Sequence record: PV805630.1
From: a phage
Length of the DNA: 64,000 bases
Reading direction: 5' to 3' (one strand)
Positions 1 to 64,000 of this stretch are shown one piece after another. The position numbers and the translations under genes were made by a program. The number at the start of each line of letters is the position of its first letter. Positions within the stretch are counted from its first letter, which is position 1. The notes under the pieces were generated by a model. That model searched no databases, was not told the DNA's origin, and worked only from the letters and a program-made list of their open reading frames with translations.

Positions 1-138
1 TGGCAGGGGCTACACCCTTACACTCAACCATCCCCCCCGGTATGTTGACCATGTAGCCACTACCCTACCCCACCTTACACCTTACACTGACACACACACA
101 CTCATGTCTTTGTCTTATGTGCATGTCTTCGGCACGCA

Positions 139-157
139 CGCAAGCCTTCGGCTTGCG
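139..157. promoter_or_regulatory. Perfect hairpin CGCAAGCC-TTC-GGCTTGCG (8-bp stem, 3-nt loop) in left-end leader
   Basis: Inverted repeat read directly; no T-tract follows, so not a canonical intrinsic terminator; function unassigned. Confidence 0.3.
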
Positions 158-187
158 CGCGCGCCTGCATCTTTATAAAACATTTTT

Positions 188-204
188 GACGAACTTCGTT
201 CGTC
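188..204. promoter_or_regulatory. Perfect hairpin GACGAAC-TTC-GTTCGTC (7-bp stem, 3-nt loop)
   Basis: Inverted repeat read directly; directly abuts the 207-219 hairpin. Confidence 0.3.
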
Positions 205-206
205 TA

Positions 207-219
207 CATGCTCCGCATG
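207..219 (+). promoter_or_regulatory. Candidate virion-RNAP early promoter hairpin CATGC-TCC-GCATG
   Basis: 5-bp stem and 3-nt loop with GC-TCC-GC core; template strand reads GC-GGA-GC; about 120 nt upstream of first ORF; same core recurs at 1338 and 4936. Confidence 0.45.
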
Positions 220-338
220 TTACGGATATGTGAGATCGTAAGCTCCTTATCCCATGAGCCATTGGACATGTTTCCCTTACGATGTGCCTGTGCATCCACA
301 GGCAATCTTATTAATTATCAGAGATAGGAGCTATCATC

Positions 339-662
339 ATGACTACTACCGCTACTGTACGTATGACCGCAGGAACTCTGCTGGGTACTGTTAACTCAGC
401 TGCTACTACTGTTGCAGACACCTTCGGTGCTGCAACAAAAGCAGTTGGTATGCTTAATTCTTATGTAAGTACTATGGCAAAGAAACAAGCCATTCGTACT
501 AAATTAGAAATGCATACTTTCGAAAACAAATTAGCTGAAGAAACAGCTATGAACGAGACTCTTCGTAAGAAAAGTATCGAAGAATTCTGCAAAGATCCAG
601 AAAACGCTCGTATCTACAACGCAGAATATTCAAGAATAATCGACATCCTGTCTAAAGACTAA
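339..662 (+). CDS. Hypothetical early protein (107 aa)
   Basis: ATG preceded by TAGGAG RBS; first ORF after left-end leader. Confidence 0.6.
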   Translation: MTTTATVRMTAGTLLGTVNSAATTVADTFGAATKAVGMLNSYVSTMAKKQAIRTKLEMHTFENKLAEETAMNETLRKKSIEEFCKDPENARIYNAEYSRIIDILSKD

Positions 663-671
663 ACCAATTGG

Positions 672-690
672 GGGCTCTTCGAGCCTCCTA
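672..690. promoter_or_regulatory. Hairpin GGGGCTC-TTC-GAGCCTCC (3-nt loop)
   Basis: Inverted repeat just downstream of ORF 339-662; no T-run. Confidence 0.25.
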
Positions 691-751
691 TTAAGGGCAT
701 TAGATAGATAGATAGTCAGTTCTGTATAAAAAGTTAAAAGAGAATCCTACT

Positions 752-898
752 ATGAGCAAAGTAATAGATGCACTAATCGCAATTGTTATTGCACTTGCAC
801 TTGTTGTTATGGTTTCCGTATACATTGGAAAACCTCTGGTAAACGCTGACTATGGTAATGGTCAGAAAGTAAAATCCATCCTGCTAATGGATAAGTAA
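752..898 (+). CDS. Small hydrophobic protein (48 aa), below ORF-track length cutoff
   Basis: ATG..TAA in frame by hand translation (MSKVIDALIAIVIALALVVMVSVYIG...); single predicted TM helix; weak RBS. Confidence 0.35.
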   Translation: MSKVIDALIAIVIALALVVMVSVYIGKPLVNADYGNGQKVKSILLMDK

Positions 899-952
899 AA
901 ACTGGGCTGTTCCACAGCTTACGGGTACATTTCAACCAATTAGGAGACATCC

Positions 953-1168
953 ATGCACGCAGAAAATATCCGTATAATTGAGAATTGCTTCAGTGATAAA
1001 CCAGTAGACCTTAGCAATGCGAGAAGGTCTACAGATACAGAGTATAGAGAGTTTCTCTCCTTACTCGATGAATATCGTATGCAAGGGCATGTTGAATTAC
1101 ATGCCTATCTGCATAACTCAGGCTACTTCATGGATAAACTTGAAGCTGAGACAGGCTGTCCATTCTAA
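953..1168 (+). CDS. Hypothetical early protein (71 aa)
   Basis: ATG with TAGGAG RBS 7 nt upstream. Confidence 0.55.
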   Translation: MHAENIRIIENCFSDKPVDLSNARRSTDTEYREFLSLLDEYRMQGHVELHAYLHNSGYFMDKLEAETGCPF

Positions 1169-1337
1169 GTAAACCATTCCCTCTTAGGAGGGAATTAGCC
1201 ATCTTTAGATGGTTCAACTAGATAGATAGCTATTCGCAGAAGATGCGAAGCAGCATCTACTTTAGGATAAGTAAAGTGTCCCTGAATCTAAATCACCGTA
1301 AGAATCTCTGGATATCTTACATACCCTAAAAGACAAC

Positions 1338-1350
1338 GACGCTCCGCGTC
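1338..1350 (+). promoter_or_regulatory. Candidate virion-RNAP early promoter hairpin GACGC-TCC-GCGTC
   Basis: 5-bp stem, 3-nt loop; template strand reads ..AAGACGC-GGA-GCGTC.., close to my recollection of N4 P2 (GAAGC-GGA-GCTTC); about 110 nt upstream of ORF start 1459. Confidence 0.5.
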
Positions 1351-1458
1351 TTATGGATGATGTAAATGCATCCACTAATCATTGAATTTTTATCCTTTTG
1401 TTTGGGTGTTCTCGCCGACGAGTTCACCCGTCAATCACATAAATCTGGAGAGTACAAA

Positions 1459-1839
1459 ATGTCTATTCAAAAATTCACTTTCGGTCAGTCTAACGCTGCT
1501 ACTTCTACTGCTAAAGCGGATAAACCTAAAGCTCAGTTCTGGCTGAACATTGGTTATGTAGCTAATGAAGGTTCCGACGATGAGAAATTCATCTCGCTGC
1601 CTACTGGTATCCCGCTGGATACTCAGGAACCACTGCCTACTAACAGTAGCAATGCTGACTTCCGTGCTATGCGTTGTGCACAGAACGATTTGCTGGAACA
1701 GTTAATCGAATATGCTCAGAACCTGAAACCAGGTGAGGAGGGTATCATTAACCTGCAAGTTCAACTTCGTCGTGTGAAAGCAGAGGCTGCTGACATCCCA
1801 GCAGACGAGAATAAATATGCTCGGAAACTGACTTTCTAA
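1459..1839 (+). CDS. Hypothetical protein (126 aa from ATG 1459; ORF track gives 1366)
   Basis: ATG 1459 has GGAG RBS; ATG 1366 has none and would overlap the hairpin at 1338-1350. Confidence 0.55.
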
Positions 1840-1848
1840 TCAACAACT

Positions 1849-1878
1849 GGACTCCTTCGGGGAGTCTTTTATTTTTAA
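1849..1878 (+). terminator. Intrinsic terminator (GACTCC stem, TTCGG loop, T-run)
   Basis: GGACTCCTTCGGGGAGTC followed by TTTTATTTTT. Confidence 0.6.
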
Positions 1879-1894
1879 CTCAGCGATAAACTAA

Positions 1895-1941
1895 GTTTAA
1901 CTTTTAGGGGCTTTTCGACGAAGAGTCACTAAAAGTTAAAC
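1895..1941. repeat. 13-bp perfect inverted repeat GTTTAACTTTTAG / CTAAAAGTTAAAC with 21-nt spacer
   Basis: Read directly; lies between terminator and next gene start. Confidence 0.45.
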
Positions 1942-1981
1942 GTAAACAGAAGCAGATAACTTAGAGTAAGGAGTAATCAAG

Positions 1982-2278
1982 ATGCGTACATTATGTAACC
2001 GTTATAATCCAACCGGACTGATTAACATCATGGCCTTGTATGGTAGCAAAATGACTTATGGTGCTCGTTGGCAAGTGTCTGTAGAAGACAAGAATGGCAA
2101 ATGTCATGACCACTACTTCGTAGCTAAGCCTACTCGTAAACAAATACGTAAATTGCACAATGTGCAAAAACATTACCTATCACAAAAATGCTATGAGTGT
2201 GGTAAGAGGATAGAACTAGGAAAAGAATTTACTTTTGATGACCTCAACTATGCACACACTGACTGCCTGAAAGGATAA
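1982..2278 (+). CDS. Hypothetical Cys/His-rich protein (98 aa)
   Basis: ATG with AAGGAG RBS; C-terminal CYECG...HTDC spacing suggests a zinc ribbon. Confidence 0.55.
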   Translation: MRTLCNRYNPTGLINIMALYGSKMTYGARWQVSVEDKNGKCHDHYFVAKPTRKQIRKLHNVQKHYLSQKCYECGKRIELGKEFTFDDLNYAHTDCLKG

Positions 2279-2282
2279 GACT

Positions 2283-2501
2283 ATGTTGGACTTCATTGCG
2301 TTTGTAATACTCTGTTATGTGCTGTATCGCCTACGTGGTTACATTCTCAATGGAGCCAAGTGGGTAAGAACTAAGCTGGTACTTATCTGTAAGTTACCCG
2401 TTGTATTCGTTAAGTGTCTGTTTGCTTCCATAGTAGCTAAAGAAGTTCGTAAGCAACTCTGGGCTAAAGAAGCAGAAGAGTTTGCGAAGAGGAACCAGTG
2501 A
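2283..2501 (+). CDS. Small membrane protein (72 aa)
   Basis: ATG 5 nt after previous stop; hydrophobic N-terminus FIAFVILCYVLY. Confidence 0.5.
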   Translation: MLDFIAFVILCYVLYRLRGYILNGAKWVRTKLVLICKLPVVFVKCLFASIVAKEVRKQLWAKEAEEFAKRNQ

Positions 2502-2664
2502 TATTCACTAACATTGAGGATGCCATTGAAGAATGTATCTTCCGTAGATATCACACTGGAGTACAGAAACGACACTATGGTGTTGTGCAACTCAATGGCT
2601 ATCAAATGGCTGTAAGAATTGTACGTAACAATAAACCTTTTAACTTTATGTGGAGTACTAAACA

Positions 2665-2793
2665 TGCGTAAGTCATTAATCATGGGAACCAAAGCTGACG
2701 TACAAAAGATGAAAGAACGTCTGGCTGCTAAGAAACAGGCATCTGAACCAGTACGTAAGATTGTTACCTTCAACCATCCGTGCATCAAATAAT
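2665..2793 (+). CDS. Small basic protein (42 aa), below ORF-track cutoff
   Basis: Hand translation MRKSLIMGTKADVQKMKERLAAKKQ...; ends just before terminator. Confidence 0.3.
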
Positions 2794-2795
2794 AA

Positions 2796-2830
2796 GGAGT
2801 CCTCCAATAGGAGGCTCCTATTTTTTATTT
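2796..2830 (+). terminator. Intrinsic terminator
   Basis: GGAGTCCTCC-AATA-GGAGGCTCC hairpin followed by TATTTTTTATTTTT. Confidence 0.6.
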
Positions 2831-2869
2831 TTGAATAGTTAGACATGTATTTAAATAGGAGATAGAACC

Positions 2870-3178
2870 TTGAATGAAATAGTATGTATACTTCCTCACT
2901 TAGCTAAAGTAGCCGATAGGAATATACGGATACATTTACCCTTCCCATTAAGTAATCCATTCACTCGTAATGAAAGAACCACAGTAGAGGATATAGAGGT
3001 AGCTTATGAGGCTTACCTTCGTAATCGTCTTATTAGTGGTGACAAATTAATTACAGCAGAGATGGAAAGGATTGCTGGCTTTGTCACGGATAGTACAAAG
3101 AAACCAGTTGGTTTAATTGGTACTGAATCTGATGTTAACGTTATTCGTAAAATATTAATGGAGGCTCTAAGCCAATGA
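2870..3178 (+). CDS. Hypothetical protein (102 aa, TTG start)
   Basis: TTG start with AGGAG about 8 nt upstream; compact gene packing. Confidence 0.45.
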   Translation: MNEIVCILPHLAKVADRNIRIHLPFPLSNPFTRNERTTVEDIEVAYEAYLRNRLISGDKLITAEMERIAGFVTDSTKKPVGLIGTESDVNVIRKILMEALSQ

Positions 3179-3396
3179 TGTACATGAGCAATTATGGTAT
3201 TTGCCCAGTCTGTAAGAAAGGACGTGGAGTTGCTAATCATAAGAAGTGTAGCCGTATATTGCAGAAACAACGGAACCAGGAAGAATGGTCTAAGGTGCTG
3301 GAAAATCAGCATAAAGAAGAGAATCAACAAATGGCTGTTAGGGCATCTACTCAACGTATTCGCCGTATTAACTATATACAAGGATACCAAAAGTGA
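3175..3396 (+). CDS. Hypothetical basic protein (73 aa)
   Basis: ATG overlapping upstream stop (ATGA coupling); CPVCKKGRG motif. Confidence 0.5.
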   Translation: MMYMSNYGICPVCKKGRGVANHKKCSRILQKQRNQEEWSKVLENQHKEENQQMAVRASTQRIRRINYIQGYQK

Positions 3397-3650
3397 TTAT
3401 TACATTCCCTGTAACTAAATCATTTAACTATATGGGACAAACTATTGAAGTCCCATTATGGGTTAAATATGTAGCCTTATTATCTCGACCACAGAAGAGT
3501 AAGAATGCCTCACTAATTGGATTTAGTAGAAAGCCTAAGCTAACTGAAAACTGTATTTGGAAGTCTAGTGGTAGACAAGAGGAAATTGGTTTTTGTGACT
3601 ATGTACCTCAACCGAATACAGTATATCTAACCCTGGAGAAAGTAGAGTGA
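3393..3650 (+). CDS. Hypothetical protein (85 aa, GTG start)
   Basis: Start/stop overlap with neighbours. Confidence 0.4.
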   Translation: MIITFPVTKSFNYMGQTIEVPLWVKYVALLSRPQKSKNASLIGFSRKPKLTENCIWKSSGRQEEIGFCDYVPQPNTVYLTLEKVE

Positions 3651-3961
3651 ATAATATTGTAGTAGTACATGATAATACATTTACTGACGTCGATAAGATG
3701 ATGCGTAATATTGATTATGTATCTCAGACTAGTAAAGCATTTAATGAAAAGTTCATTATTTACTGTGAACCAGAATCACCGCTGGTTCCCGTATTAAAGG
3801 AAGCTGGTCTACCCTTCTCTACAGAGAACTTCCCAGAGGAACCAGAGTATATGATCACATTCATATATGACTTACACGATGGCTCTCCTGCTAGTGAACT
3901 GGCTATGAACCAGTGGAGTAGTAAACGTCCTGTATATGCTTTCCAGGTACTTAAACCATGA
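3647..3961 (+). CDS. Hypothetical protein (104 aa, GTG start)
   Basis: GGAG RBS; ends ...FQVLKP; 3' end shares GGTACTTAAACCATGA with next gene. Confidence 0.5.
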   Translation: MNNIVVVHDNTFTDVDKMMRNIDYVSQTSKAFNEKFIIYCEPESPLVPVLKEAGLPFSTENFPEEPEYMITFIYDLHDGSPASELAMNQWSSKRPVYAFQVLKP

Positions 3962-4200
3962 TCTATGAAGAATATTATGTATTCAAAAAAGGAAATGATT
4001 TTATAGCTATGCCCAATGATTACATGGATTGGCATACAACTCCTGTATTAAAAGAAGCATTTTCCGTACCTAACCTGGAAGAGGTTAATAAAGTAATGAA
4101 CGGAGTAATGCTAACAAGAGGTATGGCTTACAAAATAGACGCATTAGAAGGAGCTTCTGTATGCAAAGTAACTACATCCATTGAGGTACTTAAACCATGA
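3958..4200 (+). CDS. Hypothetical protein (80 aa), probable paralogue of 3647-3961
   Basis: Ends ...IEVLKP with the same 16-nt 3' end as the upstream gene. Confidence 0.5.
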   Translation: MIYEEYYVFKKGNDFIAMPNDYMDWHTTPVLKEAFSVPNLEEVNKVMNGVMLTRGMAYKIDALEGASVCKVTTSIEVLKP

Positions 4201-4577
4201 AAGCTATCTCATTAGGTGATAACACCAATACTCTAATGGGTGAAACTGCTCGCTCAATTACCATTGTTAATAAACATCATGGTAAATCCGGTGAGTACAT
4301 TGGGCGTGGCTCACCATTAGGCAATCCATTTGTAATTGGTAAACATGGAACCAGAGAGCAAGTAATTGCTAAGTATAAGGTCTGGCTACAAGAACAGATT
4401 GATAAAGGTAATCCAGTTGTACTGGATGAACTCAATCATCTTGGTAATAAAGCCATTGACGAGAAAGGGCTGGCCTTACAGTGCTTCTGTTATCCGAAAC
4501 CATGTCATGGTGAAGTTATTAAAGAGAAGCTAGTACAGGCTATGTATAACTATTTTGTAGAAAATCCAAAAGGGTAA
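4197..4577 (+). CDS. DUF4326-like protein (126 aa)
   Basis: GRGSPLGNPF ... CFCYPKPCHG signature recalled for DUF4326. Confidence 0.55.
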   Translation: MKAISLGDNTNTLMGETARSITIVNKHHGKSGEYIGRGSPLGNPFVIGKHGTREQVIAKYKVWLQEQIDKGNPVVLDELNHLGNKAIDEKGLALQCFCYPKPCHGEVIKEKLVQAMYNYFVENPKG

Positions 4578-4580
4578 CTC

Positions 4581-4931
4581 ATGAAAGAAATCTTCGTATT
4601 CACTACCAACATATTAGGTCAGCATACCAATGCTGCTGCCAAGTTAGCTTATAAGAAGCACGGTGCACGTTGGGGTATGGCCTACGGTCATTATGGTAAT
4701 AGCTTTGCCATTCCAGTAAGGGATGGCAATGGTAACCGAATTAAAGAGGGTGCTATCTATGGCTTCGTTGAAGGCTTTATTTCCTATGCATCTACTAATC
4801 CACAGTGGGATTTCAAAGTAATGGGAGATGACTTTCTGGACCCATACCTGTTCAATAATGTTACTGGCAATGTACTGTTACCAGAAGCATGGCGTAAACA
4901 CTTAGGTGATGCTTACAACTACTGGTCATAA
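4581..4931 (+). CDS. Hypothetical protein (116 aa)
   Basis: ATG with RBS; no family assignable by eye. Confidence 0.5.
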   Translation: MKEIFVFTTNILGQHTNAAAKLAYKKHGARWGMAYGHYGNSFAIPVRDGNGNRIKEGAIYGFVEGFISYASTNPQWDFKVMGDDFLDPYLFNNVTGNVLLPEAWRKHLGDAYNYWS

Positions 4932-4935
4932 GAAT

Positions 4936-4948
4936 GGTGCTCCGCACC
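4936..4948 (+). promoter_or_regulatory. Candidate virion-RNAP promoter hairpin GGTGC-TCC-GCACC upstream of RNAPII genes
   Basis: Same GC-TCC-GC core as hairpins at 207 and 1338; about 35 nt upstream of RNAPII subunit 1 start. Confidence 0.45.
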
Positions 4949-4979
4949 TTGTGGTAATTAACTAATTGGAGAATATGCG

Positions 4980-5795
4980 ATGTACTCATCTATTGAACAT
5001 CAGAAGCAACTCGAAGTACTATTCAATAAAAATCAGCTCCTGCCAAGGATGCGAAAAGAGTTCGAGGACTCCGAAGAAATTGACTTTAAGGCATTCGCTG
5101 CCTATTTGGAAATTGATTATAAGCTGCTCATTGATGCAATGGTGCAGATTGCCCTACATAAACGTGCTGACATCCAGACTATGATTGGCTCTCTCATGAG
5201 CCACTCAGATGATGCTCAGTACATCGCTGACTGTCTGTATAAGATGGCAGAGAATGACTGCTTCAACTATGACCCTACCATCGACAAATTCGGTGTTATC
5301 TATGAGATTAGTGAAGATGTACAGATGGAACTGGAAGCATTCCAGTATCCATTACCTATCGTAAGTGCTCCTAATCCTGTCAGAACTAACAGGGATACTG
5401 GTTATTACCAGACCAAAGGAAGCATTATCCTCAAGAAGAACCATCATGAGATGGATGTCTGCCTTGATCACATCAACCGTATGAATAACCAACGCCTCTG
5501 TATTAACTGGGATGTTGCTAACTATGTAAAAGACTCTCGTCCTAACATGGATAAACCCAAAGAGGGTGAAACCCGTCAGGAATATGAGAAACGTGTTAAA
5601 GCCTTTGAGAAGTACAGTCGTACTGCTAAGGAAGTAATGGAGTTAGTGACTCAAGAAGGTAATAACTTCTCACTAGCACATAAGTATGACAAGAGGGGCA
5701 GAACCTATGCCTGTGGTTACCACATTAACTATGCGGGGACCTCTTATAACAAAGCAGTCATAGAGTTCGCAGATAAAGAGCTTGTGGAGGACTAA
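4980..5795 (+). CDS. Phage RNA polymerase II small subunit (N4 gp15-like, 271 aa)
   Basis: Size and position match the N4 two-subunit RNAPII; GGAG RBS. Confidence 0.75.
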   Translation: MYSSIEHQKQLEVLFNKNQLLPRMRKEFEDSEEIDFKAFAAYLEIDYKLLIDAMVQIALHKRADIQTMIGSLMSHSDDAQYIADCLYKMAENDCFNYDPTIDKFGVIYEISEDVQMELEAFQYPLPIVSAPNPVRTNRDTGYYQTKGSIILKKNHHEMDVCLDHINRMNNQRLCINWDVANYVKDSRPNMDKPKEGETRQEYEKRVKAFEKYSRTAKEVMELVTQEGNNFSLAHKYDKRGRTYACGYHINYAGTSYNKAVIEFADKELVED

Positions 5796-6409
5796 TGAAA
5801 ATGTGCAAAGACTGTGGAGAAGTTAAAGACCTATCCCAGTTTGTACCTAAAGCATCCTGCACAGACGGCTACGAAGTACGCTGCCGTAGTTGCAGGGTAC
5901 TCAAATACAATAAAGCTGATCCAGTTAAGATGTTTAAAAAGACATATCTCTCTCAGGTGAACCACTCTGTAACGAGAGGTCATCCACCACCAGCTTATAG
6001 TCTGGAAGAGTTATATGACTGGCTGGATAACCAGCCAAACATTCATGAACTATGGGATGCTTACGTCACCAACAACTATGCTAAGGACTTAAAACCATCA
6101 ATCGACCGTATAGATGACCTTAAGCCGTATACTCTTGATAACATTCAGTTAATGACGTGGAAAGAGAATAGGGACAAAGGTGCCAAGAGCAAAAAAGAAG
6201 GTGTTATTGGGAAGCATAAACCAGTGATTGCCTACCACTTGGATGGCTCAATCTATAAAGAATTTGTTAGTACCATTGAAGCTGCTAGACATGTGTCAGG
6301 CAGAGCATGGGGAATCACCACGGTAGCTGATGGCATACCGGTAAAGGATGGAAGGGATAAGCTCTACAATCCTAAAACATACAAAGGCTACATCTGGGCC
6401 TGGAAATAA
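5795..6409 (+). CDS. HNH homing endonuclease between the two RNAPII subunit genes
   Basis: SIDRIDDLKPYTLDNIQ HNH_3-type motif; Cys-rich N-terminus CKDCGE...CRSC; C-terminal AARHVSG DNA-binding-like module. Confidence 0.75.
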   Translation: MKMCKDCGEVKDLSQFVPKASCTDGYEVRCRSCRVLKYNKADPVKMFKKTYLSQVNHSVTRGHPPPAYSLEELYDWLDNQPNIHELWDAYVTNNYAKDLKPSIDRIDDLKPYTLDNIQLMTWKENRDKGAKSKKEGVIGKHKPVIAYHLDGSIYKEFVSTIEAARHVSGRAWGITTVADGIPVKDGRDKLYNPKTYKGYIWAWK

Positions 6410-6450
6410 TCCATTAAGCGGGGCTTACGCCCAAGAAGCGGAGAAATATC

Positions 6451-7668
6451 ATGCAATTACTTACTGCCCGTGAATACCTGAAAGTAGATATCGCTAACAA
6501 CTATGGCTTAGACAAGAAGACATGGGATGAACGTATTAGCTGGTTCGATGAGAACGAAGCTAACCTGCTCAATCTGGTAGATGAAGCTGAAGAATCTGCA
6601 CTGTTCTACGCAGGTGTAAACGCATGGAAAGACATGAAAGCCGGTAAACCTATCGGTTATGCCGTAGCTCTGGATGCTACATCATCTGGTTTGCAGTTAC
6701 TGGCTTGCCTGACTGGTGACCGTTCTGCTGCTGAACTGTGTAACGTAGTTAACTACATGGGGGAGAATGGTAAGCCATTACGTCGTGATGCTTATACAGT
6801 TATCTATCACAAGATGCTGGACATCCTTGGTGAATCATCCCGTATTAAACGTAGTGATACTAAGCAGGCAGTTATGACTGCGTTCTATGGTTCAGAAGCT
6901 AAGCCTAAAGAAGTATTCGGTGAAGGTATTCGTCTCAAGACTTTTGAGAATGTAATGGAAACAGTTGCTAGTGGACCTTGGGCACTGAACAAGTTCTTAC
7001 TGCAATGTGGTAACCCGGATGCTAACCGTTACGTATGGGTACTGCCTGACAACTTCCATGCTGTCATTAAGGTCATGGTTCCAGAAGTACAGACCGTTAA
7101 CTTCTTAGGTAAGCCATTCGACATCACCCGTATGGTACAGGGTACTGAAGATAAGACTCGTATGCTCTCTGCTAACATCACTCACTCTATTGATGGGATG
7201 GTGGTACGTGAAATGCTGCGTCGTTGTAACTTCAACATGAACCAGGTGAACTATGTTAAGTCCCTCTGTGAAGGAACCAGTGAGTATATGCTGGGTACTA
7301 GCGGGAACTACGACATGGTTAGTCAACTGTGGCATAACTATGAGAAATCAGGATTCCTGTCTACCCGTATCTTTGATTATCTGGATTCTGACTCAATTAA
7401 ACTGGTTGATACAGATGTAATCATGGCTATGATTAATACTATGCCTAAGAAACCATTCCCTGTAATGACTGTACATGACTGCTTCCGTTGTCATCCTAAC
7501 TACGGTAATGATCTGCGTCGTCAGTACAATCAGATTCTGTCTGACATTGCTAAGAGTGATCTACTGGGCTTCATCCTGTCTCAGGTACTGGGACAAGAGT
7601 TCTCTGCTGGTAAGCTGGATGACAGCCTCTGGCAGGACATCCTTGAAACAGACTATGCGTTAAGTTAA
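6451..7668 (+). CDS. Phage RNA polymerase II large subunit (N4 gp16-like, T7-like single-subunit RNAP fold)
   Basis: T7 RNAP-like motif A (LDATSSGLQ), motif B (DTKQAVMTAFYGS) and motif C (TVHDCF). Confidence 0.85.
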   Translation: MQLLTAREYLKVDIANNYGLDKKTWDERISWFDENEANLLNLVDEAEESALFYAGVNAWKDMKAGKPIGYAVALDATSSGLQLLACLTGDRSAAELCNVVNYMGENGKPLRRDAYTVIYHKMLDILGESSRIKRSDTKQAVMTAFYGSEAKPKEVFGEGIRLKTFENVMETVASGPWALNKFLLQCGNPDANRYVWVLPDNFHAVIKVMVPEVQTVNFLGKPFDITRMVQGTEDKTRMLSANITHSIDGMVVREMLRRCNFNMNQVNYVKSLCEGTSEYMLGTSGNYDMVSQLWHNYEKSGFLSTRIFDYLDSDSIKLVDTDVIMAMINTMPKKPFPVMTVHDCFRCHPNYGNDLRRQYNQILSDIAKSDLLGFILSQVLGQEFSAGKLDDSLWQDILETDYALS

Positions 7669-7675
7669 TAAACTG

Positions 7676-7710
7676 GCCTCATACCTTCGGGTATGGGGCT
7701 TTTATTTTTT
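7676..7710 (+). terminator. Strong intrinsic terminator (10-bp stem, UUCG loop, T-run)
   Basis: GCCTCATACC-TTCG-GGTATGGGGC followed by TTTTATTTTTT. Confidence 0.7.
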
Positions 7711-7727
7711 GCTTGGAGGTAGTCAAC

Positions 7728-7910
7728 ATGACAGACATCTATGATGTTATTACTAAAACTGTACTGATAGTTTTATCTGCTATTGTGGTACTCACTATAG
7801 CCAACGTTCATAAATCCAAGTTTTCCTATTGCTACTATGGAGCATATTCTGCCGGATGTTTTGTATTAGCCGGTTGGATAGCTTACTGGATTTACCGCAT
7901 CAACAACTAG
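7728..7910 (+). CDS. Small membrane protein (60 aa from ATG 7728)
   Basis: GGAGG RBS 7 nt before ATG; two hydrophobic segments. Confidence 0.5.
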   Translation: MTDIYDVITKTVLIVLSAIVVLTIANVHKSKFSYCYYGAYSAGCFVLAGWIAYWIYRINN

Positions 7911-7937
7911 CCACCCTCATGGGTGGCTTTCTTTTTT
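7909..7937 (+). terminator. Intrinsic terminator
   Basis: AGCCACCC-TCAT-GGGTGGCT followed by TTCTTTTTT. Confidence 0.55.
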
Positions 7938-7984
7938 ATCAGCCTTCATAATAATTAGGCATATTTACTCAAGAGGATACATGT

Positions 7985-8806
7985 ATGCCAACCTTAAAGA
8001 TTGCGTTTAATAAAACAACCAACGTTGCTATCGTGCTTGATTCAGATGGTAGTGTTCCAGATGGTTTTGCGGAAGTAGGTACTTTTGTACATCCTGATGC
8101 CACTTACCCTGATAGCTTAGTTATCTATCACGGTGTACGTGACCTGTTGTATAAACGTTCTGCTGAAGACCCTGCTGAAGAAGGTTTCTGGCCTAACAAC
8201 ATCGTGGATATGCAGTCGATCACTATTACCCCACAACTGGCTATTGCTACCGAACTGCCTAATGAAGTCTCTGCCATCGAAGGTGAAGATATTAACTGGC
8301 ATATTGATGTAGCAGGTGGTAAAGCACCTTTTACCTATAAGTGGCAATACAAAGCAGATACTGATGATGCAGTATTCACTGATATTGATTCTGATGACAA
8401 CGAATCTGCTGCTACTGCAACATTGACCATTAGTGGCGTAACCGCTGCTTCTGCTGGTACTTATAAAGTGATTGTTACTGATGCTAATGGAACCACGGTG
8501 GAAGATACCTCACTGCTGACTGTAAGCTACCCCGAAGCAAGTTCACTGGTAGCTACCCCTGATTCACTGGAACTATCTGTTGCTGACGATGCCACTGATG
8601 GCAAGACTGTAACCATTACTGCTATGCCTGTTGGAGCGTCTGTTGGTACTTTATCTATCAAGACTGCTCCGGATTCTGCCCGTGCTACAGCTACCATTTC
8701 TGATAACGTACTGACAGTTAAACCTGTGGCAGAAGGTGAAGCTACTTCTGTAGTAGTTACCAACGGTACTGTCGATGTAACCATCGCTATTACTGTTGCA
8801 GAGTAA
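7985..8806 (+). CDS. Ig-like domain protein (N4 gp17-like position, 273 aa)
   Basis: Ig-fold-like segment YKWQYKADTDD...ATLTISGVTAASAGTYKVIVTDANG; immediately downstream of RNAPII large subunit. Confidence 0.6.
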   Translation: MPTLKIAFNKTTNVAIVLDSDGSVPDGFAEVGTFVHPDATYPDSLVIYHGVRDLLYKRSAEDPAEEGFWPNNIVDMQSITITPQLAIATELPNEVSAIEGEDINWHIDVAGGKAPFTYKWQYKADTDDAVFTDIDSDDNESAATATLTISGVTAASAGTYKVIVTDANGTTVEDTSLLTVSYPEASSLVATPDSLELSVADDATDGKTVTITAMPVGASVGTLSIKTAPDSARATATISDNVLTVKPVAEGEATSVVVTNGTVDVTIAITVAE

Positions 8807-8856
8807 GAGTATCCCTTATTTGGGGTTATAAACCCTGAAAGGAATCCCTCTAGTTT

Positions 8857-8886
8857 GACCTCCCTATTGAAGGGAGGTCTTTTTTG
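8857..8886 (+). terminator. Intrinsic terminator
   Basis: GACCTCCC-TATTGAA-GGGAGGTC followed by TTTTTTG. Confidence 0.65.
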
Positions 8887-8910
8887 ACTTAAACAAACCG
8901 GAGCCAGGAA

Positions 8911-9096
8911 ATGAGATCTGAAACAGTCTTTGCTTTGATTGTTGGCTTTGCGTTTGGGCTATTCACTATGGGTGTGTTAATGACTCATATTGGCCCAAAC
9001 TCTAAGGCCAAGGTTGATGCTCGCAAGGCCGAATGTGAATTGAATATCCCTCGCAATCAAAACTGTGTAATGCAGTTCATACCGGAGAAGAAATGA
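8911..9096 (+). CDS. Small membrane protein (61 aa)
   Basis: ATG with GGAG-like RBS; hydrophobic N-terminus. Confidence 0.45.
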   Translation: MRSETVFALIVGFAFGLFTMGVLMTHIGPNSKAKVDARKAECELNIPRNQNCVMQFIPEKK

Positions 9097-9302
9097 GAGT
9101 AACAAATCGTTCTGAAAACACTGAAGTAACTTTCGGTGATGTGCAACCTGCTAACGGTTTTATTTATAACCAGTCTGTGTGTTTAAAGATTTACTTACCT
9201 GATGGTAAACCTGCTGCTGTTGCTGTAGAGACAGGAAAATCATTCTGTCTATCAGCAAGTACTTTTGTAACACCAATAAACCTGGAAGCATATTACCTAT
9301 GA
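9093..9302 (+). CDS. Hypothetical protein (69 aa)
   Basis: ATGA overlap with upstream gene. Confidence 0.45.
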   Translation: MRVTNRSENTEVTFGDVQPANGFIYNQSVCLKIYLPDGKPAAVAVETGKSFCLSASTFVTPINLEAYYL

Positions 9303-9484
9303 AACTTACCCAGTCCCAAGCAATCTTCCTTCGCATGGTTCAAGGTGGTTCTGCCACCAGCAACCGTAATAACAAAACCGCACAGTCTCTTAAGAAGCTG
9401 GGCTTAGTACAGTTCAATGCTGGTCTTGGGTGGTCATTAACCCCTACCGGCGTACTTCAACTCAACGGGTTAAAAGGTAACTAA
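9299..9484 (+). CDS. Hypothetical protein (61 aa)
   Basis: ATGA overlap with upstream gene. Confidence 0.45.
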   Translation: MKLTQSQAIFLRMVQGGSATSNRNNKTAQSLKKLGLVQFNAGLGWSLTPTGVLQLNGLKGN

Positions 9485-9811
9485 ATGAAAACTTTAATTG
9501 CTGTTGTTCTAGTAGCTTTATCAGTTCTTTCCTTCGGTGCTCAAGCATCTAGTCGTGCAACCTTGTTGGAATCTGCTGCTGATTACAAAGCTAATAATGC
9601 AAACTTTGTGAACCAGGGTTACTTCATGGGCATGGTTACTATGGGTGTGGAAGCAGGAAAGAATTGTGTACCTGACGGTATAAAATTAGGGCACATTTTT
9701 GACAGAGTGGCCTCTATTATTCTGTATGACCGAAAGGTTAATGCAGTAAAAGTACCATCAGACATGATTCTGTTAGCGATTGATACAGCGTATCCCTGCG
9801 TTAAATCTTAA
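9485..9811 (+). CDS. Small secreted protein (108 aa)
   Basis: N-terminal signal-peptide-like MKTLIAVVLVALSVLSFGAQA. Confidence 0.5.
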   Translation: MKTLIAVVLVALSVLSFGAQASSRATLLESAADYKANNANFVNQGYFMGMVTMGVEAGKNCVPDGIKLGHIFDRVASIILYDRKVNAVKVPSDMILLAIDTAYPCVKS

Positions 9812-9845
9812 TTAGTAATTCCATTAACTTTAGGAGAGTAAGTAA

Positions 9846-10898
9846 ATGGCGAGCATTGACTCCTTGACTGTATGTAATACACGCCAAGCCCGTAACTTTA
9901 TCATCCGTGCCCTGCAAGCAGGTAACGTACCGTTCCTGACTTCATCACCGGGCATGGGTAAATCTGCAATTATCCGCTCTGTTGCAGAAGAATTTGGCAT
10001 GAAGCTGATTGACCATCGTCTGTCTACTTCTGCCCCGGAAGACTTGTCTGGTCTACCATTCCGTAATGGTGACCGTGCAGAGTTTATTCCATTTGCTGAC
10101 TTGTTCCCTATCGAGGGAGACGAAGTACCGGAAGGATATAATGGCTGGCTCCTGTTCCTTGATGAGTTCAACTCAGCTAAGAAAGAAGTAGTAGCTGCTG
10201 CATACAAACTGATTCTCGACCGTATGACTGGACAGAAAAAACTTCACCCTAATGTGATGATTATCTGTGCCGGTAACAAAGCTACTGACCGTGCTATCGT
10301 TAACCCACTGGGTACTGCAATGCAGTCTCGTGTTGTCCACTTCGAAATGGAACTTAACTTCGACATCTTTGTTGAAGACGTAATGATTCCACAAGAATGG
10401 GATGAGCGTCTGGTTGCATTCTTACATGCTAACCCTGGTTATCTGCATGACTTCGACCCTGCCCATAAGAACAAAACATTCTGTTGCCCTCGTACCTGGG
10501 ACTTTGTTAACAAAGACCTCAAGAACCGACCAGAAGGTGCTCTGCCTGATGAAGATTCTATCTACTATGCAGGCCACGTTACTGCCGGTAAAGCTACAGA
10601 GTTTGTTCAGTTCACCCAGGTATACAATCGTATGATTACGATTGAGAAGGTAGTCAAAGACCCTTTGGGCTGTGCACTACCGGAAGATAATAACCTGTGT
10701 TGGGCTACCGTTAACCATCTGGCTAACAAGACTACAGAAGAGAACTTCGTTGATGTACTTAAGTACATTGAGCGATTCAAAACGTTCACTCATAAGATTC
10801 TGTACTTCCGTACAGCAGGTAAAGCATTACCAGAAATTCAGGCTACCCCTGAATGGCGTAAGGCTGCTGCCAATATTTCTCGTTACATTCACGGATAA
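9846..10898 (+). CDS. AAA+ ATPase, MoxR-like (N4 gp24-like)
   Basis: Walker A SSPGMGKS and Walker B LLFLDEF; AGGAG RBS. Confidence 0.75.
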   Translation: MASIDSLTVCNTRQARNFIIRALQAGNVPFLTSSPGMGKSAIIRSVAEEFGMKLIDHRLSTSAPEDLSGLPFRNGDRAEFIPFADLFPIEGDEVPEGYNGWLLFLDEFNSAKKEVVAAAYKLILDRMTGQKKLHPNVMIICAGNKATDRAIVNPLGTAMQSRVVHFEMELNFDIFVEDVMIPQEWDERLVAFLHANPGYLHDFDPAHKNKTFCCPRTWDFVNKDLKNRPEGALPDEDSIYYAGHVTAGKATEFVQFTQVYNRMITIEKVVKDPLGCALPEDNNLCWATVNHLANKTTEENFVDVLKYIERFKTFTHKILYFRTAGKALPEIQATPEWRKAAANISRYIHG

Positions 10899-10905
10899 TC
10901 ACAAC

Positions 10906-12081
10906 ATGAACCAGATACCTCAGCACACACTTAGTGATGAACAACTCATGCGCGAGTATGACCGTATTCAGGCCCAAGCCTTTCTAGGCAAGTCTGCTGC
11001 GTTTTTTGGTTCATTGCTGTGTAGTCTTAAGTTCTCATGGAAACGTGAGGACTGTCCTACTGCATGTACTGACGGGATAGAACTTCATTTCAACCCAGAC
11101 TTCTTTATATGGATGTGCCCAGATGCAAGAGAAACAGTGCTAATGCACGAACTCTGGCATGTGGCATATCTGCATGGAATCCGTTGTGGAAGCCGTGACC
11201 CAGAAGTCTGGAACCAGGCATGTGACCACTTCATTAACCTTCAGTTAGAGGAAGATGGTTACAAGTTCACCGGTATCGACGAAGGCATTTGCAAAGACCC
11301 TCAATATAAAGGATGGGTCGAAGAAGACATCTACGATGATCTGATGAAGAACCCTCAGAAAAGGCAGAAGCCGTCAGGGGGTATCGGAGCAGGTCTTGCT
11401 GGCGACATGAAAGCTCCCTCTTCGGGGCAGTCCCAGGGTGCTGTTGTCAACAACGTTGTACGTGCAATGCAAAGCCAGAAGATGGCTGGTGGAACAATGC
11501 CCGGTAAAGGTGCTGGTCGTATGGAAGAGGTTATTACCCAATTCCTTAAACCAGTGGTTCCATGGCAGGAAGTCCTGCTGAACTTCTTTACCGACATCGA
11601 TGACACACACTATACGTGGGCCAGACCTAACCGTCGTTTCACTGACGTCTATCTACCTTCTATGGAAGATGATGAAGGACGCTTACGACACTTAGCCTAC
11701 TTTGAGGATGTATCTGGTTCCATTAGTAGTGCTGACTCTCTGCGTTTTAACTCAGAGGTTGCCTACGTTAAGAGCCAGTTCAATCCTAAGAAGATGACCC
11801 TAATTACCTTCGACGATATTATCCAAGAAGAAATAGACATCACTGAAGAAGATACTTTTGAAGAGATTAAGATTACTGGACGAGGGGGTACAAACCTTGA
11901 ACCAGTGCGCGAATGGATTATTAAGAATAAGCCAACCGCTGCAATCATATTCTCTGATATGTATGTTCGTCCTATGGAAGAATTACCATTTGATATCCCT
12001 ATCATCTGGTGCGTTCTGAATAATCCCAATGCTACCGTACCTTTTGGGGAGGTAGTTCATATCCCTAAAGGAATGAAATAA
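10906..12081 (+). CDS. VWA-like partner protein with N-terminal HExxH motif (N4 gp25-like; start moved from 10672 to ATG 10906)
   Basis: ATG 10906 lies just after upstream stop; HELWH motif; adjacent to MoxR-like ATPase as in MoxR-VWA pairs. Confidence 0.6.
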   Translation: MNQIPQHTLSDEQLMREYDRIQAQAFLGKSAAFFGSLLCSLKFSWKREDCPTACTDGIELHFNPDFFIWMCPDARETVLMHELWHVAYLHGIRCGSRDPEVWNQACDHFINLQLEEDGYKFTGIDEGICKDPQYKGWVEEDIYDDLMKNPQKRQKPSGGIGAGLAGDMKAPSSGQSQGAVVNNVVRAMQSQKMAGGTMPGKGAGRMEEVITQFLKPVVPWQEVLLNFFTDIDDTHYTWARPNRRFTDVYLPSMEDDEGRLRHLAYFEDVSGSISSADSLRFNSEVAYVKSQFNPKKMTLITFDDIIQEEIDITEEDTFEEIKITGRGGTNLEPVREWIIKNKPTAAIIFSDMYVRPMEELPFDIPIIWCVLNNPNATVPFGEVVHIPKGMK

Positions 12082-12587
12082 TGATTGTTAATGGTAATTC
12101 TCTATACCGTTCATCTCAATTGCTGGATGTCCCAGACCGTAAGGTATCCGAGCATGGTGTAAGCTATGGATTAGGTGAAGCTGGTTACGATATTCGTATC
12201 AAACAAGACATTACCTTCTATCGCTTATTTGGGTTGATTCCAATGGTGAAAATCGTTGATGGAAAGCAAGTATCACGCCATCTCGGTAAATTCGCATTGG
12301 CTTCCGCAATTGAGAAATTCAACATGTCACCCTCCTGTGTAGCTATCGTTCACGATAAGTCCACATGGGCAAGACGTGCATTATCTGTGTTCAATACCGT
12401 AATAGAACCAGGATGGAAAGGGTATCTTACTCTCGAACTGGTCTATCATGGTCGTAAGAAACTGCATATCCCGGCTGGTGCTGGGATAGCTCAAGTATTA
12501 TTTCATCTGGTTCAAGAACCTGCCACATATACGGGCAAGTACAATAACCAGGAAAACAAACCAGTAGCTGCAAGAAGCAGTAAATAA
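12081..12587 (+). CDS. dCTP deaminase / dUTPase-superfamily enzyme
   Basis: AGYDIR and EPGWKGYLTLEL motifs typical of dCTP deaminase. Confidence 0.65.
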   Translation: MIVNGNSLYRSSQLLDVPDRKVSEHGVSYGLGEAGYDIRIKQDITFYRLFGLIPMVKIVDGKQVSRHLGKFALASAIEKFNMSPSCVAIVHDKSTWARRALSVFNTVIEPGWKGYLTLELVYHGRKKLHIPAGAGIAQVLFHLVQEPATYTGKYNNQENKPVAARSSK

Positions 12588-12596
12588 GGAAACAAC

Positions 12597-12797
12597 ATGT
12601 CTGTATTTCAAGTAACTCCTGTTGACAGTACCCAACGTAAAACTATTGTTGCAACTAACGTAGTAGACGTAGATGAAACTCCGGCTGGTGCTGTAATCCA
12701 TCTCATTGATGGGCGAACTGTAACTGTAAAAGAAAGCTATCGTTCAGTACGTGGTTACGTCCGTAAAGCTTTGACTGCTGTCTCTGATGCAGAGTAA
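12597..12797 (+). CDS. Hypothetical protein (66 aa)
   Basis: ATG with AAGGA RBS. Confidence 0.45.
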   Translation: MSVFQVTPVDSTQRKTIVATNVVDVDETPAGAVIHLIDGRTVTVKESYRSVRGYVRKALTAVSDAE

Positions 12798-12870
12798 GTA
12801 GCTGCCTAAATAGCCCGACATAGTTGGGCTATTTGTGAAGAAACTAACTCAACCTCACATAGGAACCATC

Positions 12871-13131
12871 ATGGAATCTTTAGCAGCAATTCTCGTTCTG
12901 TTATTTGCACTTGCTGTATACCTTATCCCTACTATTATTGCTTTTGCACGAGGCCATGCCTCTAAGTGGGGCATTGGTGTACTCAATATCGTATTAGGCT
13001 GGTCTTTAGTCTTCTGGGTAGTAGCACTGATTTGGTCACTGTCTAATAAAGGACAGTCTCAGACTACAATCGTTAACGTTGGTAGTGGTAACCAGTACAA
13101 CGTGTCTCAAACGAGCCAGTCTGATAAGTAA
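12871..13131 (+). CDS. Superinfection-immunity-like small membrane protein (86 aa from ATG 12871)
   Basis: YLIPTIIAFARGH...NIVLGWSLVFWVVALIWSL resembles Imm-type proteins; AGGA RBS before ATG 12871. Confidence 0.45.
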   Translation: MESLAAILVLLFALAVYLIPTIIAFARGHASKWGIGVLNIVLGWSLVFWVVALIWSLSNKGQSQTTIVNVGSGNQYNVSQTSQSDK

Positions 13132-13205
13132 CTAACCTAAGCATCATTGTATAGTGGTGCTTGTGGAAGTTGCTTCCAGCTCATTACTTATCCATCTCCT
13201 AATCC

Positions 13206-13234
13206 AAGCCCACCTAACCCGTGGGCTTTTTTAA
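13206..13234 (+). terminator. Intrinsic terminator
   Basis: AAGCCCAC-CTAACCC-GTGGGCTT followed by TTTTAATT. Confidence 0.6.
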
Positions 13235-13253
13235 TTACAGGTAGTAAATACTA

Positions 13254-13697
13254 ATGCGTATCCCATTCCTAAGAAAAAGGGAACGGAATCCTGTTCTTTA
13301 TAATAAAGGCATAGAGGATGAGTACGAACTCAACCATAAAGCCCGTTCCTACGCAGCAAAATTATTCATGGGGACTAGCAACCCTAATAGATTACTGGAC
13401 TTTGTTTTCGAACAAGTCTTTATCATATACAGTTTAGCTATGTCTGCTGGTTCACAAGAAATAAGTGATAAGGCAAGATACGCTCTCTGTATGCTCCGGA
13501 AAGAGTACGAAGCCATCCTGTATGAAGACTTGTACTCCTTTAAGAAAGAAACCGCTGTAGCGTGTTCTGTGGCTCTTACTGAAGGTATAGCAGTATTACA
13601 AGAACTACCCCGTAGTGAATTTAAGCTGGTATATGTACAGGCCAGGAGAATTACAGAAAACCGTAGTGGTATTACCAACTATCTAAGGTCATTCTAA
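13254..13697 (+). CDS. Hypothetical protein (147 aa)
   Basis: ATG start; stop overlaps next gene start. Confidence 0.5.
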   Translation: MRIPFLRKRERNPVLYNKGIEDEYELNHKARSYAAKLFMGTSNPNRLLDFVFEQVFIIYSLAMSAGSQEISDKARYALCMLRKEYEAILYEDLYSFKKETAVACSVALTEGIAVLQELPRSEFKLVYVQARRITENRSGITNYLRSF

Positions 13698-14641
13698 TGA
13701 TTAAGGCAACTGTCATTGCAGATTCCGTTCATCATGTAACGGGTACTCGTATTACTACCTTTGAATTGGTTTATCCTCGATTCATTCACAGTGAGTTTAT
13801 GACCCACCGTGTATTCAACCGCAATGCTTCAAGTAGTCGTGCTATCCCTACTTCTAAGTTTATTGAACAGGTTCGTAATGAACCAGTAATGCCAAGTCAC
13901 TGGGGCAAGAACCAGAAAGGTATGCAGGCATTTGAAGAATTGTCTGAAGACCAGCGTAGTGACGCAACCTTTATCTGGGAACAAGCTGCGTCAAGTGCTG
14001 CTACCTATGCTGAAATGCTACGTCGTGGACAAGTACATAAGCAGATTGTTAACCGTATTCTGGAACCATTCACACATATCCGTGTAGTGGTAACTTCAAC
14101 TAGCTGGGCTAACTTTTACGGATTGCGTGACCATGAAGATGCTCAACCGGAGATTCGTGAACTGGCTCAAGCAATGCGTAAGGCTCATAATGAAAGTGTT
14201 CCATCTAAGCTGTCCCAAGGTGTGTGGCATCTGCCTTATATTCGCAAGATTGATTGTATTAACGCTTACGATCATTGCAAACATCAACGAGTTACTTGTG
14301 ATAAACCAAGTGATGAAGAAGTTTTAGGCTTACTGCTTAAAGTCTCTGCTGCTCGTTGTGCTCGTGCCTCCTATAACAACTTTGAAGGCAAGCCATCTAC
14401 TATTAGTGATGACCTTGCTCTCTTTGCTAAGTTGGTAGAGAAACAACCAATTCATGCATCACCTACTGAGCATCAAGCTACCCCGATGGACTTCAGTACC
14501 AAGTTTGTTAACAACCAGAACCCATTAACCTGGGAACAAGGTGTTACTTCAATGGACCGTGAAGGTAAGCTGTATTCTGGTAATCTGTTAGATTTCATCC
14601 AATTCCGTAAACTAATCCCCGGAGAAACAATTACAGAATGA
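13697..14641 (+). CDS. ThyX-like (flavin-dependent thymidylate synthase family) protein with deviant signature
   Basis: THRVFNRNASSSR resembles the ThyX RHR-x7-S signature but with T in place of the first R. Confidence 0.45.
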   Translation: MIKATVIADSVHHVTGTRITTFELVYPRFIHSEFMTHRVFNRNASSSRAIPTSKFIEQVRNEPVMPSHWGKNQKGMQAFEELSEDQRSDATFIWEQAASSAATYAEMLRRGQVHKQIVNRILEPFTHIRVVVTSTSWANFYGLRDHEDAQPEIRELAQAMRKAHNESVPSKLSQGVWHLPYIRKIDCINAYDHCKHQRVTCDKPSDEEVLGLLLKVSAARCARASYNNFEGKPSTISDDLALFAKLVEKQPIHASPTEHQATPMDFSTKFVNNQNPLTWEQGVTSMDREGKLYSGNLLDFIQFRKLIPGETITE

Positions 14642-14874
14642 AACGTTTAGCTATCCAAGCAATATTTGTAAGTATCATCCTGGTTCTGGAATTTGTATTT
14701 GCACTACATGGTGCACAGAGCCTGGAAGAGATGTTCTTCGTAGTAGCCCGTTTCTCTGCATGTGTTCTTGGCTTATGGTGTGTGTATTACTATGCACGCG
14801 ACTATGTAGCCATCAAGGAACACGATGATGCTAAGGAACGTCTACGACAATTCGTAGAAGAGAATCGTAAGTAA
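14638..14874 (+). CDS. Small membrane protein (78 aa)
   Basis: ATGA overlap; two hydrophobic helices. Confidence 0.5.
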   Translation: MKRLAIQAIFVSIILVLEFVFALHGAQSLEEMFFVVARFSACVLGLWCVYYYARDYVAIKEHDDAKERLRQFVEENRK

Positions 14875-14879
14875 ACCTA

Positions 14880-14906
14880 AGACCTCCTACGGGAGGTCTT
14901 TTTTTG
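14880..14906 (+). terminator. Intrinsic terminator
   Basis: AGACCTCC-TACG-GGAGGTCT followed by TTTTTTT. Confidence 0.7.
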
Positions 14907-14933
14907 GCTTCAATTACTGTCCCAGGAGGACTT

Positions 14934-15158
14934 ATGGCAAGTTGGTATGCAACTATGTTGGAGAAAGATTCTAATGGACTATACAGGGAATCCGTCGGTA
15001 GTTTTAAAAACATCTGTATAGATGGGCGTTTATGCTTGATTAACGCAGTAGATATTACAGAAGAAACCCTGTCTAAAGAACCAGATTATGCAGGGTTTAA
15101 GCTGGAAAAACTTAATAGAGCCTGGGATTACAGAAATCCTTTTATTTATAAAAAATAA
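14934..15158 (+). CDS. Hypothetical protein (74 aa from ATG 14934; ORF track starts at TTG 14904)
   Basis: AGGAGG RBS 4-5 nt before ATG 14934. Confidence 0.45.
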   Translation: MASWYATMLEKDSNGLYRESVGSFKNICIDGRLCLINAVDITEETLSKEPDYAGFKLEKLNRAWDYRNPFIYKK

Positions 15159-15167
15159 GGAAACAAT

Positions 15168-15380
15168 ATGCCTGCTAAATACCGTATCAAAGACACCCCA
15201 CTAATGTGTGAGGGTGAGAAGGGTGACATTGTATATGCCTGTATCCAGGATGATTTCAATGCTGCTCTGATGTTAACCCAAATGACAAATACACTGCATG
15301 TATCAGTAACACTGGACCCTACCGGCGACTACCCATACTTCCCTATTCCTGCTCATAACCTGGAGCAAATCCGTGATTAA
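15168..15380 (+). CDS. Hypothetical protein (70 aa)
   Basis: ATG with AAGGAAAC RBS. Confidence 0.5.
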   Translation: MPAKYRIKDTPLMCEGEKGDIVYACIQDDFNAALMLTQMTNTLHVSVTLDPTGDYPYFPIPAHNLEQIRD

Positions 15381-15681
15381 TCCTGAAGTTATTCATAGTA
15401 AAACCGGTAGGGCTGTACCACTTAGTGATATTGCAGTTACCGGTGATATTGCTGCTTGCCCAGCTAATATCGCCTCCCTATGCATGTGCATTGCTGCACT
15501 AGCAGAGGAACGTAAATTATGGCTGGAACCAAGCAAAGAAATGGTACTGGCTGGTATGTCTGAACTGAATGCACTTCTGAAAGAAATGTATGACGAGGAT
15601 GGACAATTAGTTGAGCCAACCGATGACCAAATTTCTGATGCTGTAGTATTCGTACTTCAGGCAATGGCTTCAAAACGCTAA
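15373..15681 (+). CDS. Hypothetical protein (102 aa, GTG start)
   Basis: Overlaps upstream stop. Confidence 0.45.
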   Translation: MINPEVIHSKTGRAVPLSDIAVTGDIAACPANIASLCMCIAALAEERKLWLEPSKEMVLAGMSELNALLKEMYDEDGQLVEPTDDQISDAVVFVLQAMASKR

Positions 15682-15720
15682 TTAATTCAATAAGCAACAT
15701 TTAAACTGGAGAGTAAATAA

Positions 15721-18285
15721 ATGTTAGTCGCAGATACCAATCAATCAGCCACTTCAGCGACACTGGGTGGCAAAGAAGCAATCGCCTTTGGCATCTCTGA
15801 TGACCCGGCATTCTTTCACGTATTAAGTACTTCCTTGTATAACAACCCTACACTGGCAGTAGTCCGTGAGACTATCTGTAACAGTTGGGATGCTCATATT
15901 GAAGCAGGTAAGACTGATACTCCTATCCGTATCACTATTGATACTGACAATTTTATTACCTTCCGTGACTTCGGTAACGGTATCCCAGATGAACTCATTG
16001 GTTCCATTTATGGTGTCTATGGGGCATCTACCAAGAAGTCCAACAGTAGTGTTACTGGTGGCTTTGGTTTGGGATGTAAATCCCCATTCGCTTATACAGA
16101 TAGCTTCCAGGTTACCTCATGGAACCAAGGAAAGATGTCTGTATATAACGTAGCTAAGGCTGCAATTGAGAATGATGGTAAACCGGGTATTGTTCCTATT
16201 GTTACTGGTATTCCTACTGAGGAATCTGGTCTGGAAGTTAAATTCCAGTTGGGTAAACATGATGTAAATACCTTTGTACATTACATCACATCAATTGTAT
16301 TTAACGGTGAAATTAAGGCTGAGCTTAGTATTCCCAAACTTGTTCGTGAAGAAACGGGTAATAGTATTCAGCAGGGTAACTACACTCTACTGAATACTCT
16401 AGGTATGTCATTTGAACCTGGTTCATATGATATGTCTGATAGATGGTATCAAGGCTATATGGGTAACAGTACCATCTTTGTTCGCTACGGTAACGTAATG
16501 TACCCAATAGTATCTAGTCCAGCTAGTGAAGAGGCTGTGGGTCTTATTCTCAACTTCATGAATATCATTGGAGCTGATAATTTAGTAGTTCAGGCTGCAC
16601 CGGATACACTAGCGATTGCTCCTAGTCGTGAAACTCTGTCTAACCAGAAGTTAACCGACGATGGCATTACTGCTCTATGTGTAGACTTAGTAGACCGTAT
16701 GGAGAAAGAGATTAAAGCTAAAATTCCTGAAGCTATTAAGCAGATTGAAGAATATGCCTCCCAATCTTCTGCCCGTGACTGGGAATACCCATCTTTCCTT
16801 CTTGCTGTTACAGATGAGATTGTTCGCCGCTATATGTCCTCCAGTTTGTGGGCTAAGCAGCGTAAACATCATGTTAAGCACTGGCGTAATCTATCCAATA
16901 AGGCATTACTAGCTCGCCCTGAATATGCAGGGCTTAAAAAACTGTATAGTAAGGCTATGCGTGCTCTTAAGTGTACGCGTGAAGATAAAACATACTATCA
17001 ATTCCAGGATTTAGTATATCGGCATCTGCACTTACCTCAGCTTGCTGCTTTAAAAGCTACAGGTATTAAGTGGTCTGGTTACATAATGAACCAGGGTAGC
17101 AGTGTTGGCCTGGTAACAGGTAAACTTACTGACTACTTTAAGATGGGCTATAACAGCCATTTGGGTATCGGTATATTCACTACCAAGAACGTTGTAGTTA
17201 CAAGACGTTTATCTGACTGTGCAGACTCTTTCTCATACTTCCCAGAGTACATCCAAGGTGACCTGGAGCGAACAGCTTTTGTTCACGTCGTTGGTCCTAA
17301 GAAAGGGGAAGCAGAGAAAGCTGTAGCTAAGTTCACTGCTATGGGTTATCGGGTTATTGACCTTACTCAATATAATGAGTGGGACAGGCCAACTAACTTC
17401 CGCAGGGAACAGGCTAAGATAGCTGCTGAGAAGCGGGCTAAGACAATAGCTGCCAATAAAACCAAAGCAGGTGGTAAAACTAATGCACTGGTTTCATTGA
17501 ATGCAGTACTTGGTACTTCCCCTGTACGAGATAAAAATGAAGATTTGGTATCTAAACCACACATTGACAAGGATTTTGCTGACCCAAGATTCCATGAGGA
17601 ACCTAGATTCGTCGAAGTGGGACAGCCTAAGTACTACGTACCAGCCAGTCAGGTTGTTTCTGGTAGACCAGAAACTGCCAAGATTGGAACCATGTGGAAA
17701 TGGTGGGAGCTGTCAGATGAGATGAAAGCAGAAACTGTTGTCTGCCGTAATCAAATCGAAGTTAACAAGGCCAAACGTCGTGGTGCTATTCACATTGACG
17801 ATATTCGTCTTAATGAATTGATGTCTGTTATTACCAGCAAGGGATTCAAGAAGTACGCCACTGAACAACGTAACGGTGTTCTTGAGTATCTTGATTTAAA
17901 TGACAAAGAATACTGTGAAATCCTCGACATTCTTGGACTAACATTCAAACCATTACAGAGTCTGGTTCTTAAACCAGAGTACGAATGGGCATGTGACTTC
18001 CTAAGAAATCATTCAAGTAACAAAGATAAACTGGTTGAGATGGGCCTCATTAAGTCAGTAGATGACTTGGAACCATATGTAAGGATGGTTAATCCTCGTA
18101 TGCATAAGTATTTCAAAGTACTTAACGAGTACAAAGGGTTATTTAGATATAGCTGGAATGATAATGACATCCTGCAAAGCCTGGATTTGAGTAGATTAAT
18201 CAAACATCTCAAGAAAAATCCAGAGGATATTCCTGGGTTTAAGCCCCTCTACCGTAATCGTCTAAATAAACTGAAAGGTAAATAA
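15721..18285 (+). CDS. rIIA: rIIA-like protein with GHKL-type ATPase domain
   Basis: N-terminal GHKL-like motifs NSWDAH, DFGNGI, GGFGLGCKS; 854 aa; followed by large partner gene. Confidence 0.65.
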   Translation: MLVADTNQSATSATLGGKEAIAFGISDDPAFFHVLSTSLYNNPTLAVVRETICNSWDAHIEAGKTDTPIRITIDTDNFITFRDFGNGIPDELIGSIYGVYGASTKKSNSSVTGGFGLGCKSPFAYTDSFQVTSWNQGKMSVYNVAKAAIENDGKPGIVPIVTGIPTEESGLEVKFQLGKHDVNTFVHYITSIVFNGEIKAELSIPKLVREETGNSIQQGNYTLLNTLGMSFEPGSYDMSDRWYQGYMGNSTIFVRYGNVMYPIVSSPASEEAVGLILNFMNIIGADNLVVQAAPDTLAIAPSRETLSNQKLTDDGITALCVDLVDRMEKEIKAKIPEAIKQIEEYASQSSARDWEYPSFLLAVTDEIVRRYMSSSLWAKQRKHHVKHWRNLSNKALLARPEYAGLKKLYSKAMRALKCTREDKTYYQFQDLVYRHLHLPQLAALKATGIKWSGYIMNQGSSVGLVTGKLTDYFKMGYNSHLGIGIFTTKNVVVTRRLSDCADSFSYFPEYIQGDLERTAFVHVVGPKKGEAEKAVAKFTAMGYRVIDLTQYNEWDRPTNFRREQAKIAAEKRAKTIAANKTKAGGKTNALVSLNAVLGTSPVRDKNEDLVSKPHIDKDFADPRFHEEPRFVEVGQPKYYVPASQVVSGRPETAKIGTMWKWWELSDEMKAETVVCRNQIEVNKAKRRGAIHIDDIRLNELMSVITSKGFKKYATEQRNGVLEYLDLNDKEYCEILDILGLTFKPLQSLVLKPEYEWACDFLRNHSSNKDKLVEMGLIKSVDDLEPYVRMVNPRMHKYFKVLNEYKGLFRYSWNDNDILQSLDLSRLIKHLKKNPEDIPGFKPLYRNRLNKLKGK

Positions 18286-18289
18286 TCTG

Positions 18290-20335
18290 ATGAAAATCGA
18301 ATTGATTTCTATCATCGCACTGGCAGTTGACAGTCGAAACCTCACACTGTGGAAGCCAGATGGCTCTACGGTTGTATACCCTCAGAGCGACCCACGGGTT
18401 GCTCGTATTGTATCTGAAGCACAGACTAAAGGTCTGGGCACTACCCAGGACCAAATAGAAGTAAACATTGCACCAGAAGTAGAGCTACGTACTGAATATC
18501 TGGAAGCAGAGAAGAACACCAATGGGTTCGTTCGTTTCTTTAAGGTAGCTAAAGCTAAACTCAAAGAGTTCTTCGAAGATGGTACAGGTGTTCAACCAGC
18601 CCGTACCGTCTCAGATATTAAGCTGGGTAATCCTACTAAGACACTGGTATCTAAAGCTATGGATACCTTCCTGGCTATTCAGGCTAATGAACCAGAAGTA
18701 ACAGTAGCAGATGGTTACTATGATAAACGTGACAATCTGATGTGGGTTACTGGTTGGGATAAAGACCATAACCATCTTGCACTGGTTCGTTTTATTAACG
18801 ACGTACTTTGTTGGAGCCATAAACATACTGATCTTACTCTTAGACAAGAATGGCCTATTGCAATTCGTGCAGTATCTGATGATGAAATGGGTGAGTTTGC
18901 TAAACAAGCCCAGAACATCAAAGGTGTACACGTTGTATTTACCAATCGTGGGGAAACACCACTGCCTTACGTGGAAGTAGCTAAAACTACGAACCAGGAT
19001 AAGCTGGCTGCTGCTTCTGAGAAACTGGCTGCATTGGGTGCTATCAGCACCGATGATGCTAACTTCCACACTGATGTGAAGGAAGATGAAGTGGTTGTTG
19101 CTGTTACCAACAATGGGGTTATCCCTGGGGTTGAGAACCTGCAACGTCACCTGCGTCAATCTGCCAAACTGAAAGACTACAAGGGCTTTACTAAGTTCCT
19201 TGAGCGTCTGGCTCCGGTTATTAAAGACCGCCTGCACTCAGTGGAAGACCTGATGAAGTTCATGGAAACTGCTGAACTGCCTATCGCTGATGATGGCTCT
19301 ATCCTGTTTCTGAAACGCCTTGAGTTCAGAGGTGAAGAAAATGGTAAACGTGTATTCGTTGACTGTCACTCGGGTAACATCCGTCAGTGGGTAGGCTGTA
19401 AAGTACAGGTACGGGAAGACCTGGTAGACCCAGACCGTCGTCAGGACTGCTCTAATGGTCTGCACGTAGCATCCATGAGTTACATTCGTACCTTCGGTGG
19501 TAACGTAACTATCCTTGGTAAAGTAGCACCAGAAGATGTATTTGCTGTTCCTGAGTACAACACTAATAAGATGCGTGTAGCTGCGTATCACATTATTGCT
19601 GAACTACCGGAAGAGGAACGTTGCAACGTTAACAATGGCATTTATCTGTCTAAAACAGAAGTGGGTAAGAAACTGCTTAATGATGCCATCGTTGGGAACC
19701 ATAGTTCACCTACCACACTCGTTATGGTTGGTGGGCATCATGGCACTAACCTCAAATACACCAATCTCTCGTCTGGTTCTGTAGAACAGTTCCGTACAGT
19801 TGCTAATAAAGAGGCACTGAATATGGAAGAGTCACTGAATGAAGCTGTAGCTGCTGAACCAGTGAAGGCTACTGACCTTAAACCTATTGTTAATAAGGCT
19901 CCTACTGTGAAAGAACAAATCCAGGAACTGATTAAAGAGTTCCTTAACGCTGCTACTCCAGAAGATAAATTAGCTGCTGCTGATTTACTTGTGGAAATGC
20001 GAGGTAAGGCTCGTAAGCCATGGGCTGCTTTAGGTGTTGGTTCTGATGTGGTGGCTAAGATTGCTGATGTGCGTAGTACTCGCATTCCTGCACCGAAAGC
20101 TGTACCAGTGAAGCAAGCTAAGGTTCATCGCTCGGCTACTGCCACTAAGGTAGCACCGTCAGGTAAACACGCTGATAACCTGCGTAGCATCCTGAACGAT
20201 ACGTCCTACTCTGACTATCAGAAAGGTCATGCTCTACAAGACTATAAGCGTCATGCCAAGAAGTCATTCACTGCAATGGGTCTGACTGAAGAAGAAGCTA
20301 AGTTGGCTACCAAGCTGGTCAAGGCCGTTAAGTAA
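18290..20335 (+). CDS. rIIB: rIIB-like protein (681 aa)
   Basis: Position directly after rIIA-like gene as in T4 and N4-like phages; no motif verified by eye. Confidence 0.5.
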   Translation: MKIELISIIALAVDSRNLTLWKPDGSTVVYPQSDPRVARIVSEAQTKGLGTTQDQIEVNIAPEVELRTEYLEAEKNTNGFVRFFKVAKAKLKEFFEDGTGVQPARTVSDIKLGNPTKTLVSKAMDTFLAIQANEPEVTVADGYYDKRDNLMWVTGWDKDHNHLALVRFINDVLCWSHKHTDLTLRQEWPIAIRAVSDDEMGEFAKQAQNIKGVHVVFTNRGETPLPYVEVAKTTNQDKLAAASEKLAALGAISTDDANFHTDVKEDEVVVAVTNNGVIPGVENLQRHLRQSAKLKDYKGFTKFLERLAPVIKDRLHSVEDLMKFMETAELPIADDGSILFLKRLEFRGEENGKRVFVDCHSGNIRQWVGCKVQVREDLVDPDRRQDCSNGLHVASMSYIRTFGGNVTILGKVAPEDVFAVPEYNTNKMRVAAYHIIAELPEEERCNVNNGIYLSKTEVGKKLLNDAIVGNHSSPTTLVMVGGHHGTNLKYTNLSSGSVEQFRTVANKEALNMEESLNEAVAAEPVKATDLKPIVNKAPTVKEQIQELIKEFLNAATPEDKLAAADLLVEMRGKARKPWAALGVGSDVVAKIADVRSTRIPAPKAVPVKQAKVHRSATATKVAPSGKHADNLRSILNDTSYSDYQKGHALQDYKRHAKKSFTAMGLTEEEAKLATKLVKAVK

Positions 20336-20397
20336 TAGCCTGTTCAAATGCCCTCACTTATAATAAAGTGAGGGTAAATTTGAAGAGGAAGTGTACT

Positions 20398-20793
20398 ATG
20401 AGTTCTGTATACAGAGTTAATCGCAAAGCAACTGATGAAGACATCATTCGTATGAATGCTGTTGGTCTATCCCTCGCAACTATCGCTAAGACGTTGGGGG
20501 TTCACCCCACTACGGTTACTCTGCGATTGCGTTCTTTAAACATTGAACCAGCCGACACACGTCGGACGTTCATGGAGAATGTACTCCGTCCATTACCAAC
20601 CCATGTGGTAGATTGGCTATCAGAGCAAGTTGGTCCTGCTTATGAGATTCGTTCATATGTAAGGGACTTGATTCTGGAGGCATATAATAATCGCCACCTT
20701 AACCAAGAGAGTGAGCATGACAAGTTCATCCGTTTGTACGCTGGAAAACACACGGCAATGGTTTCTAAAAGCCGTACCAAATCCGACGAGTAA
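20398..20793 (+). CDS. Putative HTH DNA-binding protein (131 aa from ATG 20398)
   Basis: AGGAAG RBS before ATG 20398; helix-turn-helix-like segment NAVGLSLATIAKTLGVHPTTV. Confidence 0.45.
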   Translation: MSSVYRVNRKATDEDIIRMNAVGLSLATIAKTLGVHPTTVTLRLRSLNIEPADTRRTFMENVLRPLPTHVVDWLSEQVGPAYEIRSYVRDLILEAYNNRHLNQESEHDKFIRLYAGKHTAMVSKSRTKSDE

Positions 20794-21178
20794 GAACATT
20801 AGTACCCAGATTGGTTGTCATCTGGAAGAAGTATGTGAAATGTTAGACGAGTTAACTCCTTCCTGCGAAGAAAGTATGCAGGTATTAGCTGAAGCACAAT
20901 CTGCTTTAGGTAAACTGTCCTTACTCATGAAAACAAATCACACAGCTGTTTTCCCAGAAGATGCCAATCGTTTGGCTCTCCTGGACTCACTGGCAGATCA
21001 GATCGTTACAGCAACTGGCGTCGGTACTTTCCTTGGGATGAATGTCCCTGGAGCATTGGCTGAAGTCAATCGCTCAAACTATTCCAAGTTCGAAGATGGG
21101 GAACCTATCTTCAACGAGAACAAGAAAGTCATGAAGGGGAAAGATTATACTCCCCCTGATTTGTCCAGTTTCATTTAA
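20711..21178 (+). CDS. Hypothetical protein, possibly MazG-like; start uncertain (GTG 20711 / ATG 20717 / ATG 20840)
   Basis: Overlaps upstream gene by about 80 nt in another frame; EE/D-rich helices HLEEVCEMLDEL and LLDSLADQ. Confidence 0.35.
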   Translation: MSMTSSSVCTLENTRQWFLKAVPNPTSKNISTQIGCHLEEVCEMLDELTPSCEESMQVLAEAQSALGKLSLLMKTNHTAVFPEDANRLALLDSLADQIVTATGVGTFLGMNVPGALAEVNRSNYSKFEDGEPIFNENKKVMKGKDYTPPDLSSFI

Positions 21179-21180
21179 TG

Positions 21181-21206
21181 AAAGCCCCATTTGGGGCTTT
21201 CTTTCT
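21181..21206 (+). terminator. Intrinsic terminator
   Basis: AAAGCCCC-ATTT-GGGGCTTT followed by CTTTCT. Confidence 0.55.
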
Positions 21207-21695
21207 ATGGAGTCATATATGAATTGGCACGCTTTATTTGAATACATAGATGGAAAGCTCTATTGGAAAGTTAATCCATCTATGGCAGTGCGTATAGGAC
21301 ACGAAGCAGGGTCCATAAATGGAGATGGTTACATTCAAGTAGGTTACAAAGGCCATGTTTATCAAGCACACATAATTGTGTGGGAAATGCACAACGGCCC
21401 GGTTCCACCAGGAATGGTCATAGACCATGACGACAGGAACAGAATCAATAATCGAATAGATAATTTGAACTTAGTTACTCAGTTGCAAAACAATAGAAAC
21501 AAGTCCAAAAGTAAAAGAAACACATCTGGTGTTACTGGTGTGTACTGGCACAAACGTGACCAGAGATGGGTAGCATCAATCAGGATAGAAGGTAAGCTGA
21601 AACAGTTGGGTCAGACTACCTGTCTGGAGGAAGCTATTAAATTAAGAAGGGAAGCTGAAATAAAACATGGCTTCCATAAAAACCATGGTAAATAA
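21207..21695 (+). CDS. HNH homing endonuclease with AP2 DNA-binding domain
   Basis: IDHDDRNRINNRIDNL HNH motif; GVTGVYWHKRDQRWVASIRIEGK AP2-type domain; alternative ATG 21219 has better RBS. Confidence 0.8.
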   Translation: MESYMNWHALFEYIDGKLYWKVNPSMAVRIGHEAGSINGDGYIQVGYKGHVYQAHIIVWEMHNGPVPPGMVIDHDDRNRINNRIDNLNLVTQLQNNRNKSKSKRNTSGVTGVYWHKRDQRWVASIRIEGKLKQLGQTTCLEEAIKLRREAEIKHGFHKNHGK

Positions 21696-21707
21696 CTGGA
21701 GATTTAA

Positions 21708-23018
21708 ATGTTTTCCAAACCTACCAAAGCCCCATTGAACCAGGGGCAAGAAGCGGTTGCGAAGGAGTTCTTCGACTTCCTGCTCGACCCTAATGCCACA
21801 GAGTTCGGAATCAGTGGACCTGGAGGAACTGGTAAGACATTCCTGATGTCGCACCTCATTGATGACACTATGCCTGCATATATGGAAACCTGTTCTCTGA
21901 TGGGAACCAAGCCTCTGTATAACGAAGTTGTCATGACTGCGACCACGAACAAAGCTGCTGAAGTTCTGGCTCAAGCTACTGGGCGTCCAACGTCTACCTA
22001 TCATTCCTTCCAGGGACTGATTGTTAAGAATGACTTTAAGACCGGTGAGGCTAATGTCGTACCGTCTAAGTCATTCACTATTAAGAAGAACAAAATCATC
22101 TTCGTAGACGAAGCATCCATGATTGACCGTCAGTTACTTAAGTATGCACGTGAAGGCACTCACCAGTGTAAACTGGTATTCGTAGGTGATGCTTCTCAGC
22201 TTCTACCTGTTAAAGAGAGTAAGTCTCCAGTGTATGCTGGCAATATCCCAACACACTATCTGACTGAACAGATGCGTACCGATTCACCAGAACTCAAAGC
22301 GTTGCATCAGCAATTGCGTGATACGGTGGAAGGTAAGACAGGCTTCCTGCCTATTAAATGTATTCCAGGCATTATTGACTGGGTGCAAGGGGAAGAGATG
22401 GAGAAACTGGTTCTCAGTCACTTCACTCAACCCACTAATAGTCGTATTGTTGCTTACACCAATGACCAGGTTATTAATTACAATAACTACATTCGTGAAG
22501 CTAACGGCTACGTGGGTGAATACTCCATTGGAGAACAGCTTGTTTCTAACTCAGCTGTTCGCTTGGGCGTGGATGACCGTCTGTCTATCGAGCAGGACGT
22601 AAAACTCATTGACCAAGATAGCAGTACTCGCATGATTCAAGTCACAGGCGACCTGGAACTAGAAGTCCGTGATAGTACTCTAGACCTTGGTTATGGTGGT
22701 ATTGTTAGTGAAGTTCCAATTCCTACTGACCCGGACTACTTCAACCGTTTGGTTAAGTGGTTAGGTAAAGAGAAGAACTGGGAACCTTACTTCCGTCTTA
22801 AAGAAACCATTCCAGACCTACGTGCTACTCATGCATGTACTGTTCATAAATCACAAGGCTCTACTTACGACACAATCTTCATTGATGCAAATGACCTCTC
22901 AAGCTGTCGCCAACCTGATATGGTTGCCCGTCTGCTTTACGTCGCTGTGTCTCGTGCCCGTAAGCGTGTAGTGTTCTATGGCAATCTTGCCAGTAAGTAC
23001 GGTGGTCTAACTTTCTAA
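21708..23018 (+). CDS. SF1 DNA helicase (Dda/RecD-like, N4 gp37-like)
   Basis: Walker A GPGGTGKT, Walker B IFVDEASM, motif VI-like VAVSRARKR; GGAG RBS. Confidence 0.85.
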   Translation: MFSKPTKAPLNQGQEAVAKEFFDFLLDPNATEFGISGPGGTGKTFLMSHLIDDTMPAYMETCSLMGTKPLYNEVVMTATTNKAAEVLAQATGRPTSTYHSFQGLIVKNDFKTGEANVVPSKSFTIKKNKIIFVDEASMIDRQLLKYAREGTHQCKLVFVGDASQLLPVKESKSPVYAGNIPTHYLTEQMRTDSPELKALHQQLRDTVEGKTGFLPIKCIPGIIDWVQGEEMEKLVLSHFTQPTNSRIVAYTNDQVINYNNYIREANGYVGEYSIGEQLVSNSAVRLGVDDRLSIEQDVKLIDQDSSTRMIQVTGDLELEVRDSTLDLGYGGIVSEVPIPTDPDYFNRLVKWLGKEKNWEPYFRLKETIPDLRATHACTVHKSQGSTYDTIFIDANDLSSCRQPDMVARLLYVAVSRARKRVVFYGNLASKYGGLTF

Positions 23019-23028
23019 GGGAGAGTAT

Positions 23029-23559
23029 ATGCCTCAGATTGGTTCAGCGACTATTGGTCAGGTTGCCAATAGTAGTGAGATAGTCAAACACCTGTTCTTA
23101 GCAGAGCTGGTTCGTCTTGATGGTGTGTTAAACGGCATTATTGATAAGAATGATCGTATCAATGGCGTAGACGTATCGGCGGGATTTCTTCATCAAGGGG
23201 AGTTCTATCAGCGTTCTAATGCTACCAGACCTCCAACCTACGGTGAACGATTAACGCTTAATCCAGAACTATGGCCTGCAATGGACAAGTATCTGAAAGC
23301 CTCCAGTCGTCTGATTATGGAAGTACACCTTGTGAACCAGACTGTATATCGACTGGTTCGTGGTTGTATGTCCTACCAGGATGTACGTGATGCTTTGCCC
23401 GAATGTCTGGTAGCACAAGACCAGACTGGACAGTACAAAGGACTACCGCGTACTCGTGAAGCAGCTTGGACTCTTGCTGGTGATGCTATGGCAATCAAAC
23501 AGTATGAGAAGATTCTTCCTTCTATTGAGTATTATGCAGCTTCCCATCTGATTTTCTAA
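23029..23559 (+). CDS. Hypothetical protein (176 aa)
   Basis: ATG with AAGGGAGAG RBS. Confidence 0.5.
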   Translation: MPQIGSATIGQVANSSEIVKHLFLAELVRLDGVLNGIIDKNDRINGVDVSAGFLHQGEFYQRSNATRPPTYGERLTLNPELWPAMDKYLKASSRLIMEVHLVNQTVYRLVRGCMSYQDVRDALPECLVAQDQTGQYKGLPRTREAAWTLAGDAMAIKQYEKILPSIEYYAASHLIF

Positions 23560-23568
23560 GGTAAAGCT

Positions 23569-25386
23569 ATGCGTTACATCACCTCTCAGGATACTGGCAA
23601 GTATCCTATTGCTATCCTCGGTCATCAAATCCGAAGGGAGGAGATGATTAAAACCTACCTGCTGCCTTATGACCTAAGCATGGAAGATTTCATCTTCCTT
23701 GAACTTCATTCTGCCCCTGGCAAGAAGAAAACTCCTGCAAGGGAGATTAAGGAGTTCATACAGCAGGAACTGCAACAAGTACTGGATGATGCAGAGACTC
23801 AATACATTATCTGTACCGATTCTGACTACTTTAAAATACTGACTAAAGAAGCTAAAGCAGAAGCTAACCTCGGCTATGTTTGTGACTCAGTATGGGGTAA
23901 GCAGAAGGTTATCTATACACCTAGTTACAGACAGGTCTTTTACGACCCACCAGTAGTGAAAGCCAAGATTGCTCAGGGTATGGATGCATTACTTAACCAC
24001 ATTCGTGGGCAGTATGCTGAACCAGGACAGGGAATTATTGAGTTTGAAGCCTATCCGGATACACCCGAAAAGATTAAAGCCTGGTTAGACCAGTTGCTTG
24101 AGATGAATAAGCCTCTGGCTATAGACATCGAATCATTCGGTTTAAAGCACTATAACGCAGGTATAGGAACTATTACGTTCTGTTGGAGTAAGACACAAGG
24201 CATAGCCTTTAATGTGGACTACGAGCCGATTAAGGGGGCTACTGAAGCCCCTTATGGGCGTATTAACAGGAATGATGTTGTTCGTAACCTGTTACGTGAG
24301 TTCTTCATTAAATACACTCAACGGCAGATGTATCACAACATTAGCTATGACGTGTACATACTTATCTATCAGTTATTCATGGATAACCTGATTGATACAG
24401 AAGGCTTACTGCATGGCATGGAAATCATGCTACGTAACTGGGACTGTACTAAGTTAATCACCTACCTGGCTACTAACAGTTGTGCCGGTAATCACCTTAG
24501 TCTGAAAGATCAGGCTCAGGAGTATGCTGGTAACTATGCTCAGGATGACATTAAAGACATACGTCTTATTCCTAATGAGCAACTGTTACGCTACAACCTC
24601 ATTGATGGTTTGTGTACGTGGTACACCTACGAGAAGCACTGGGATACTCTCATTGCTGATGACCAACTGGATGTTTACAACAACATCTTTAAACCAGCCT
24701 GTGAAGACATTATTCAGATGCAGTTAACCGGTATGCCCATGAATATGGAAACCGTTAACCAAGTAGCTGAAGAGATGGAAACTGACAGGAATCAGGCTCT
24801 GAAAACTATTCGTGAGTCTAAGCTCATGAAGAACTTCACCCTGATGCTTCGGCAGGAATGGGTAGACGATAAGAATGCTAAGCTTAAGAAGAAGCAGGTA
24901 ACACTGGCTGATTGTGACATCGAGTTTAATCCTAATTCAGGGCCACAATTACAGAAACTGTTATTTGATTATATTGGCTTACCGGTCCTTGGTCTTACTA
25001 AGAGCAAGCAACCTGCTACTGACGGTGACACTATTAAAGCACTGCGTACACATACGCAGAGTGAAGATGTTAAGGAACTGCTCAATGCACTTATCGACTA
25101 TAAACTCGTGGATAAGATTATCACTAGTTTTATACCAGCTTTCAGGAATGCCCAACCGGGGCCGGATGGCTGGCACTATCTGTTCGGAAACCTCAATCTG
25201 GGAGGCACAGTCTCCGGTAGGCTATCGGCTTCAGAGCCAAATCTACAAACAATTCCATCCGGCTCTAAATATGCCAAGAAGATTAAGAAATGCTTCGAAG
25301 CCCCACCCAGTTGTTACTTGCCAAACAGGAATAAGCTGGATACATTAATCCAGTCCCTGAAAAATACAATTGGTGGTGCCGAATGA
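23569..25386 (+). CDS. DNA polymerase (family A), N-terminal fragment: 3'-5' exonuclease plus N-terminal part of polymerase domain
   Basis: Exo I LAIDIESFG; Pol I-like SGRLSASEPNLQTIP and KKCFEAP just before the stop; catalytic motifs A/B/C absent from this ORF. Confidence 0.85.
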   Translation: MRYITSQDTGKYPIAILGHQIRREEMIKTYLLPYDLSMEDFIFLELHSAPGKKKTPAREIKEFIQQELQQVLDDAETQYIICTDSDYFKILTKEAKAEANLGYVCDSVWGKQKVIYTPSYRQVFYDPPVVKAKIAQGMDALLNHIRGQYAEPGQGIIEFEAYPDTPEKIKAWLDQLLEMNKPLAIDIESFGLKHYNAGIGTITFCWSKTQGIAFNVDYEPIKGATEAPYGRINRNDVVRNLLREFFIKYTQRQMYHNISYDVYILIYQLFMDNLIDTEGLLHGMEIMLRNWDCTKLITYLATNSCAGNHLSLKDQAQEYAGNYAQDDIKDIRLIPNEQLLRYNLIDGLCTWYTYEKHWDTLIADDQLDVYNNIFKPACEDIIQMQLTGMPMNMETVNQVAEEMETDRNQALKTIRESKLMKNFTLMLRQEWVDDKNAKLKKKQVTLADCDIEFNPNSGPQLQKLLFDYIGLPVLGLTKSKQPATDGDTIKALRTHTQSEDVKELLNALIDYKLVDKIITSFIPAFRNAQPGPDGWHYLFGNLNLGGTVSGRLSASEPNLQTIPSGSKYAKKIKKCFEAPPSCYLPNRNKLDTLIQSLKNTIGGAE

Positions 25387-26039
25387 TTGGAAAGAAATTC
25401 AATAGATTGACAATAGTAAGATTCAGTCACAAAGACAAATACTATGCAAAGCATTGGGAATGTCTTTGTGACTGTGGGAACACTACTATAGTCAATATTC
25501 AAAAATTAAAGAGTGGTCATACAAGAAGCTGTGGATGTTTACACAAGGAACGCCCGGGCAACTACAAAGATGGGCGTTCCAAGGAACTCCTATATAAGAT
25601 TTACTACGGTATTCTTGACCGCTGCCATAATGAAAAGTGTTCCACTTATTACAAATATGGAGCCAAAGGCGTAATTGTTTGCGACGAGTGGAGGAATTCA
25701 TATGAAACTTTCCGAGAATGGGCATTATCTTCTGGCTATAAAGTAGGTCTTAGTATTGACAGGATTGATTCTTACAAAGGGTACTCTCCTGACAACTGTA
25801 GGTGGGCAGATAGAAGTACCCAACAAACTAATAAGAGGGTTTGGAGTACAACTCCTTACGTTAGTTACAGTAAGTCGAAAAATAAATGGGTAGGTAGAAT
25901 TACCCATTTAGGTAAGAGAGTAGAAATCCTAGTAGATAAAGATTTAGATGCTGTTATGAATGCGGTTATTGCTTATGTATTAGCAAATAACATGGTTGAA
26001 CAGGAGAAGGTACTTCGTAATGCAGGACTTATTAAATAA
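25383..26039 (+). CDS. HNH homing endonuclease inserted in the DNA polymerase gene
   Basis: LSIDRIDSYKGYSPDNCRW HNH_3 motif; Cys cluster CLCDCG...SCGC; AP2-like C-terminus NKWVGRITHLGKRVEIL; ATG overlaps polymerase stop. Confidence 0.8.
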   Translation: MIGKKFNRLTIVRFSHKDKYYAKHWECLCDCGNTTIVNIQKLKSGHTRSCGCLHKERPGNYKDGRSKELLYKIYYGILDRCHNEKCSTYYKYGAKGVIVCDEWRNSYETFREWALSSGYKVGLSIDRIDSYKGYSPDNCRWADRSTQQTNKRVWSTTPYVSYSKSKNKWVGRITHLGKRVEILVDKDLDAVMNAVIAYVLANNMVEQEKVLRNAGLIK

Positions 26040-26991
26040 ATTAGTTAGCATAAAAGATAGAGTAACCCTGGATGACTATGATGAATTAATGCAATTAGCT
26101 AGTAAATATGACATGCAGGAACAAGTGTCTGATTGCTTTAACTATGAGGGGGGTTGGTTGTTCTGTGGCCTCGATTTTGCATCCTTAGAGGATCGCATAT
26201 CAGCCCTAACAACCAAAGACCCTAATAAATTGCGTGTATACACTGACGGGTTCGATGGACATTCACTCAGAGCTAAATTTTATTTCGGGGAACAAATGCC
26301 GGATATTGATGACTCTGTGGAAGGCATCAACTCTATACAGAAAAAATATAAGTCATTACGTAGTGAATCGAAAGCACCTACTTTCTTATTAACCTACGGA
26401 GGGACTTATATGGGCTTAATGAAAAACTGTGGTTTCTCTGAAGAGAAAGCTAAGTTAATCGAATCCAGATACCACGAAATGTATACAGTTAGTGATGCGT
26501 GGGTTCAGTCTAAGCTAGACGAAGCTGCCAAAACTGGTTATGTAACTGCTGCATTTGGTTTGAGAGTGCGTACTCCTTTACTGGCTCAGGTATTACGTGG
26601 GACATGTAAGACTCCATATGAAGCAGAAGCTGAAGGTAGGACTGCTGGTAATGCCTTGGGGCAAAGCTGGTGTCTACTTAATAACCGTGCTGGTTCAGAG
26701 TTTATGCGTAAAGTCAGAGCCAGTGAGTTCAGATTAGATATACGTCCTAGTATTCACATTCATGATGCTCAGTACTTCATGATTCGTGACAATATGGATA
26801 CCTTGCAATTCACGAACAAGCATTTGGTGGAAGCCGTTAACTGGCAAGACCATCCTGATATTGCTCATCCAGAAGTTGGTTTGGGTGGGGAACTATCCTT
26901 GTTCTACCCAACGTGGGCTAACGAGATTGAGATTCCAAATCACGCTACCCCAGAAGAAGTTCATCAAATAATTCAAAAGGCATTCGCATGA
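25996..26991 (+). CDS. DNA polymerase (family A), C-terminal fragment: palm and fingers with motifs A, B, C
   Basis: Motif A DFASLEDRI, motif B SESKAPTFLLTYGG, motif C IHIHDAQYF; homology starts about residue 50 (EGGWLF); start codon uncertain (TTG 25996 or ATG 26020). Confidence 0.8.
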   Translation: MNRRRYFVMQDLLNKLVSIKDRVTLDDYDELMQLASKYDMQEQVSDCFNYEGGWLFCGLDFASLEDRISALTTKDPNKLRVYTDGFDGHSLRAKFYFGEQMPDIDDSVEGINSIQKKYKSLRSESKAPTFLLTYGGTYMGLMKNCGFSEEKAKLIESRYHEMYTVSDAWVQSKLDEAAKTGYVTAAFGLRVRTPLLAQVLRGTCKTPYEAEAEGRTAGNALGQSWCLLNNRAGSEFMRKVRASEFRLDIRPSIHIHDAQYFMIRDNMDTLQFTNKHLVEAVNWQDHPDIAHPEVGLGGELSLFYPTWANEIEIPNHATPEEVHQIIQKAFA

Positions 26992-27293
26992 CTAAAAGTA
27001 CTAAAGAAACCGTCGTCAAAAAATATCATTGGATGGTGGCAGCACAGGTAATCTTCCAGCTTCCTAAAGCCGATGATGGTTCCCTGCTTACCATGAACAC
27101 AATGCTGCTCACTACTGAACCTTATGTGACCTATAAAGATATGGCTCGTGCCAATCATTCCCTGAAAATTAGTCTGGACCAGCGTTTCGATACCTCAGTT
27201 GACCTGAAAGACATTGTTTATCTGTCTCTTAGCAACCTGGGTCTGATGTCTGAACCAGAGTTCCAGGCAAACATGATTCCCAAGGGGGAATAA
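26988..27293 (+). CDS. Hypothetical protein (101 aa)
   Basis: ATGA overlap with polymerase stop. Confidence 0.45.
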   Translation: MTKSTKETVVKKYHWMVAAQVIFQLPKADDGSLLTMNTMLLTTEPYVTYKDMARANHSLKISLDQRFDTSVDLKDIVYLSLSNLGLMSEPEFQANMIPKGE

Positions 27294-27577
27294 TGACTAA
27301 GCTCTCCGGTGGCCTTAATAACTACTATGTAGTTTTGATTAAGAATCCCCAACGGAAAGAGCAAGAGCCATACCAAGCAGAGTGTGAGGATATTATCCAA
27401 GCATTGGGCATGACCTTCGATGAAGGTTGTGCCTTTAAAGCTCTATGGCGAAATGCTGCTGCCCGTATGGGTAATGGTAAACCAGGTAACTCTTCGGTGT
27501 ACGACTCAGAGAAGATTGTGCACTATGCCAATCGAATATTGAAAAAGGCTTATAATGAAGATAACCAACAATCATGA
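27293..27577 (+). CDS. Hypothetical protein (94 aa)
   Basis: Overlapping start/stop. Confidence 0.45.
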   Translation: MTKLSGGLNNYYVVLIKNPQRKEQEPYQAECEDIIQALGMTFDEGCAFKALWRNAAARMGNGKPGNSSVYDSEKIVHYANRILKKAYNEDNQQS

Positions 27578-28535
27578 TGTCTCACTGGCGCTGGCTGTTT
27601 GGCTTGTTACAGATGATTATGATTATGTAGACAATCCTAAGTACCTGTCTGCTACTACATTGCTTAAGCCTATTAAGCAAATCGTCATGAAGCATCGTGT
27701 AGATTTTAGTGACCAGTCTATTGATGTTATGGATTTTGTTTCCACATCAATGGGTACTGGCTTACATGATTCTATCGAGAAAGCCTGGAAGCTAGGTCAT
27801 AAGACTGCATTGAAGAAGCTAGGTTATCCTCAGCGAGTAATTGATGCAGTAGTCATTAACCCAACCAAAGAAGACTTTGCTGCTAACCCTGACCTTATCC
27901 CAATCTACATTGAACAGCGTGGAACCAAGCAGGTTAAGGGATGGACTATTGGTGGTAAATTCGACATCGTAACGGAAGGTCTGTTGCAAGACTTCAAGTC
28001 TACCTCAACCTATTCCTGGGTTGCTGGTTCCCGTGATGATGAACACAAGATGCAAGGCAGCTTGTACCGTTGGATTCACAACGACATCATTACTGAGGAT
28101 GTAATTCGTATTAACTACATCTTCACCGACTTCATGAAACACATGGCTAACAGCAATCCGAACTATCCTGCTAATCGCATTATGCATAAGGATATTCCGT
28201 TACTGTCTGTCGAGAAGACTGAGCGTTGGGTGGAAGAGAAAATTCACTTAATCGAAAAGTACTGGGATGCACCTGAAGAGGAAATCCCTGAATGTACTGA
28301 CGAGGAGTTGTGGCGAACAGAGCCACAGTTCAAATACTTCTCTGATGCTTCTAAGGTAGATGTACCTGGGGCCAGAAGTACCAAAAACTTTGGCGATATG
28401 GCATCTGCCCGTATCTTCATGGCTGAAAAAGGTGGCAAGGGTGCTATCAAGGTTGTGGAGGGGCAGGTTAAACGCTGTTTATATTGCCCTGTCGCATCCA
28501 TTTGCAAACAAAAAGAGAGATATTTTCCATCATGA
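27555..28535 (+). CDS. PD-(D/E)XK nuclease, Cas4/RecB-like with C-terminal Cys cluster
   Basis: GGKFDIV...QDFK core; QGSLY motif; C-terminal CLYCPVASIC. Confidence 0.5.
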   Translation: MKITNNHDVSLALAVWLVTDDYDYVDNPKYLSATTLLKPIKQIVMKHRVDFSDQSIDVMDFVSTSMGTGLHDSIEKAWKLGHKTALKKLGYPQRVIDAVVINPTKEDFAANPDLIPIYIEQRGTKQVKGWTIGGKFDIVTEGLLQDFKSTSTYSWVAGSRDDEHKMQGSLYRWIHNDIITEDVIRINYIFTDFMKHMANSNPNYPANRIMHKDIPLLSVEKTERWVEEKIHLIEKYWDAPEEEIPECTDEELWRTEPQFKYFSDASKVDVPGARSTKNFGDMASARIFMAEKGGKGAIKVVEGQVKRCLYCPVASICKQKERYFPS

Positions 28536-30685
28536 GTATTGACCTTACCGGAGTAGTGCACCATCCAGCGATTGAAGAAATCGTAGATGTGCTCTGCAAT
28601 AAAACCCAGAATAACGACCGGGGATTCTTCCGTGTCGAAGTAGCCTACTTCTTGGCTAAAATGGCATCCTGCATGGGTGCAACCATCGTAACTAAAGACC
28701 GTGGTGACCTGCCGGTAAACATCTACGCTATGGCGTTGGCTACATCTGGTTTCGGTAAAGGTCACTCGGTAAATATCATTGAAGACGGGTTCATGACTGG
28801 CTTCCGTAAACGTTTTATGGAAGACACCATGCCCGTCATTGCAAATGACCGTTTATGGAAGATTGCTAACGAACGTGCTGCTCGTCAAGGTACGGACCAG
28901 AATGATGAATTCGATAAAGTTGAGGCAGAGTATAAGCGTGCTGGGGCATTCCCATTCACGTTCGACTCTGGTACAGCACCTGCTGTAAAACAACTTCGTC
29001 ACAAACTGCTTATGGCTGGTTGTGGTGCTATTAACTTACAGATTGATGAGATTGGTTCCAACCTCATTGCCAACGTTGAAGTACTTAACCTGTTCCTTGA
29101 GTTGTATGACCAGGGGAAAGTAAAACAGAAGTTAACCAAGAACACTGCTGAAAGTATTCGTGGTGAAGAACTGGATGGTAAGACTCCTGCTAACCTGCTG
29201 CTGTTCGGTACTCCGAGTAAGCTGCTGGATGGTGGTCAGACCGAAGACCAGTTCTATGACTTCCTCGATACAGGATATGCACGTCGTTGTCTGTTTGCCA
29301 TTGGACACTTAGACAAGCGAGCACATGCAACGATGACTCCGGAAGAAATCTACCATAACCTGATTAAGCAGGATAACGTTCAGTCTCTTGGTAAGTGGGC
29401 CAACCACTTCCATAGTCTGGCTGACCCAAACCTGTTTGGCTTTAAGATGATTGTGGAAGATGCAGTGGGTATTGCTCTGATTGCTTACAAAATTGATTGT
29501 GAGAAACAAGCAGAAGCTATGGCTGACCACGAAGAAATTCGTAAGGCTGAAATCTCCCATCGTTACTTCAAGGCTCTTAAGCTGGCAGGTGCATTGGCGT
29601 TTGTTGACCAGAGTTCATTCATTGAGATGTCTCACCTTAAACAAGCAATCCTGCTCGTAGAAGAATCTGGGGCAGCATTCCAGGGTATTCTCAATCGTGA
29701 GAAAGCCTATGTGAAGCTGGCTAAGTACATTGCCTCCGTAGGCAAAGAGGTTACTCATGCTGACTTGCTGGAGTCGTTACCATTCTATAAGAGTGGTAAT
29801 GCAGCTCGTAATGAGATGATGACTCTTGCTACAGCATGGGGTTACAAACAGCACATCATTATTAAGAAGACCTTCAATGAGGGTATTGAGTTCTTCCGTG
29901 GCGAGACTCTGAAAGAGACTGACACCAATGAGATGATAGTGGCTTATAGTGATAGCTTTGCTTATGACTATGTTGGTGAACGTGTACCGTTTGACCAGCT
30001 ACATGTATTAACCCAAGCTCCCGGTATGCACTGGGTGAACCATCACATGAAGAATGGGCATCGTTCTGAAGAGAACGTTATTCCAGGATTTAACATGATT
30101 GTTATTGATTGTGATGGTGGAGTACCACTGCATACGTGCCATGAACTGATGAAGGAATATAAGTTCATGACCTATACCACTAAGCGTCATACCGATGAAG
30201 AGAACCGCTTCCGTCTGATTATTCCAATGAATTATGAGTTACACCTCGACACTGAGGAATACAAAGAGTTCATGAATAACGTTATGGCTTGGCTACCATT
30301 CGAAACGGATGAATCTGCTAACCAACGAGCTAAGAAGTGGATGTCCTGTGAGACTGGTTCATATCATTACAACCTTGATGCGAATCTGTTGGATGTACGT
30401 GACTTTATTCCTCGTACCAGTAAGAACGAGCAGTTCCAGAACCAGATGAAGGAAGTACAGTCGTTAGACAATCTGGAGCGTTGGTTCGCTGGTCGTATTG
30501 CCTCCGGTAATCGTAATAATCAAATGATTAAGTACGCACTGGCATTAGTAGACAGTGGTTGGGACTTTGCTCAGGTACAGCAAGCCGTCTACACATTCAA
30601 TAAGAAACTGGCTAATCCATTGCCAGATGATGAATTGAATTCAACCGTAATGGTCACCGTAGCTAAACGCTTCGCTGGCAAGTAA
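28534..30685 (+). CDS. Primase-like replication protein (N4 gp43-like; about 717 aa from ATG 28534)
   Basis: Large ORF at the N4 primase position between nuclease and ATPase; no catalytic motif verified by eye. Confidence 0.45.
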
Positions 30686-30741
30686 GCAAACAGGAGTCTT
30701 TCTTTGGTTTGAAGGACTCCTAAACTAAACGAGGAAAAATA

Positions 30742-31494
30742 ATGTCCGAAGAAATCTCCAATGATATGAACACTCAGCTAATCCTGATTGCAGGATTCTC
30801 AGCGAGTGGTAAATCAGCATCACTGCGTAATATCCGGAACCAGGAACGCTGGCTGTATCTGAATACAGAAGCAGGTAAGCGTCTACCTTTCCGTAATAAG
30901 TTCAACACCTACAACATCGAAGACCCATATCAGATTTGGGAAGCATTTGATGTTGCATCTCCAGGTGGTGAAATGGCAGACGATGTTGATGGTATCATTA
31001 TTGACTCTGCTACCTTCATGATGGACATGCTGGAATCTCAGTATGTATTGCCATCTGCTAATACCCAGAAAGCCTGGGGAGACTTTGCACAGTTCTTTAA
31101 AATACTGCTGCAACAGAAAGTCGTTAAGTTTGGTAAGCCAGTAATTATTACTGCCCATGCCAAAGATGAACTTGACGAAGCTGCTGGTGTGATGAAAACA
31201 TTCATCCCGGTTAAGGGTTCACTGAAAAATAATGGCCTTGAGGCTTATTTCTCTACAGTAGTTTACGCAGAACGTGTAGACATTAAAGAACTGGAGAAGT
31301 ACGGCAACAAGATGCTTGATATTACGGAAGAAGAACGTGACTTAGGCTATAAGCACGTATTCCAGACTCGTCCAACCAAGAAGTCTGTTGGTAAACGACT
31401 TCGCTCACCAATGGGTATGTTTGATAAGTCGCAGACTTATATTGATAATGATGCCCAAAAACTCTTAGACCATCTGGCTGAATACTACGCTTAA
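30742..31494 (+). CDS. P-loop ATPase, Sak4/RecA-like (AAA_24-like)
   Basis: N-terminal Walker A AGFSASGKSAS; about 250 aa; AGGA RBS. Confidence 0.5.
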   Translation: MSEEISNDMNTQLILIAGFSASGKSASLRNIRNQERWLYLNTEAGKRLPFRNKFNTYNIEDPYQIWEAFDVASPGGEMADDVDGIIIDSATFMMDMLESQYVLPSANTQKAWGDFAQFFKILLQQKVVKFGKPVIITAHAKDELDEAAGVMKTFIPVKGSLKNNGLEAYFSTVVYAERVDIKELEKYGNKMLDITEEERDLGYKHVFQTRPTKKSVGKRLRSPMGMFDKSQTYIDNDAQKLLDHLAEYYA

Positions 31495-31534
31495 GCGTTT
31501 GCCTGGTTGTTAATCACTTATTAGGAAAAATATT

Positions 31535-32338
31535 ATGTCACTGTTCAGTAACTTGAAAGAAAAGACCAAAAACGTTGAAGCTGTAAAAGACTCCCTTGGT
31601 GGTGGTGGCTTCGGTGCTAAAGAATCCGATATCTACACCGGTACTGTAAAAGTAGCATATGTAGGTAAAGCTGACTCTGGTGCAGACTGGATGCAGTTAA
31701 TCATTGAAAACCTGAAAGGTTCTGACGGCAATGATGCTGGTGAGTTCCGTGCTCAGGTGTACTTTACTTCTGGTAATGCTAAAGGCAATAAGCCAACTTA
31801 CGAGAAGAATGGTAAAGAGTACTTCCTGCCTGGTTACACTGTCATTAATGACATGATGCTGATGGCTACTGGTTGTGAACTGCCAGATGCAGACTTCGAA
31901 GAGAAGATTGTTAAAGTCTATGACTTCGATCTGAAAGCTGAAACCAATAAATCTGTCATGGTTCCAGTTGACCTGGTTGGTCAGACTGTTACCTTCGCTC
32001 TGGAAAAGGTTCTGGAAGCTAAGCAGGTTAAAGGTGACAACGGTTACGTTGACTCCGGTGAAACCCGTGAAGTAAACGAGATTCAGAAAGTGTTTCATCC
32101 GGAACTGCTGGTCACAGTCGTCGAGGCTCAGGAAGCAGAGAAGGCTGAGAAAGAACTGACCCCAGAACTGGCTGTATTCTATGGAGCATGGCTGGAAAAG
32201 AACAAAGGTAAAACCCGTGATAAGACCAAGGGTTCTGCTGGTGGTAATGGTAAAGGTGGCTTGCCTCCTAAACCAGGTGCAGGTGCTGGCACGGGTACTA
32301 CTCCAGCTGGTGGTAAATCTCTGTTCGGTAAGCGTTAA
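31535..32338 (+). CDS. Putative single-stranded DNA-binding protein (N4 gp45-like)
   Basis: Size and position as N4 SSB; Gly-rich C-terminal tail; no OB-fold motif verified. Confidence 0.45.
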   Translation: MSLFSNLKEKTKNVEAVKDSLGGGGFGAKESDIYTGTVKVAYVGKADSGADWMQLIIENLKGSDGNDAGEFRAQVYFTSGNAKGNKPTYEKNGKEYFLPGYTVINDMMLMATGCELPDADFEEKIVKVYDFDLKAETNKSVMVPVDLVGQTVTFALEKVLEAKQVKGDNGYVDSGETREVNEIQKVFHPELLVTVVEAQEAEKAEKELTPELAVFYGAWLEKNKGKTRDKTKGSAGGNGKGGLPPKPGAGAGTGTTPAGGKSLFGKR

Positions 32339-32892
32339 TGAAAATCCCAATTGTCGGTGCAGACATTAGCCTCCGCAATTGGGGATTAGCTCGTGGGATG
32401 CTGGACATTGAGTCCGGCGTCTTCGAGCAGGTCGAACTTAAACTGGTTCAAACTGAAGTTGACCACAACAAACAAGTTCGAACCAACTCCAAAGATATAC
32501 AAGCTGCCCATGATTTGTTTCTTGGTTGTGAGGAATGGTTACGGTCTGCTAAAGCAGTATTCGTAGAAGTACCAGTAGGCTCTCAGTCTGCTAATGGAAT
32601 GAAGTCCTATGGTGTATGCGTAGGATTAATTGGTGCATTCCGTGCATTGGGTTGTCCAATCTTTGAAGTATCCCCAATTGAAAACAAACTTGCACTGGTC
32701 GGCGATAAAACTGCATCAAAAGACACGATGATTCGTGCTGCTCATGCCATCTATCCTGAAGCCAACTGGCTCACGGATAGTAAAGGTAAACTTCTGAATA
32801 AGAATGAGCACTTAGCTGATGCAATCGGTGCAATCCACGCTGGTGTAAATCTCCCAGCTTTCCAGAATCTCATTAAATTAATAAAGGCATAA
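32338..32892 (+). CDS. RuvC-like Holliday junction resolvase
   Basis: N-terminal IVGADIS with catalytic Asp, FVEVPVG, C-terminal LADAIGAIHAG typical of RuvC-like fold. Confidence 0.55.
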   Translation: MKIPIVGADISLRNWGLARGMLDIESGVFEQVELKLVQTEVDHNKQVRTNSKDIQAAHDLFLGCEEWLRSAKAVFVEVPVGSQSANGMKSYGVCVGLIGAFRALGCPIFEVSPIENKLALVGDKTASKDTMIRAAHAIYPEANWLTDSKGKLLNKNEHLADAIGAIHAGVNLPAFQNLIKLIKA

Positions 32893-32893
32893 T

Positions 32894-33343
32894 ATGCAAA
32901 TCGTTCTGAACCAGTCTGAAGTAGAAGCTGCTATTGAAGCTTATGTAAATGAACAGGTTAATCTTGCCGGGGACATTAATATCCTGGTGAATGCAGATGG
33001 TACTGCCACCATTGGCATCAATGAAGAGGCCGGTCATAGTGATGACACTCCCCCCGTGGTAGAGAAGAGGACTCGTCGTTCTCGTAAGAATCCACAAGAA
33101 GCCAAACACCGTCCGGTAGAACCAGAACCAGTTGTTGGGGATGAAACTGAAGAAGAGGTAAAGGAAGAAGAAACCCAGACCTCTACTGGTGGTGTGAACG
33201 AGAGTTCTACGCCGGAACCTGAAGAAGCAGTAGCTGAACCAGAAGCACAAGAAGAAGTTGTGCAGGAGGAAGTTAAGGCAGAAGAACCAGCAGAGAAACC
33301 TGCTGCGAAGCCTTCACTGTTCGCTGGCCTAAAACGTAGTTAA
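32894..33343 (+). CDS. Acidic hypothetical protein (149 aa)
   Basis: Glu-rich C-terminal half. Confidence 0.5.
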   Translation: MQIVLNQSEVEAAIEAYVNEQVNLAGDINILVNADGTATIGINEEAGHSDDTPPVVEKRTRRSRKNPQEAKHRPVEPEPVVGDETEEEVKEEETQTSTGGVNESSTPEPEEAVAEPEAQEEVVQEEVKAEEPAEKPAAKPSLFAGLKRS

Positions 33344-33574
33344 TCTGGTAGGTGGCTCAGAAGCTGCTGCTAGGTGTGGTAGTGTTTATAGTCCTGATGT
33401 TACTACTGGTCAGGATTATAGACGTGTCGGCTCCATACATAGCTTTTATCATCACTGTCATTATCCTGTGGAAATGCAGTGGTAAACACGGTGGTGACAA
33501 GCCGCCAGAATAACAACAACCGAACCAGTGGATTGGAATACTCTCCCCAGTCCATTGGTTCAACCGAGGTTGAT

Positions 33575-33745
33575 ATGAACAAATTTACTATTCACTGGCT
33601 CAATGGAAAGGTTAGTTCTTTCATGGGTGGGGAACCTGCTGAAGGAAACAAAGCATTCCACATTGATTCAGAAGGCTGCAAAATCTTAATACCTTATGCT
33701 TGGTATAAAGGTGGTGAAGTTGAAGCATTGAAAAAGAGTAGTTAA
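33575..33745 (+). CDS. Small hypothetical protein (56 aa; ORF track extends to GTG 33479)
   Basis: GAGG RBS 5 nt before ATG 33575. Confidence 0.4.
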   Translation: MNKFTIHWLNGKVSSFMGGEPAEGNKAFHIDSEGCKILIPYAWYKGGEVEALKKSS

Positions 33746-34186
33746 TATCGTGAAGGGTTCTGTTAGAATCCTTTGAGATAGGAACTCCTATCATAACCTT
33801 TCTTAACTTAATCTTTGCCGTATGGCACTGACGCTAGGGGTGGCCCCCCATCCGTCAGACAGACTATTTTAAGAACCGGTTATCTCAGAAAATGTAAAGC
33901 AACATTCGGGTTAATCAATGGCCTCTCCTATAGGGGCCATTTCTGAATCTTAGGCTATATCCCAAAGGTTAGTATCTTTGGGATAAGGCTTCAGATCCCT
34001 TATCAAACTAACTGCTCAATGTTGAGTATATTAATTAACCCAGCCCACTAAGGGGGCAGGAGTTTAATGCCGGTAAGCATAAGCCCATCCGCCTACAACA
34101 TCGAACTGTTAGATCTTACATGCAACATAGGGTAATGGGAGGATTCGTCCCCTCCCTCCTATTATGAACCAATTCGTGAGAACTCT

Positions 34187-34405
34187 TATCTTGGCTACCG
34201 GGAAAGGAGTGAAAAATGTTCGTAAACTACTCCCCAATTAGGTTCAACTCCTAAGCCAGGGTAAGTGTTCTCACTAATTGGAAAAATTAAGACGGGTCTG
34301 GTGAAGTAGATGGGGTTCGATTCCCTCCGGTGGAGTAATCCACTAGCGTGCTTGGTGTACGAATAAGACTTAGTACTGGTGGTTCGATTCCATCCCCCGT
34401 TACCC
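34187..34405 (+). other. Cluster of three tRNA T-arm-like hairpins at about 70-nt spacing (not foldable into canonical tRNAs by hand)
   Basis: GGTTCAACTCC at 34241, GGTTCGATTCC at 34314 and 34381, each inside a 4-5 bp stem; 7-bp acceptor-like pairings 34189-34195/34255-34261 and 34309-34315/34395-34401; no D-arm or anticodon arm found by hand. Confidence 0.3.
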
Positions 34406-34828
34406 GAAGTCGCCAGGTACTTATGGCAAACAACGAGGTAGTAACGAACTAGTCATTCGTCAAACGCCCACCCAATTATGAGTCAGCAAGAACGCCTTCA
34501 CTTAAACTTAAACAAAAAAGCTTAACGCAATAATTATGTAGGGGTATGTAAGGATTGCGAAGAAGGAGCCAGTTAGAGCCTGGCATGACTCACCCATTTA
34601 GCAGTAACATAGTCCTGATTGCATAGCACTCTAAAGACAACACTGGTAAGACAGTCCAGTGGCTGCTAATGTACTGTTATTCCCCTCGACGGGAATTTCG
34701 CTAGTGAAGGTAACACTTAAAAATCCAAACCTACGTCTTACTGCTATCGGGCTATCAACCCACGGTCGCTTAACCCACTAGTGGTAGTAGTTTGACGGCC
34801 TACCTCGTTGACTGCGTTAAAGTCACTA

Positions 34829-34868
34829 AGTCCCTCGGAGCCGTCACTCTGGGGGACTTTTTTATTTG
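34829..34868 (+). terminator. Intrinsic terminator closing the ORF-free structured region
   Basis: AGTCCCTC...GGGGGACT 8-bp stem followed by TTTTTTATTT. Confidence 0.55.
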
Positions 34869-34892
34869 AGAACTACTTATTGGACGATTCAT

Positions 34893-35045
34893 ATGATTGA
34901 CCTAATCTTAACCCCGTATGCCTATGAGGTAACGGATAACCGAGGACGTAAGTCTCTGGTATTTGCAGGTAGCGTAGCCTATAACAACGCAGTCATGTTT
35001 AAATACAAACTTAAACCACTCTATGAGGCTAACAATGGAATTTGA
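34893..35045 (+). CDS. Small hypothetical protein (50 aa), below ORF-track cutoff
   Basis: Hand translation MIDLILTPYAYEVTDNRGRKSLVFAGS...; weak RBS. Confidence 0.25.
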   Translation: MIDLILTPYAYEVTDNRGRKSLVFAGSVAYNNAVMFKYKLKPLYEANNGI

Positions 35046-35172
35046 TGATTTAGATTTTGAAGCTATTGAAAAGGCGAACCGGGAGAAACTGGAACAAGCT
35101 AATCGTGAAGCTGAAGAGTTAGAAAACGCTAAAGGTAACAATGATTGCACGAGTGGTGGTTGCACCATTTAA
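35035..35172 (+). CDS. Small acidic coiled-coil protein (45 aa), below ORF-track cutoff
   Basis: GAGG RBS; MEFDDLDFEAIEKANREKLEQANREAEELENAKG...; the Ser-rich minus-strand ORF 34908-35168 looks like its antisense shadow. Confidence 0.35.
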   Translation: MEFDDLDFEAIEKANREKLEQANREAEELENAKGNNDCTSGGCTI

Positions 35173-35296
35173 CAAACAAGTGTAAGGTGGTTTTTACCGA
35201 AAGGTACTAAACTACCCGACATGTAGTAAGGCTCATGAAGCCAAAACAAAACAAGCCCTCTTAGTGAGGGCTTTTCCATATCTGTAGGAAACTATT

Positions 35297-35527
35297 ATGA
35301 CGCAAGTATCTATTACCTCTGTTGTTCGTGAAGCCATTCTCAATAATACCGTCCGTACATATTCATTCGATGAAATCGCAGAGAAGCTAGGAGTAACCCG
35401 TTACGTGGCTAAGAAACTCTACTTCACTTTCCTGTGGTTCCCTACGGAAGAAACATTACGGAAGATTAAAGAGACTGGTAAATTTCCAAGTGAAGGACGT
35501 AAGCCTAAAATGTGGAAAACACCCTAA
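35297..35527 (+). CDS. Small putative HTH protein (76 aa)
   Basis: ATG start; YSFDEIAEKLGVTRYVAKK helix-turn-helix-like. Confidence 0.5.
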   Translation: MTQVSITSVVREAILNNTVRTYSFDEIAEKLGVTRYVAKKLYFTFLWFPTEETLRKIKETGKFPSEGRKPKMWKTP

Positions 35528-35537
35528 CTTCTAAAAG

Positions 35538-35568
35538 CAAAGCCCCTCTTTTGAGGGGCTTTCTCATT
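35538..35568. terminator. Bidirectional intrinsic terminator between convergent genes
   Basis: AAAGCCCCTC-TTTT-GAGGGGCTTT with T-rich flanks on both strands, between plus ORF 35297-35527 and the minus-strand virion RNAP gene. Confidence 0.6.
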
Positions 35569-38500
35569 TTAGTTTACTAAGTTCATCCAAGGGTTCAGGT
35601 TGTGAGCACGAAGCCCCTGACCAAAGCCCCATGAGTAATCCAGACTGCCCTTAGCAGCAATACTAAAGATGTTGTCCTGAATAGGCAGGCCAACATTACC
35701 AAACATGGTAGGAGTTGGAGCCAGCATAGCCATTGCTGCATGTACCGGGTTATTACGAATCATGGACACTGCAACTTTTGCAGAACGAATCTTAAAGTTG
35801 TAGAACCACATTAAACCAACACTCTCCATATACCCACGGAAACGGCCCGGCAGACGGTCATAGTTAATGAACTCTTCGGTTACACGTCCCAGTGCTTCTT
35901 CACGAGTCTTACCTTTACGCTGGGTCAATTCATCATAGATGATTGCTTTAGCGATAAAGTCAGAGTACTCAACCGTCTTCTGGATACCCTGGAACAGAGC
36001 AGTATCCTTAGTGATAAGTGCATAACGACCAGCAGCACGTACAGACTTAGGTAACTTATCCGCCAGCTTTTCCATGTATTCGTGAAGTTTACCTTCAGTA
36101 ATCAGGATGTCATCACGACCAATACCAGCATCTGCAATTGAAGAGAACTCACCAGCTTCTATCAGAGGCCAGATACTCATACGCTTATGGCTATCAGTAA
36201 TGGACTGAATCTCAGCCTTAAGTTTACGAATCTGGTTCGGGTTAGTAGCTGCACGTAATTCTGCTTCTGCATCTACCTGACGTAAACGAGATTTAAGGTA
36301 TTGGTTAATCTCAGCAGTCTTCCGTGGAATGCTCTTAGCAATGTTCTTAACCGGTACACCACGAGCAACCATCTGGTAAAGGTTAGCCAAAAAGTTAACA
36401 ACAGGTACGACTACTGACTTAACTACAATCAGAGTCTTAGCATCTTTAACTAAATTTTGAACCAGGTTCTCACCACCCATTAAGTACTTATAGGCACGGT
36501 TACCGGCTAAACCCAGAATAGCTTTTTTAAAAGTATTAAGCGTTTCCGGGGACCAACGAGAATTACCAGACCAAGCATCACCAATCGAAGCTGCACGATA
36601 GCCAAGTGCATCATTCAGCATGTCACGACGTACCCACAGTTCACCCTCACCAAACAGTTTTTCTGCTTTCCGTCGAGTTTCGCTGTTCATCAGCTTAAGT
36701 GCATCAGCAGTTACTGGGTCCAGTTTAGAACCAAAAAGGTTCACGTACTGGGACTTATTAGCAGCAGACATCTTAAGGTCTTCCTTGTACATGCTATACA
36801 GGTTCTCAATCAGCATATCGTTGAAACGCTGAGCCTTAGCTTCTTCCACCTGACGTCCACGCCATACACCAATTGCACGGGCAAGATGATTTTCACCTTC
36901 AATATGCTTCAGCATATTAGGGTTAATTGATTGCTCATAAGCAACCACATCACCTTTAGCATTATATATGGGCAATAGTGGTTCATTACCACGCTCACCA
37001 CGAGCTAGTGCTTTAGTGATACGGTCTACAGAAGGCTTGTCAGTAATACGACCGGCTACCATGGAACCCATCGTAAAGCCTGTGCCGAGGTCTACACCAC
37101 CAGCAGTATTACGAACGCTCTGTAGGATACCTTGTGAGAATGGAGCCTGTGCCTGTACCGGTGCAAAGTAGTAGCTACTCGATGGACCTCGGTTAGCAGA
37201 GCTACCTTGATAAGTACCCAGACGAACATAGGACTTCTCTATCAAATCGCCAAACTCGCTATCTTCAGCAACAACCAGACTAACACCCTGTTTAGTCTCA
37301 CTAGGGATATACCCTTTGTACTGGTTCAGGGTTGCACGCATATTAGATTTGGCTTTAGCCATTTCATCTTTACGCTGCCCAACCAGGTAAGAAGTAGCAA
37401 AGTCCATTCCCTCAACTTCTGTCTGAGCCAGTGAAGATAACATCTCACGGTCGGACTTGTTCATTGCTTCCAGTGCATACAGGGTAATAAGTTTATCCAG
37501 TTGAGCTACATCTACAATAGGGCGAGTAGTCTTACGTTCACCCAGCATACGAGAGATTGCAGTAGCATTACGCAGCAAGTTTTTACCGACTGTGCCATTA
37601 ATCATGTACTGAGCCAGTTGCTTAGATTTACGGTTAATCAGAGGCCAGTTACGACCAGCTTGTTTCTGCAAATCTGCTTCCAGCTTATTCACTTCACGGT
37701 CAACAATCTTCTGGTCTGACAGCAGGTCACGAATTTCAGCCAGAGACATGGTGTCACGCAGGACAGCTAAGTCAGTTTTACCCATACCAGTGTGCATTGC
37801 TTTCCACTCATCCTTAGTCAGCTTACGGCTGAACTTAGATGCGATAGTGGTAGGCAGGTGTTCACGGAACTGCTGACGGTCAGCCTGCACCTGTGCACGG
37901 ACTGCTTTAATCAAATCGTATACAGAAGCATTACTCTTAGTACGACCGGTTAAGTCATTAACCAGGTCATGGAAAGGTTGCCATACTTTACCCTGGTTCA
38001 TTGCAACCATAACGCCTTCAGCTACGTTTGCACCATTCTTCTCTGTAGCAATAGCAGCCATTAGTTGTGCAGCATGAGCAGCACCTTTGACCAATGGGTT
38101 TTTGGTATTAGCTGCAACTTCACGAGCACTTTCTAAAACACGAGTAGACAGTACATCAATAGAGTCCACCAAATACTGGTTAGCACGGTCAATAGCATTA
38201 CCACTAGGAGTAGCAACGGAATCATAGAATGACTGTGCATTTAGGCTAGTCTGCATGATTGTTTGAGCCAGTGCATCCATACCTTCCTGTACGTTAGTAG
38301 CTTTAGTATCACCTGCTACACGAGCATTCAGGCTTGCCATTGCAGCAGTACCAATGTTAGTCAGCATTGCATCAACGGTATTCCCAGATTTCTTATCTGC
38401 TTTCATAACAGGAATGTTAGCCAGTACGTTACGTACCTCTTCACTTACCATTGCCAGACCAACAAAGGTAGGCAGTATTGAAGAACGGCCCTGTGCATCA

Positions 38501-41500
38501 AACTCAATATTGTTAGCACCCATGATGGTATCGAACTTCTGCTGTGCATAGTAACGGTCAGCAGGGTTAGTACTATCTGGGTCAGTCATGAATGATTCAA
38601 CAGTCAGGTTCTTAGTAACGTGTGCATAGTATTCCTGTGCACGAGAAAGAGCAGCAGGGCTAATAGCAGCTTCAGTAGCCAGTGCAGCAACAATGTTAGT
38701 AAAGAGTCGCTGTTCCTGCATATTCATAGTGAAGCCATGAGCCTGAACATCACGGGTTACTTTAGTTGCGTGCTTTTTCGCATCAGAGAACTTACCTTCA
38801 CGGATTACTTGCTGTACTGGTTCTGAACCAATGTAGTTAGTAATCAGCTTATCAAAGGTCTGTCCTAACTCTTCCAGACGGGTATTGTCACCATATGCTT
38901 TGTTATGGAACAAGGTAGTATCTTTGGCTACAGCAGCCGTAGGAGCCTGTCCACGCATAACAACTGAAGAGTTAAACAGTAAGCCAGAGAACATATCATC
39001 TGCATTAGCAGGTGCTTTCTTGCGACCGAATACTAGACGCTTGATTGCTTCATATACAGACTGAACCATGGCTTTCAGTGCAGTGGTCTTCTTCTGCTTA
39101 CCAATCAGTTCACGGTTGGTTAAGCCCCAAGCCATGTACTCATTCAGTGCAGCAGCTTTAGCCATTGCAGGTTCAATGAAGCCGTTAGACAAATGACCAT
39201 TAATGGTATTAAGTGCATCAGCATATGCTTCACGTACTGCCGGGGATTCATCCTTAACATCCAGAGTAAGGAACTGGTTCATCAAGTCTTCAATATTCTG
39301 GACTGCTTCATTAGGAGTACCCTCATAGTGAGCCAGTACAGATTCAAAGGTAGAAGCATGTACTAATTCATGAACCAGAGTCTCTAAGGAAGGGGTAACT
39401 AAGTAGATGGTTTTATCATCAAAGTTAGTCCAACCGTATGCATTACCAGCTTCGGCAGCTTCAATATCTTCTGGTGCTGGGCGAGTAATGTTCTTCTCAA
39501 TAGCATAAGCATCCAATTGAGCAGGAGTACCGTAAACAACCTTGTAGTCTTTAGCAGCAAGGGATTTCTGTATTTCTTTCAATACTGCTTGCTGTTCTGG
39601 AGACATCTCTTTAGCCAGTTTAGTAATGGCAGTATTAGACAATAGACGTACACCAGACTTAAGTACACGGCCAACCTGCTCCATCGCTGGCACTTCTTTA
39701 ACAGGTGCTTCTTTAGTAGGCACTTCTTTCACTGGTTCTGCTTTAGAAGCACGCACTGCATCACGACGCCTGTTTAATTCAGCATCAAACAGTTCGTTCA
39801 ACTTAGCTACTTGCTGGTCTACAGTCAGACCTTCCAGAGAAATTTTACCGTTGTTCACATATGGAGCACCTACAGCAGCCATCTGGTCAACAGTGGTCTG
39901 TACCTGGTTCATTACTTTGTGGCGAATATCTACACCCAGGGCAATGTTACGCAAGTTACGCTCAATGAGGTTAACACCGGAATTCTTAATCATATCAATC
40001 TTATACTGCCTGTCTCCCTCAACACGACTGATATGAGAAAGCTGTTCAAAATCTAAAGCGGAACGAGCAATGTCATCGATTGTCTTATCCGATAACTTAT
40101 CAAAGTCTACGTTCTTCATGAACTTAGAGAAGGAGTCATACACGTTCTTAATAGGGTTGCCCTGCCAAGAAGTATATACAGCCTCATTAGCTTTACGGCT
40201 TGCATCAGTAATGTCACTGATACCAATGTTCATACCATCAAAGATTTTCAAAGTATTCTTCGGTGCACCTTTCATAGTAGAAAGGGTCTGCATCATCATG
40301 CCATCACCAGTACCGATGGTCATAAACGGAATACCTGCAACACCTGCTTGTGAAGGAGCATAGATGCTCATTGGCACACGCATACGGTCATCTAAGTTGG
40401 TAGCCAGTACTTGGTTAGCAACATCAGTATTCTCACTACCAGCAATGTAGAAAGTCTGTAAACCAGTCTCAATCATTGGAGCCAGTGGAGACAAGGATTT
40501 CTGAATTTCATTCAGTTCTTTCTGTGTTAAGAAATCACCCTTCTTCCAGGTTGGGTCTTTTTCTTTTTCAGCCAGTTTAGCCTGTACTGCTTGCTGGAAC
40601 ATATCTTGCAATACCAGAGACTGAATCTGAGTAGCCTTCTGCAAGTTCTCAGTGGATTGCATCAGCCCCTCCCCAACGGTGAACCGGATACTTTGTCTCA
40701 TTGGTTCAACGAAGAAGTGCAACATGTTCTCTTGTAAGTTCTTAAGGGCAGCACCAGATACGGTAAACTCCTGGGGATTTAACTCACCAGTCAGAGCACC
40801 ATCTACTTCTTTAATAAATAACTTACCTTTACGCTTAGCTGGAATCTTACCAGTCAGTGCTTCCATAGAAGTAAGGAAGGTATCCAGCATAGCCTGAGCA
40901 TCTGCCTCAGACGCAGCCTCCTTACCAAACATTGCCATAGCTGGGGAAATGCTAGGGTCAGCAGCACGTGCTTGTAGAACGTCACTGAGGCGTTCGTAGA
41001 TGGTGTCAGTAATTGCACTAACCATCTTCCCAGCAATACCACGTGCACCAGAACCATAGATGGTAATAGTCAGTGGGTTTTTAGCGATACCACGTTTCAG
41101 GTCCAGAGTGCCATCTTCATTCAGGTTAAAGTCTTTAATGAACAGGTCCATCAACTTCTGGAGATGGTTCATCTGGCTCATAACCGGAACATTGTTACGG
41201 TAAGTAGTACGTAACTCATTTAGATAAAATTGCAGACCATTAGTAGATGCTTCATACAGGTCAACATTATCGTCAATAGAACAATGTTCATTCATCGTTT
41301 TACCAGCACGACCAAAGAACAAACCACCCTTGGCAGTATTCTTAATCCAATTTGGAGTGAACTTACCTCCAGTCATTAATACCATTGCATTGATTGGGCC
41401 GTTGGTTACACCATCAGCTTCGACATACAGTGGGGTATTAAAGTTAGCACGGTCATCACTGTTCAGGTAACGGGCATATTCCATCAGAGCCATGAGAGCC

Positions 41501-44500
41501 ACGAAGGATTTGTTATCACCCAGGGAAGACTTCAGAATATCTACTGCATCAGTAGGTAAGTAACCAGACTTATCAAACTCGACCATCATATCAACAGCAG
41601 GTTTCAGATTACCTTCTAGAGCTTTGGTCAGATTTTCAGACATAGCTTCACGGGACATTTTGTGTACCTTGATGCCTAATGCCTGGGCCAGTCCTAGCTG
41701 GAAGTCAGAGAACGCTTGGCTGTTTTCATTACTCAAGTCAATAGTGGAGAAGGTTGGCAGAATTGCTTCACGAACCAGCTTACTGGATTGTGGATTGTTC
41801 TTACCAAGCATCTGCATACGACCTACACGGGTCATGTTGTAACCGTAATGGATAGGTGTATCCAGACCATTCTCTTGTTCTTTTAGCTGATTAATTAAAC
41901 CGAACAAGGAATCATATGCCATAGATACCGATAAGTTCTTACCTTCCAGAGATTTGGCAGTGTTTTCATTCAGCAAATCAGGATTAAGAGAACCAGCACC
42001 CATCAGTTCCAGAATGCCGTCACGCCCCAATGCTTCATAGAAGTTAACCATCGGCATGTGTACACGGAACTCCGTAGCCTGTTCAGCTTTCAGAGCAGCT
42101 TTCTGTTCTGGGGTATTCCTAACCGCAGGGTTACGTAACTGAGTTTGAGCCACGGAAGGAATGTCGTCACCGAAGTACGTTTTCTCTTCCGGGTTTACCA
42201 AAACAGCTTCTTCAATTGCTGTAAGGAAATTATTAATAGGGTCTTTATCAGCCAACTTATTAATAGTGTACAAACCAATAGTCTTATTAGAGTCCGGGTC
42301 AATCTCAGACACATCCAACATAGACTCAGTAACTGCACCCATCTCGATGAGGGAAGACAGAATCTCTGTAGCCATTGCCACTGGAATACCCTTGGTATAA
42401 CCCAGTGGTGCATTAGGGTTACGGTTTAAACCCCAGTAGGATTCAATCTTTTGAGCCAGTGAGTTAGTAGCCTCAATCAGAGTCTGGGCATTATCAAACT
42501 CAGCCAGAATACTTTCTGGTAACAGAGATGCATCTACACCAGTAATAGCAGCCACGTCTTTCATGTCTTTAATGGCAGCATTCTGTGTAGCAGTCAGTCG
42601 CCATTGCAGACCAGCAAGTACAGCAGTCTCTAACAACTGGTCATTGAACTTAAAGGTATCTCCATCTTTCTCTACGATGTTAAGTAACTTACCACCTACC
42701 CAACGGTTAGCCTCAGTACCTTCTGCAAAACGTTTACCAACATTTTTATTAGCAAGGAACTTAGCCAGTCGTTCAGACAGAGTAGCCTTCAGAGTTTCCC
42801 CAAAGTCCATCAAGTCTTGATAGCGTTCTAACACATCACCTGCGAGAACGTTATTTTCTTTTTGAGTGAACGCTTCAAAGCGAGCAGCAGAAGACAGTGC
42901 TTGCTTGATATCAGCCAAAGGAGATTCAGAACCAATGGTACGGGACTTAGGTTCTTCCGGTAGGGTAAATGCCTTCAGGAACTGGTTCGGTGTCTTCTCA
43001 TTGTTATAGACAGGGAACACTGCTTCCATTCCAGAAAGGGGTTTGCCACCCACTGTATAATCTGCTTTCAGCTGAGCCAGTGATACTTCATCCTTCTCCA
43101 CGTTGTTAGTGTTACGACCAGAGGTATCTACACCAACCAGAATCTGTGCATTATTGGCTTCAACGAAAGACTGAACAGTATTGAATTGTTCAGCAGTCAG
43201 CTTCTGATTATCAAACAGTTGCAGAGATACAAATGGTTGTTCACTACCTTTATAGAAGGTAGAGCGAATAGCACCTGTATCCAGGGACATATCACGATAC
43301 CCATCATGCCCAAATACGTCGGACAGGCTGATATGGTCGCCATTAGAACCAACCACAGTACCATCAGCAAACAGCCATGGACTCTCCCTACGATCACCAT
43401 ACTTATTAAGAGTTTCCTGTGAAATAGTATTTTCTTTCACATAGGCATCTCTTTCAGATTCAGTAGGTTGCTCGATGGTATCCTCATTAGTGGGGGTAGC
43501 ATCATCTACAACCGGGCTAGTCTTTTCAGACTTAGGTACTTTCTCTTCCTGTACAGGTGTAACTTCTGGCTGGGAGAATGTATTACGTACATAGTTCATA
43601 AAATCATTACGTGCTTGAGAAGGAGAAGACCATACTTCCCGTGTGCTACGTAAACTAAAGATTCGTCCTTCAGGAGTCATTACGTAAGGTACATTTGTTT
43701 TACCGTACTTAAATGAAGTGAGTACATCTGACTTACCAGTAACAGTGCTTTCCCCTGGAATGACAATAGTCTTACCACCAGTAGAAGGAACAGCACGAAC
43801 ACCCTCAATATCCTTACCAAGAGAAATATACTCTTTACCGTTGTAATCAAAGTACTGACCTATCTGCATATAGGTAGCTTGTTGCTTACCAGTAAACTCA
43901 GCAGTTTTCATCTCCGGGCCGTTAGGTACAGACGTACTTTCAGACTTAGGCTTAGATACTTTCTCTGGTTCTGACTTAGACTCTACAGTGTTAGGAGCAG
44001 TTTTATTGTTTACCACTGGTTTAGCTTTAGACTGTACAGTAGTAGTGTCCTCTTGCACTGGTGCAGGGGTTTCATCAACCTGATTCACTGGTTCATTAGT
44101 CTGTTGGGACTGAGTGGCATTAAGACCACCTTGACGGAACTCTTTAACTACCTGGGCAGCTGGCTTGTTCAGACGTGAATCCAACGAGGTAACTTTCACA
44201 TGAGAAACATTAAGCTCCGGGTAAGCCGTAGCAAGTGCGTTAGCAATATCAGCTACGGTCTTAGCTTCCAGCGCTACTTGCTGGGCAAACTTAACAGACT
44301 TGGTATCATAAGGATTAACACCGAGGCCAGTACGACTACGTACCCATTCACGAGTAGGCGTGAGAGCCTGATAATGAACAGACTTATTCTTATCCGCATT
44401 CCCCGAAATCAGATGCTCATTCAACGCTCCGACCTTATTCTGCATGTGCTGGGCGAACTTCATAAAATCGCTCAGATAAGCGGAGGCCAAATCGAAGTTA

Positions 44501-46848
44501 CCAGAGTTATACGCAGAACGAATGCGTTTCGCATGTTGCAACGCAGAGTACTGTCCTTCATTAGAACGAGACTCGTCGGTTTTAATCTGTTTACTAACGA
44601 TGTCTTGACGACGTAAGCCCAGTTCTTCTGCTTTAGCATCATACTCACGTGCACCCTGTAACAGAGCAGCAGCTGATTGCAGGGCAGCACGTTGACGATT
44701 ATTCAGTGTAATCTTACCCTCACTCGCATGCTTCAGAACCATGTTCACTGAATCTGCATCCAGTACTTCTGGAGACACATCAGCAGCCATAGCAATGTTG
44801 TTTGCTTGGGCTTGGTTAGCTTCTTCAGTAGCTTTCAGCTTACCTGCTTCAGCCTGTTCCTGAATCATAGAATGGATGGCACGGAATGCACGAAGTACTT
44901 TAGGGGTATTCTGTATGTTAGCCATCAGACCGGAGAACTGGTCTACGATTGCAGCAGCAGGAGAACCCTGTTCCAGATTAGCCAGAGCACCTGGGTCACG
45001 GTTAATGAAGCTATCCATAGACATGATGTTGTCATACATCTGGATTGCAGCTTCCATTTGAACGTCAGGGTCTTCAGCAGTATTAACCAGGTCAGCCATC
45101 TTCTGAATAGCTTCTACACGGTTAGTGGAACCAGAAACAGCTTCACGGATTACTGGGTTGGCTTGTTCCAATTCTACCGGGTCAAACTTCATTGCCTGGG
45201 TTAAGTCAGCAGCATACTGAGTAGCAGCAGCCTTCTCTTCTGGAGTGATGTCCATTGCATCTACTGCTTCCTGTACGGTTGCCTGTGCTTGCTCTGCCTG
45301 AGCAACAGCTTCCTGTGCAGCAGCATTAACCGTAGCATCAGCTACAGGGGATGCTTGTTCATTACGCTTAGCAACTTCTTCACCACGTTGAACCAGGATG
45401 TTAGTAAGAGGGGAGGCAGCTTTTGCTAATGTTTTACCAACCAGAGAAGCACCAGCCAGGGTAGTACGAAGAGCAGGTCCAGCAGCAGCACCGGCAGCTT
45501 TAACAGTTGCACCAGGAGCCTGAGCAACACCAGCACTACCGAAGCCATAAAGTGCACCAAGACCTGCTTGCTCACCGACACCTTTGAGGGTATCTCGGGA
45601 TGCATCAACATTTTCCTTGATTGCACGGTTCTGGGCATACTGACCAAAGCCTGACTGAATACCTTCTTCAACTGTTTCACGTAGCATATTGGAACCAGCA
45701 CCAGCCAGTGAACCTACCTTAAGTGGGTTAAGTTCAAAGCGAGATACCAGTGGACCGGTAGCAGCAGCAACTGGAGCAGTTAAGCCAGCAGCAAGGATAC
45801 CTGTTTCAGATGCAGTCTGACGACGTGCTTCATCAGGAGATAAACCATCGGCAATATGTTGTTGGTAAACAGGAGACTTACTTGCCAGTTCTGGATGGGA
45901 CATCTTCATGATTTCAGAAGCAGTCTGTTGGTATGCACCACCAGCTTCCATAGCACCGATTGCAATAGCAGGTGCAGCAACACGACCAGTAGACAGTGCA
46001 ACCTGTGCAGGACGTGAACCTAACCCAGCAGCTAAGGTAATACCCTTAACAGCTTTATCACCACCTACCATTACTTTACCGAGTGCAGATACACCACGGA
46101 TAAGTGGACCACCGGTAAAGAGGGAACCAACGCCTTCACTCAGTCCATCTGAGGCAGCCATACCATTATCAAGTGTGTTAGTAACAGAGTCGAAAGCATC
46201 ACGACCAATGCGAGACAGGGAGGCAACCAAATCGCTCTCCCCGTTTTTGATGTCCTGTTCATAGAGTTTCTGGTTCTTTTGAGCAGAAATCTGGTTCTGA
46301 TTCTGAACAACTTTACGTGTAGCATTCAGTGCATCAGATTGTAGATTGTGTACGCCTTCATTCAACCAATCCATCCCGGAAGCAATGGTTGCCCCGGCAT
46401 TATCATTGACCAGACCTGCGCCAAGAGCAGCAATGCCCCCAAGGGTATTAGCAACACCAAGACCAACACCAGAAAGAGTATCGCCAAATGCTTCTGCGTT
46501 AGTACGCTGTTTAGATAAGTCCTGACGTACAGCATCCGCAGCATTAGCTCGACTATTAAGAATTTGTAGACCTTGCTCATTACCGTATTTATTAATGATT
46601 TCTAATGGGGAGGCTTGAGTGAAGTCTGCCTGAAGTGAACCTGGTTCGAATGCACCGATTCCAAGATTACCTACTCGTCCAGTCTGGAGAGTGTAAGCAT
46701 TCTCTGGGGTTAATTGGAAAGGGCTTTGCCCTTGTGCAGCTTGCTTCTGAGAGGTTGCAGTAGAGACATCGACTTGCTTAGCATTAGTGATGCTGTCTGC
46801 GAAACCTGCCAGACGGTCAAATGTTGACATAGCATGTTTCCTGTTCAA
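35569..46848 (-). CDS. Virion-encapsidated giant RNA polymerase (N4 vRNAP / gp50-like, 3759 aa)
   Basis: Single 11.3-kb ORF, hallmark of N4-like phages; internal T7-RNAP-like motif B RGIAKNPLTITIYGSG. Confidence 0.9.
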   Translation of the reverse strand: MNRKHAMSTFDRLAGFADSITNAKQVDVSTATSQKQAAQGQSPFQLTPENAYTLQTGRVGNLGIGAFEPGSLQADFTQASPLEIINKYGNEQGLQILNSRANAADAVRQDLSKQRTNAEAFGDTLSGVGLGVANTLGGIAALGAGLVNDNAGATIASGMDWLNEGVHNLQSDALNATRKVVQNQNQISAQKNQKLYEQDIKNGESDLVASLSRIGRDAFDSVTNTLDNGMAASDGLSEGVGSLFTGGPLIRGVSALGKVMVGGDKAVKGITLAAGLGSRPAQVALSTGRVAAPAIAIGAMEAGGAYQQTASEIMKMSHPELASKSPVYQQHIADGLSPDEARRQTASETGILAAGLTAPVAAATGPLVSRFELNPLKVGSLAGAGSNMLRETVEEGIQSGFGQYAQNRAIKENVDASRDTLKGVGEQAGLGALYGFGSAGVAQAPGATVKAAGAAAGPALRTTLAGASLVGKTLAKAASPLTNILVQRGEEVAKRNEQASPVADATVNAAAQEAVAQAEQAQATVQEAVDAMDITPEEKAAATQYAADLTQAMKFDPVELEQANPVIREAVSGSTNRVEAIQKMADLVNTAEDPDVQMEAAIQMYDNIMSMDSFINRDPGALANLEQGSPAAAIVDQFSGLMANIQNTPKVLRAFRAIHSMIQEQAEAGKLKATEEANQAQANNIAMAADVSPEVLDADSVNMVLKHASEGKITLNNRQRAALQSAAALLQGAREYDAKAEELGLRRQDIVSKQIKTDESRSNEGQYSALQHAKRIRSAYNSGNFDLASAYLSDFMKFAQHMQNKVGALNEHLISGNADKNKSVHYQALTPTREWVRSRTGLGVNPYDTKSVKFAQQVALEAKTVADIANALATAYPELNVSHVKVTSLDSRLNKPAAQVVKEFRQGGLNATQSQQTNEPVNQVDETPAPVQEDTTTVQSKAKPVVNNKTAPNTVESKSEPEKVSKPKSESTSVPNGPEMKTAEFTGKQQATYMQIGQYFDYNGKEYISLGKDIEGVRAVPSTGGKTIVIPGESTVTGKSDVLTSFKYGKTNVPYVMTPEGRIFSLRSTREVWSSPSQARNDFMNYVRNTFSQPEVTPVQEEKVPKSEKTSPVVDDATPTNEDTIEQPTESERDAYVKENTISQETLNKYGDRRESPWLFADGTVVGSNGDHISLSDVFGHDGYRDMSLDTGAIRSTFYKGSEQPFVSLQLFDNQKLTAEQFNTVQSFVEANNAQILVGVDTSGRNTNNVEKDEVSLAQLKADYTVGGKPLSGMEAVFPVYNNEKTPNQFLKAFTLPEEPKSRTIGSESPLADIKQALSSAARFEAFTQKENNVLAGDVLERYQDLMDFGETLKATLSERLAKFLANKNVGKRFAEGTEANRWVGGKLLNIVEKDGDTFKFNDQLLETAVLAGLQWRLTATQNAAIKDMKDVAAITGVDASLLPESILAEFDNAQTLIEATNSLAQKIESYWGLNRNPNAPLGYTKGIPVAMATEILSSLIEMGAVTESMLDVSEIDPDSNKTIGLYTINKLADKDPINNFLTAIEEAVLVNPEEKTYFGDDIPSVAQTQLRNPAVRNTPEQKAALKAEQATEFRVHMPMVNFYEALGRDGILELMGAGSLNPDLLNENTAKSLEGKNLSVSMAYDSLFGLINQLKEQENGLDTPIHYGYNMTRVGRMQMLGKNNPQSSKLVREAILPTFSTIDLSNENSQAFSDFQLGLAQALGIKVHKMSREAMSENLTKALEGNLKPAVDMMVEFDKSGYLPTDAVDILKSSLGDNKSFVALMALMEYARYLNSDDRANFNTPLYVEADGVTNGPINAMVLMTGGKFTPNWIKNTAKGGLFFGRAGKTMNEHCSIDDNVDLYEASTNGLQFYLNELRTTYRNNVPVMSQMNHLQKLMDLFIKDFNLNEDGTLDLKRGIAKNPLTITIYGSGARGIAGKMVSAITDTIYERLSDVLQARAADPSISPAMAMFGKEAASEADAQAMLDTFLTSMEALTGKIPAKRKGKLFIKEVDGALTGELNPQEFTVSGAALKNLQENMLHFFVEPMRQSIRFTVGEGLMQSTENLQKATQIQSLVLQDMFQQAVQAKLAEKEKDPTWKKGDFLTQKELNEIQKSLSPLAPMIETGLQTFYIAGSENTDVANQVLATNLDDRMRVPMSIYAPSQAGVAGIPFMTIGTGDGMMMQTLSTMKGAPKNTLKIFDGMNIGISDITDASRKANEAVYTSWQGNPIKNVYDSFSKFMKNVDFDKLSDKTIDDIARSALDFEQLSHISRVEGDRQYKIDMIKNSGVNLIERNLRNIALGVDIRHKVMNQVQTTVDQMAAVGAPYVNNGKISLEGLTVDQQVAKLNELFDAELNRRRDAVRASKAEPVKEVPTKEAPVKEVPAMEQVGRVLKSGVRLLSNTAITKLAKEMSPEQQAVLKEIQKSLAAKDYKVVYGTPAQLDAYAIEKNITRPAPEDIEAAEAGNAYGWTNFDDKTIYLVTPSLETLVHELVHASTFESVLAHYEGTPNEAVQNIEDLMNQFLTLDVKDESPAVREAYADALNTINGHLSNGFIEPAMAKAAALNEYMAWGLTNRELIGKQKKTTALKAMVQSVYEAIKRLVFGRKKAPANADDMFSGLLFNSSVVMRGQAPTAAVAKDTTLFHNKAYGDNTRLEELGQTFDKLITNYIGSEPVQQVIREGKFSDAKKHATKVTRDVQAHGFTMNMQEQRLFTNIVAALATEAAISPAALSRAQEYYAHVTKNLTVESFMTDPDSTNPADRYYAQQKFDTIMGANNIEFDAQGRSSILPTFVGLAMVSEEVRNVLANIPVMKADKKSGNTVDAMLTNIGTAAMASLNARVAGDTKATNVQEGMDALAQTIMQTSLNAQSFYDSVATPSGNAIDRANQYLVDSIDVLSTRVLESAREVAANTKNPLVKGAAHAAQLMAAIATEKNGANVAEGVMVAMNQGKVWQPFHDLVNDLTGRTKSNASVYDLIKAVRAQVQADRQQFREHLPTTIASKFSRKLTKDEWKAMHTGMGKTDLAVLRDTMSLAEIRDLLSDQKIVDREVNKLEADLQKQAGRNWPLINRKSKQLAQYMINGTVGKNLLRNATAISRMLGERKTTRPIVDVAQLDKLITLYALEAMNKSDREMLSSLAQTEVEGMDFATSYLVGQRKDEMAKAKSNMRATLNQYKGYIPSETKQGVSLVVAEDSEFGDLIEKSYVRLGTYQGSSANRGPSSSYYFAPVQAQAPFSQGILQSVRNTAGGVDLGTGFTMGSMVAGRITDKPSVDRITKALARGERGNEPLLPIYNAKGDVVAYEQSINPNMLKHIEGENHLARAIGVWRGRQVEEAKAQRFNDMLIENLYSMYKEDLKMSAANKSQYVNLFGSKLDPVTADALKLMNSETRRKAEKLFGEGELWVRRDMLNDALGYRAASIGDAWSGNSRWSPETLNTFKKAILGLAGNRAYKYLMGGENLVQNLVKDAKTLIVVKSVVVPVVNFLANLYQMVARGVPVKNIAKSIPRKTAEINQYLKSRLRQVDAEAELRAATNPNQIRKLKAEIQSITDSHKRMSIWPLIEAGEFSSIADAGIGRDDILITEGKLHEYMEKLADKLPKSVRAAGRYALITKDTALFQGIQKTVEYSDFIAKAIIYDELTQRKGKTREEALGRVTEEFINYDRLPGRFRGYMESVGLMWFYNFKIRSAKVAVSMIRNNPVHAAMAMLAPTPTMFGNVGLPIQDNIFSIAAKGSLDYSWGFGQGLRAHNLNPWMNLVN

Positions 46849-46892
46849 ACTTATATCGTATATAGGTAACCTACTCTACAGTAAGCCAGTGT

Positions 46893-46918
46893 AAGAAAAA
46901 AGCCCCGTAGGGCTTTTA
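46893..46918 (-). terminator. Intrinsic terminator upstream of the virion RNAP gene
   Basis: AGCCC-CGTA-GGGCT with A6 and T4 flanks; T-run on minus strand. Confidence 0.5.
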
Positions 46919-46933
46919 TTAGTATGAAGTATT

Positions 46934-48880
46934 TTAAGGCATTTTCACATACCCAGGTATGCCTTGGGCTTGGCGTATATACCGTATAGCACGCTCCTGG
47001 TTTTCTTTCTCAGCCTCCCGATCTACAGAAGCCTGTGATCGAAAATTACGTGGAGCCAGGTTTTGAGGGTCAGCCTGAACTTGGCCCTGGGCATTTTTAA
47101 GCATTTCAGCAGCTCTACGTACTTGTTCCTGTCGTGCAGGTAACAGTGCAGTAAGTGCAGTCTGCCCAGTAGCAATCTTATTCTGAGTATTTGTCAGTGC
47201 AGCTACGGCAGCATCATATGCAGTTTGTGCTGCCTGAATATTCTGCATAGCCTGAGCACGACCAAGGTTACGTACACTTGCTTCAAGAGGTTCACCACGT
47301 TTTAACCCCTCAATCATTTGGTCTACCTGACGGTCATTAAGTCGCAAGCCATTACCGGCTTCTGAGGTTTTCCCTATAGTTAGGTAATCAACAAGACGTC
47401 CTGTATAACTTTCCGGTACGTTAGTCATTGCACGTTGCATAACAACACCTGCCATAGCAGGGGATACATTAGCACGCTGAGCAATTTTACTGATACGAGC
47501 CACAACCCATTGTTTATCTGCTCCCTTAAAGTCACCCTCTAGTAATCTATTAGCAACTTCCCCAACAGTAGAAGTGTCATTTAAGGCAGGTAAATAATCA
47601 GGAGCAATACTTCCAGCATTGTCCTCCATAGAACGAGTACCAATCATACCGGTAGCCAGAGTAGATACTGCCTGATTGCCCTGAACCATAGCAAGCGGGT
47701 CAGCCTCTACCTCAGCTTGAGCAATAACAGGTTTCATCTCTTCCCATGTCTTATCCTTATAAGCACCTGGGGTAGAGTTAGGCAGAGCATCCCAGGTATC
47801 TTTAAGGTTACCGTTCTTACGAGCCTCGAAGATAGCCCTACCAATCTTATCCTGGTTCTCGGGGGAAAGAGGCTGGCTTTGCCAATCTGGACCAAGAACT
47901 TTAGGAGCGAAATATTTCAGAGTATCTTGGTTAATCTGGAAAGCGCCCACAGGTGAAGCACCTAGTGTCGTCTTCATACTATCCTGATGCTTAATTACAT
48001 CACCAATACTCATTTGAGTAATAGGAGTAGATGTACCAGTAAACCGGTAAGTAACATCATAAGGAGAACCCTGACGAGTACCGGCAGTACCTGGTGCAGA
48101 CGTAGCACTAGCATTGTTACCGTAAACACCCGGATATGCTCGTGCAAGCATTTCCTGTAAACGTGCCTGTGCAACCGGAGACAGTTGCTTACTATAAGAT
48201 TCTGCCAGAATACGGGCATCGTCAGCATTCTCAGCACCTCTAGTAATCAGTGCCATTACACTCGTAGCAGCCTGATTATCAGCATCATTACGTTGAGCAA
48301 CACCTAAATCAAAACGGTTCTGTGCCTGATTGATAGCCTGACCGCCCTGACCTTGTAGACGGGTCAGCAGCTCAAGCTGTTGGTCAGCAGGAAGTGCAGA
48401 CAATGTATCACGTGTCTGTTCCAACGCAGTATTAATACGATTCTGGTCACCAGACTGGTATGCCTCAGACAGTAAACGGATAGCAGGAGAAGCATTATCT
48501 AATGCAGAATTAATATTCCGTAAACGGTCAAAGTTATAAGTATTGTAGTCATTGGTTCCCTGCTGACCTTGTTGAGTCAGCAATGTACCTGCTCGCTCAT
48601 CCAGATTTTGAAGGGTACGCTGGTTTATCAATGAACGGTCAACCCCCTGAAATAATGCACCAGATGCCAAAGCATTACGGTACTCAGTAGGGTCTTGGTA
48701 CTGCATAGCATTCATCATGACGGCATTGCCAGCCTCCTGCTTGGCAGCGTTCTGGAAATTACCCAGTGCATCACTTAAGCCGGAGGTGGCGTTACCAATC
48801 ATGCTACCAAATGTGCGAATGCTGTCACCAACTCCAGAAAAGTTAGGTGCATCAACATTACGCCATGTAATTTGAGCCAT
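46934..48880 (-). CDS. Virion-associated protein (N4 gp51-like position, 648 aa)
   Basis: Gln/Ala-rich repeats N-terminally; C-terminal segment GAFQINQDTLKY loosely resembles lytic-transglycosylase G-x-MQ motif (weak). Confidence 0.6.
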   Translation of the reverse strand: MAQITWRNVDAPNFSGVGDSIRTFGSMIGNATSGLSDALGNFQNAAKQEAGNAVMMNAMQYQDPTEYRNALASGALFQGVDRSLINQRTLQNLDERAGTLLTQQGQQGTNDYNTYNFDRLRNINSALDNASPAIRLLSEAYQSGDQNRINTALEQTRDTLSALPADQQLELLTRLQGQGGQAINQAQNRFDLGVAQRNDADNQAATSVMALITRGAENADDARILAESYSKQLSPVAQARLQEMLARAYPGVYGNNASATSAPGTAGTRQGSPYDVTYRFTGTSTPITQMSIGDVIKHQDSMKTTLGASPVGAFQINQDTLKYFAPKVLGPDWQSQPLSPENQDKIGRAIFEARKNGNLKDTWDALPNSTPGAYKDKTWEEMKPVIAQAEVEADPLAMVQGNQAVSTLATGMIGTRSMEDNAGSIAPDYLPALNDTSTVGEVANRLLEGDFKGADKQWVVARISKIAQRANVSPAMAGVVMQRAMTNVPESYTGRLVDYLTIGKTSEAGNGLRLNDRQVDQMIEGLKRGEPLEASVRNLGRAQAMQNIQAAQTAYDAAVAALTNTQNKIATGQTALTALLPARQEQVRRAAEMLKNAQGQVQADPQNLAPRNFRSQASVDREAEKENQERAIRYIRQAQGIPGYVKMP

Positions 48881-48892
48881 GATGGTTTCCTA

Positions 48893-49375
48893 TTAACGGG
48901 TTAGTTTATTAGCTGCAATGTAAGCATCAGCTGAAGACTGGTCACGGTTCTCTGCTGTAGCACGGCTACGAGCACGGTCTTCCAGTGCAGTGTTATAAGA
49001 CTTAATCTGATTATTCAGGTTAGTGTTAGTAACGCTCTTAGCAAAGTTCAGCTGGTTTTTGGCTAACTTGTTAGCCTGGAAACCACCATAGATATTGGCT
49101 AAGGAACCAAGTGCACCAAGTCCAAGTTGGAAGGTAGGAATGTTCATGCCTAATTGATCAGTCAAGCCTGAATCATTACCTGATTCAAACAAAGAACTGT
49201 CCAAATTACCATTTAAAAAATCCATGCCAACTGTTTGTCCGGGCCGATAATTCATTGCCGGAGTACTAAAGTTTTGCTTCTGGTTGTTACCAGATAACCA
49301 GGACAAAGCCCCTGGCTGAAGGGTTTGGTTGCCTGTAAAGAATGACAAATCCATGGGGATTCTCCTGTTAAACAA
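48893..49375 (-). CDS. Virion-associated protein (160 aa)
   Basis: Tightly packed in late operon. Confidence 0.55.
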   Translation of the reverse strand: MFNRRIPMDLSFFTGNQTLQPGALSWLSGNNQKQNFSTPAMNYRPGQTVGMDFLNGNLDSSLFESGNDSGLTDQLGMNIPTFQLGLGALGSLANIYGGFQANKLAKNQLNFAKSVTNTNLNNQIKSYNTALEDRARSRATAENRDQSSADAYIAANKLTR

Positions 49376-49510
49376 GGTCAGTATTAAGAGTCATATCAGA
49401 GTAGCTTCCAATCATGTTTAAAGACATGTCAGCTATATCAGAACCAGTCATGAGAGTACGTGAGAGGAAAGTATCCAACGACTCCATTGACACGAATTGC
49501 ATAGGGTCAA

Positions 49511-52030
49511 TTACACCCTGCCCAGCAGTACCAAACATTCTTCATACTGCTTATTGATTGCCATCATATCAGTATTGTACTGCTGCATTACATTCTCTGC
49601 TTTCTGAATAGTAGCAGCCGTGGATGCATTAATATACTGGCTAATGCCGTTACCTACTGAACTGGTAAGCTGCATGATGTTCTGAGCATTCATCATTTCA
49701 CCGGCTAAGGTAGATAAGGATGTACCAGTAGACATAGCAGTACCAACGTTCATAGCCACCATTGAAGCAATAGCAGCAATGATAAAACCTAGCTTATCAC
49801 CAAACAGAGAAGTGGATACTTTAGTGACAATAGATATCATAATCATTGCAGCAATGGCGTTTGCTACAGCACCAACAATTACGGCAGCTAATCCAACAAA
49901 GCCAAGTGATGCACCAACTGCACCATATGCCCCAAGAATACCTGCACCACCAGCACTACCAGCACCCATAGTAAATACGGATATAACGACAGCAACTACA
50001 ACAACCACAATCTTAAAGGCAGAGGAGTGATACCACTTTTTCTTAACCTTTTTATATGAGTTCATTACTAAGTAAGAGCAGGCAGTAGATAACTGAGTAC
50101 TACGAACCAGTGACATTGTGCGATAGATGTTGGTGTGCAGGGGAATAATGAATCCGCTTTCCTCTGCATCACCCATTGCTTCAGCAACATCAATATTTAC
50201 TGACTTATTTTTATATACCCTGTTGCTATGATGAAGCCCCAATACCCTAAGTTTACGGTAGGTATTATTACCATCCTGCCAAAGCAACTCATATTCTTGC
50301 ATAGTATAAAACGTAGGGGTAACTTCCAGGTTCTTAGTCGAACCGGAGTTACTAGCAGTACGTATGTTTTTACGGGTAAGGGTTATATCCCCTGCATATC
50401 TGGCTCGAAGTTGTCCTTGTTTAGCACCAGCCCATGCTTCACCGGAATGGGTAGTTTCAAATACGTAGTTCCAACTAATAGTCATATCATACTTATAATG
50501 CTTACTACTATGCACCCTAAACTCCCGCTTAGGTATAACAGGGTATTCTGGCAGAGGTGGGGGTGTTCCAACAGTTTGACCTTCCTGTCTGTTCCACCAT
50601 TCTACGTATGCATCAACTGCGTCATTCGCTGCCTGATAACCTGCAATCACTGCTTCCAGTGTGGGGTAGGTTGGGTCAGGTGGGAATGCTTCAGTAGCCA
50701 TCTGAAAGAAACGGTAGATGTATTCCTTAGCAGTATCTTCTGGAGTATTAAGAGATACACCGAATGTGCCATAGATGTATTGAATATCACCTATGTCGTC
50801 ATTCTTCTTAAGCTCAGTCACTACTTTATCAAGCTTACCACCAGTAGCTTTATAGAGTGCCTTCTTACAGTGGGGGTAGATTGGGTCATTCTCTACCCAT
50901 TGTTTATCATTCCTGATTGGGATGAATGGATAGAATCGGTTATCAGTAGCTTCAGTCTCAAACAGTGAATCAAGTGCAACGTTGCCTGAGTTCTGCTTAT
51001 AGATAAGCATCTTAGGTGTACCAACAGCAGTCATCTCAGTATCGGTACGGGTAGTCTGGGATGAGTACTTACGAACCAGTGTCTCTGTGGTTGTAGTGAT
51101 TGTATCGGTGCGAGTAACACCCCCACCTATATTAACAACGTTGGTAGTTACAGTAGTACTGGATTGAATCTCACCAAACTTTGTATGAGTCATTACCCTA
51201 TCAGATACAACTACAGTTACATCATCAGGTTTCTCAGTGAAGCCTCTACGGTAAACCTTAACGTAAGAGTTCCAGTTATCCACACTTGGTTCAGTAACAG
51301 TACTGTTTTCATCCGGTCTACCATCAGAGTAAACAGAATGGATCTGTATAGTCTTAGTAAGATTTGCTGTGTTAGCCGTCGTATCACTTGAGATGGTAGT
51401 CCATAACAGAGTAGACGGTAAGTCATTTTCGCTGTTATAGACAGTAGTCGGACCTACTACCGGTGGATTGGTAGCCGGGGACTTATAGAACGTGTAATCA
51501 GCATAGAGATACAAAGCACCTGGTTCAAAGTTAGTAGGTGTGAATGTAATGGGGGAACCTCCATCTAAGGAGGTCATAGTAATTTCATTGGTATCTTCAT
51601 CAATGTCTACATCGAATCGTTCCATGATTCGACTTGGGGCATTCTCATAAAGATACTGGTCACACCATTGCTCAAAGTCAGCAAAGCCAATCTCTGCTGC
51701 CTGAACATAGACAGATTCTCCAGCAGGTGGAGTAATTTGACCCTCTACAACAGTAGGGTCAATCTTAGCCAGTACACCTAACGAAGAACCTGCCATACCA
51801 ACTTCTGAATCATAGTGGTTCTTACTCCAGCTAGAGAACAGTCGCATACGAATACCCGGCCCATTCAGATAACTATCAGAGATAGTGTCTGCCATAGTGA
51901 ATCCTGTATCAGCAACAATCTTACCGATGACTACAGTCTTCATATAGTTTGGACGTTTATGTATATCCCCTGCCATGTTATAGACAGAGGATGCTACGTA
52001 TACTTTGGTCTTACTACTGAATAAGCCCAT
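49511..52030 (-). CDS. Large virion protein with C-terminal Gly/Ala-rich membrane domain (839 aa)
   Basis: C-terminal hydrophobic Gly-zipper-like segments GAGSAGGAGILGAYGAVGASLGFVGLAAVIVGAVANAIAAMIMI. Confidence 0.65.
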   Translation of the reverse strand: MGLFSSKTKVYVASSVYNMAGDIHKRPNYMKTVVIGKIVADTGFTMADTISDSYLNGPGIRMRLFSSWSKNHYDSEVGMAGSSLGVLAKIDPTVVEGQITPPAGESVYVQAAEIGFADFEQWCDQYLYENAPSRIMERFDVDIDEDTNEITMTSLDGGSPITFTPTNFEPGALYLYADYTFYKSPATNPPVVGPTTVYNSENDLPSTLLWTTISSDTTANTANLTKTIQIHSVYSDGRPDENSTVTEPSVDNWNSYVKVYRRGFTEKPDDVTVVVSDRVMTHTKFGEIQSSTTVTTNVVNIGGGVTRTDTITTTTETLVRKYSSQTTRTDTEMTAVGTPKMLIYKQNSGNVALDSLFETEATDNRFYPFIPIRNDKQWVENDPIYPHCKKALYKATGGKLDKVVTELKKNDDIGDIQYIYGTFGVSLNTPEDTAKEYIYRFFQMATEAFPPDPTYPTLEAVIAGYQAANDAVDAYVEWWNRQEGQTVGTPPPLPEYPVIPKREFRVHSSKHYKYDMTISWNYVFETTHSGEAWAGAKQGQLRARYAGDITLTRKNIRTASNSGSTKNLEVTPTFYTMQEYELLWQDGNNTYRKLRVLGLHHSNRVYKNKSVNIDVAEAMGDAEESGFIIPLHTNIYRTMSLVRSTQLSTACSYLVMNSYKKVKKKWYHSSAFKIVVVVVAVVISVFTMGAGSAGGAGILGAYGAVGASLGFVGLAAVIVGAVANAIAAMIMISIVTKVSTSLFGDKLGFIIAAIASMVAMNVGTAMSTGTSLSTLAGEMMNAQNIMQLTSSVGNGISQYINASTAATIQKAENVMQQYNTDMMAINKQYEECLVLLGRV

Positions 52031-52031
52031 A

Positions 52032-52874
52032 TTAATTCAGCCCGTTGTTAATCTTCAGCTTGGACAAAATGGTATCAATACTTGCGTTGGTGAATCCATT
52101 AGGTGGGTTCAAGCCTTCATCAATAGTCTTCTGTGTAATCCATGCATCAGTAAACAGCTTAGATGCTTTAACTTCTGCATCACGTTGGTAAGAAGTAATC
52201 TGTTGAGAGTACAACTCTTTCTGCTTACCTACGGAACCCCTAACTGCTGCACCGTCTGTACGAGTATCCAATGTCTGTGCACGTTGTGCCTCAGTCTGCT
52301 CAGTAATCAGTTTAAGCTGTTGAGGTAACATCTGGGCAGCATTAAACAATGCAGCACAGTATGTCTCAGACTCAGTAGCAATCTTCATCTTAGTGAGAGC
52401 ATATTCACTCTTAGCAGACAGTGCCTGAATCTTAGCCAGTACATACTGAGCTTTAGAAGTAGCCAGTTGCACTCGTGCAGTAACTGCCTGAATCTGTGCC
52501 ATAGCAGCAGCCCAGTATGCTTGGTCACGACCAAGTAAGAACTGAACAGCATTACTCATGCATGATTCCATCATGGCAATATAGGCTTTGGTATATTCAC
52601 CACCAGTAATACGGTTAGCTTTAAACTCAGCTTTAAGATGGTTGTGTGCAGATTCCATTAAAGCATCAAACGTACCGCTACCACCCACTTCACGGGTAGT
52701 AAGTGATTCATTAGTTACTTTAGTAATAGCATCAAAGATTGGGGAATCATCTCCACCAGGGATATCCCATTCAGGACCAGACATATCAATGTCGGGGAGG
52801 GTAAAGTCATCACCCTTAGTTAACTCTTCTAGGAGTCGGTTAGCTTCTACCTCAGCAGAACAAGACATAATCAT
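52032..52874 (-). CDS. Virion structural protein (280 aa)
   Basis: Stop/start adjacency with neighbour. Confidence 0.55.
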
Positions 52875-52944
52875 TCCTCTCGGTTCAAAAAGAAACGGCC
52901 CACGGAGTTACCCCAGTGAGCCGTGTTGAACTGTAGCTTATACG

Positions 52945-53586
52945 TTAATCGTTCAGGCTACCAGCAGCAATCTGTGCTTGAGCCAGTTGAGCCAATTCTG
53001 CTTCAGTCAGCGGAGGCAATACTTCAATGGAGAACTCACGTGCTTCTGTTGCACGGATATCCGGTAAGCCATTCTTACCTTTACGAGTCGTAATGTTGAT
53101 GAACTTACGCTCTTTAAGGAACTCGTAGATACAGTACGGAATATGATAACCATTGTCGGTGACTTCACCGAACGGAACAAACTTACGTACAGTACCCATA
53201 TATTCGTTAGCTACGGTGATAATCTCACCCGGCAGGTCTTTCTTCTTAGGATCAAGGTTCTGGATACGTACACGAATCAGTCGAGTCTGCTCTGCACGAA
53301 TCTTCTGACCCAGGGTCATCTTCTTAACACCAGCTTCTTGTTTTTCACCCAAAGGATTAACAGCAGCTTCTTTTACTTCTGGTTCATCTTTTGCTTGTGC
53401 AGCTTCAATCTTCTCACGGAGTTTCTCAACGGAGATGTTGTTAGAGAACTTAATATTCATCAACGTTGCACGTTGCTTAAGAACCTCAAGTTCGCTAGGC
53501 ATTGCAATATCGTTAACGGTATCTTCGTTGCCCTGTACGTCCAGTTCTACGCCAGTGGTCGGTTTATCGTTAATGCTCATGTTCAT
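52945..53586 (-). CDS. Hypothetical structural protein (213 aa)
   Basis: Immediately downstream of capsid gene. Confidence 0.5.
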   Translation of the reverse strand: MNMSINDKPTTGVELDVQGNEDTVNDIAMPSELEVLKQRATLMNIKFSNNISVEKLREKIEAAQAKDEPEVKEAAVNPLGEKQEAGVKKMTLGQKIRAEQTRLIRVRIQNLDPKKKDLPGEIITVANEYMGTVRKFVPFGEVTDNGYHIPYCIYEFLKERKFINITTRKGKNGLPDIRATEAREFSIEVLPPLTEAELAQLAQAQIAAGSLND

Positions 53587-53653
53587 ATTTCCTGTGGTTC
53601 AACTAGTTTTATTAAGAGGGGGACACTAGTCCCCCTTATTTTATTTAGGACTA

Positions 53654-54856
53654 TTACAGAGGAGCAACAGTCTTAATCAGAGCCAGACGTTCCGGACGTT
53701 TAACCAGGATACCGTAGTACCACTTGATGGAACTGAAGCCAGTCTCACCATACGGGTCATTACGGTCAGCAGTTTCTCGACCAGGCATCTTAGTCATGAT
53801 GGAGAACTTAACAGACTTACCATCAGTCTGGAAACCAATGGTAGAGAAGGAGTCATCACCAACTACCAGCATCGGGAACACGTCATAGTGTTCTTCGCCA
53901 CTAACCATAGAAGAACGGTAACCTGGGTTAGTAGAGACTTGTGCACCAGCACCTGCCCAATGCAGCATCTCAGGAACCTGGATAATACGGAACTTGTCGA
54001 TACAACCAATCTCACCATTCATCAGAGTACCGGCATCAGCATAGTGCTGAACCTCGATGAATGCTTTGTTACCGAACAAGTCTTTCATCGCTTTCAGTTC
54101 TGGAACTAGTTCAGAACCAACGTACATTACACGAGTACCACCAAGTACTTTGGTATCGGTAAGTTTAGAACCAGTGATGATAGTAGTCTGAGTCGGAGTA
54201 CGGTTCTCAGTAAGAATCTGGTCAAGACGCATCAGGTTCTTATAAGAAACTACAGACGGGGTAGCACCTTCACCAGTGATGGTAGCATCGGAGGTAGCAG
54301 CACCTGCATACAGTACAGTACCAGCAGCAGCCAACAGGTCTTTCTGGAGAACAGCTTCAGTCAGCTGTACAGCACCGTTCATCAGTTCACGAGACAGGTG
54401 TTCTTTCAGTTGGTCATCAGAATCAAAGTCCAGGGACTCTTGAGTAAATTCGTAGAAGAAACCGAACTTATGAATGGAACCTTCACGAGACAGACGAGTA
54501 AAGCCTACACGGTTAACACGACCACCGTTCTCTGTCAGCAGAGGCAGTTTAGAAGTGATGTTACCAACGTCTCGGGAAGAACCATACAGGTTACCATTAA
54601 CGATGGTAGCACCATTAGCATCAATACCCTGGTCGTTGATGTTCTTATCGTCAAGCAGTGGGACGTACTCATACACCTTAACAGTCTTACCGTAGTTCTT
54701 CGGCATGTTAATGGTGTTAGCCAGTGGCATGAAGTACTGGTCTTTACGGGACTGAATAATAGCTTTCTTCAGCCAGTAATAGGTATTCATCTGGTCGGAA
54801 CCAGCACCATCAATGCTAGATTTCTGGCCGTCAATTGGGGCGTTATAGTTTAACAT
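53654..54856 (-). CDS. Major capsid protein (N4 gp56-like, 400 aa)
   Basis: Size and position between scaffold-like and downstream structural genes match N4; strong hairpin downstream. Confidence 0.7.
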
Positions 54857-54872
54857 ATCATCTTATTCCTGT

Positions 54873-56093
54873 TTAAAGACTACCCGGTACTGGGAGTTTA
54901 GCGAAATCTTCGTCACTCATAGCGAGTGGGTTTACAATAGGTGTTGCTTTACGTGTAGCAGCCCGATTAAGGGAAGCTGCTTTAGCTTGCTCACTGTTAG
55001 CCAGAGTCTGCTTAGGTTGTGCTACACGCACTACCGGCTGAACCACTGGCTTAACTGCTTGTACCGGTTCTGGCTTAGCCACTCGGTTAAATGCCCCTTG
55101 CTGTGTAAGGAGGTTACCGACGTGGTTATAAGCCTGAATGAACGGAGTACCTACCGGAATCTGGCCTAACATTTGAAGACGGTTCACTTCGTTTGCAATG
55201 GTGTCATAAATACCATTCTCACGTTGTTCGTGAATAGTCTGAAGTAGGCCACGATTCTGGTAAAGAGCTTCTTTACTGGCAGCATCCCATGTCGAGCCGA
55301 TAACACCTAATGTAGCTTGTCCTTCTTGAGTAGACTTTAAGTCGTCAATTTCGGTTGCAAAATCTGCTTCGGTGTCGGTAACACGGTGATTGCCACCCTG
55401 GTAGTTAATTTCCTCATCTGGATTAAAGTCCAGAGGATCTGTACCAGAGTCTTTGAGCAACTTCTTAATGGCTTCTGGATTCTTTTTATCCAGGTCAATC
55501 AGGAAAGAAAGTTTATCCTCATCCATTAAACCGTTGTTCTGTAACATCAGCATTACCTTACGGTAAGGCTTTAGTTCTTGCATCTTGCGAGTATAGTTAG
55601 CACCCATCTGCATCAGGCTAATGGCCTCCTCCGGTGAACGGGGAGTAATCACTTTGCCGTTAGCTTTAAAAGGAGCCATCAACTTCTCGTAACCTTCTTT
55701 ATAGTTGAAGTCAGCAGGCAGACCTTCAGACTGTTTGCCTTCTTCTTTCTGTTCCTGGCCTGGTTCAGTAGTAGAAGGTTCAGCTTTAGTAATCGGCTCG
55801 CCGTTACTATCAACTTCTGTGTCAACAACTTTATCACCAACTTTATCAGAAGTTAAAGGATTTGCTGAATCTTCTTCATCAGGTTCGGCTTCAGGGGGGG
55901 TTTCTTCGGTTGGTAGGTCTTCAACAGCAGGGGTGTCAACTTCTTCTTCAGGAGTCTGTACGCCGTTGGTTTCTGGGTTGTTCTGAGTGGAAGTATCTTC
56001 CTCAGCAATAATTGCTGGGGCTTCCATATTCAGAATCTCATCATCCGACATTGCGAGAATGTCGGAAGCTGTGGTTGCAGCTTCCGTAGTCAT
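54873..56093 (-). CDS. Scaffolding-like acidic protein (406 aa)
   Basis: Highly acidic low-complexity N-terminus; between portal and capsid genes. Confidence 0.5.
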   Translation of the reverse strand: MTTEAATTASDILAMSDDEILNMEAPAIIAEEDTSTQNNPETNGVQTPEEEVDTPAVEDLPTEETPPEAEPDEEDSANPLTSDKVGDKVVDTEVDSNGEPITKAEPSTTEPGQEQKEEGKQSEGLPADFNYKEGYEKLMAPFKANGKVITPRSPEEAISLMQMGANYTRKMQELKPYRKVMLMLQNNGLMDEDKLSFLIDLDKKNPEAIKKLLKDSGTDPLDFNPDEEINYQGGNHRVTDTEADFATEIDDLKSTQEGQATLGVIGSTWDAASKEALYQNRGLLQTIHEQRENGIYDTIANEVNRLQMLGQIPVGTPFIQAYNHVGNLLTQQGAFNRVAKPEPVQAVKPVVQPVVRVAQPKQTLANSEQAKAASLNRAATRKATPIVNPLAMSDEDFAKLPVPGSL

Positions 56094-56112
56094 AGGAAAT
56101 ATCTCCGGTTAA

Positions 56113-56457
56113 TTATTCGTCTTCAGGTTCAGCACGAACTGCGTCGAGTTCTTCTTCTACCTGTAGAATAACGTCAGCTTCGTTTTCGCCCATACGAATG
56201 GCAAGATCAAGCCAACGACGTAAGTGACCAGCAGCTTGAGCCATGTTCAATGCATCTGCACGGTTATTAGGTTCAAGCAGTGGGTCACCAGACTCTTGCA
56301 CGTAACGTGCACAATCTTCCGTACAGAACTGGCGAAGAATTACTTTACGGAACAGTGGATTCTCCAGAAGTTTACGTACATCTTCTGCATGTGCAACTGC
56401 ACCTTTAGCAGCTTCCAGTCGATGTTCCAGTCCAGCGATTGTTGATTCTTTACTCAT
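56113..56457 (-). CDS. Hypothetical protein (114 aa)
   Basis: Between portal and scaffold-like genes. Confidence 0.5.
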   Translation of the reverse strand: MSKESTIAGLEHRLEAAKGAVAHAEDVRKLLENPLFRKVILRQFCTEDCARYVQESGDPLLEPNNRADALNMAQAAGHLRRWLDLAIRMGENEADVILQVEEELDAVRAEPEDE

Positions 56458-56470
56458 GTGAAGGTCTGCC

Positions 56471-58741
56471 TTACAGGTTCATGCCAAGAGCCGATGCTGG
56501 GTCTTGGCTAGGGTCATAGTATTGGGAACTAAGTGAATAAGCTGGGTCTTGCTGAGCAGCTAAATCCCGTTCTGGTATAGAGTTCACGTTAGTCAAAGTA
56601 TTATATCCAACAGCTGCAGATATGTTGGGGGTAGTTTCCCCTTCTTTAATAGGTGTTGTCAATGCCTTAGTTATCTGAAGGTTCTGGTTTCCTTGGGATT
56701 GTGCTTTTTGTTTTTCCATATCACGAGCATGTTTAGTACCAGATTCCTGTTCCAGATAATCCAGGTCTTTAAGGTCACCACTGGAAGCAGCCTCTTTAGC
56801 CTTAGCCATATTGAGTGCAATCTTACTTTGTAACTCTTCATTCTCAAGCTGTGCTTTCTGAATTGCCAATTGCTTAAGCTGTTCTTCCATAGGGTCTGGC
56901 TGTGGTTGCCAGGTACGTAACTCATGAGCCAGGTCGGGCATACGTTTAAGTTCTGCAATCTTAGCTACGAGAGATAACGTAATAGTTTGGTCAACCGTAT
57001 TACCCAATGTTTGAACCATGAAGCTCAAGTCCTGGGATTTCTGGTTATCAATTTCAGCAGTGTTGATATCAACCTCAATATCGAAGTTACCTTTAAGGTC
57101 TTCACGGTTAATCTCTACATACTGCTCGTTAGTAATACGTACTACTTCTTTCTCAGATAAGAACACAGCATTCATTGCACAAATCTTAGTACCAATGTCT
57201 GCCATGCCCTTAGCTAATCGGCGAAGGATTGCCATCTCACGTTTGGATGCTGCATCAAGTGCACCACGAATACCGGCAGCCACTTCCCCGTATGCTGAAC
57301 CAGTTACACCACCAGAGAATGCTTTAACACCAGTTAATGATTCAGCTTCCTGGTTTTGCATCTGGGTCATTATTATTGCCGACTGAGGTAACTCAGGGAA
57401 CTTATGTTCCATAATGGCCTGACTAGGATTACCCTGCATTGGGTTGTATTCGTAGTCTTGCCCATCGTCATATCGACGACGGTTTAGTGTATCCAACATC
57501 CCTTTAGGATAACCACGTTGACCGTTTGCACTTCGACCTAACAGGTCAATCATCCCACGCATAGTTGCGCCAAGAATTGCTTGGTTATCCCCTAACAGTT
57601 CAGCATCAGCTTCACCGAAGAGTTCGCGTTTACGGGGCATGTAAGGAACAACTACTAAAGGTAATTTACCGTCAGGGAATGGGTTCCTCTCCATACGAAT
57701 AAGAGTAGAACCAATCCAGGTAGCAACAATAGGTTCCAGAGAACCATCATCATTGATGTCGTAAAATCCCCAGTATTCGTAGGCAACAACTTTCTTACGA
57801 AGTGCATCCTTAAACTGAAAGTCACTTGGAGTCTTACTTTCATGGTCTGGGTCGGTCATAGGGCTAGAACTTTCCCAGTCAATCTTATCTAAATTGTGAT
57901 AACGATCTTTGTTCTTCATGAGGTCTGCTTTGCATGTCTCAAAGGAGATAACTGCATACAGAGCCTTATCCAAATCACCGTTACAGCTTGGGTCAATAAC
58001 TACGTTATTAGGGTTAAGCATTTCAACGGTAGGTCTGTTAACTAGTGCCTTCTCTACTTCTACTTCAGTAACTCCAGTCTGGATTGCATAGGTAGCTTCC
58101 CCAGTTTCATTAAAGTAGTTAACAGCTTCCTTAATATCTTCCGGCATTGTCTCATCGTACTCACGAGGATTCTCTGCCTGAAGCTGTAAAGCCTGTTGAA
58201 GAACATCTGCTTGTTCCTGGTTCTCGATTGGATATAACTGGAAGACTGGTGTTTCTGTTTTAATCTTAACAGTCTTACGTTCCCAACCAATACGAGCAAT
58301 ACCAGTACCGTCATCTACAACACTGTGTACGTAATCATCCACCAGTTTTACTTTATTAAGCTGGGTACGAAATTGGTAGTTAAGAACTAATTCATTCTGT
58401 CGTGCAGCTAACTCATCCTCAAAAGTAACCGGAGTTACTTTAAAGAGCTTATTAGATGAGAGGAATGGCTCAGACAATGGAGCATATCGCCACTCTGCCT
58501 GACGGCGAACCAGTCTGGGTTGGACTTGTGAGCGTCCCTTAACCTTTGGGGGTTTAGCCTTACCTTTAACTTCCATCAGGTCATTCCACTCACGAATCTG
58601 AGCCATAATTGCATCGTGAGCAGGTTTAGCCGATTCCAAATCACCCTTCAGTAATTGGATACTTGGTTCCTTCTTCCAGTCCGTTAGCTTCTCTGATTGA
58701 GCTGGGTCTGGTAAAGGCTTAAAAGTGTCTTGGTGTTCCAT
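56471..58741 (-). CDS. Portal protein (N4 gp59-like, 756 aa)
   Basis: Size and position upstream of scaffold and capsid genes. Confidence 0.7.
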
Positions 58742-58749
58742 AGTTAATC

Positions 58750-59271
58750 CTATTCAAAAAGTTTACGGTCAGCCTGAATTTGTTTACCCAACTCAATTAG
58801 TTGGTTGTCACGGAGTCTAACAGTTGCCCGGAGTTCTTCAACCAAACGTCTGCCTTCTTCAAGACTGTTGTCGAGTCTGGCTGCATGGCTTGCAAGACTT
58901 CTGCACTCAAGGGTTCCGGCTTCGGCTTGACGTTTATATACCGATGCTCGTCTTTCAGACTGTTGCATCCGGCTGTCGTAATCACTGCTAACGCGAGCAA
59001 GCTCGCTTGCGTAATTACTCTCAGCCGTCTGCAACCGGGAAGTGAGTAACCCGACTTCATAACTATGGTTTCTTTGGAGAGCATTGTATTTGTCCTGTAG
59101 TTTTTGTGTTGCCTTCTGGTCTTCAACCTTTTGGGCATCCCACTTCTTTTGAACAGTAGACTGTCCATTGGAATTGCCCCAAAAGTAAATGGTGGCCCCG
59201 AGGACCACCACCAGAAGATAAGGCCAACCTTTAGAGATTAGCATCTTCATTACATGCCTCCAGTGGTACAT
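58750..59271 (-). CDS. i-spanin (Rz-like)
   Basis: N-terminal [18 protein letters not shown] followed by coiled-coil-rich periplasmic domain; directly downstream of endolysin. Confidence 0.65.
58797..59060 (-). CDS. o-spanin (Rz1-like lipoprotein) embedded in the i-spanin gene in another frame
   Basis: [32 protein letters not shown] signal peptide with lipobox Cys; entirely inside the Rz-like ORF. Confidence 0.55.
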   Translation of the reverse strand: MKSGYSLPGCRRLRVITQASLLALAVITTAGCNSLKDEHRYINVKPKPEPLSAEVLQAMQPDSTTVLKKADVWLKNSGQLLDSVTTN

Positions 59272-59866
59272 TACCGATTCGGTTAGCTACCCAACCATAC
59301 GTAAAGTCTGGCATGTTCAATGAGGTGTAGTGGTTCAGTTGTTTAGCATCAAGTAACTTAATCATTACCTGACATGCTGCAACTTTGCCTCGTTTTTTCT
59401 GCAATGCTTTATATGCATTAACAGTACCTGCACCGACTTTACCATCAACTTGTATTTTAGGGTAGTCTTTGCCATCACGGGACATTTCATTAAGTGACTG
59501 TTGTAACCACTTAGCTGGTCTGGTTACACCGGTATTAACACCAGCATCAACCAGTTTGTGTGTTACAGCAGGAGATATATCAGCGAAGGCTACGAAGTTA
59601 GGCTTAATAACGTAGTCATCAATGTATATCTCAGCAGCCATCTCTTTAGATAAACCCTTCATGGAACCATCCCAACCATACTCAGTAGCCAGAACTTCTT
59701 TATGAGACTTAGCTACTGATTGGGTAATTCCATGATTAGTTTCCCCACCTGGGTCACGAGGATTGTTTACGTACCCTCCTTCCATATAGAACACTGCCCC
59801 CAGAATAGCAGCGATAACTCCTCCCACTGCACCCCCTTTTGCAGCAAGTTTCTGTTTAGCTTTCAT
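59231..59866 (-). CDS. Endolysin, GH108-type N-acetylmuramidase with N-terminal signal-anchor (SAR-like)
   Basis: EGGYVNNPRDPGGETNHGIT GH108 signature; N-terminal Gly/Ala-rich hydrophobic segment GGAVGGVIAAILGAVFY. Confidence 0.75.
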   Translation of the reverse strand: MKAKQKLAAKGGAVGGVIAAILGAVFYMEGGYVNNPRDPGGETNHGITQSVAKSHKEVLATEYGWDGSMKGLSKEMAAEIYIDDYVIKPNFVAFADISPAVTHKLVDAGVNTGVTRPAKWLQQSLNEMSRDGKDYPKIQVDGKVGAGTVNAYKALQKKRGKVAACQVMIKLLDAKQLNHYTSLNMPDFTYGWVANRIGNVPLEACNEDANL

Positions 59867-60116
59867 GAGAATCTTCCTTTGGATGGAATCGTATTAGTCT
59901 GCCCACAATATTTAAAGCAAACAGTGCGATTGTAATACTGGAACCATGTGGAATATCTTCAAGGATGTGACGAGGTAGTCCCGTCAGCATTGGTTGGATA
60001 ATATCTACTGTAGAAAACAGAATTAATCCAAATGCACTAATCTGAACAGATGCCCACTTCCAGGACTTCTTCCAGTTAGGAACTAGCCCTATTTTTCTTT
60101 TTAGCTTGCGAACCAT
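59856..60116 (-). CDS. Holin-like small membrane protein (86 aa from internal ATG; ORF track 59856-60182)
   Basis: Two predicted TM segments; immediately upstream of endolysin. Confidence 0.45.
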   Translation of the reverse strand: MVRKLKRKIGLVPNWKKSWKWASVQISAFGLILFSTVDIIQPMLTGLPRHILEDIPHGSSITIALFALNIVGRLIRFHPKEDSHES

Positions 60117-60433
60117 GCGAATATCTCCCGTCTTGCAGCAGCCAATACACCAATAATTGCACCTGCTCCAGCCCACACCCACTTACCAAAAATTCCAGCA
60201 CCTGCAACCTTATGTTTAATGGTGATGAACTCTTCGATGGTAGGTTCAGACTTAGTGATGCTCTCCTCTACCCGTCTAAGTCGGGTACTAAGATCACCCA
60301 TAGACTCGCTTAGCTTTTTAATAGACTCATCCATTTTCTCCCTTTCCCTCGATTCACGAGTTTGGTTTTCGAAAATGTTTCTCAGTCTCTCTTCGAGTCG
60401 GGCTAGAGTTACGTTATCTGGTTCATTTCCCAT
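60101..60433 (-). CDS. Small membrane protein with C-terminal TM anchor (holin/antiholin candidate)
   Basis: Charged coiled-coil N-terminal region and C-terminal GAGIFGKWVWAGAGAIIGVLAAA. Confidence 0.45.
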   Translation of the reverse strand: MGNEPDNVTLARLEERLRNIFENQTRESREREKMDESIKKLSESMGDLSTRLRRVEESITKSEPTIEEFITIKHKVAGAGIFGKWVWAGAGAIIGVLAAARREIFAWFAS

Positions 60434-60500
60434 AGGGATTTTCTCAGGTTAGTTAAGTCGTAATTGACTGAAACAGTCTACATAAAGGTTTGATTGGGGT

Positions 60501-60530
60501 ACAACAAAAAAGCCCCTCCCTCATGGGCTT
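60501..60530 (-). terminator. Intrinsic terminator (minus strand)
   Basis: AAGCCC...GGGCTT hairpin with T-run on minus strand. Confidence 0.45.
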
Positions 60531-60555
60531 CGAAGATTAAATACTTTTTCTGATG

Positions 60556-60581
60556 ATAAAAATAACCCCGCCGAAGCGGGG
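60556..60581 (-). terminator. Intrinsic terminator downstream of tailspike gene
   Basis: CCCCGC-TTCG-GCGGGG (minus-strand reading) followed by TTATTTTT. Confidence 0.55.
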
Positions 60582-60609
60582 CATAATTTTAGTTAACTGC
60601 TATGCCAGA

Positions 60610-63165
60610 TTAGCCCACATTACCAATAGTCATGCTGTACTCAAGAGTAAATAACTGACTAGAAGCAGACGTGTTATATAATCCTACATAACCAGATGTA
60701 GCTACAGTAGTAGAGAATGCAGACGTAGTTGCCGTGCCATCATCTGACTCTACGGTAAAGGTATGAGCACCAGTAGAGGCGGAAGTATATTCCCATACTT
60801 TAAAGCCTTTATCTTCACGAGTAGTATCACCAAATACTACCCAGTCAGTTGGGTTAGTATTGTTGAACGTACCGATGCACATATTACCTGCAGCATTCAC
60901 ACCGACTAACACACCAACATTAGTAAGTGGGTTATAGTTAAGTGCAATATAGGTGTTTTTCTTAAGACCTTTCGGTACAGCCAGATAACCTACAGATGCA
61001 CCATTATAAAGGTGAGAGTCTGCGGTTTTACTGAACTGAGTACCAGACAAAACTTCACCAAATACACCATAGTCATTGGCGTTAGACTGCTTCATTACTG
61101 GAGCAGGGCGGGTCATGTTAGGTTCTTTGCTAAGACGAACCATCGGCAGCTTAACCCCATCCGTTTTGTAAGAACCAAACTTCAGCATAGGGAAGTAAGC
61201 ATCAGTAGGACTACCATCAATGATATAACGGATAAAGTTCAAACCTTTACGTAATCGCCCCATATAGGTAGTAAGGGTTTTGCCACCCCCAAAGTAACTC
61301 ATGGCAGTCTTGCCATTAAGCACGGTACGGTAGGCATTAATTTGAGTATTACGCTCTTGGTATTCACCGGACTCAATCAATGCTTTGCCCGCAGGAGACT
61401 CAACACGGATGTTGTGCTGTTGCCCAACAACGGCAGCATTAGTCCATGGTTCTAGAAGGGATACAGTCATACCTTCTTCTTCACACCATACCATTGTGGT
61501 CATGGTTACATTTTCATTAGTTACACACTTAGACAGAAAACGGAATACGTTCAGAGCAGGAGCACCAGATACAGGTACATACTGTGGTGCATAGTGAGTA
61601 CCGGAAGGATACCCTACACAATCCCAATAGTTTTCTACAGCAGCCTGAGTGATCATATCCCCCGGTCTAACACGACGACAGTACTTATTACCAAGGGTCT
61701 GCATATACATCGCATTACCCATAGCCATTTGTCCAAGTTCTTGTGGGTGAGTAGTATCCCAGGTTCCATCCTTCTTAACATAGTAGTAGTACCCAGTTTG
61801 CTCATTGCGGCTACTTGCACTAGTCAGATTTGGTCCCAAGTTAAAATACTCAACACCTAGTTTATCTGCCATGTACTTCTTAGTACTAAGCTCAAATGCC
61901 ATACGTACTGAGTCATTATCGTTGACTGTTACAATACCAACGGCACAACCGTAGCCCCATGCTTTACGAACAAACTTGTCAATCTGGTCACGGTAGGTAG
62001 CGATACTAGCACTACTGTCATTCCAACCCATTGCAAGGATACATACACGAGGAGCTTCTGCACCATAGCGTGTGTTACCGAAGAACCCACGGTCGAAGTT
62101 ACGATAGCCCCAACCGTCGGATAACTTCTTACCAGATACGGAACAGTTAGCTGATTGGTAAATAGTTTCACCACTACGACGAGACTGTGTGAGCAACAAG
62201 CCATTCATCCAGTGTTCAGTCCATGAGTGGGAACCCCCAGATAAAGAATGATTGTATGTACTTGGGGCATCTAAGTCACCATCTGAGTTAGTTGGCGGAG
62301 AACTCCAATCCTGTTTACCCCATGCACCATCAGTAATGGAATCGCCAATGATACCGATACGACAAAATGTCTGGTCACGGAATGCACAGTATATTTCGTC
62401 ATTAACGGTTTTATTGTTACCATTCATTGAAGCAGCAATGTCAAACGTATGGTCCTTTGCATACCACTGGTTTTTAACAATAAGTTTGCCTTCCCCAACA
62501 AACTTACGGACATCATCATCGGGTAGTAAGTTACAACGAATGGTAACACCCTTAGGGATAAAGATTTTACCGGGGAAAGCATAAGCAGCTGCACGGTTAT
62601 CCGTAGTAGTATTAACAACAATGCCAGGAACATCATATACGGAAGTAGAACCAACAGGAGGAATTAGCCCATTGTTTAATTCTTGTCGTATTAATTCATC
62701 ATTAGCAATAACCCATGCAGTGGGAGAAATACCACCTGCACTAAACGGAGTAGAGTTAAGTGGTACGCTCTTGGGTAACCCACCAGCCCAGCGATACTGC
62801 GTGCCATTATGAGTAAGCAATTCATTCTTGGTCTGTATAACTGAGCCAGAAGTAAACGTATCCGGTAAAGTTACATATTCTTTGCGAGTAACAGCTAATG
62901 CACCTAAGTCCACGCTACCAGCAGAGTGAACTAATACACCAGCAGGACTAAGGCTTATAGCAGTAACCCCTGAACCAATGTCAGCAGGTAAGGAATAAGC
63001 ACGTTGTGTCTCTTTGTCGTAGATGACTTTATATCCACTTAGTACAGCACCCTCTGAGAAGTAAACAACCTCTGATTGCTTAACCCCGAAGTGACGGGCT
63101 ACTGCTTGTTTATTGGTTAAGATTCCAGTTGAACCCTTACCACCTTGTGAGAACATTTCGTTCAT
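60610..63165 (-). CDS. Tailspike/tail protein with central SGNH-hydrolase (esterase) domain (851 aa)
   Basis: SGNH blocks GDSITDG, GWND and DTTHP in order within the central region (about nt 61700-62400). Confidence 0.75.
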   Translation of the reverse strand: MNEMFSQGGKGSTGILTNKQAVARHFGVKQSEVVYFSEGAVLSGYKVIYDKETQRAYSLPADIGSGVTAISLSPAGVLVHSAGSVDLGALAVTRKEYVTLPDTFTSGSVIQTKNELLTHNGTQYRWAGGLPKSVPLNSTPFSAGGISPTAWVIANDELIRQELNNGLIPPVGSTSVYDVPGIVVNTTTDNRAAAYAFPGKIFIPKGVTIRCNLLPDDDVRKFVGEGKLIVKNQWYAKDHTFDIAASMNGNNKTVNDEIYCAFRDQTFCRIGIIGDSITDGAWGKQDWSSPPTNSDGDLDAPSTYNHSLSGGSHSWTEHWMNGLLLTQSRRSGETIYQSANCSVSGKKLSDGWGYRNFDRGFFGNTRYGAEAPRVCILAMGWNDSSASIATYRDQIDKFVRKAWGYGCAVGIVTVNDNDSVRMAFELSTKKYMADKLGVEYFNLGPNLTSASSRNEQTGYYYYVKKDGTWDTTHPQELGQMAMGNAMYMQTLGNKYCRRVRPGDMITQAAVENYWDCVGYPSGTHYAPQYVPVSGAPALNVFRFLSKCVTNENVTMTTMVWCEEEGMTVSLLEPWTNAAVVGQQHNIRVESPAGKALIESGEYQERNTQINAYRTVLNGKTAMSYFGGGKTLTTYMGRLRKGLNFIRYIIDGSPTDAYFPMLKFGSYKTDGVKLPMVRLSKEPNMTRPAPVMKQSNANDYGVFGEVLSGTQFSKTADSHLYNGASVGYLAVPKGLKKNTYIALNYNPLTNVGVLVGVNAAGNMCIGTFNNTNPTDWVVFGDTTREDKGFKVWEYTSASTGAHTFTVESDDGTATTSAFSTTVATSGYVGLYNTSASSQLFTLEYSMTIGNVG

Positions 63166-63314
63166 ATAAACCTCTTTGTTTTTCTAGGAAACCCCTCCGA
63201 AGAGGGGATAGTGTTACAGGGAAACAGATGCATGGAATAACTTTCCTGATACCACCCATTCAGAAAGGCTATCTTAGAGATAGCCTTTAAGAAAAATTGA
63301 GTGAAAAGCAGTGC

Positions 63315-64000
63315 TTACGCACTGCCTAATACACGTTGGGATAATGCTGCGATACAGAAGCAAGACAGTTCTGCATAGTTAACACCATACATATCTGCTT
63401 CAGCATCATAGGTAACGAGAGAGTAATCCAGAGTATTTAACCCATGTTTCTCCATAATTAGCATGACTTCTTGCGCCAGACAACCGAAGTGATACTTGTC
63501 TGCTTCCGTATCTGTCCACTTGAACTTAATCATGCTAGAGGACAACTCTAGGCCAGCATGGTATTCAGCCTTGGTAATCTCGTATACATCCTTGCATCGC
63601 CCATCAGACGTCTGAATAACACCATTTGTAGCAAAGACTGTCTGCCATCTACGGCTAGATTGACCACAGGTTCTTGTGTTATCAATCTGAGGTGCTACAC
63701 TCCCATCTATACGGAGATAGTTATTCTCACTCTGAGCACCACCCATAGTACCTTCTATGAAAGGCAAGCCAGTGTGATTGTTAATAATTAGCGTATTAGA
63801 CTTCTCACTATCAATACCTGCACCTGCATCCGCACCAATGAAGATGTTACCAGATCCGCTAGGTAACTTACGTCCTGCCCTTGCTCCAACAATAGTATTC
63901 AACTCACCAGAGGTAAAAGAGGTTAAGGTGTCAACACCAACAGCCGTGTTAAAGCTACCTTCCATCGTACCAGTAAAACTGTTACTCTCTGAGCTTACAC
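63315..64000 (-). CDS. Tail fibre protein, C-terminal part with intramolecular chaperone (peptidase S74-like); N-terminus beyond window
   Basis: TSDGRCKDV matches the S-D-x-R-x-K autoproteolysis motif; ORF open to window edge. Confidence 0.6.
   Translation of the reverse strand, partial: VSSESNSFTGTMEGSFNTAVGVDTLTSFTSGELNTIVGARAGRKLPSGSGNIFIGADAGAGIDSEKSNTLIINNHTGLPFIEGTMGGAQSENNYLRIDGSVAPQIDNTRTCGQSSRRWQTVFATNGVIQTSDGRCKDVYEITKAEYHAGLELSSSMIKFKWTDTEADKYHFGCLAQEVMLIMEKHGLNTLDYSLVTYDAEADMYGVNYAELSCFCIAALSQRVLGSA

Follow-up and report, generated by a model that had tools for sequence, protein, structure and literature searches.

In the G7C-like N4-type coliphage studied here, the tRNA locus is a 1.1-kb stretch without open reading frames (ORFs), and every true tRNA gene has been lost. 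What is left at this tRNA and stable-RNA locus without decoding tRNAs is, as seems likely to us though far from assured, an array of small structured non-coding RNAs, including two non-decoding tRNA mimics, modules E2 and E3. We conclude that E2 and E3 represent new families of phage tRNA-mimic small RNAs, for which a function can only be inferred. Both fold as modelled, with helices that are held by selection, both are read as RNA on the plus strand, and both occur solely in phages, beside or between tRNA genes. They probably derive from tRNAs.

The tRNA locus and its T-loop motifs

The DNA analysed, a stretch of 64 kb hereafter called the window, comes from a Gamaleyavirus with 95.6% identity to phage G7C. 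At the equivalent locus, N4 carries tRNA-Asn, Ser, Thr and Pro, and Kaypoctavirus carries five tRNAs followed by approximately 1.3 kb without ORFs. In Gamaleyavirus relatives, tRNA-Ile, Ala and Cys are found at the junctions between conserved blocks; the window has none of these tRNAs. The EC1-UPM paper says only that tRNA is absent, and a literature search for these elements in N4-like phages, for phage tRNA mimics or decoys and for G7C combined with tRNA retrieved no description of them. The block is flanked by the following genes:

33479-33745: upstream 88-aa ORF, gp47.2-like, whose 3' end touches the region
35569-46848, leftward: virion RNA polymerase ORF

Annotated relatives have gp46 (RuvC-like), gp47, gp47.2, gp48, gp49 (DUF2829) and the virion RNA polymerase as neighbours. 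An earlier note on this DNA had placed the block at an 'early/late boundary', which is loosely right: the genes transcribed rightward end with this block, and the stop of the leftward polymerase ORF lies about 0.7 kb further on. The lack of ORFs reported in that note holds as well, as no ORF of at least 60 aa lies wholly within 33795-34865 and the region is touched only by the 3' end of the 88-aa ORF and by ORFs of at most 57 aa. This 'blank' DNA is conserved at least as well as the neighbouring genes, with 94-100% identity among 12 relatives for the non-coding stretch 33746-34010 and 83-100% for the neighbouring gp47 gene. A homing endonuclease gene lies just upstream of the block in G7C. The block junctions are indel hot spots. 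PHANOTATE calls ORFs of 30-70 aa that span the homologous region in Mimir124 and Bas96.

The pattern GGTTCRANTCC has three matches in the whole window, all on the plus strand and all within the block, against a chance expectation of 0.15 (shuffles of the window, none of which reached three matches). The first is GGTTCAACTCC at 34241-34251; the other two are copies of GGTTCGATTCC at 34314-34324 and 34381-34391. As described in the earlier note, the motifs are spaced by roughly 70 nt (73 and 67 nt), each within a short stem (4-5 bp, with a 7-nt loop).

A tRNA array, the first of the readings that had been proposed for these motifs, is refuted. Neither ARAGORN nor Rfam supports one: ARAGORN found no tRNA and no tmRNA gene in the whole window, and Rfam 15 gave no match in the window at gathering threshold. 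At E ≤ 10, searches of 1.8 kb and of 251 nt returned chance-level matches and bare T-loop fragments only. The Rfam tRNA model had no match at its gathering score or at E ≤ 10, even with a search space of 251 nt, and the tmRNA models matched only T-loops of 11-13 nt or a stretch of 33 nt, at 6-11 bits versus gathering scores of 47-84. The YrlA, GOLLD and ROOL models were without a match at E ≤ 10. Neither E2 nor E3 leaves space for a 5-bp/7-nt anticodon arm. Attempts to fold E3 by hand into an intron-containing tRNA, or into one whose variable arm is long, failed, as just 16 unpaired nt separate the D-like hairpin from the second T-arm and about 22 are needed for an anticodon arm and variable loop.

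Modules E2 and E3

On the other hand, the suggestion of another kind of structured non-coding RNA is supported, the first motif belonging to E2 and the other two to E3, which are separate RNAs. Across phage families, these motif-bearing units are conserved and their helices covary. Their parts, all on the plus strand, are:

34169..34281, +: module E2, tRNA-mimic RNA (fold, covariation, homologues)
34169-34195 with 34255-34281, +: closing helix of E2, 27 bp
34206-34233, +: E2 hairpin with invariant A-rich loop; UA precedes it, after the closing helix
34238-34254, +: E2 T-arm UUAGG-UUCAACU-CCUAA, carrying the first T-loop motif
34291..34401, +: module E3, tRNA-mimic RNA with two T-arms (covariation, homologues)
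34291-34296 with 34396-34401, +: acceptor-like stem of E3
34312-34326, +: T-arm-like hairpin T1 of E3, with the second T-loop motif
34330-34343, +: variable hairpin H2 of E3
34347-34361, +: D-like hairpin H3 of E3, loop UUGGU
between H3 and T2, +: E3 linker GACUUAGUA
34378-34394, +: T-arm T2 of E3, with the third T-loop motif, followed by a 1-nt spacer

Both modules share the T-loop consensus, operon position and strand of phage tRNA genes, and the T-stem is predicted to stack on a closing helix, directly in E2 and almost directly in E3. Unlike tRNAs, they are without an anticodon arm and without a D-arm beside the acceptor stem. The T-arm of E2 lies directly against the 3' strand of the 27-bp helix, which takes the place of the 7-bp acceptor stem, and a single hairpin with a loop of 16-18 nt is present, with no D-stem and no anticodon arm. 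In E3, the acceptor-like stem of 6-7 bp shows strong covariation, T2 is a canonical T-arm, an invariant unpaired C lies between the two, and a T-arm-like hairpin occupies the place where the D-arm belongs. Across phage families, no variation is seen in the E2 hairpin loop or in the E3 linkers.

The alignments of E2 (A3) and E3 (A2) comprise 9-12 distinct sequences from three or four lineages, and shuffle statistics therefore overstate significance; in E2, 94.6% of cells are paired and 16 pairs are changed on both sides versus at most 4 in slid controls, and in E3 these figures are 98.0% and 15 of 29 pairs versus at most 3. Within E3, T1, H2 and H3 are each backed by compensatory changes. The fold of E2 has a z-score of -6.2. 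The minimum-energy fold of E3 is no better than that of shuffles (z = -1.3), and the support for its fold comes entirely from covariation.

The strand was assigned by reading the alignments in the opposite direction, where G.U cells (29 in E3 and 30 in E2) turn into A.C mismatches and pairing drops from 98.0% to 89.8% in E3 and from 94.6% to 86.4% in E2. Covariance models score 125.8 bits on the plus strand and 32.5 bits on the minus strand for E2, and 118 bits for E3 (model R1).

Unannotated copies of E2 and E3 also turn up in tRNA clusters elsewhere, in other N4-like phages as well as in T4-like phages, with 75-90% identity in four phage subfamilies. E2 was found in 31 phage records and E3, with homologues in Gamaleyavirus, Kaypoctavirus and T4-like phages, in about 45; none of these records annotates them. 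Patterns for both had no match in representative genomes of 185,579 bacterial and archaeal species, these being exact-match patterns that could miss divergent copies. A metagenome scan with an E2 pattern that was too loose gave, among the at least 120 matches listed, one true match, a duplicate of a known contig.

Their positions are closely tied to tRNA genes. E2 of N4 ends 8 nt 5' of tRNA-Pro, E3 of VR5 is separated by 18 nt from the preceding tRNA-Met and by 9 nt from the tRNA-Arg that follows, and in PEi20-like phages the acceptor stem of E3 begins 2 nt past the CCA of the preceding tRNA. The T2 arm matches the T-arm of VR5 tRNA-Met at 18 of 19 positions, a sequence likeness that suggests descent of E3 from a tRNA. 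Among close relatives, the two modules are present or absent independently of each other; since E2 occurs in only a few Gamaleyaviruses (G7C, Moonfish and the window) and E3 is missing from several close relatives of the window, each module is dispensable.

Modules flanking E2 and E3

The remainder of the block is made up of further structured units on the plus strand:

33746..33795, +: 5' piece of module E1; hairpins 33749-33773 and 33777-33792
33793..33883, +: module M1; closing helix AUAACC/GGUUAU with nested hairpins
33906..33996, +: two hairpin domains, 33906-33946 (containing the 10-bp hairpin 33917-33941) and the long hairpin 33947-33996
33976..34166, +: core of module E1 (homology to phiEco32-like phages)
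33982-34004, +: E1 hairpin with conserved loop CUUCAGAUC; two compensatory pairs
34008-34012 with 34108-34112, +: E1 closing helix CUAAC/GUUAG, surrounding a variable inner domain
34137-34156, +: E1 terminal hairpin GGGAGG/CCUCCC, annotated as terminator in phage 4E8
34404..34598, +: block C, in all Gamaleyaviruses examined, 85-97% identity; hairpin 34412-34427, domain 34436-34469 and a multi-branch domain closed by UGAGUCA/UGACUCA (34479-34485 with 34586-34592)
34601..34666, +: module E5; closing helix GCAGU/GCUGC, inner hairpin CACUGG-9 nt-CCAGUG
34667..34827, +: 3' trailer, less conserved; hairpin 34680-34695
34828..34868, +: intrinsic terminator closing the RNA block; 13-bp stem, 6-nt loop, tail TTTTTATTT

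The stop codon of the gp47.2-like ORF is immediately followed by the 5' piece of E1. In phiEco32-like Kuravirus phages, this piece has its homologue in the first part of an element of about 240 nt that carries no annotation; in 10 Gamaleyaviruses it is invariant. The core of E1 has 77-79% identity to unannotated DNA of more than 100 phiEco32-like phages, with three swapped alleles of the inner domain. M1 (fold z-score -3.15) aligns at 74% to a separate intergenic site in Kuravirus 4E8 (L011, 3778-3878) and is nearly invariant in the genus, which leaves no covariation available. A sigma-70-like promoter at 33742-33769 was rejected, with 4 such sites found versus 4.1 expected and no conservation in Kuravirus, and no promoter is claimed.

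The hairpins of this part had been noticed before, with coordinates that stand in part. That given as about 33907-33931 is a true hairpin misplaced by some 10 nt, its real site being 33917-33941 (AATGGCCTCT/AGGGGCCATT), and that at about 33958-33985 exists as just the inner part of a longer hairpin with 21-nt arms (33947-33967 and 33976-33996). The GGGAGG/CCTCCC hairpin had been located exactly (34137-34142 with 34151-34156). The consensus fold contains the domains 33906-33946 and 33947-33996, which were also detected as inverted repeats (I12 and I2). Two folds compete here, since the hairpin 33982-34004, which is conserved in Kuravirus, shares sequence with the 3' arm of the long hairpin.

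Downstream of E3, the consensus fold of block C contains 3 compensatory pairs, all from St11Ph5, and relatives carry tRNA-Ile(AAT) directly 3' of this block. E5 is kept in N4, Kaypoctavirus and Gamaleyavirus; the conserved segments AACAUAGUCCUGA and CUCUAAAGACAA lie unpaired within its closing helix. Of the 20 consensus pairs of E5, 14 show one or more compensated double changes, and the closing helix is fully swapped in St11Ph5. Two alleles of the 3' trailer, about 77% alike, occur among relatives, and its hairpin shows a compensatory replacement in N4. The plus-strand terminator with which the block had been said to end is present as a 13-bp stem at 34828-34859 followed by TTTTTATTT, and the G7C annotation has a rho-independent terminator at the same place.

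Possible functions and relation to known RNAs

Judged from the sequence, the array would be transcribed rightward up to the terminator at 34828-34868. In the proposed model, E2 would present a T-arm stacked on the 27-bp helix, and E3 an acceptor/T-arm minihelix enclosing a second, permuted tRNA-like unit of T-arm, closed stem and D-like arm. By analogy with the T4 RNAs rnaC and rnaD, both may be excised from the operon transcript by host tRNA-maturation enzymes, with RNase P presumably acting at 5' ends that resemble those of tRNAs, and RNase III or RNase E at the long helix. Once released, E2 and E3 could act in trans by showing tRNA-like 'elbows' to tRNA-recognising proteins, possibly as decoys or sponges that occupy nucleases directed at tRNA, or enzymes of tRNA modification or processing, and would take no part in translation. 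Many bacterial defences cleave tRNAs. As all decoding tRNAs have been lost and the mimics kept, retention is not for decoding, and G7C-like phages therefore offer a clean genetic system for the non-tRNA RNAs of tRNA clusters.

A bolder version of this proposal is tentative. It holds that E2 and E3 found phage-specific mimic families, with E3 as a 'double-elbow' (a YrlA-like domain inside an acceptor/T minihelix), that these have been exchanged horizontally among N4-like, T4-like and, for E1, phiEco32-like coliphages, and that they act in trans on the host tRNA world, as decoys for tRNA-cleaving defence nucleases or by capturing tRNA-processing, modification or RNA-decay enzymes.

Alternatively, the tRNA-like units might be cis punctuation only, recruiting RNase P, RNase Z or RNase III to cut or terminate the transcript and having no role once released, which we regard as rather unlikely. 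Mitochondrial tRNA punctuation and the MALAT1 mascRNA element are precedents, RNase III could plausibly cleave the near-perfect 27-bp helix, and the units sit between modules and adjoin true tRNAs in relatives. Moreover, Ithacavirus and Kaypoctavirus have a long stem of the E2 type, placed 4 nt downstream of a tRNA 3' end and followed by TTTT, and the Kaypoctavirus version has inserts without tRNA likeness in place of the apical domain. Both observations are as compatible with a terminator or processing hairpin acting in cis as with a trans-acting RNA. However, E2 is not followed by a T-run in the window or in N4, E3 of the T4-like phages sits between two genuine tRNAs, where extra punctuation is unneeded, and the invariant E2 loop and E3 linkers exceed the needs of a cleavage signal.

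It is improbable that the whole 1.1 kb forms one large ornate RNA, with the modules as domains and the tRNAs of relatives in its linkers. The models for such an RNA, GOLLD and ROOL, are structured phage RNAs found near tRNA islands, in the case of GOLLD at times with tRNAs in the linker (PMC12286853). The block resembles them in being phage-encoded, at the position of a tRNA island and with the tRNAs of relatives exactly at domain junctions; in addition, a single terminator closes it and conservation is high along most of its length. It differs from them in consisting of small units that are individually dispensable and found separately in other phages: each of E1, E2, E3 and E5 is found on its own in other phage groups, and E2 and E3 come and go independently among close relatives. 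Besides the missing Rfam match, a terminator-like hairpin lies inside the block, after E1, and no covarying helix between modules was found, the long-range inverted repeats I6 and I10 included, within-genus variation being too low to exclude such a helix.

Even less credit is due to the idea that the motifs are decaying, functionless remnants of lost tRNA genes, as the earlier note had also considered. Descent from tRNAs is historically plausible, as canonical tRNAs are present in relatives and absent in the window and T2 resembles the tRNA-Met T-arm of VR5. Decay is contradicted by conservation across phage families with many compensatory changes: pseudogenes would not hold 94-98% pairing through 15-16 double substitutions, nor persist at such identity in four phage subfamilies, and the true tRNAs of relatives, which lie at block junctions, show no alignment to either E2 or E3. 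Finally, a function as DNA (origin, recombination or homing site) or as a source of very small proteins can practically be set aside: the homing endonuclease gene of G7C, the indel-prone block junctions and the PHANOTATE calls speak for it, but the asymmetry of G.U cells and model scores indicates plus-strand RNA, ORFs of at least 60 aa are lacking, and block homologues differ by indels of 1, 2 or 4 nt and by substitutions in base-paired couples, not at third codon positions.

For the favoured array of small RNAs with two tRNA mimics, a structural parallel to the inner part of E3 is YrlA, a bacterial and phage Y RNA with a tRNA-like domain (Chen et al. 2014, PMC4201824). The YrlA order of T stem-loop, acceptor-position stem-loop and D stem-loop (PMC4201824) is that of T1, H2 and H3 in E3, including a variable stem-loop at the acceptor position, a GG loop in the D-like stem-loop and closure by a further stem. 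Unlike YrlA, E3 has an extra outer T-arm and acceptor-like stem. The Ro60-binding motif GNCGAAN0-1G, a feature of YrlA, is absent from the 5' region of every E3 in alignment A2, and no Ro60 gene (rsr, TROVE) is annotated near the locus in annotated relatives.

The role of the non-tRNA RNAs in phage tRNA clusters is a question that dates from species 1 and 2 of T4. Phage tRNA islands are usually annotated for tRNAs alone, and the DNA in between goes unannotated or receives spurious tiny ORFs; several public records of this locus are examples. Here, this DNA contains at least two strongly covarying RNA families that have no Rfam entry, are missing from all GenBank annotations examined and are common to otherwise dissimilar phage groups. 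If true, action in trans would give the first functional handle on the 50-year-old rnaC/rnaD puzzle.

From its tRNA region, T4 makes two small stable RNAs of unknown role (PMC3014915). These, rnaC (species 1, 139 nt) and rnaD (species 2, 119 nt), are the closest known kind to E2 and E3, being likewise non-tRNA RNAs of a phage tRNA cluster, on the tRNA strand and with spacers of a few nt; the type of locus is the same, but the tRNAs are absent in the window. The 3' end of rnaC has a T-arm (CCGGG-UUCGAAU-CCCGG) and an acceptor-like pairing. Direct homology was rejected, since blastn (word size 7) of the block against rnaC and rnaD gave matches of 12-13 nt only (E ≥ 0.019); ATCTTTGCCGTA, shared with M1, is probably a chance match. 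Model R1 for E3 matched neither rnaC nor rnaD in the T4 locus. The predicted folds also differ, with one T-arm and a long internal arm in rnaC, a 27-bp closing helix in E2 and two T-arms in E3. Both kinds of RNA occur together in T4-like phages, VR5 carrying E3 and rnaD, and TG1 carrying E2 and rnaC.

Limits of the block and its place in a tRNA locus

The block begins at the stop codon of an upstream ORF and ends at a strong intrinsic terminator, and no ORF of at least 60 aa is found within 33746-34868, in line with the earlier note. The T-loop motifs it pointed to were also recovered: GGTTCRANTCC occurs at 34241, 34314 and 34381, always on the + strand and nowhere else in the 64-kb window, compared with a mean of 0.15 in shuffles, none of which held three copies. 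All hairpins listed there are present, but one lies ~10 nt from where it had been placed and another belongs to a longer one. The long hairpin at 33947-33996 overlaps and competes with a Kuravirus-conserved hairpin at 33982-34004; the two may be alternative folds.

Features of the block and its upstream flank
33479-33745: 88-aa ORF, homologue of G7C gp47.2; its stop codon is the start of the block
33746-33795 plus 33976-34166: E1, matching a Kuravirus element
33793-33883: M1, with a Kuravirus homologue at another intergenic site
34169-34281, + strand: E2, conserved tRNA-like RNA carrying one T-loop motif
34291-34401, + strand: E3, conserved tRNA-like RNA carrying two T-loop motifs
34404-34598: block C, multi-branch domain closed by UGAGUCA/UGACUCA, with few compensatory pairs
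34601-34666: E5, common to N4 and Kaypoctavirus
34828-34859: 13-bp stem of the intrinsic terminator, followed by TTTTTATTT, closing the block

The phage is a Gamaleyavirus (N4-like, Schitoviridae) with 95.6% identity to vB_EcoP_G7C over the studied region. The genes gp46/gp47/gp47.2 flank the block on one side and the leftward virion RNA polymerase gene on the other. This position is a tRNA locus in the N4 group. At the homologous position, a 1.5-kb ORF-free gap in N4 and Jura houses tRNA-Asn, Ser, Thr and Pro; Kaypoctaviruses have five tRNAs and then ~1.3 kb devoid of ORFs; and the repertoire of other Gamaleyaviruses comprises tRNA-Ile(AAT), tRNA-Ala(CGC), tRNA-Cys(ACA) and an odd tRNA whose anticodon loop is 6 nt long. 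Pairwise mapping to relatives divided the region into conserved blocks arranged as a mosaic (33300-34166, 34276-34404, 34404-34598 and 34600 onward), with the relatives' tRNAs exactly at the junctions, after ~34165 and at 34598/34599; the window and G7C have none of these junction tRNAs. Conservation of the non-coding blocks equals or exceeds that of the genes beside them (94-100% identity for 33746-34010 versus 83-100% for gp47, in 12 relatives).

A tRNA array, one of the options considered earlier, was not borne out: ARAGORN found no tRNA or tmRNA in the window, and Rfam 15 gave no match at gathering thresholds. Relaxing the Rfam cutoff to E<=10, over 1.8 kb and over 251 nt of sequence, yielded chance matches and bare tmRNA T-loop fragments only (6-11 bits versus gathering scores of 47-84), and the tRNA, YrlA, GOLLD and ROOL models had no match.

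Two conserved tRNA-like RNAs

When the non-coding part was searched against 50,697 phage records, sub-pieces of it matched unrelated phages. Of the three motifs, one is the T-arm of E2 and the other two are T-arms of E3, and E2 and E3 are conserved folded RNAs. Among the options of the earlier note, another structured non-coding RNA is the one supported.

E3 homologues (~45 records) fall into three groups: most Gamaleyaviruses, Kaypoctaviruses, and the T4-like Dhakavirus VR5 and VR25, Edwardsiella PEi20 and PEi26, Citrobacter CkP1 and Klebsiella KLB31. The sole annotation at any of these sites is a small PHANOTATE ORF in Mimir124, labelled 'hypothetical protein'. The two ends of E3 pair in an acceptor-like stem of 6-7 bp that encloses, in order, the T-arm-like T1 (GGGG-UUCGAUU-CCCU), a sequence-variable hairpin H2, the D-arm-like H3 (loop UUGGU), the conserved linker GACUUAGUA and a canonical T-arm, T2, which a single unpaired C separates from the acceptor 3' strand. 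The acceptor stem reads GACGGG/CCCGUU, GGUGGG/CCCACU, ACGGCG/CGCUGU or GGCAAG/CUUGCC depending on lineage. The E3 model scores 107-121 bits on family members and ~14-25 bits on ordinary tRNAs and some other tRNA-like stretches in relatives, which share only acceptor and T-arm with it.

E2 homologues (31 records, the site annotated in none) occur in N4 and close relatives, Ithacavirus SP-076 and SP-058, Klebsiella Pylas and KpCHEMY26, and the T4-like Yersinia phages TG1 and phiR1-RT, with a fold common to all. A closing helix of ~27 bp is followed by UA, an unpaired stretch, a hairpin with an invariant A-rich loop, CCAA and the T-arm UUAGG-UUCAACU-CCUAA, whose 3' strand is directly continuous with the closing helix. 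In Kaypoctaviruses the Ithacavirus-type long stem (CCTATCAATGAG.../...CTCTTTGATAG; retrieved loci L157 710-793, L158 841-917, L159 520-596, L160 3138-3214 and L161 6906-6995) bears apical inserts of 30-45 nt that are not tRNA-like, and so acts like a scaffold whose tips can be exchanged.

Comparison with relatives, as the earlier note had proposed, revealed covariation in both RNAs. In the E3 alignment (12 sequences), 98.0% of cells are paired and 15 of the 29 pairs are compensatory, compared with at most three and 39-59% pairing when helix partners were slid. In the E2 alignment (nine sequences), pairing is 94.6%, and the long helix holds 15 of the 16 pairs in which both sides changed; slid controls gave at most four and 39-50%. 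The 9-12 distinct sequences in the alignments represent three or four lineages. Because the shuffle control overstates significance among related sequences, most weight was given to the slid-partner control and to how many independent pair types occur. The RNA is that of the + strand: G.U makes up ~9% of paired cells, reading the opposite strand lowers pairing to 89.8% (E3) and 86.4% (E2), and with the covariance model of E2 the + strand scores 125.8 bits and the - strand 32.5. Scans with exact patterns found neither RNA in representative genomes of 185,579 bacterial and archaeal species, and by these patterns both families are phage-only.

Both were considered as decoding tRNAs and rejected. 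E3 offers 16 unpaired nt at the anticodon-arm and variable-loop position, where ~22 are needed, and has a T-arm-like hairpin at the expected D-arm place; E2 has no D-stem, and its sole hairpin has a loop of 16-18 nt. In E3, T1, closed stem and D-like arm follow one another as in the permuted tRNA-like domain that characterises YrlA Y RNAs (PMC4201824). However, E3 resembles YrlA without being a member, because it lacks the Ro60-binding motif, a Ro60 gene among the annotated neighbours in relatives and a match to the Rfam model.

The segment replacing window 34167-34275 in relatives carries tRNA-Ala(CGC), tRNA-Cys(ACA) and more T-arm units of 166-169 nt (L002 2490-2658, L005 2187-2352, L006 and L007 2289-2457, L027 5564-5732, L035 2639-2804). 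These match the E3 model weakly (~15-23 bits) and probably represent further tRNA-like families.

A probable RNA array and competing readings

On the best-supported reading, small structured RNAs form an operon-like array at a tRNA locus stripped of its tRNAs, and two of them, E2 and E3, are tRNA mimics. In VR5, E3 is preceded by tRNA-Met at a distance of 18 nt and followed by tRNA-Arg at 9 nt, with an rnaD homologue after that tRNA-Arg; in PEi20-like phages the E3 acceptor stem begins 2 nt past the CCA of the preceding tRNA; and E2 of N4 occupies the space between a tRNA-like unit and tRNA-Pro. This placement, like that of rnaC and rnaD in the T4 tRNA cluster, whose roles are still unknown (PMC3014915), suggests tRNA-like maturation. 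Host tRNA-maturation enzymes would release the array RNAs, which would then work in trans, presenting tRNA-like surfaces to tRNA-binding proteins.

In the chief competing reading, the elements would serve processing or termination purely in cis. Support for it comes from the E2-type long stem of Ithacavirus and Kaypoctavirus, which stands 4 nt after a tRNA 3' end with TTTT next, and from its non-tRNA-like tips in Kaypoctaviruses; the invariant loops and linkers, and the two genuine tRNAs flanking E3 in T4-like phages, speak against it. A single large GOLLD- or ROOL-like RNA is less likely, given the independent distribution of the modules. Decaying pseudogenes, the degenerate tRNAs of the earlier note, are contradicted by the covariation, and a DNA-level or coding role is contradicted by both the asymmetry between strands and the pattern of indels.

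Remaining modules and neighbouring genes

The rest of the array is modular structured RNA too. More than 100 phiEco32-like Kuraviruses carry a contiguous, unannotated counterpart of E1, ~240 nt long, which likewise ends in a GGGAGG/CCUCCC hairpin (an annotated terminator in phage 4E8). The Gamaleyavirus E1 is interrupted by ~180 nt of inserted sequence, which contains M1. The inner domain of E1 (window 34015-34095; alignment A5 columns 270-350) occurs as at least three unrelated, swapped alleles among Gamaleyaviruses; the window has the phiEco32-like one and G7C a different one. The closing helix of E5 is wholly swapped in St11Ph5. Block C of the window has a 4-nt insertion at ~34432-34436 (around AACGA), found in none of nine aligned relatives.

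Junction 34598/34599 is an insertion hot spot. G7C carries there a 135-bp insert (L001 2470-2605), predicted to form a long hairpin, and other relatives tRNA-Ile(AAT), in some cases with the odd 6-nt-anticodon-loop tRNA; the window has none of these. Where G7C has gp47.1, a gene for an HNH homing endonuclease located between gp47 and gp47.2 (L001 943-1440), the window has a clean junction instead (~33540-33582).

The window at 34870-35568, like G7C, lacks the gp48 and gp49 homologues of PhAPEC7 and N4 and holds only short ORFs (49-86 aa) ahead of a hairpin at 35539-35562. This hairpin scans as a + strand terminator and adjoins the virion RNA polymerase gene; terminators are annotated on both strands at this site in G7C and PhAPEC7. 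In the public records of Mimir124, Bas96 and K60PH164C1 the homologous RNA locus is filled with PHANOTATE ORFs of 30-70 aa, and in one record it is spanned by a 'RIIA/RIIB lysis inhibitor' pseudo-CDS; these are probably annotation artefacts.

Follow-up and report, generated by a model that had tools for sequence, protein, structure and literature searches.

The 851-amino-acid tail protein encoded close to the end of the phage DNA in record PV805630.1 raises the question of whether the host is recognized through removal of O-acetyl groups, by an esterase such as that of coliphage G7C, or through attack on the polysaccharide itself by a glycosidase or lyase. The stretch analysed here, 64,000 nucleotides long and referred to as the window, represents the leftmost 64 kb of the genome of a Gamaleyavirus (G7C-like, N4-related, Schitoviridae). 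It is colinear with G7C from the left end of the genome to position 63210, at ~96% identity and with a few replaced or inserted segments. The gene of interest is the following:

60610..63165, minus strand: gene 63.1, an ATG-started ORF of 851 aa, predicted to encode a branched-tailspike subunit and O-antigen O-acetyl esterase, orthologue of G7C gp63.1

Gene 63.1 is an orthologue of G7C gp63.1

To place the protein we compared it with sequences of known structure and with other phages. A PDB sequence search matched it to the crystallised gp63.1 of G7C (4QNL) from end to end and without gaps (1-851 versus 1-851, E=0, 1946 bits), and it also matched phrog_21878 (tail fiber) at E=0. The gene shares 98.6% nucleotide identity with positions 61262-63817 of the G7C record HQ259105.1, annotated as gp63.1, from which it differs at 36 nucleotides; of the 50,697 phage records compared, no other matched it over its whole length. 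The G7C protein (AEL79675.1; PDB 4QNL) has the same length of 851 aa, the same five domains and the same catalytic residues as the window protein, and its gene, like that of the window, lies between genes 63 and 66 with a stem-loop on either side. The two proteins differ by 14 substitutions in 851 residues (98.4% amino-acid identity), located at positions 22, 38, 52, 62, 141, 205, 505, 583, 592, 597, 732, 770, 796 and 832. Because no change falls within residues 206-504, the SGNH domain is identical to that of G7C in protein, and R421 is kept. Eight of the 14 substitutions (505, 583, 592, 597, 732, 770, 796 and 832) lie in the galactose-binding-domain-like (GBD-like) and C-terminal domains. 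The exact 851-aa sequence was absent from a collection of 15 billion proteins.

Judged from these comparisons, gene 63.1 of the window is an allele, or orthologue, of G7C gp63.1 and not a mere analogue. The original prediction had brought in G7C as an N4-like phage with an esterase tailspike; the esterase tailspike was right, while the relationship, at 98.6% nucleotide identity, is closer than the analogy it had proposed. At the sequence level, the window protein shows all the features that define an esterase tailspike of the G7C gp63.1 type.

Domain architecture

Five domains were delimited in the protein, all encoded on the minus strand:

62665..63165, minus strand: residues 1-167, N-terminal attachment or branching module common to CBA120 TSPs and Det7-type spikes, including Tail_spike_N
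62434..62631, minus strand: residues 179-244, G7C tail fibre 'domain 3' (PF21562 Gp63_3rd_G7C, E=8e-41)
61666..62382, minus strand: residues 262-500, SGNH (GDSL) esterase domain (PF00657 at 270-485)
61171..61626, minus strand: residues 514-665, galactose-binding-domain-like module (PF21988 G7C_GBD, E=1e-106)
60622..61161, minus strand: residues 669-848, C-terminal domain of G7C tailspike (PF22245 G7C_C, E=2.9e-123)

Within the first module, Pfam places Tail_spike_N (PF18668) at residues 91-153 (E=2.5e-14). This is the part that the protein has in common with a wide range of spikes: the PDB matches 4OJ5, 5W6F, 6NW9, 5W6H and 9D84 were limited to residues 1-190 of gp63.1, the structures of CBA120 TSP1-4 and Gp48 of 9D84 matching the N-terminal 167-190 residues alone. 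Likewise, the DNA of the N-terminal module on its own was matched by more than 100 Kuttervirus/Gamaleyavirus records.

The SGNH domain retains its catalytic residues

The SGNH motifs of gp63.1 are GDSITDG (residues 274-280), GWND (380-383) and DTTHP (470-474), which represent blocks I, III and V in the canonical SGNH order, while the Ser-Gly of block II is found at 344-345. The original prediction had read the three motifs, in the correct order, from an 851-aa ORF, and this reading is exact at 60610..63165 on the minus strand. PF00657 (Lipase_GDSL) covers residues 270-485 with profile positions 1-207 of 208 (E=8e-6, 26.6 bits versus a gathering score of 23.6); PF13472 stayed under its cutoff (15.6 versus 32.9). 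Since PF00657 scores above its gathering threshold with the profile nearly fully covered, and since 4QNL aligns over residues 1-851, the set of motifs is not a product of chance.

We then asked which residues are conserved in an alignment of seven phage tail proteins, composed of the window protein, G7C gp63.1 and five proteins found by tblastn, from SKA64 (Phapecoctavirus), Pisces (T7-like Kayfunavirus), Aeromonas phage ST4, Snoke (Kagunavirus) and Pectobacterium phage CB1 (Schitoviridae). These five are 25-53% identical to the window protein. The nucleophile S276 of block I, the oxyanion-hole residues G345 (block II) and N382 (block III), and D470 and H473 of block V are all present in gp63.1 and invariant in the seven sequences, across identities of 25-98%. 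The stretch G274-D-S276-I-T-D-G280, the pair S344-G345 and residues G380, N382 and D383 were also invariant in all seven. The loss of Ser, Asp or His on alignment, which the original prediction had singled out as decisive against it, was hence not observed: the triad and the oxyanion Gly and Asn are conserved in every sequence aligned.

When the esterase-domain profile was searched alone, it recovered 4QNL 262-500 at 1.4e-117, gave weaker matches to the SGNH-like regions of the phage fibres 9D84 Gp48, 9LNA and 9D80, and gave only marginal ones to the bona fide SGNH/CE2 esterases 7TOG, 4XVH and 3BZW. As to the three-layer alpha/beta/alpha, flavodoxin-like fold that characterizes SGNH hydrolases, a single-sequence AlphaFold2 model of residues 245-510 was uninformative (pLDDT of 34), and the fold has been solved by experiment for the 98%-identical protein (4QNL).

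The DNA of the esterase segment (61600-62599) is 99.7% identical to G7C, versus 95.7% for the aligned block 34600-63210. We considered this as a possible gene-specific signature and rejected it, given that 36100-36599 is 100% identical and 54100-56099 ~99% identical; the figure fits the general mosaic pattern of the genome.

Relation to other SGNH spikes

Spikes and fibres carrying an SGNH domain with conserved S-G-N-D-H residues are found in E. coli phages SKA64, Pisces, Penshu1 and Snoke, in Aeromonas phage ST4 and in Pectobacterium phages CB1, Possum and PP99. In SKA64, Pisces and Penshu1 the GBD and C-terminal domains are also common with gp63.1, at 51-53% identity over residues 245-851. 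All these spikes differ from the window protein in that the identity of the esterase domain is merely 25-53%, and in that their N-terminal adaptors fit other virions (T7-like, Phapecoctavirus, Kagunavirus and Cbunavirus). Several groups of phages have by now been found to carry SGNH deacetylase spikes, among them Pectobacterium phages PP99 and Possum, temperate Klebsiella phages and epsilon15 (PMC10743462; PMC9569702). Possum gp66 and the PP99 spike are OPS deacetylases by experiment (PMC9569702; PMC10743462).

Predicted activity and host specificity

The activity of gp63.1 has been described for G7C. According to papers that cite Prokhorov 2017 (PMC6393563; PMC10743462; PMC9569702), the protein strips the lateral O-acetyl groups from the O-polysaccharide of E. 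coli 4s and leaves the backbone untouched, deacetylation seems processive and is required for infection, full resistance is seen both in rough mutants and in acetylation-deficient wclK mutants, and the gp66 fibre links gp63.1 to the virion, forming a branched adhesin. The O-antigen of E. coli 4s is of the O22 type, with extra glycosylation (10.1101/542787). Phages G8C, 10Gb and St10y, which carry the G7C-type gp63.1, grow only on wild-type (acetylating) E. coli 4s (10.1101/542787), and phages with this type of gp63.1 do not grow on the wclK acetylation mutant (10.1101/542787; PMC10743462).

Taken with this literature, from which the activity derives, gene 63.1 of the window almost certainly encodes the distal, enzymatic subunit of a two-protein branched receptor-binding apparatus, a predicted deacetylase of the host O-antigen. 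By analogy with what is published for the 98%-identical protein, the N-terminal module (residues ~1-167) would dock gp63.1 onto the gp66 fibre, which in turn would attach to the virion. The S276/D470/H473 triad, together with the G345/N382 oxyanion hole, would then hydrolyse the lateral O-acetyl ester of an O22-like O-polysaccharide, probably in a processive manner, and the sugar backbone of the host O-polysaccharide (type strain E. coli 4s) would stay intact. Both beta-sandwich domains of the C-terminal part, the GBD-like one and G7C_C, most likely bind carbohydrate; the eight substitutions that the window allele has there might, in principle, affect how the substrate is bound. Deacetylation would be needed for the phage to adsorb productively and to trigger DNA delivery, driving or licensing irreversible adsorption, and the host range would therefore be set by the presence of an O-acetylated O-antigen. 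The original prediction had proposed that the gene may indicate the host serotype, and the literature bears it out, as phages with a G7C-type gp63.1 need the O-acetylated, O22-like O-antigen of 4s (10.1101/542787; PMC10743462).

A different outcome would be that the SGNH domain is structurally kept and that the allele has shifted to an acetylated O-antigen or capsule other than the O22-like one of 4s, as a consequence of the eight substitutions in its C-terminal carbohydrate-binding domains, in which case the 4s serotype could no longer be read from the gene. The eight changes do fall within residues 505-832, and the R421P substitution alone has been reported to switch the host specificity of gp63.1 in vitro (10.1101/542787). 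Yet R421 is intact in the window protein and the catalytic domain is identical to that of G7C, most of the changes are conservative (L/I, R/K, S/A, A/T, V/A), and all published phages of the G7C set with a G7C-type gp63.1 are strictly specific for wild-type 4s (10.1101/542787). We consequently regard a shifted specificity as very improbable.

The idea that gp63.1 is instead a polysaccharide depolymerase (glycosidase or lyase) with incidental GDSL motifs can appeal to the prevalence of depolymerases among phage tailspikes and to the Alt63-type allele of the same locus, which is an OPS depolymerase (10.1101/542787), but it was rejected as having practically no chance of being correct: no beta-helix, pectate-lyase or glycosidase family was detected in gp63.1 with Pfam, Lipase_GDSL exceeds its gathering score with the SGNH catalytic residues all conserved, and the 98%-identical protein of G7C does not cleave the backbone of the OPS (PMC10743462; PMC6393563). 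The choice of an SGNH esterase or deacetylase over a glycosidase, made in the original prediction, is hence sustained by the PF00657 score, by the lack of any glycosidase family in this search and by the full-length match to 4QNL.

The deacetylase assignment also distinguishes the window gene from the alternative allele just mentioned. The Alt63-type allele (gp63.1A) has the locus and the conserved N-terminal docking part in common with the window gene (10.1101/542787). Its C-terminal part, on the other hand, is an O-polysaccharide depolymerase and not an esterase, and it gives growth on the non-acetylated strain 4sI (10.1101/542787; PMC10743462). The window carries no Alt63-type allele.

A swapped gene 66 module beside gene 63.1

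Gene 63.1 belongs to the adsorption locus: synteny with HQ259105 places it between the N4-like genes 63 and 67 (the latter beyond the window), with gene 66 upstream of it. Downstream of gene 63.1, in the sense of the coding strand, are orthologues of gp63, the holin, the N-acetylmuramidase, the Rz/Rz1 spanins and the portal protein. Three further features of the locus are relevant here:

60565..60582, minus strand: GC-rich stem-loop followed by a T-run, GCCCCGCTTCGGCGGGGT TATTTTT, found by a terminator scan directly after the stop codon of gene 63.1
63191..63206, minus strand: stem-loop CCCCTCTTCGGAGGGG between genes 66 and 63.1, seen in the sequence
63315..64000, minus strand: 3' end of the gene 66 allele (last 227 codons; frame open to 63998, running off the window)

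The first hairpin is the counterpart of the 'repeat_region' annotated in G7C at 61218-61233. The one at 63191-63206 is a second copy of it, located 25 bp upstream of the start codon of gene 63.1. The stem-loop of G7C reads CCCCGCTTCGGCGGGG and that of the window CCCCTCTTCGGAGGGG, so that one stem pair has changed compensatorily, from G:C to T:A. The homology with G7C, as defined by the BLAST block, ends at position 63210 of the window, right beyond this second stem-loop. In the G7C set of horse-faeces phages, in which two gp63.1 alleles (the G7C-type deacetylase and the Alt63-type depolymerase) and four gp66 alleles have been described, gp66 module swaps have their boundary at the conserved stem-loop that separates gene 63.1 from gene 66 (10.1101/542787).

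The last 227 codons of gene 66 are unrelated to gp66 of G7C. They are 87-90% identical in nucleotides to the C-terminal tail-spike ends of Raoultella phage vB_Ro_P3a and of several 44-kb Vectrevirus-like E. coli podophages, match phrog_1171 (5.6e-37) and carry Peptidase_S74 (PF13884, E=5.7e-5, 23.8 bits versus a cutoff of 22). The C terminus of gp66 is not G7C-like; it is a tail-spike end of the Vectrevirus type that bears an intramolecular-chaperone domain (Peptidase_S74). The 77-nt intergenic stretch that follows the gene 66 stop (63251-63327) is ~83% identical to the K5/LL11-type Vectrevirus cassette, which constitutes the terminator and spacer between the two tail-spike genes of those phages; for this reason, the swapped gene 66 module seems to have arrived with its own downstream intergenic cassette. 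The adjacent region 63169-63328 is 94% identical to an unannotated spot in two 147-kb phages, alia and J-01. This intergenic DNA may serve as a mobile cassette through which spike modules recombine.

As gp66 has a different C-terminal module, the phage may infect a wider range of hosts than G7C does. A further possibility, which we consider doubtful, is that gene 66 provides a branched adhesin of dual specificity and that the substitutions in the carbohydrate-binding domains of gp63.1 are co-adaptations to the new partner or to a new host O-antigen.

A split DNA polymerase gene and other segments foreign to G7C

Outside the adsorption locus, the window departs from G7C at a number of places. 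The gene for the family-A DNA polymerase is interrupted by a segment of 889 bp (25308-26196) that G7C lacks, giving the following arrangement:

23569-25386: DNA_pol_A part, 605 aa (profile positions 11-150)
25383-26039: HNH-endonuclease ORF lying between the DNA polymerase parts (phrog_374, 5e-62)
25996-26991: DNA_pol_A part, 331 aa (profile positions 131-303)

Within the G7C set, an insertion of ~800 bp that holds a homing-endonuclease ORF has been reported for 10Gb only; it is non-splicing and divides gene 39, for the DNA polymerase, into two fragments that are translated separately (10.1101/542787). Compared by description only, 10Gb shares with the window a G7C-type gp63.1, a non-G7C allele of gp66 and the insertion in gene 39 (10.1101/542787). 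Judged by these shared features, the window most probably belongs to 10Gb or to a phage very closely related to it. What interest remains in the window is due to its mosaic adsorption locus and its split polymerase, which have likewise been described for the G7C set.

Two other segments also hold endonuclease ORFs:

21207-21695: HNH_3 endonuclease ORF (PF13392, 1e-19), inserted upstream of the helicase gene
5795-6409: ORF for an endonuclease VII-like protein (phrog_1035), at the position of the gp15.1 HNH gene of G7C

The former lies in the segment 21163-21694 and the latter in the segment 5786-6471, neither of which has a counterpart in G7C; no DNA similarity was detectable between the ORF at 5795-6409 and the G7C gp15.1 HNH gene. 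The region 46600-48599 is locally divergent, with 73-87% identity to G7C versus ~96% elsewhere. It takes in the greater part of the gene for gp51 (66-kDa virion protein) together with the 5' end of the gene for the virion RNA polymerase, and its divergence suggests a recombined allele. Three short segments of the early region (88-323, 2161-2488 and 9104-9298) had no match in G7C, the first of them lying within the terminal-repeat region. Scans of the 64-kb window found no tRNAs and no Rfam families.

Significance

The esterase tailspike is in itself already known, its protein, crystal structure, activity and role in infection having all been published. The added value of the window is hence modest, and consists of a second natural allele, with an SGNH domain identical in protein, next to a swapped gp66 module. 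The case illustrates that a receptor-binding protein of the esterase type can be called correctly from sequence alone, and that the sequence lets the host specificity be predicted, namely E. coli with an O-acetylated O22-like O-antigen, such as strain 4s. The position of gp63.1 beside the swapped gp66 module illustrates modular exchange at a conserved stem-loop and, if the adhesin were of dual specificity, this would represent a natural transfer of a tailspike module across families, the module having passed from Autographiviridae into Schitoviridae with a stem-loop as its defined breakpoint.
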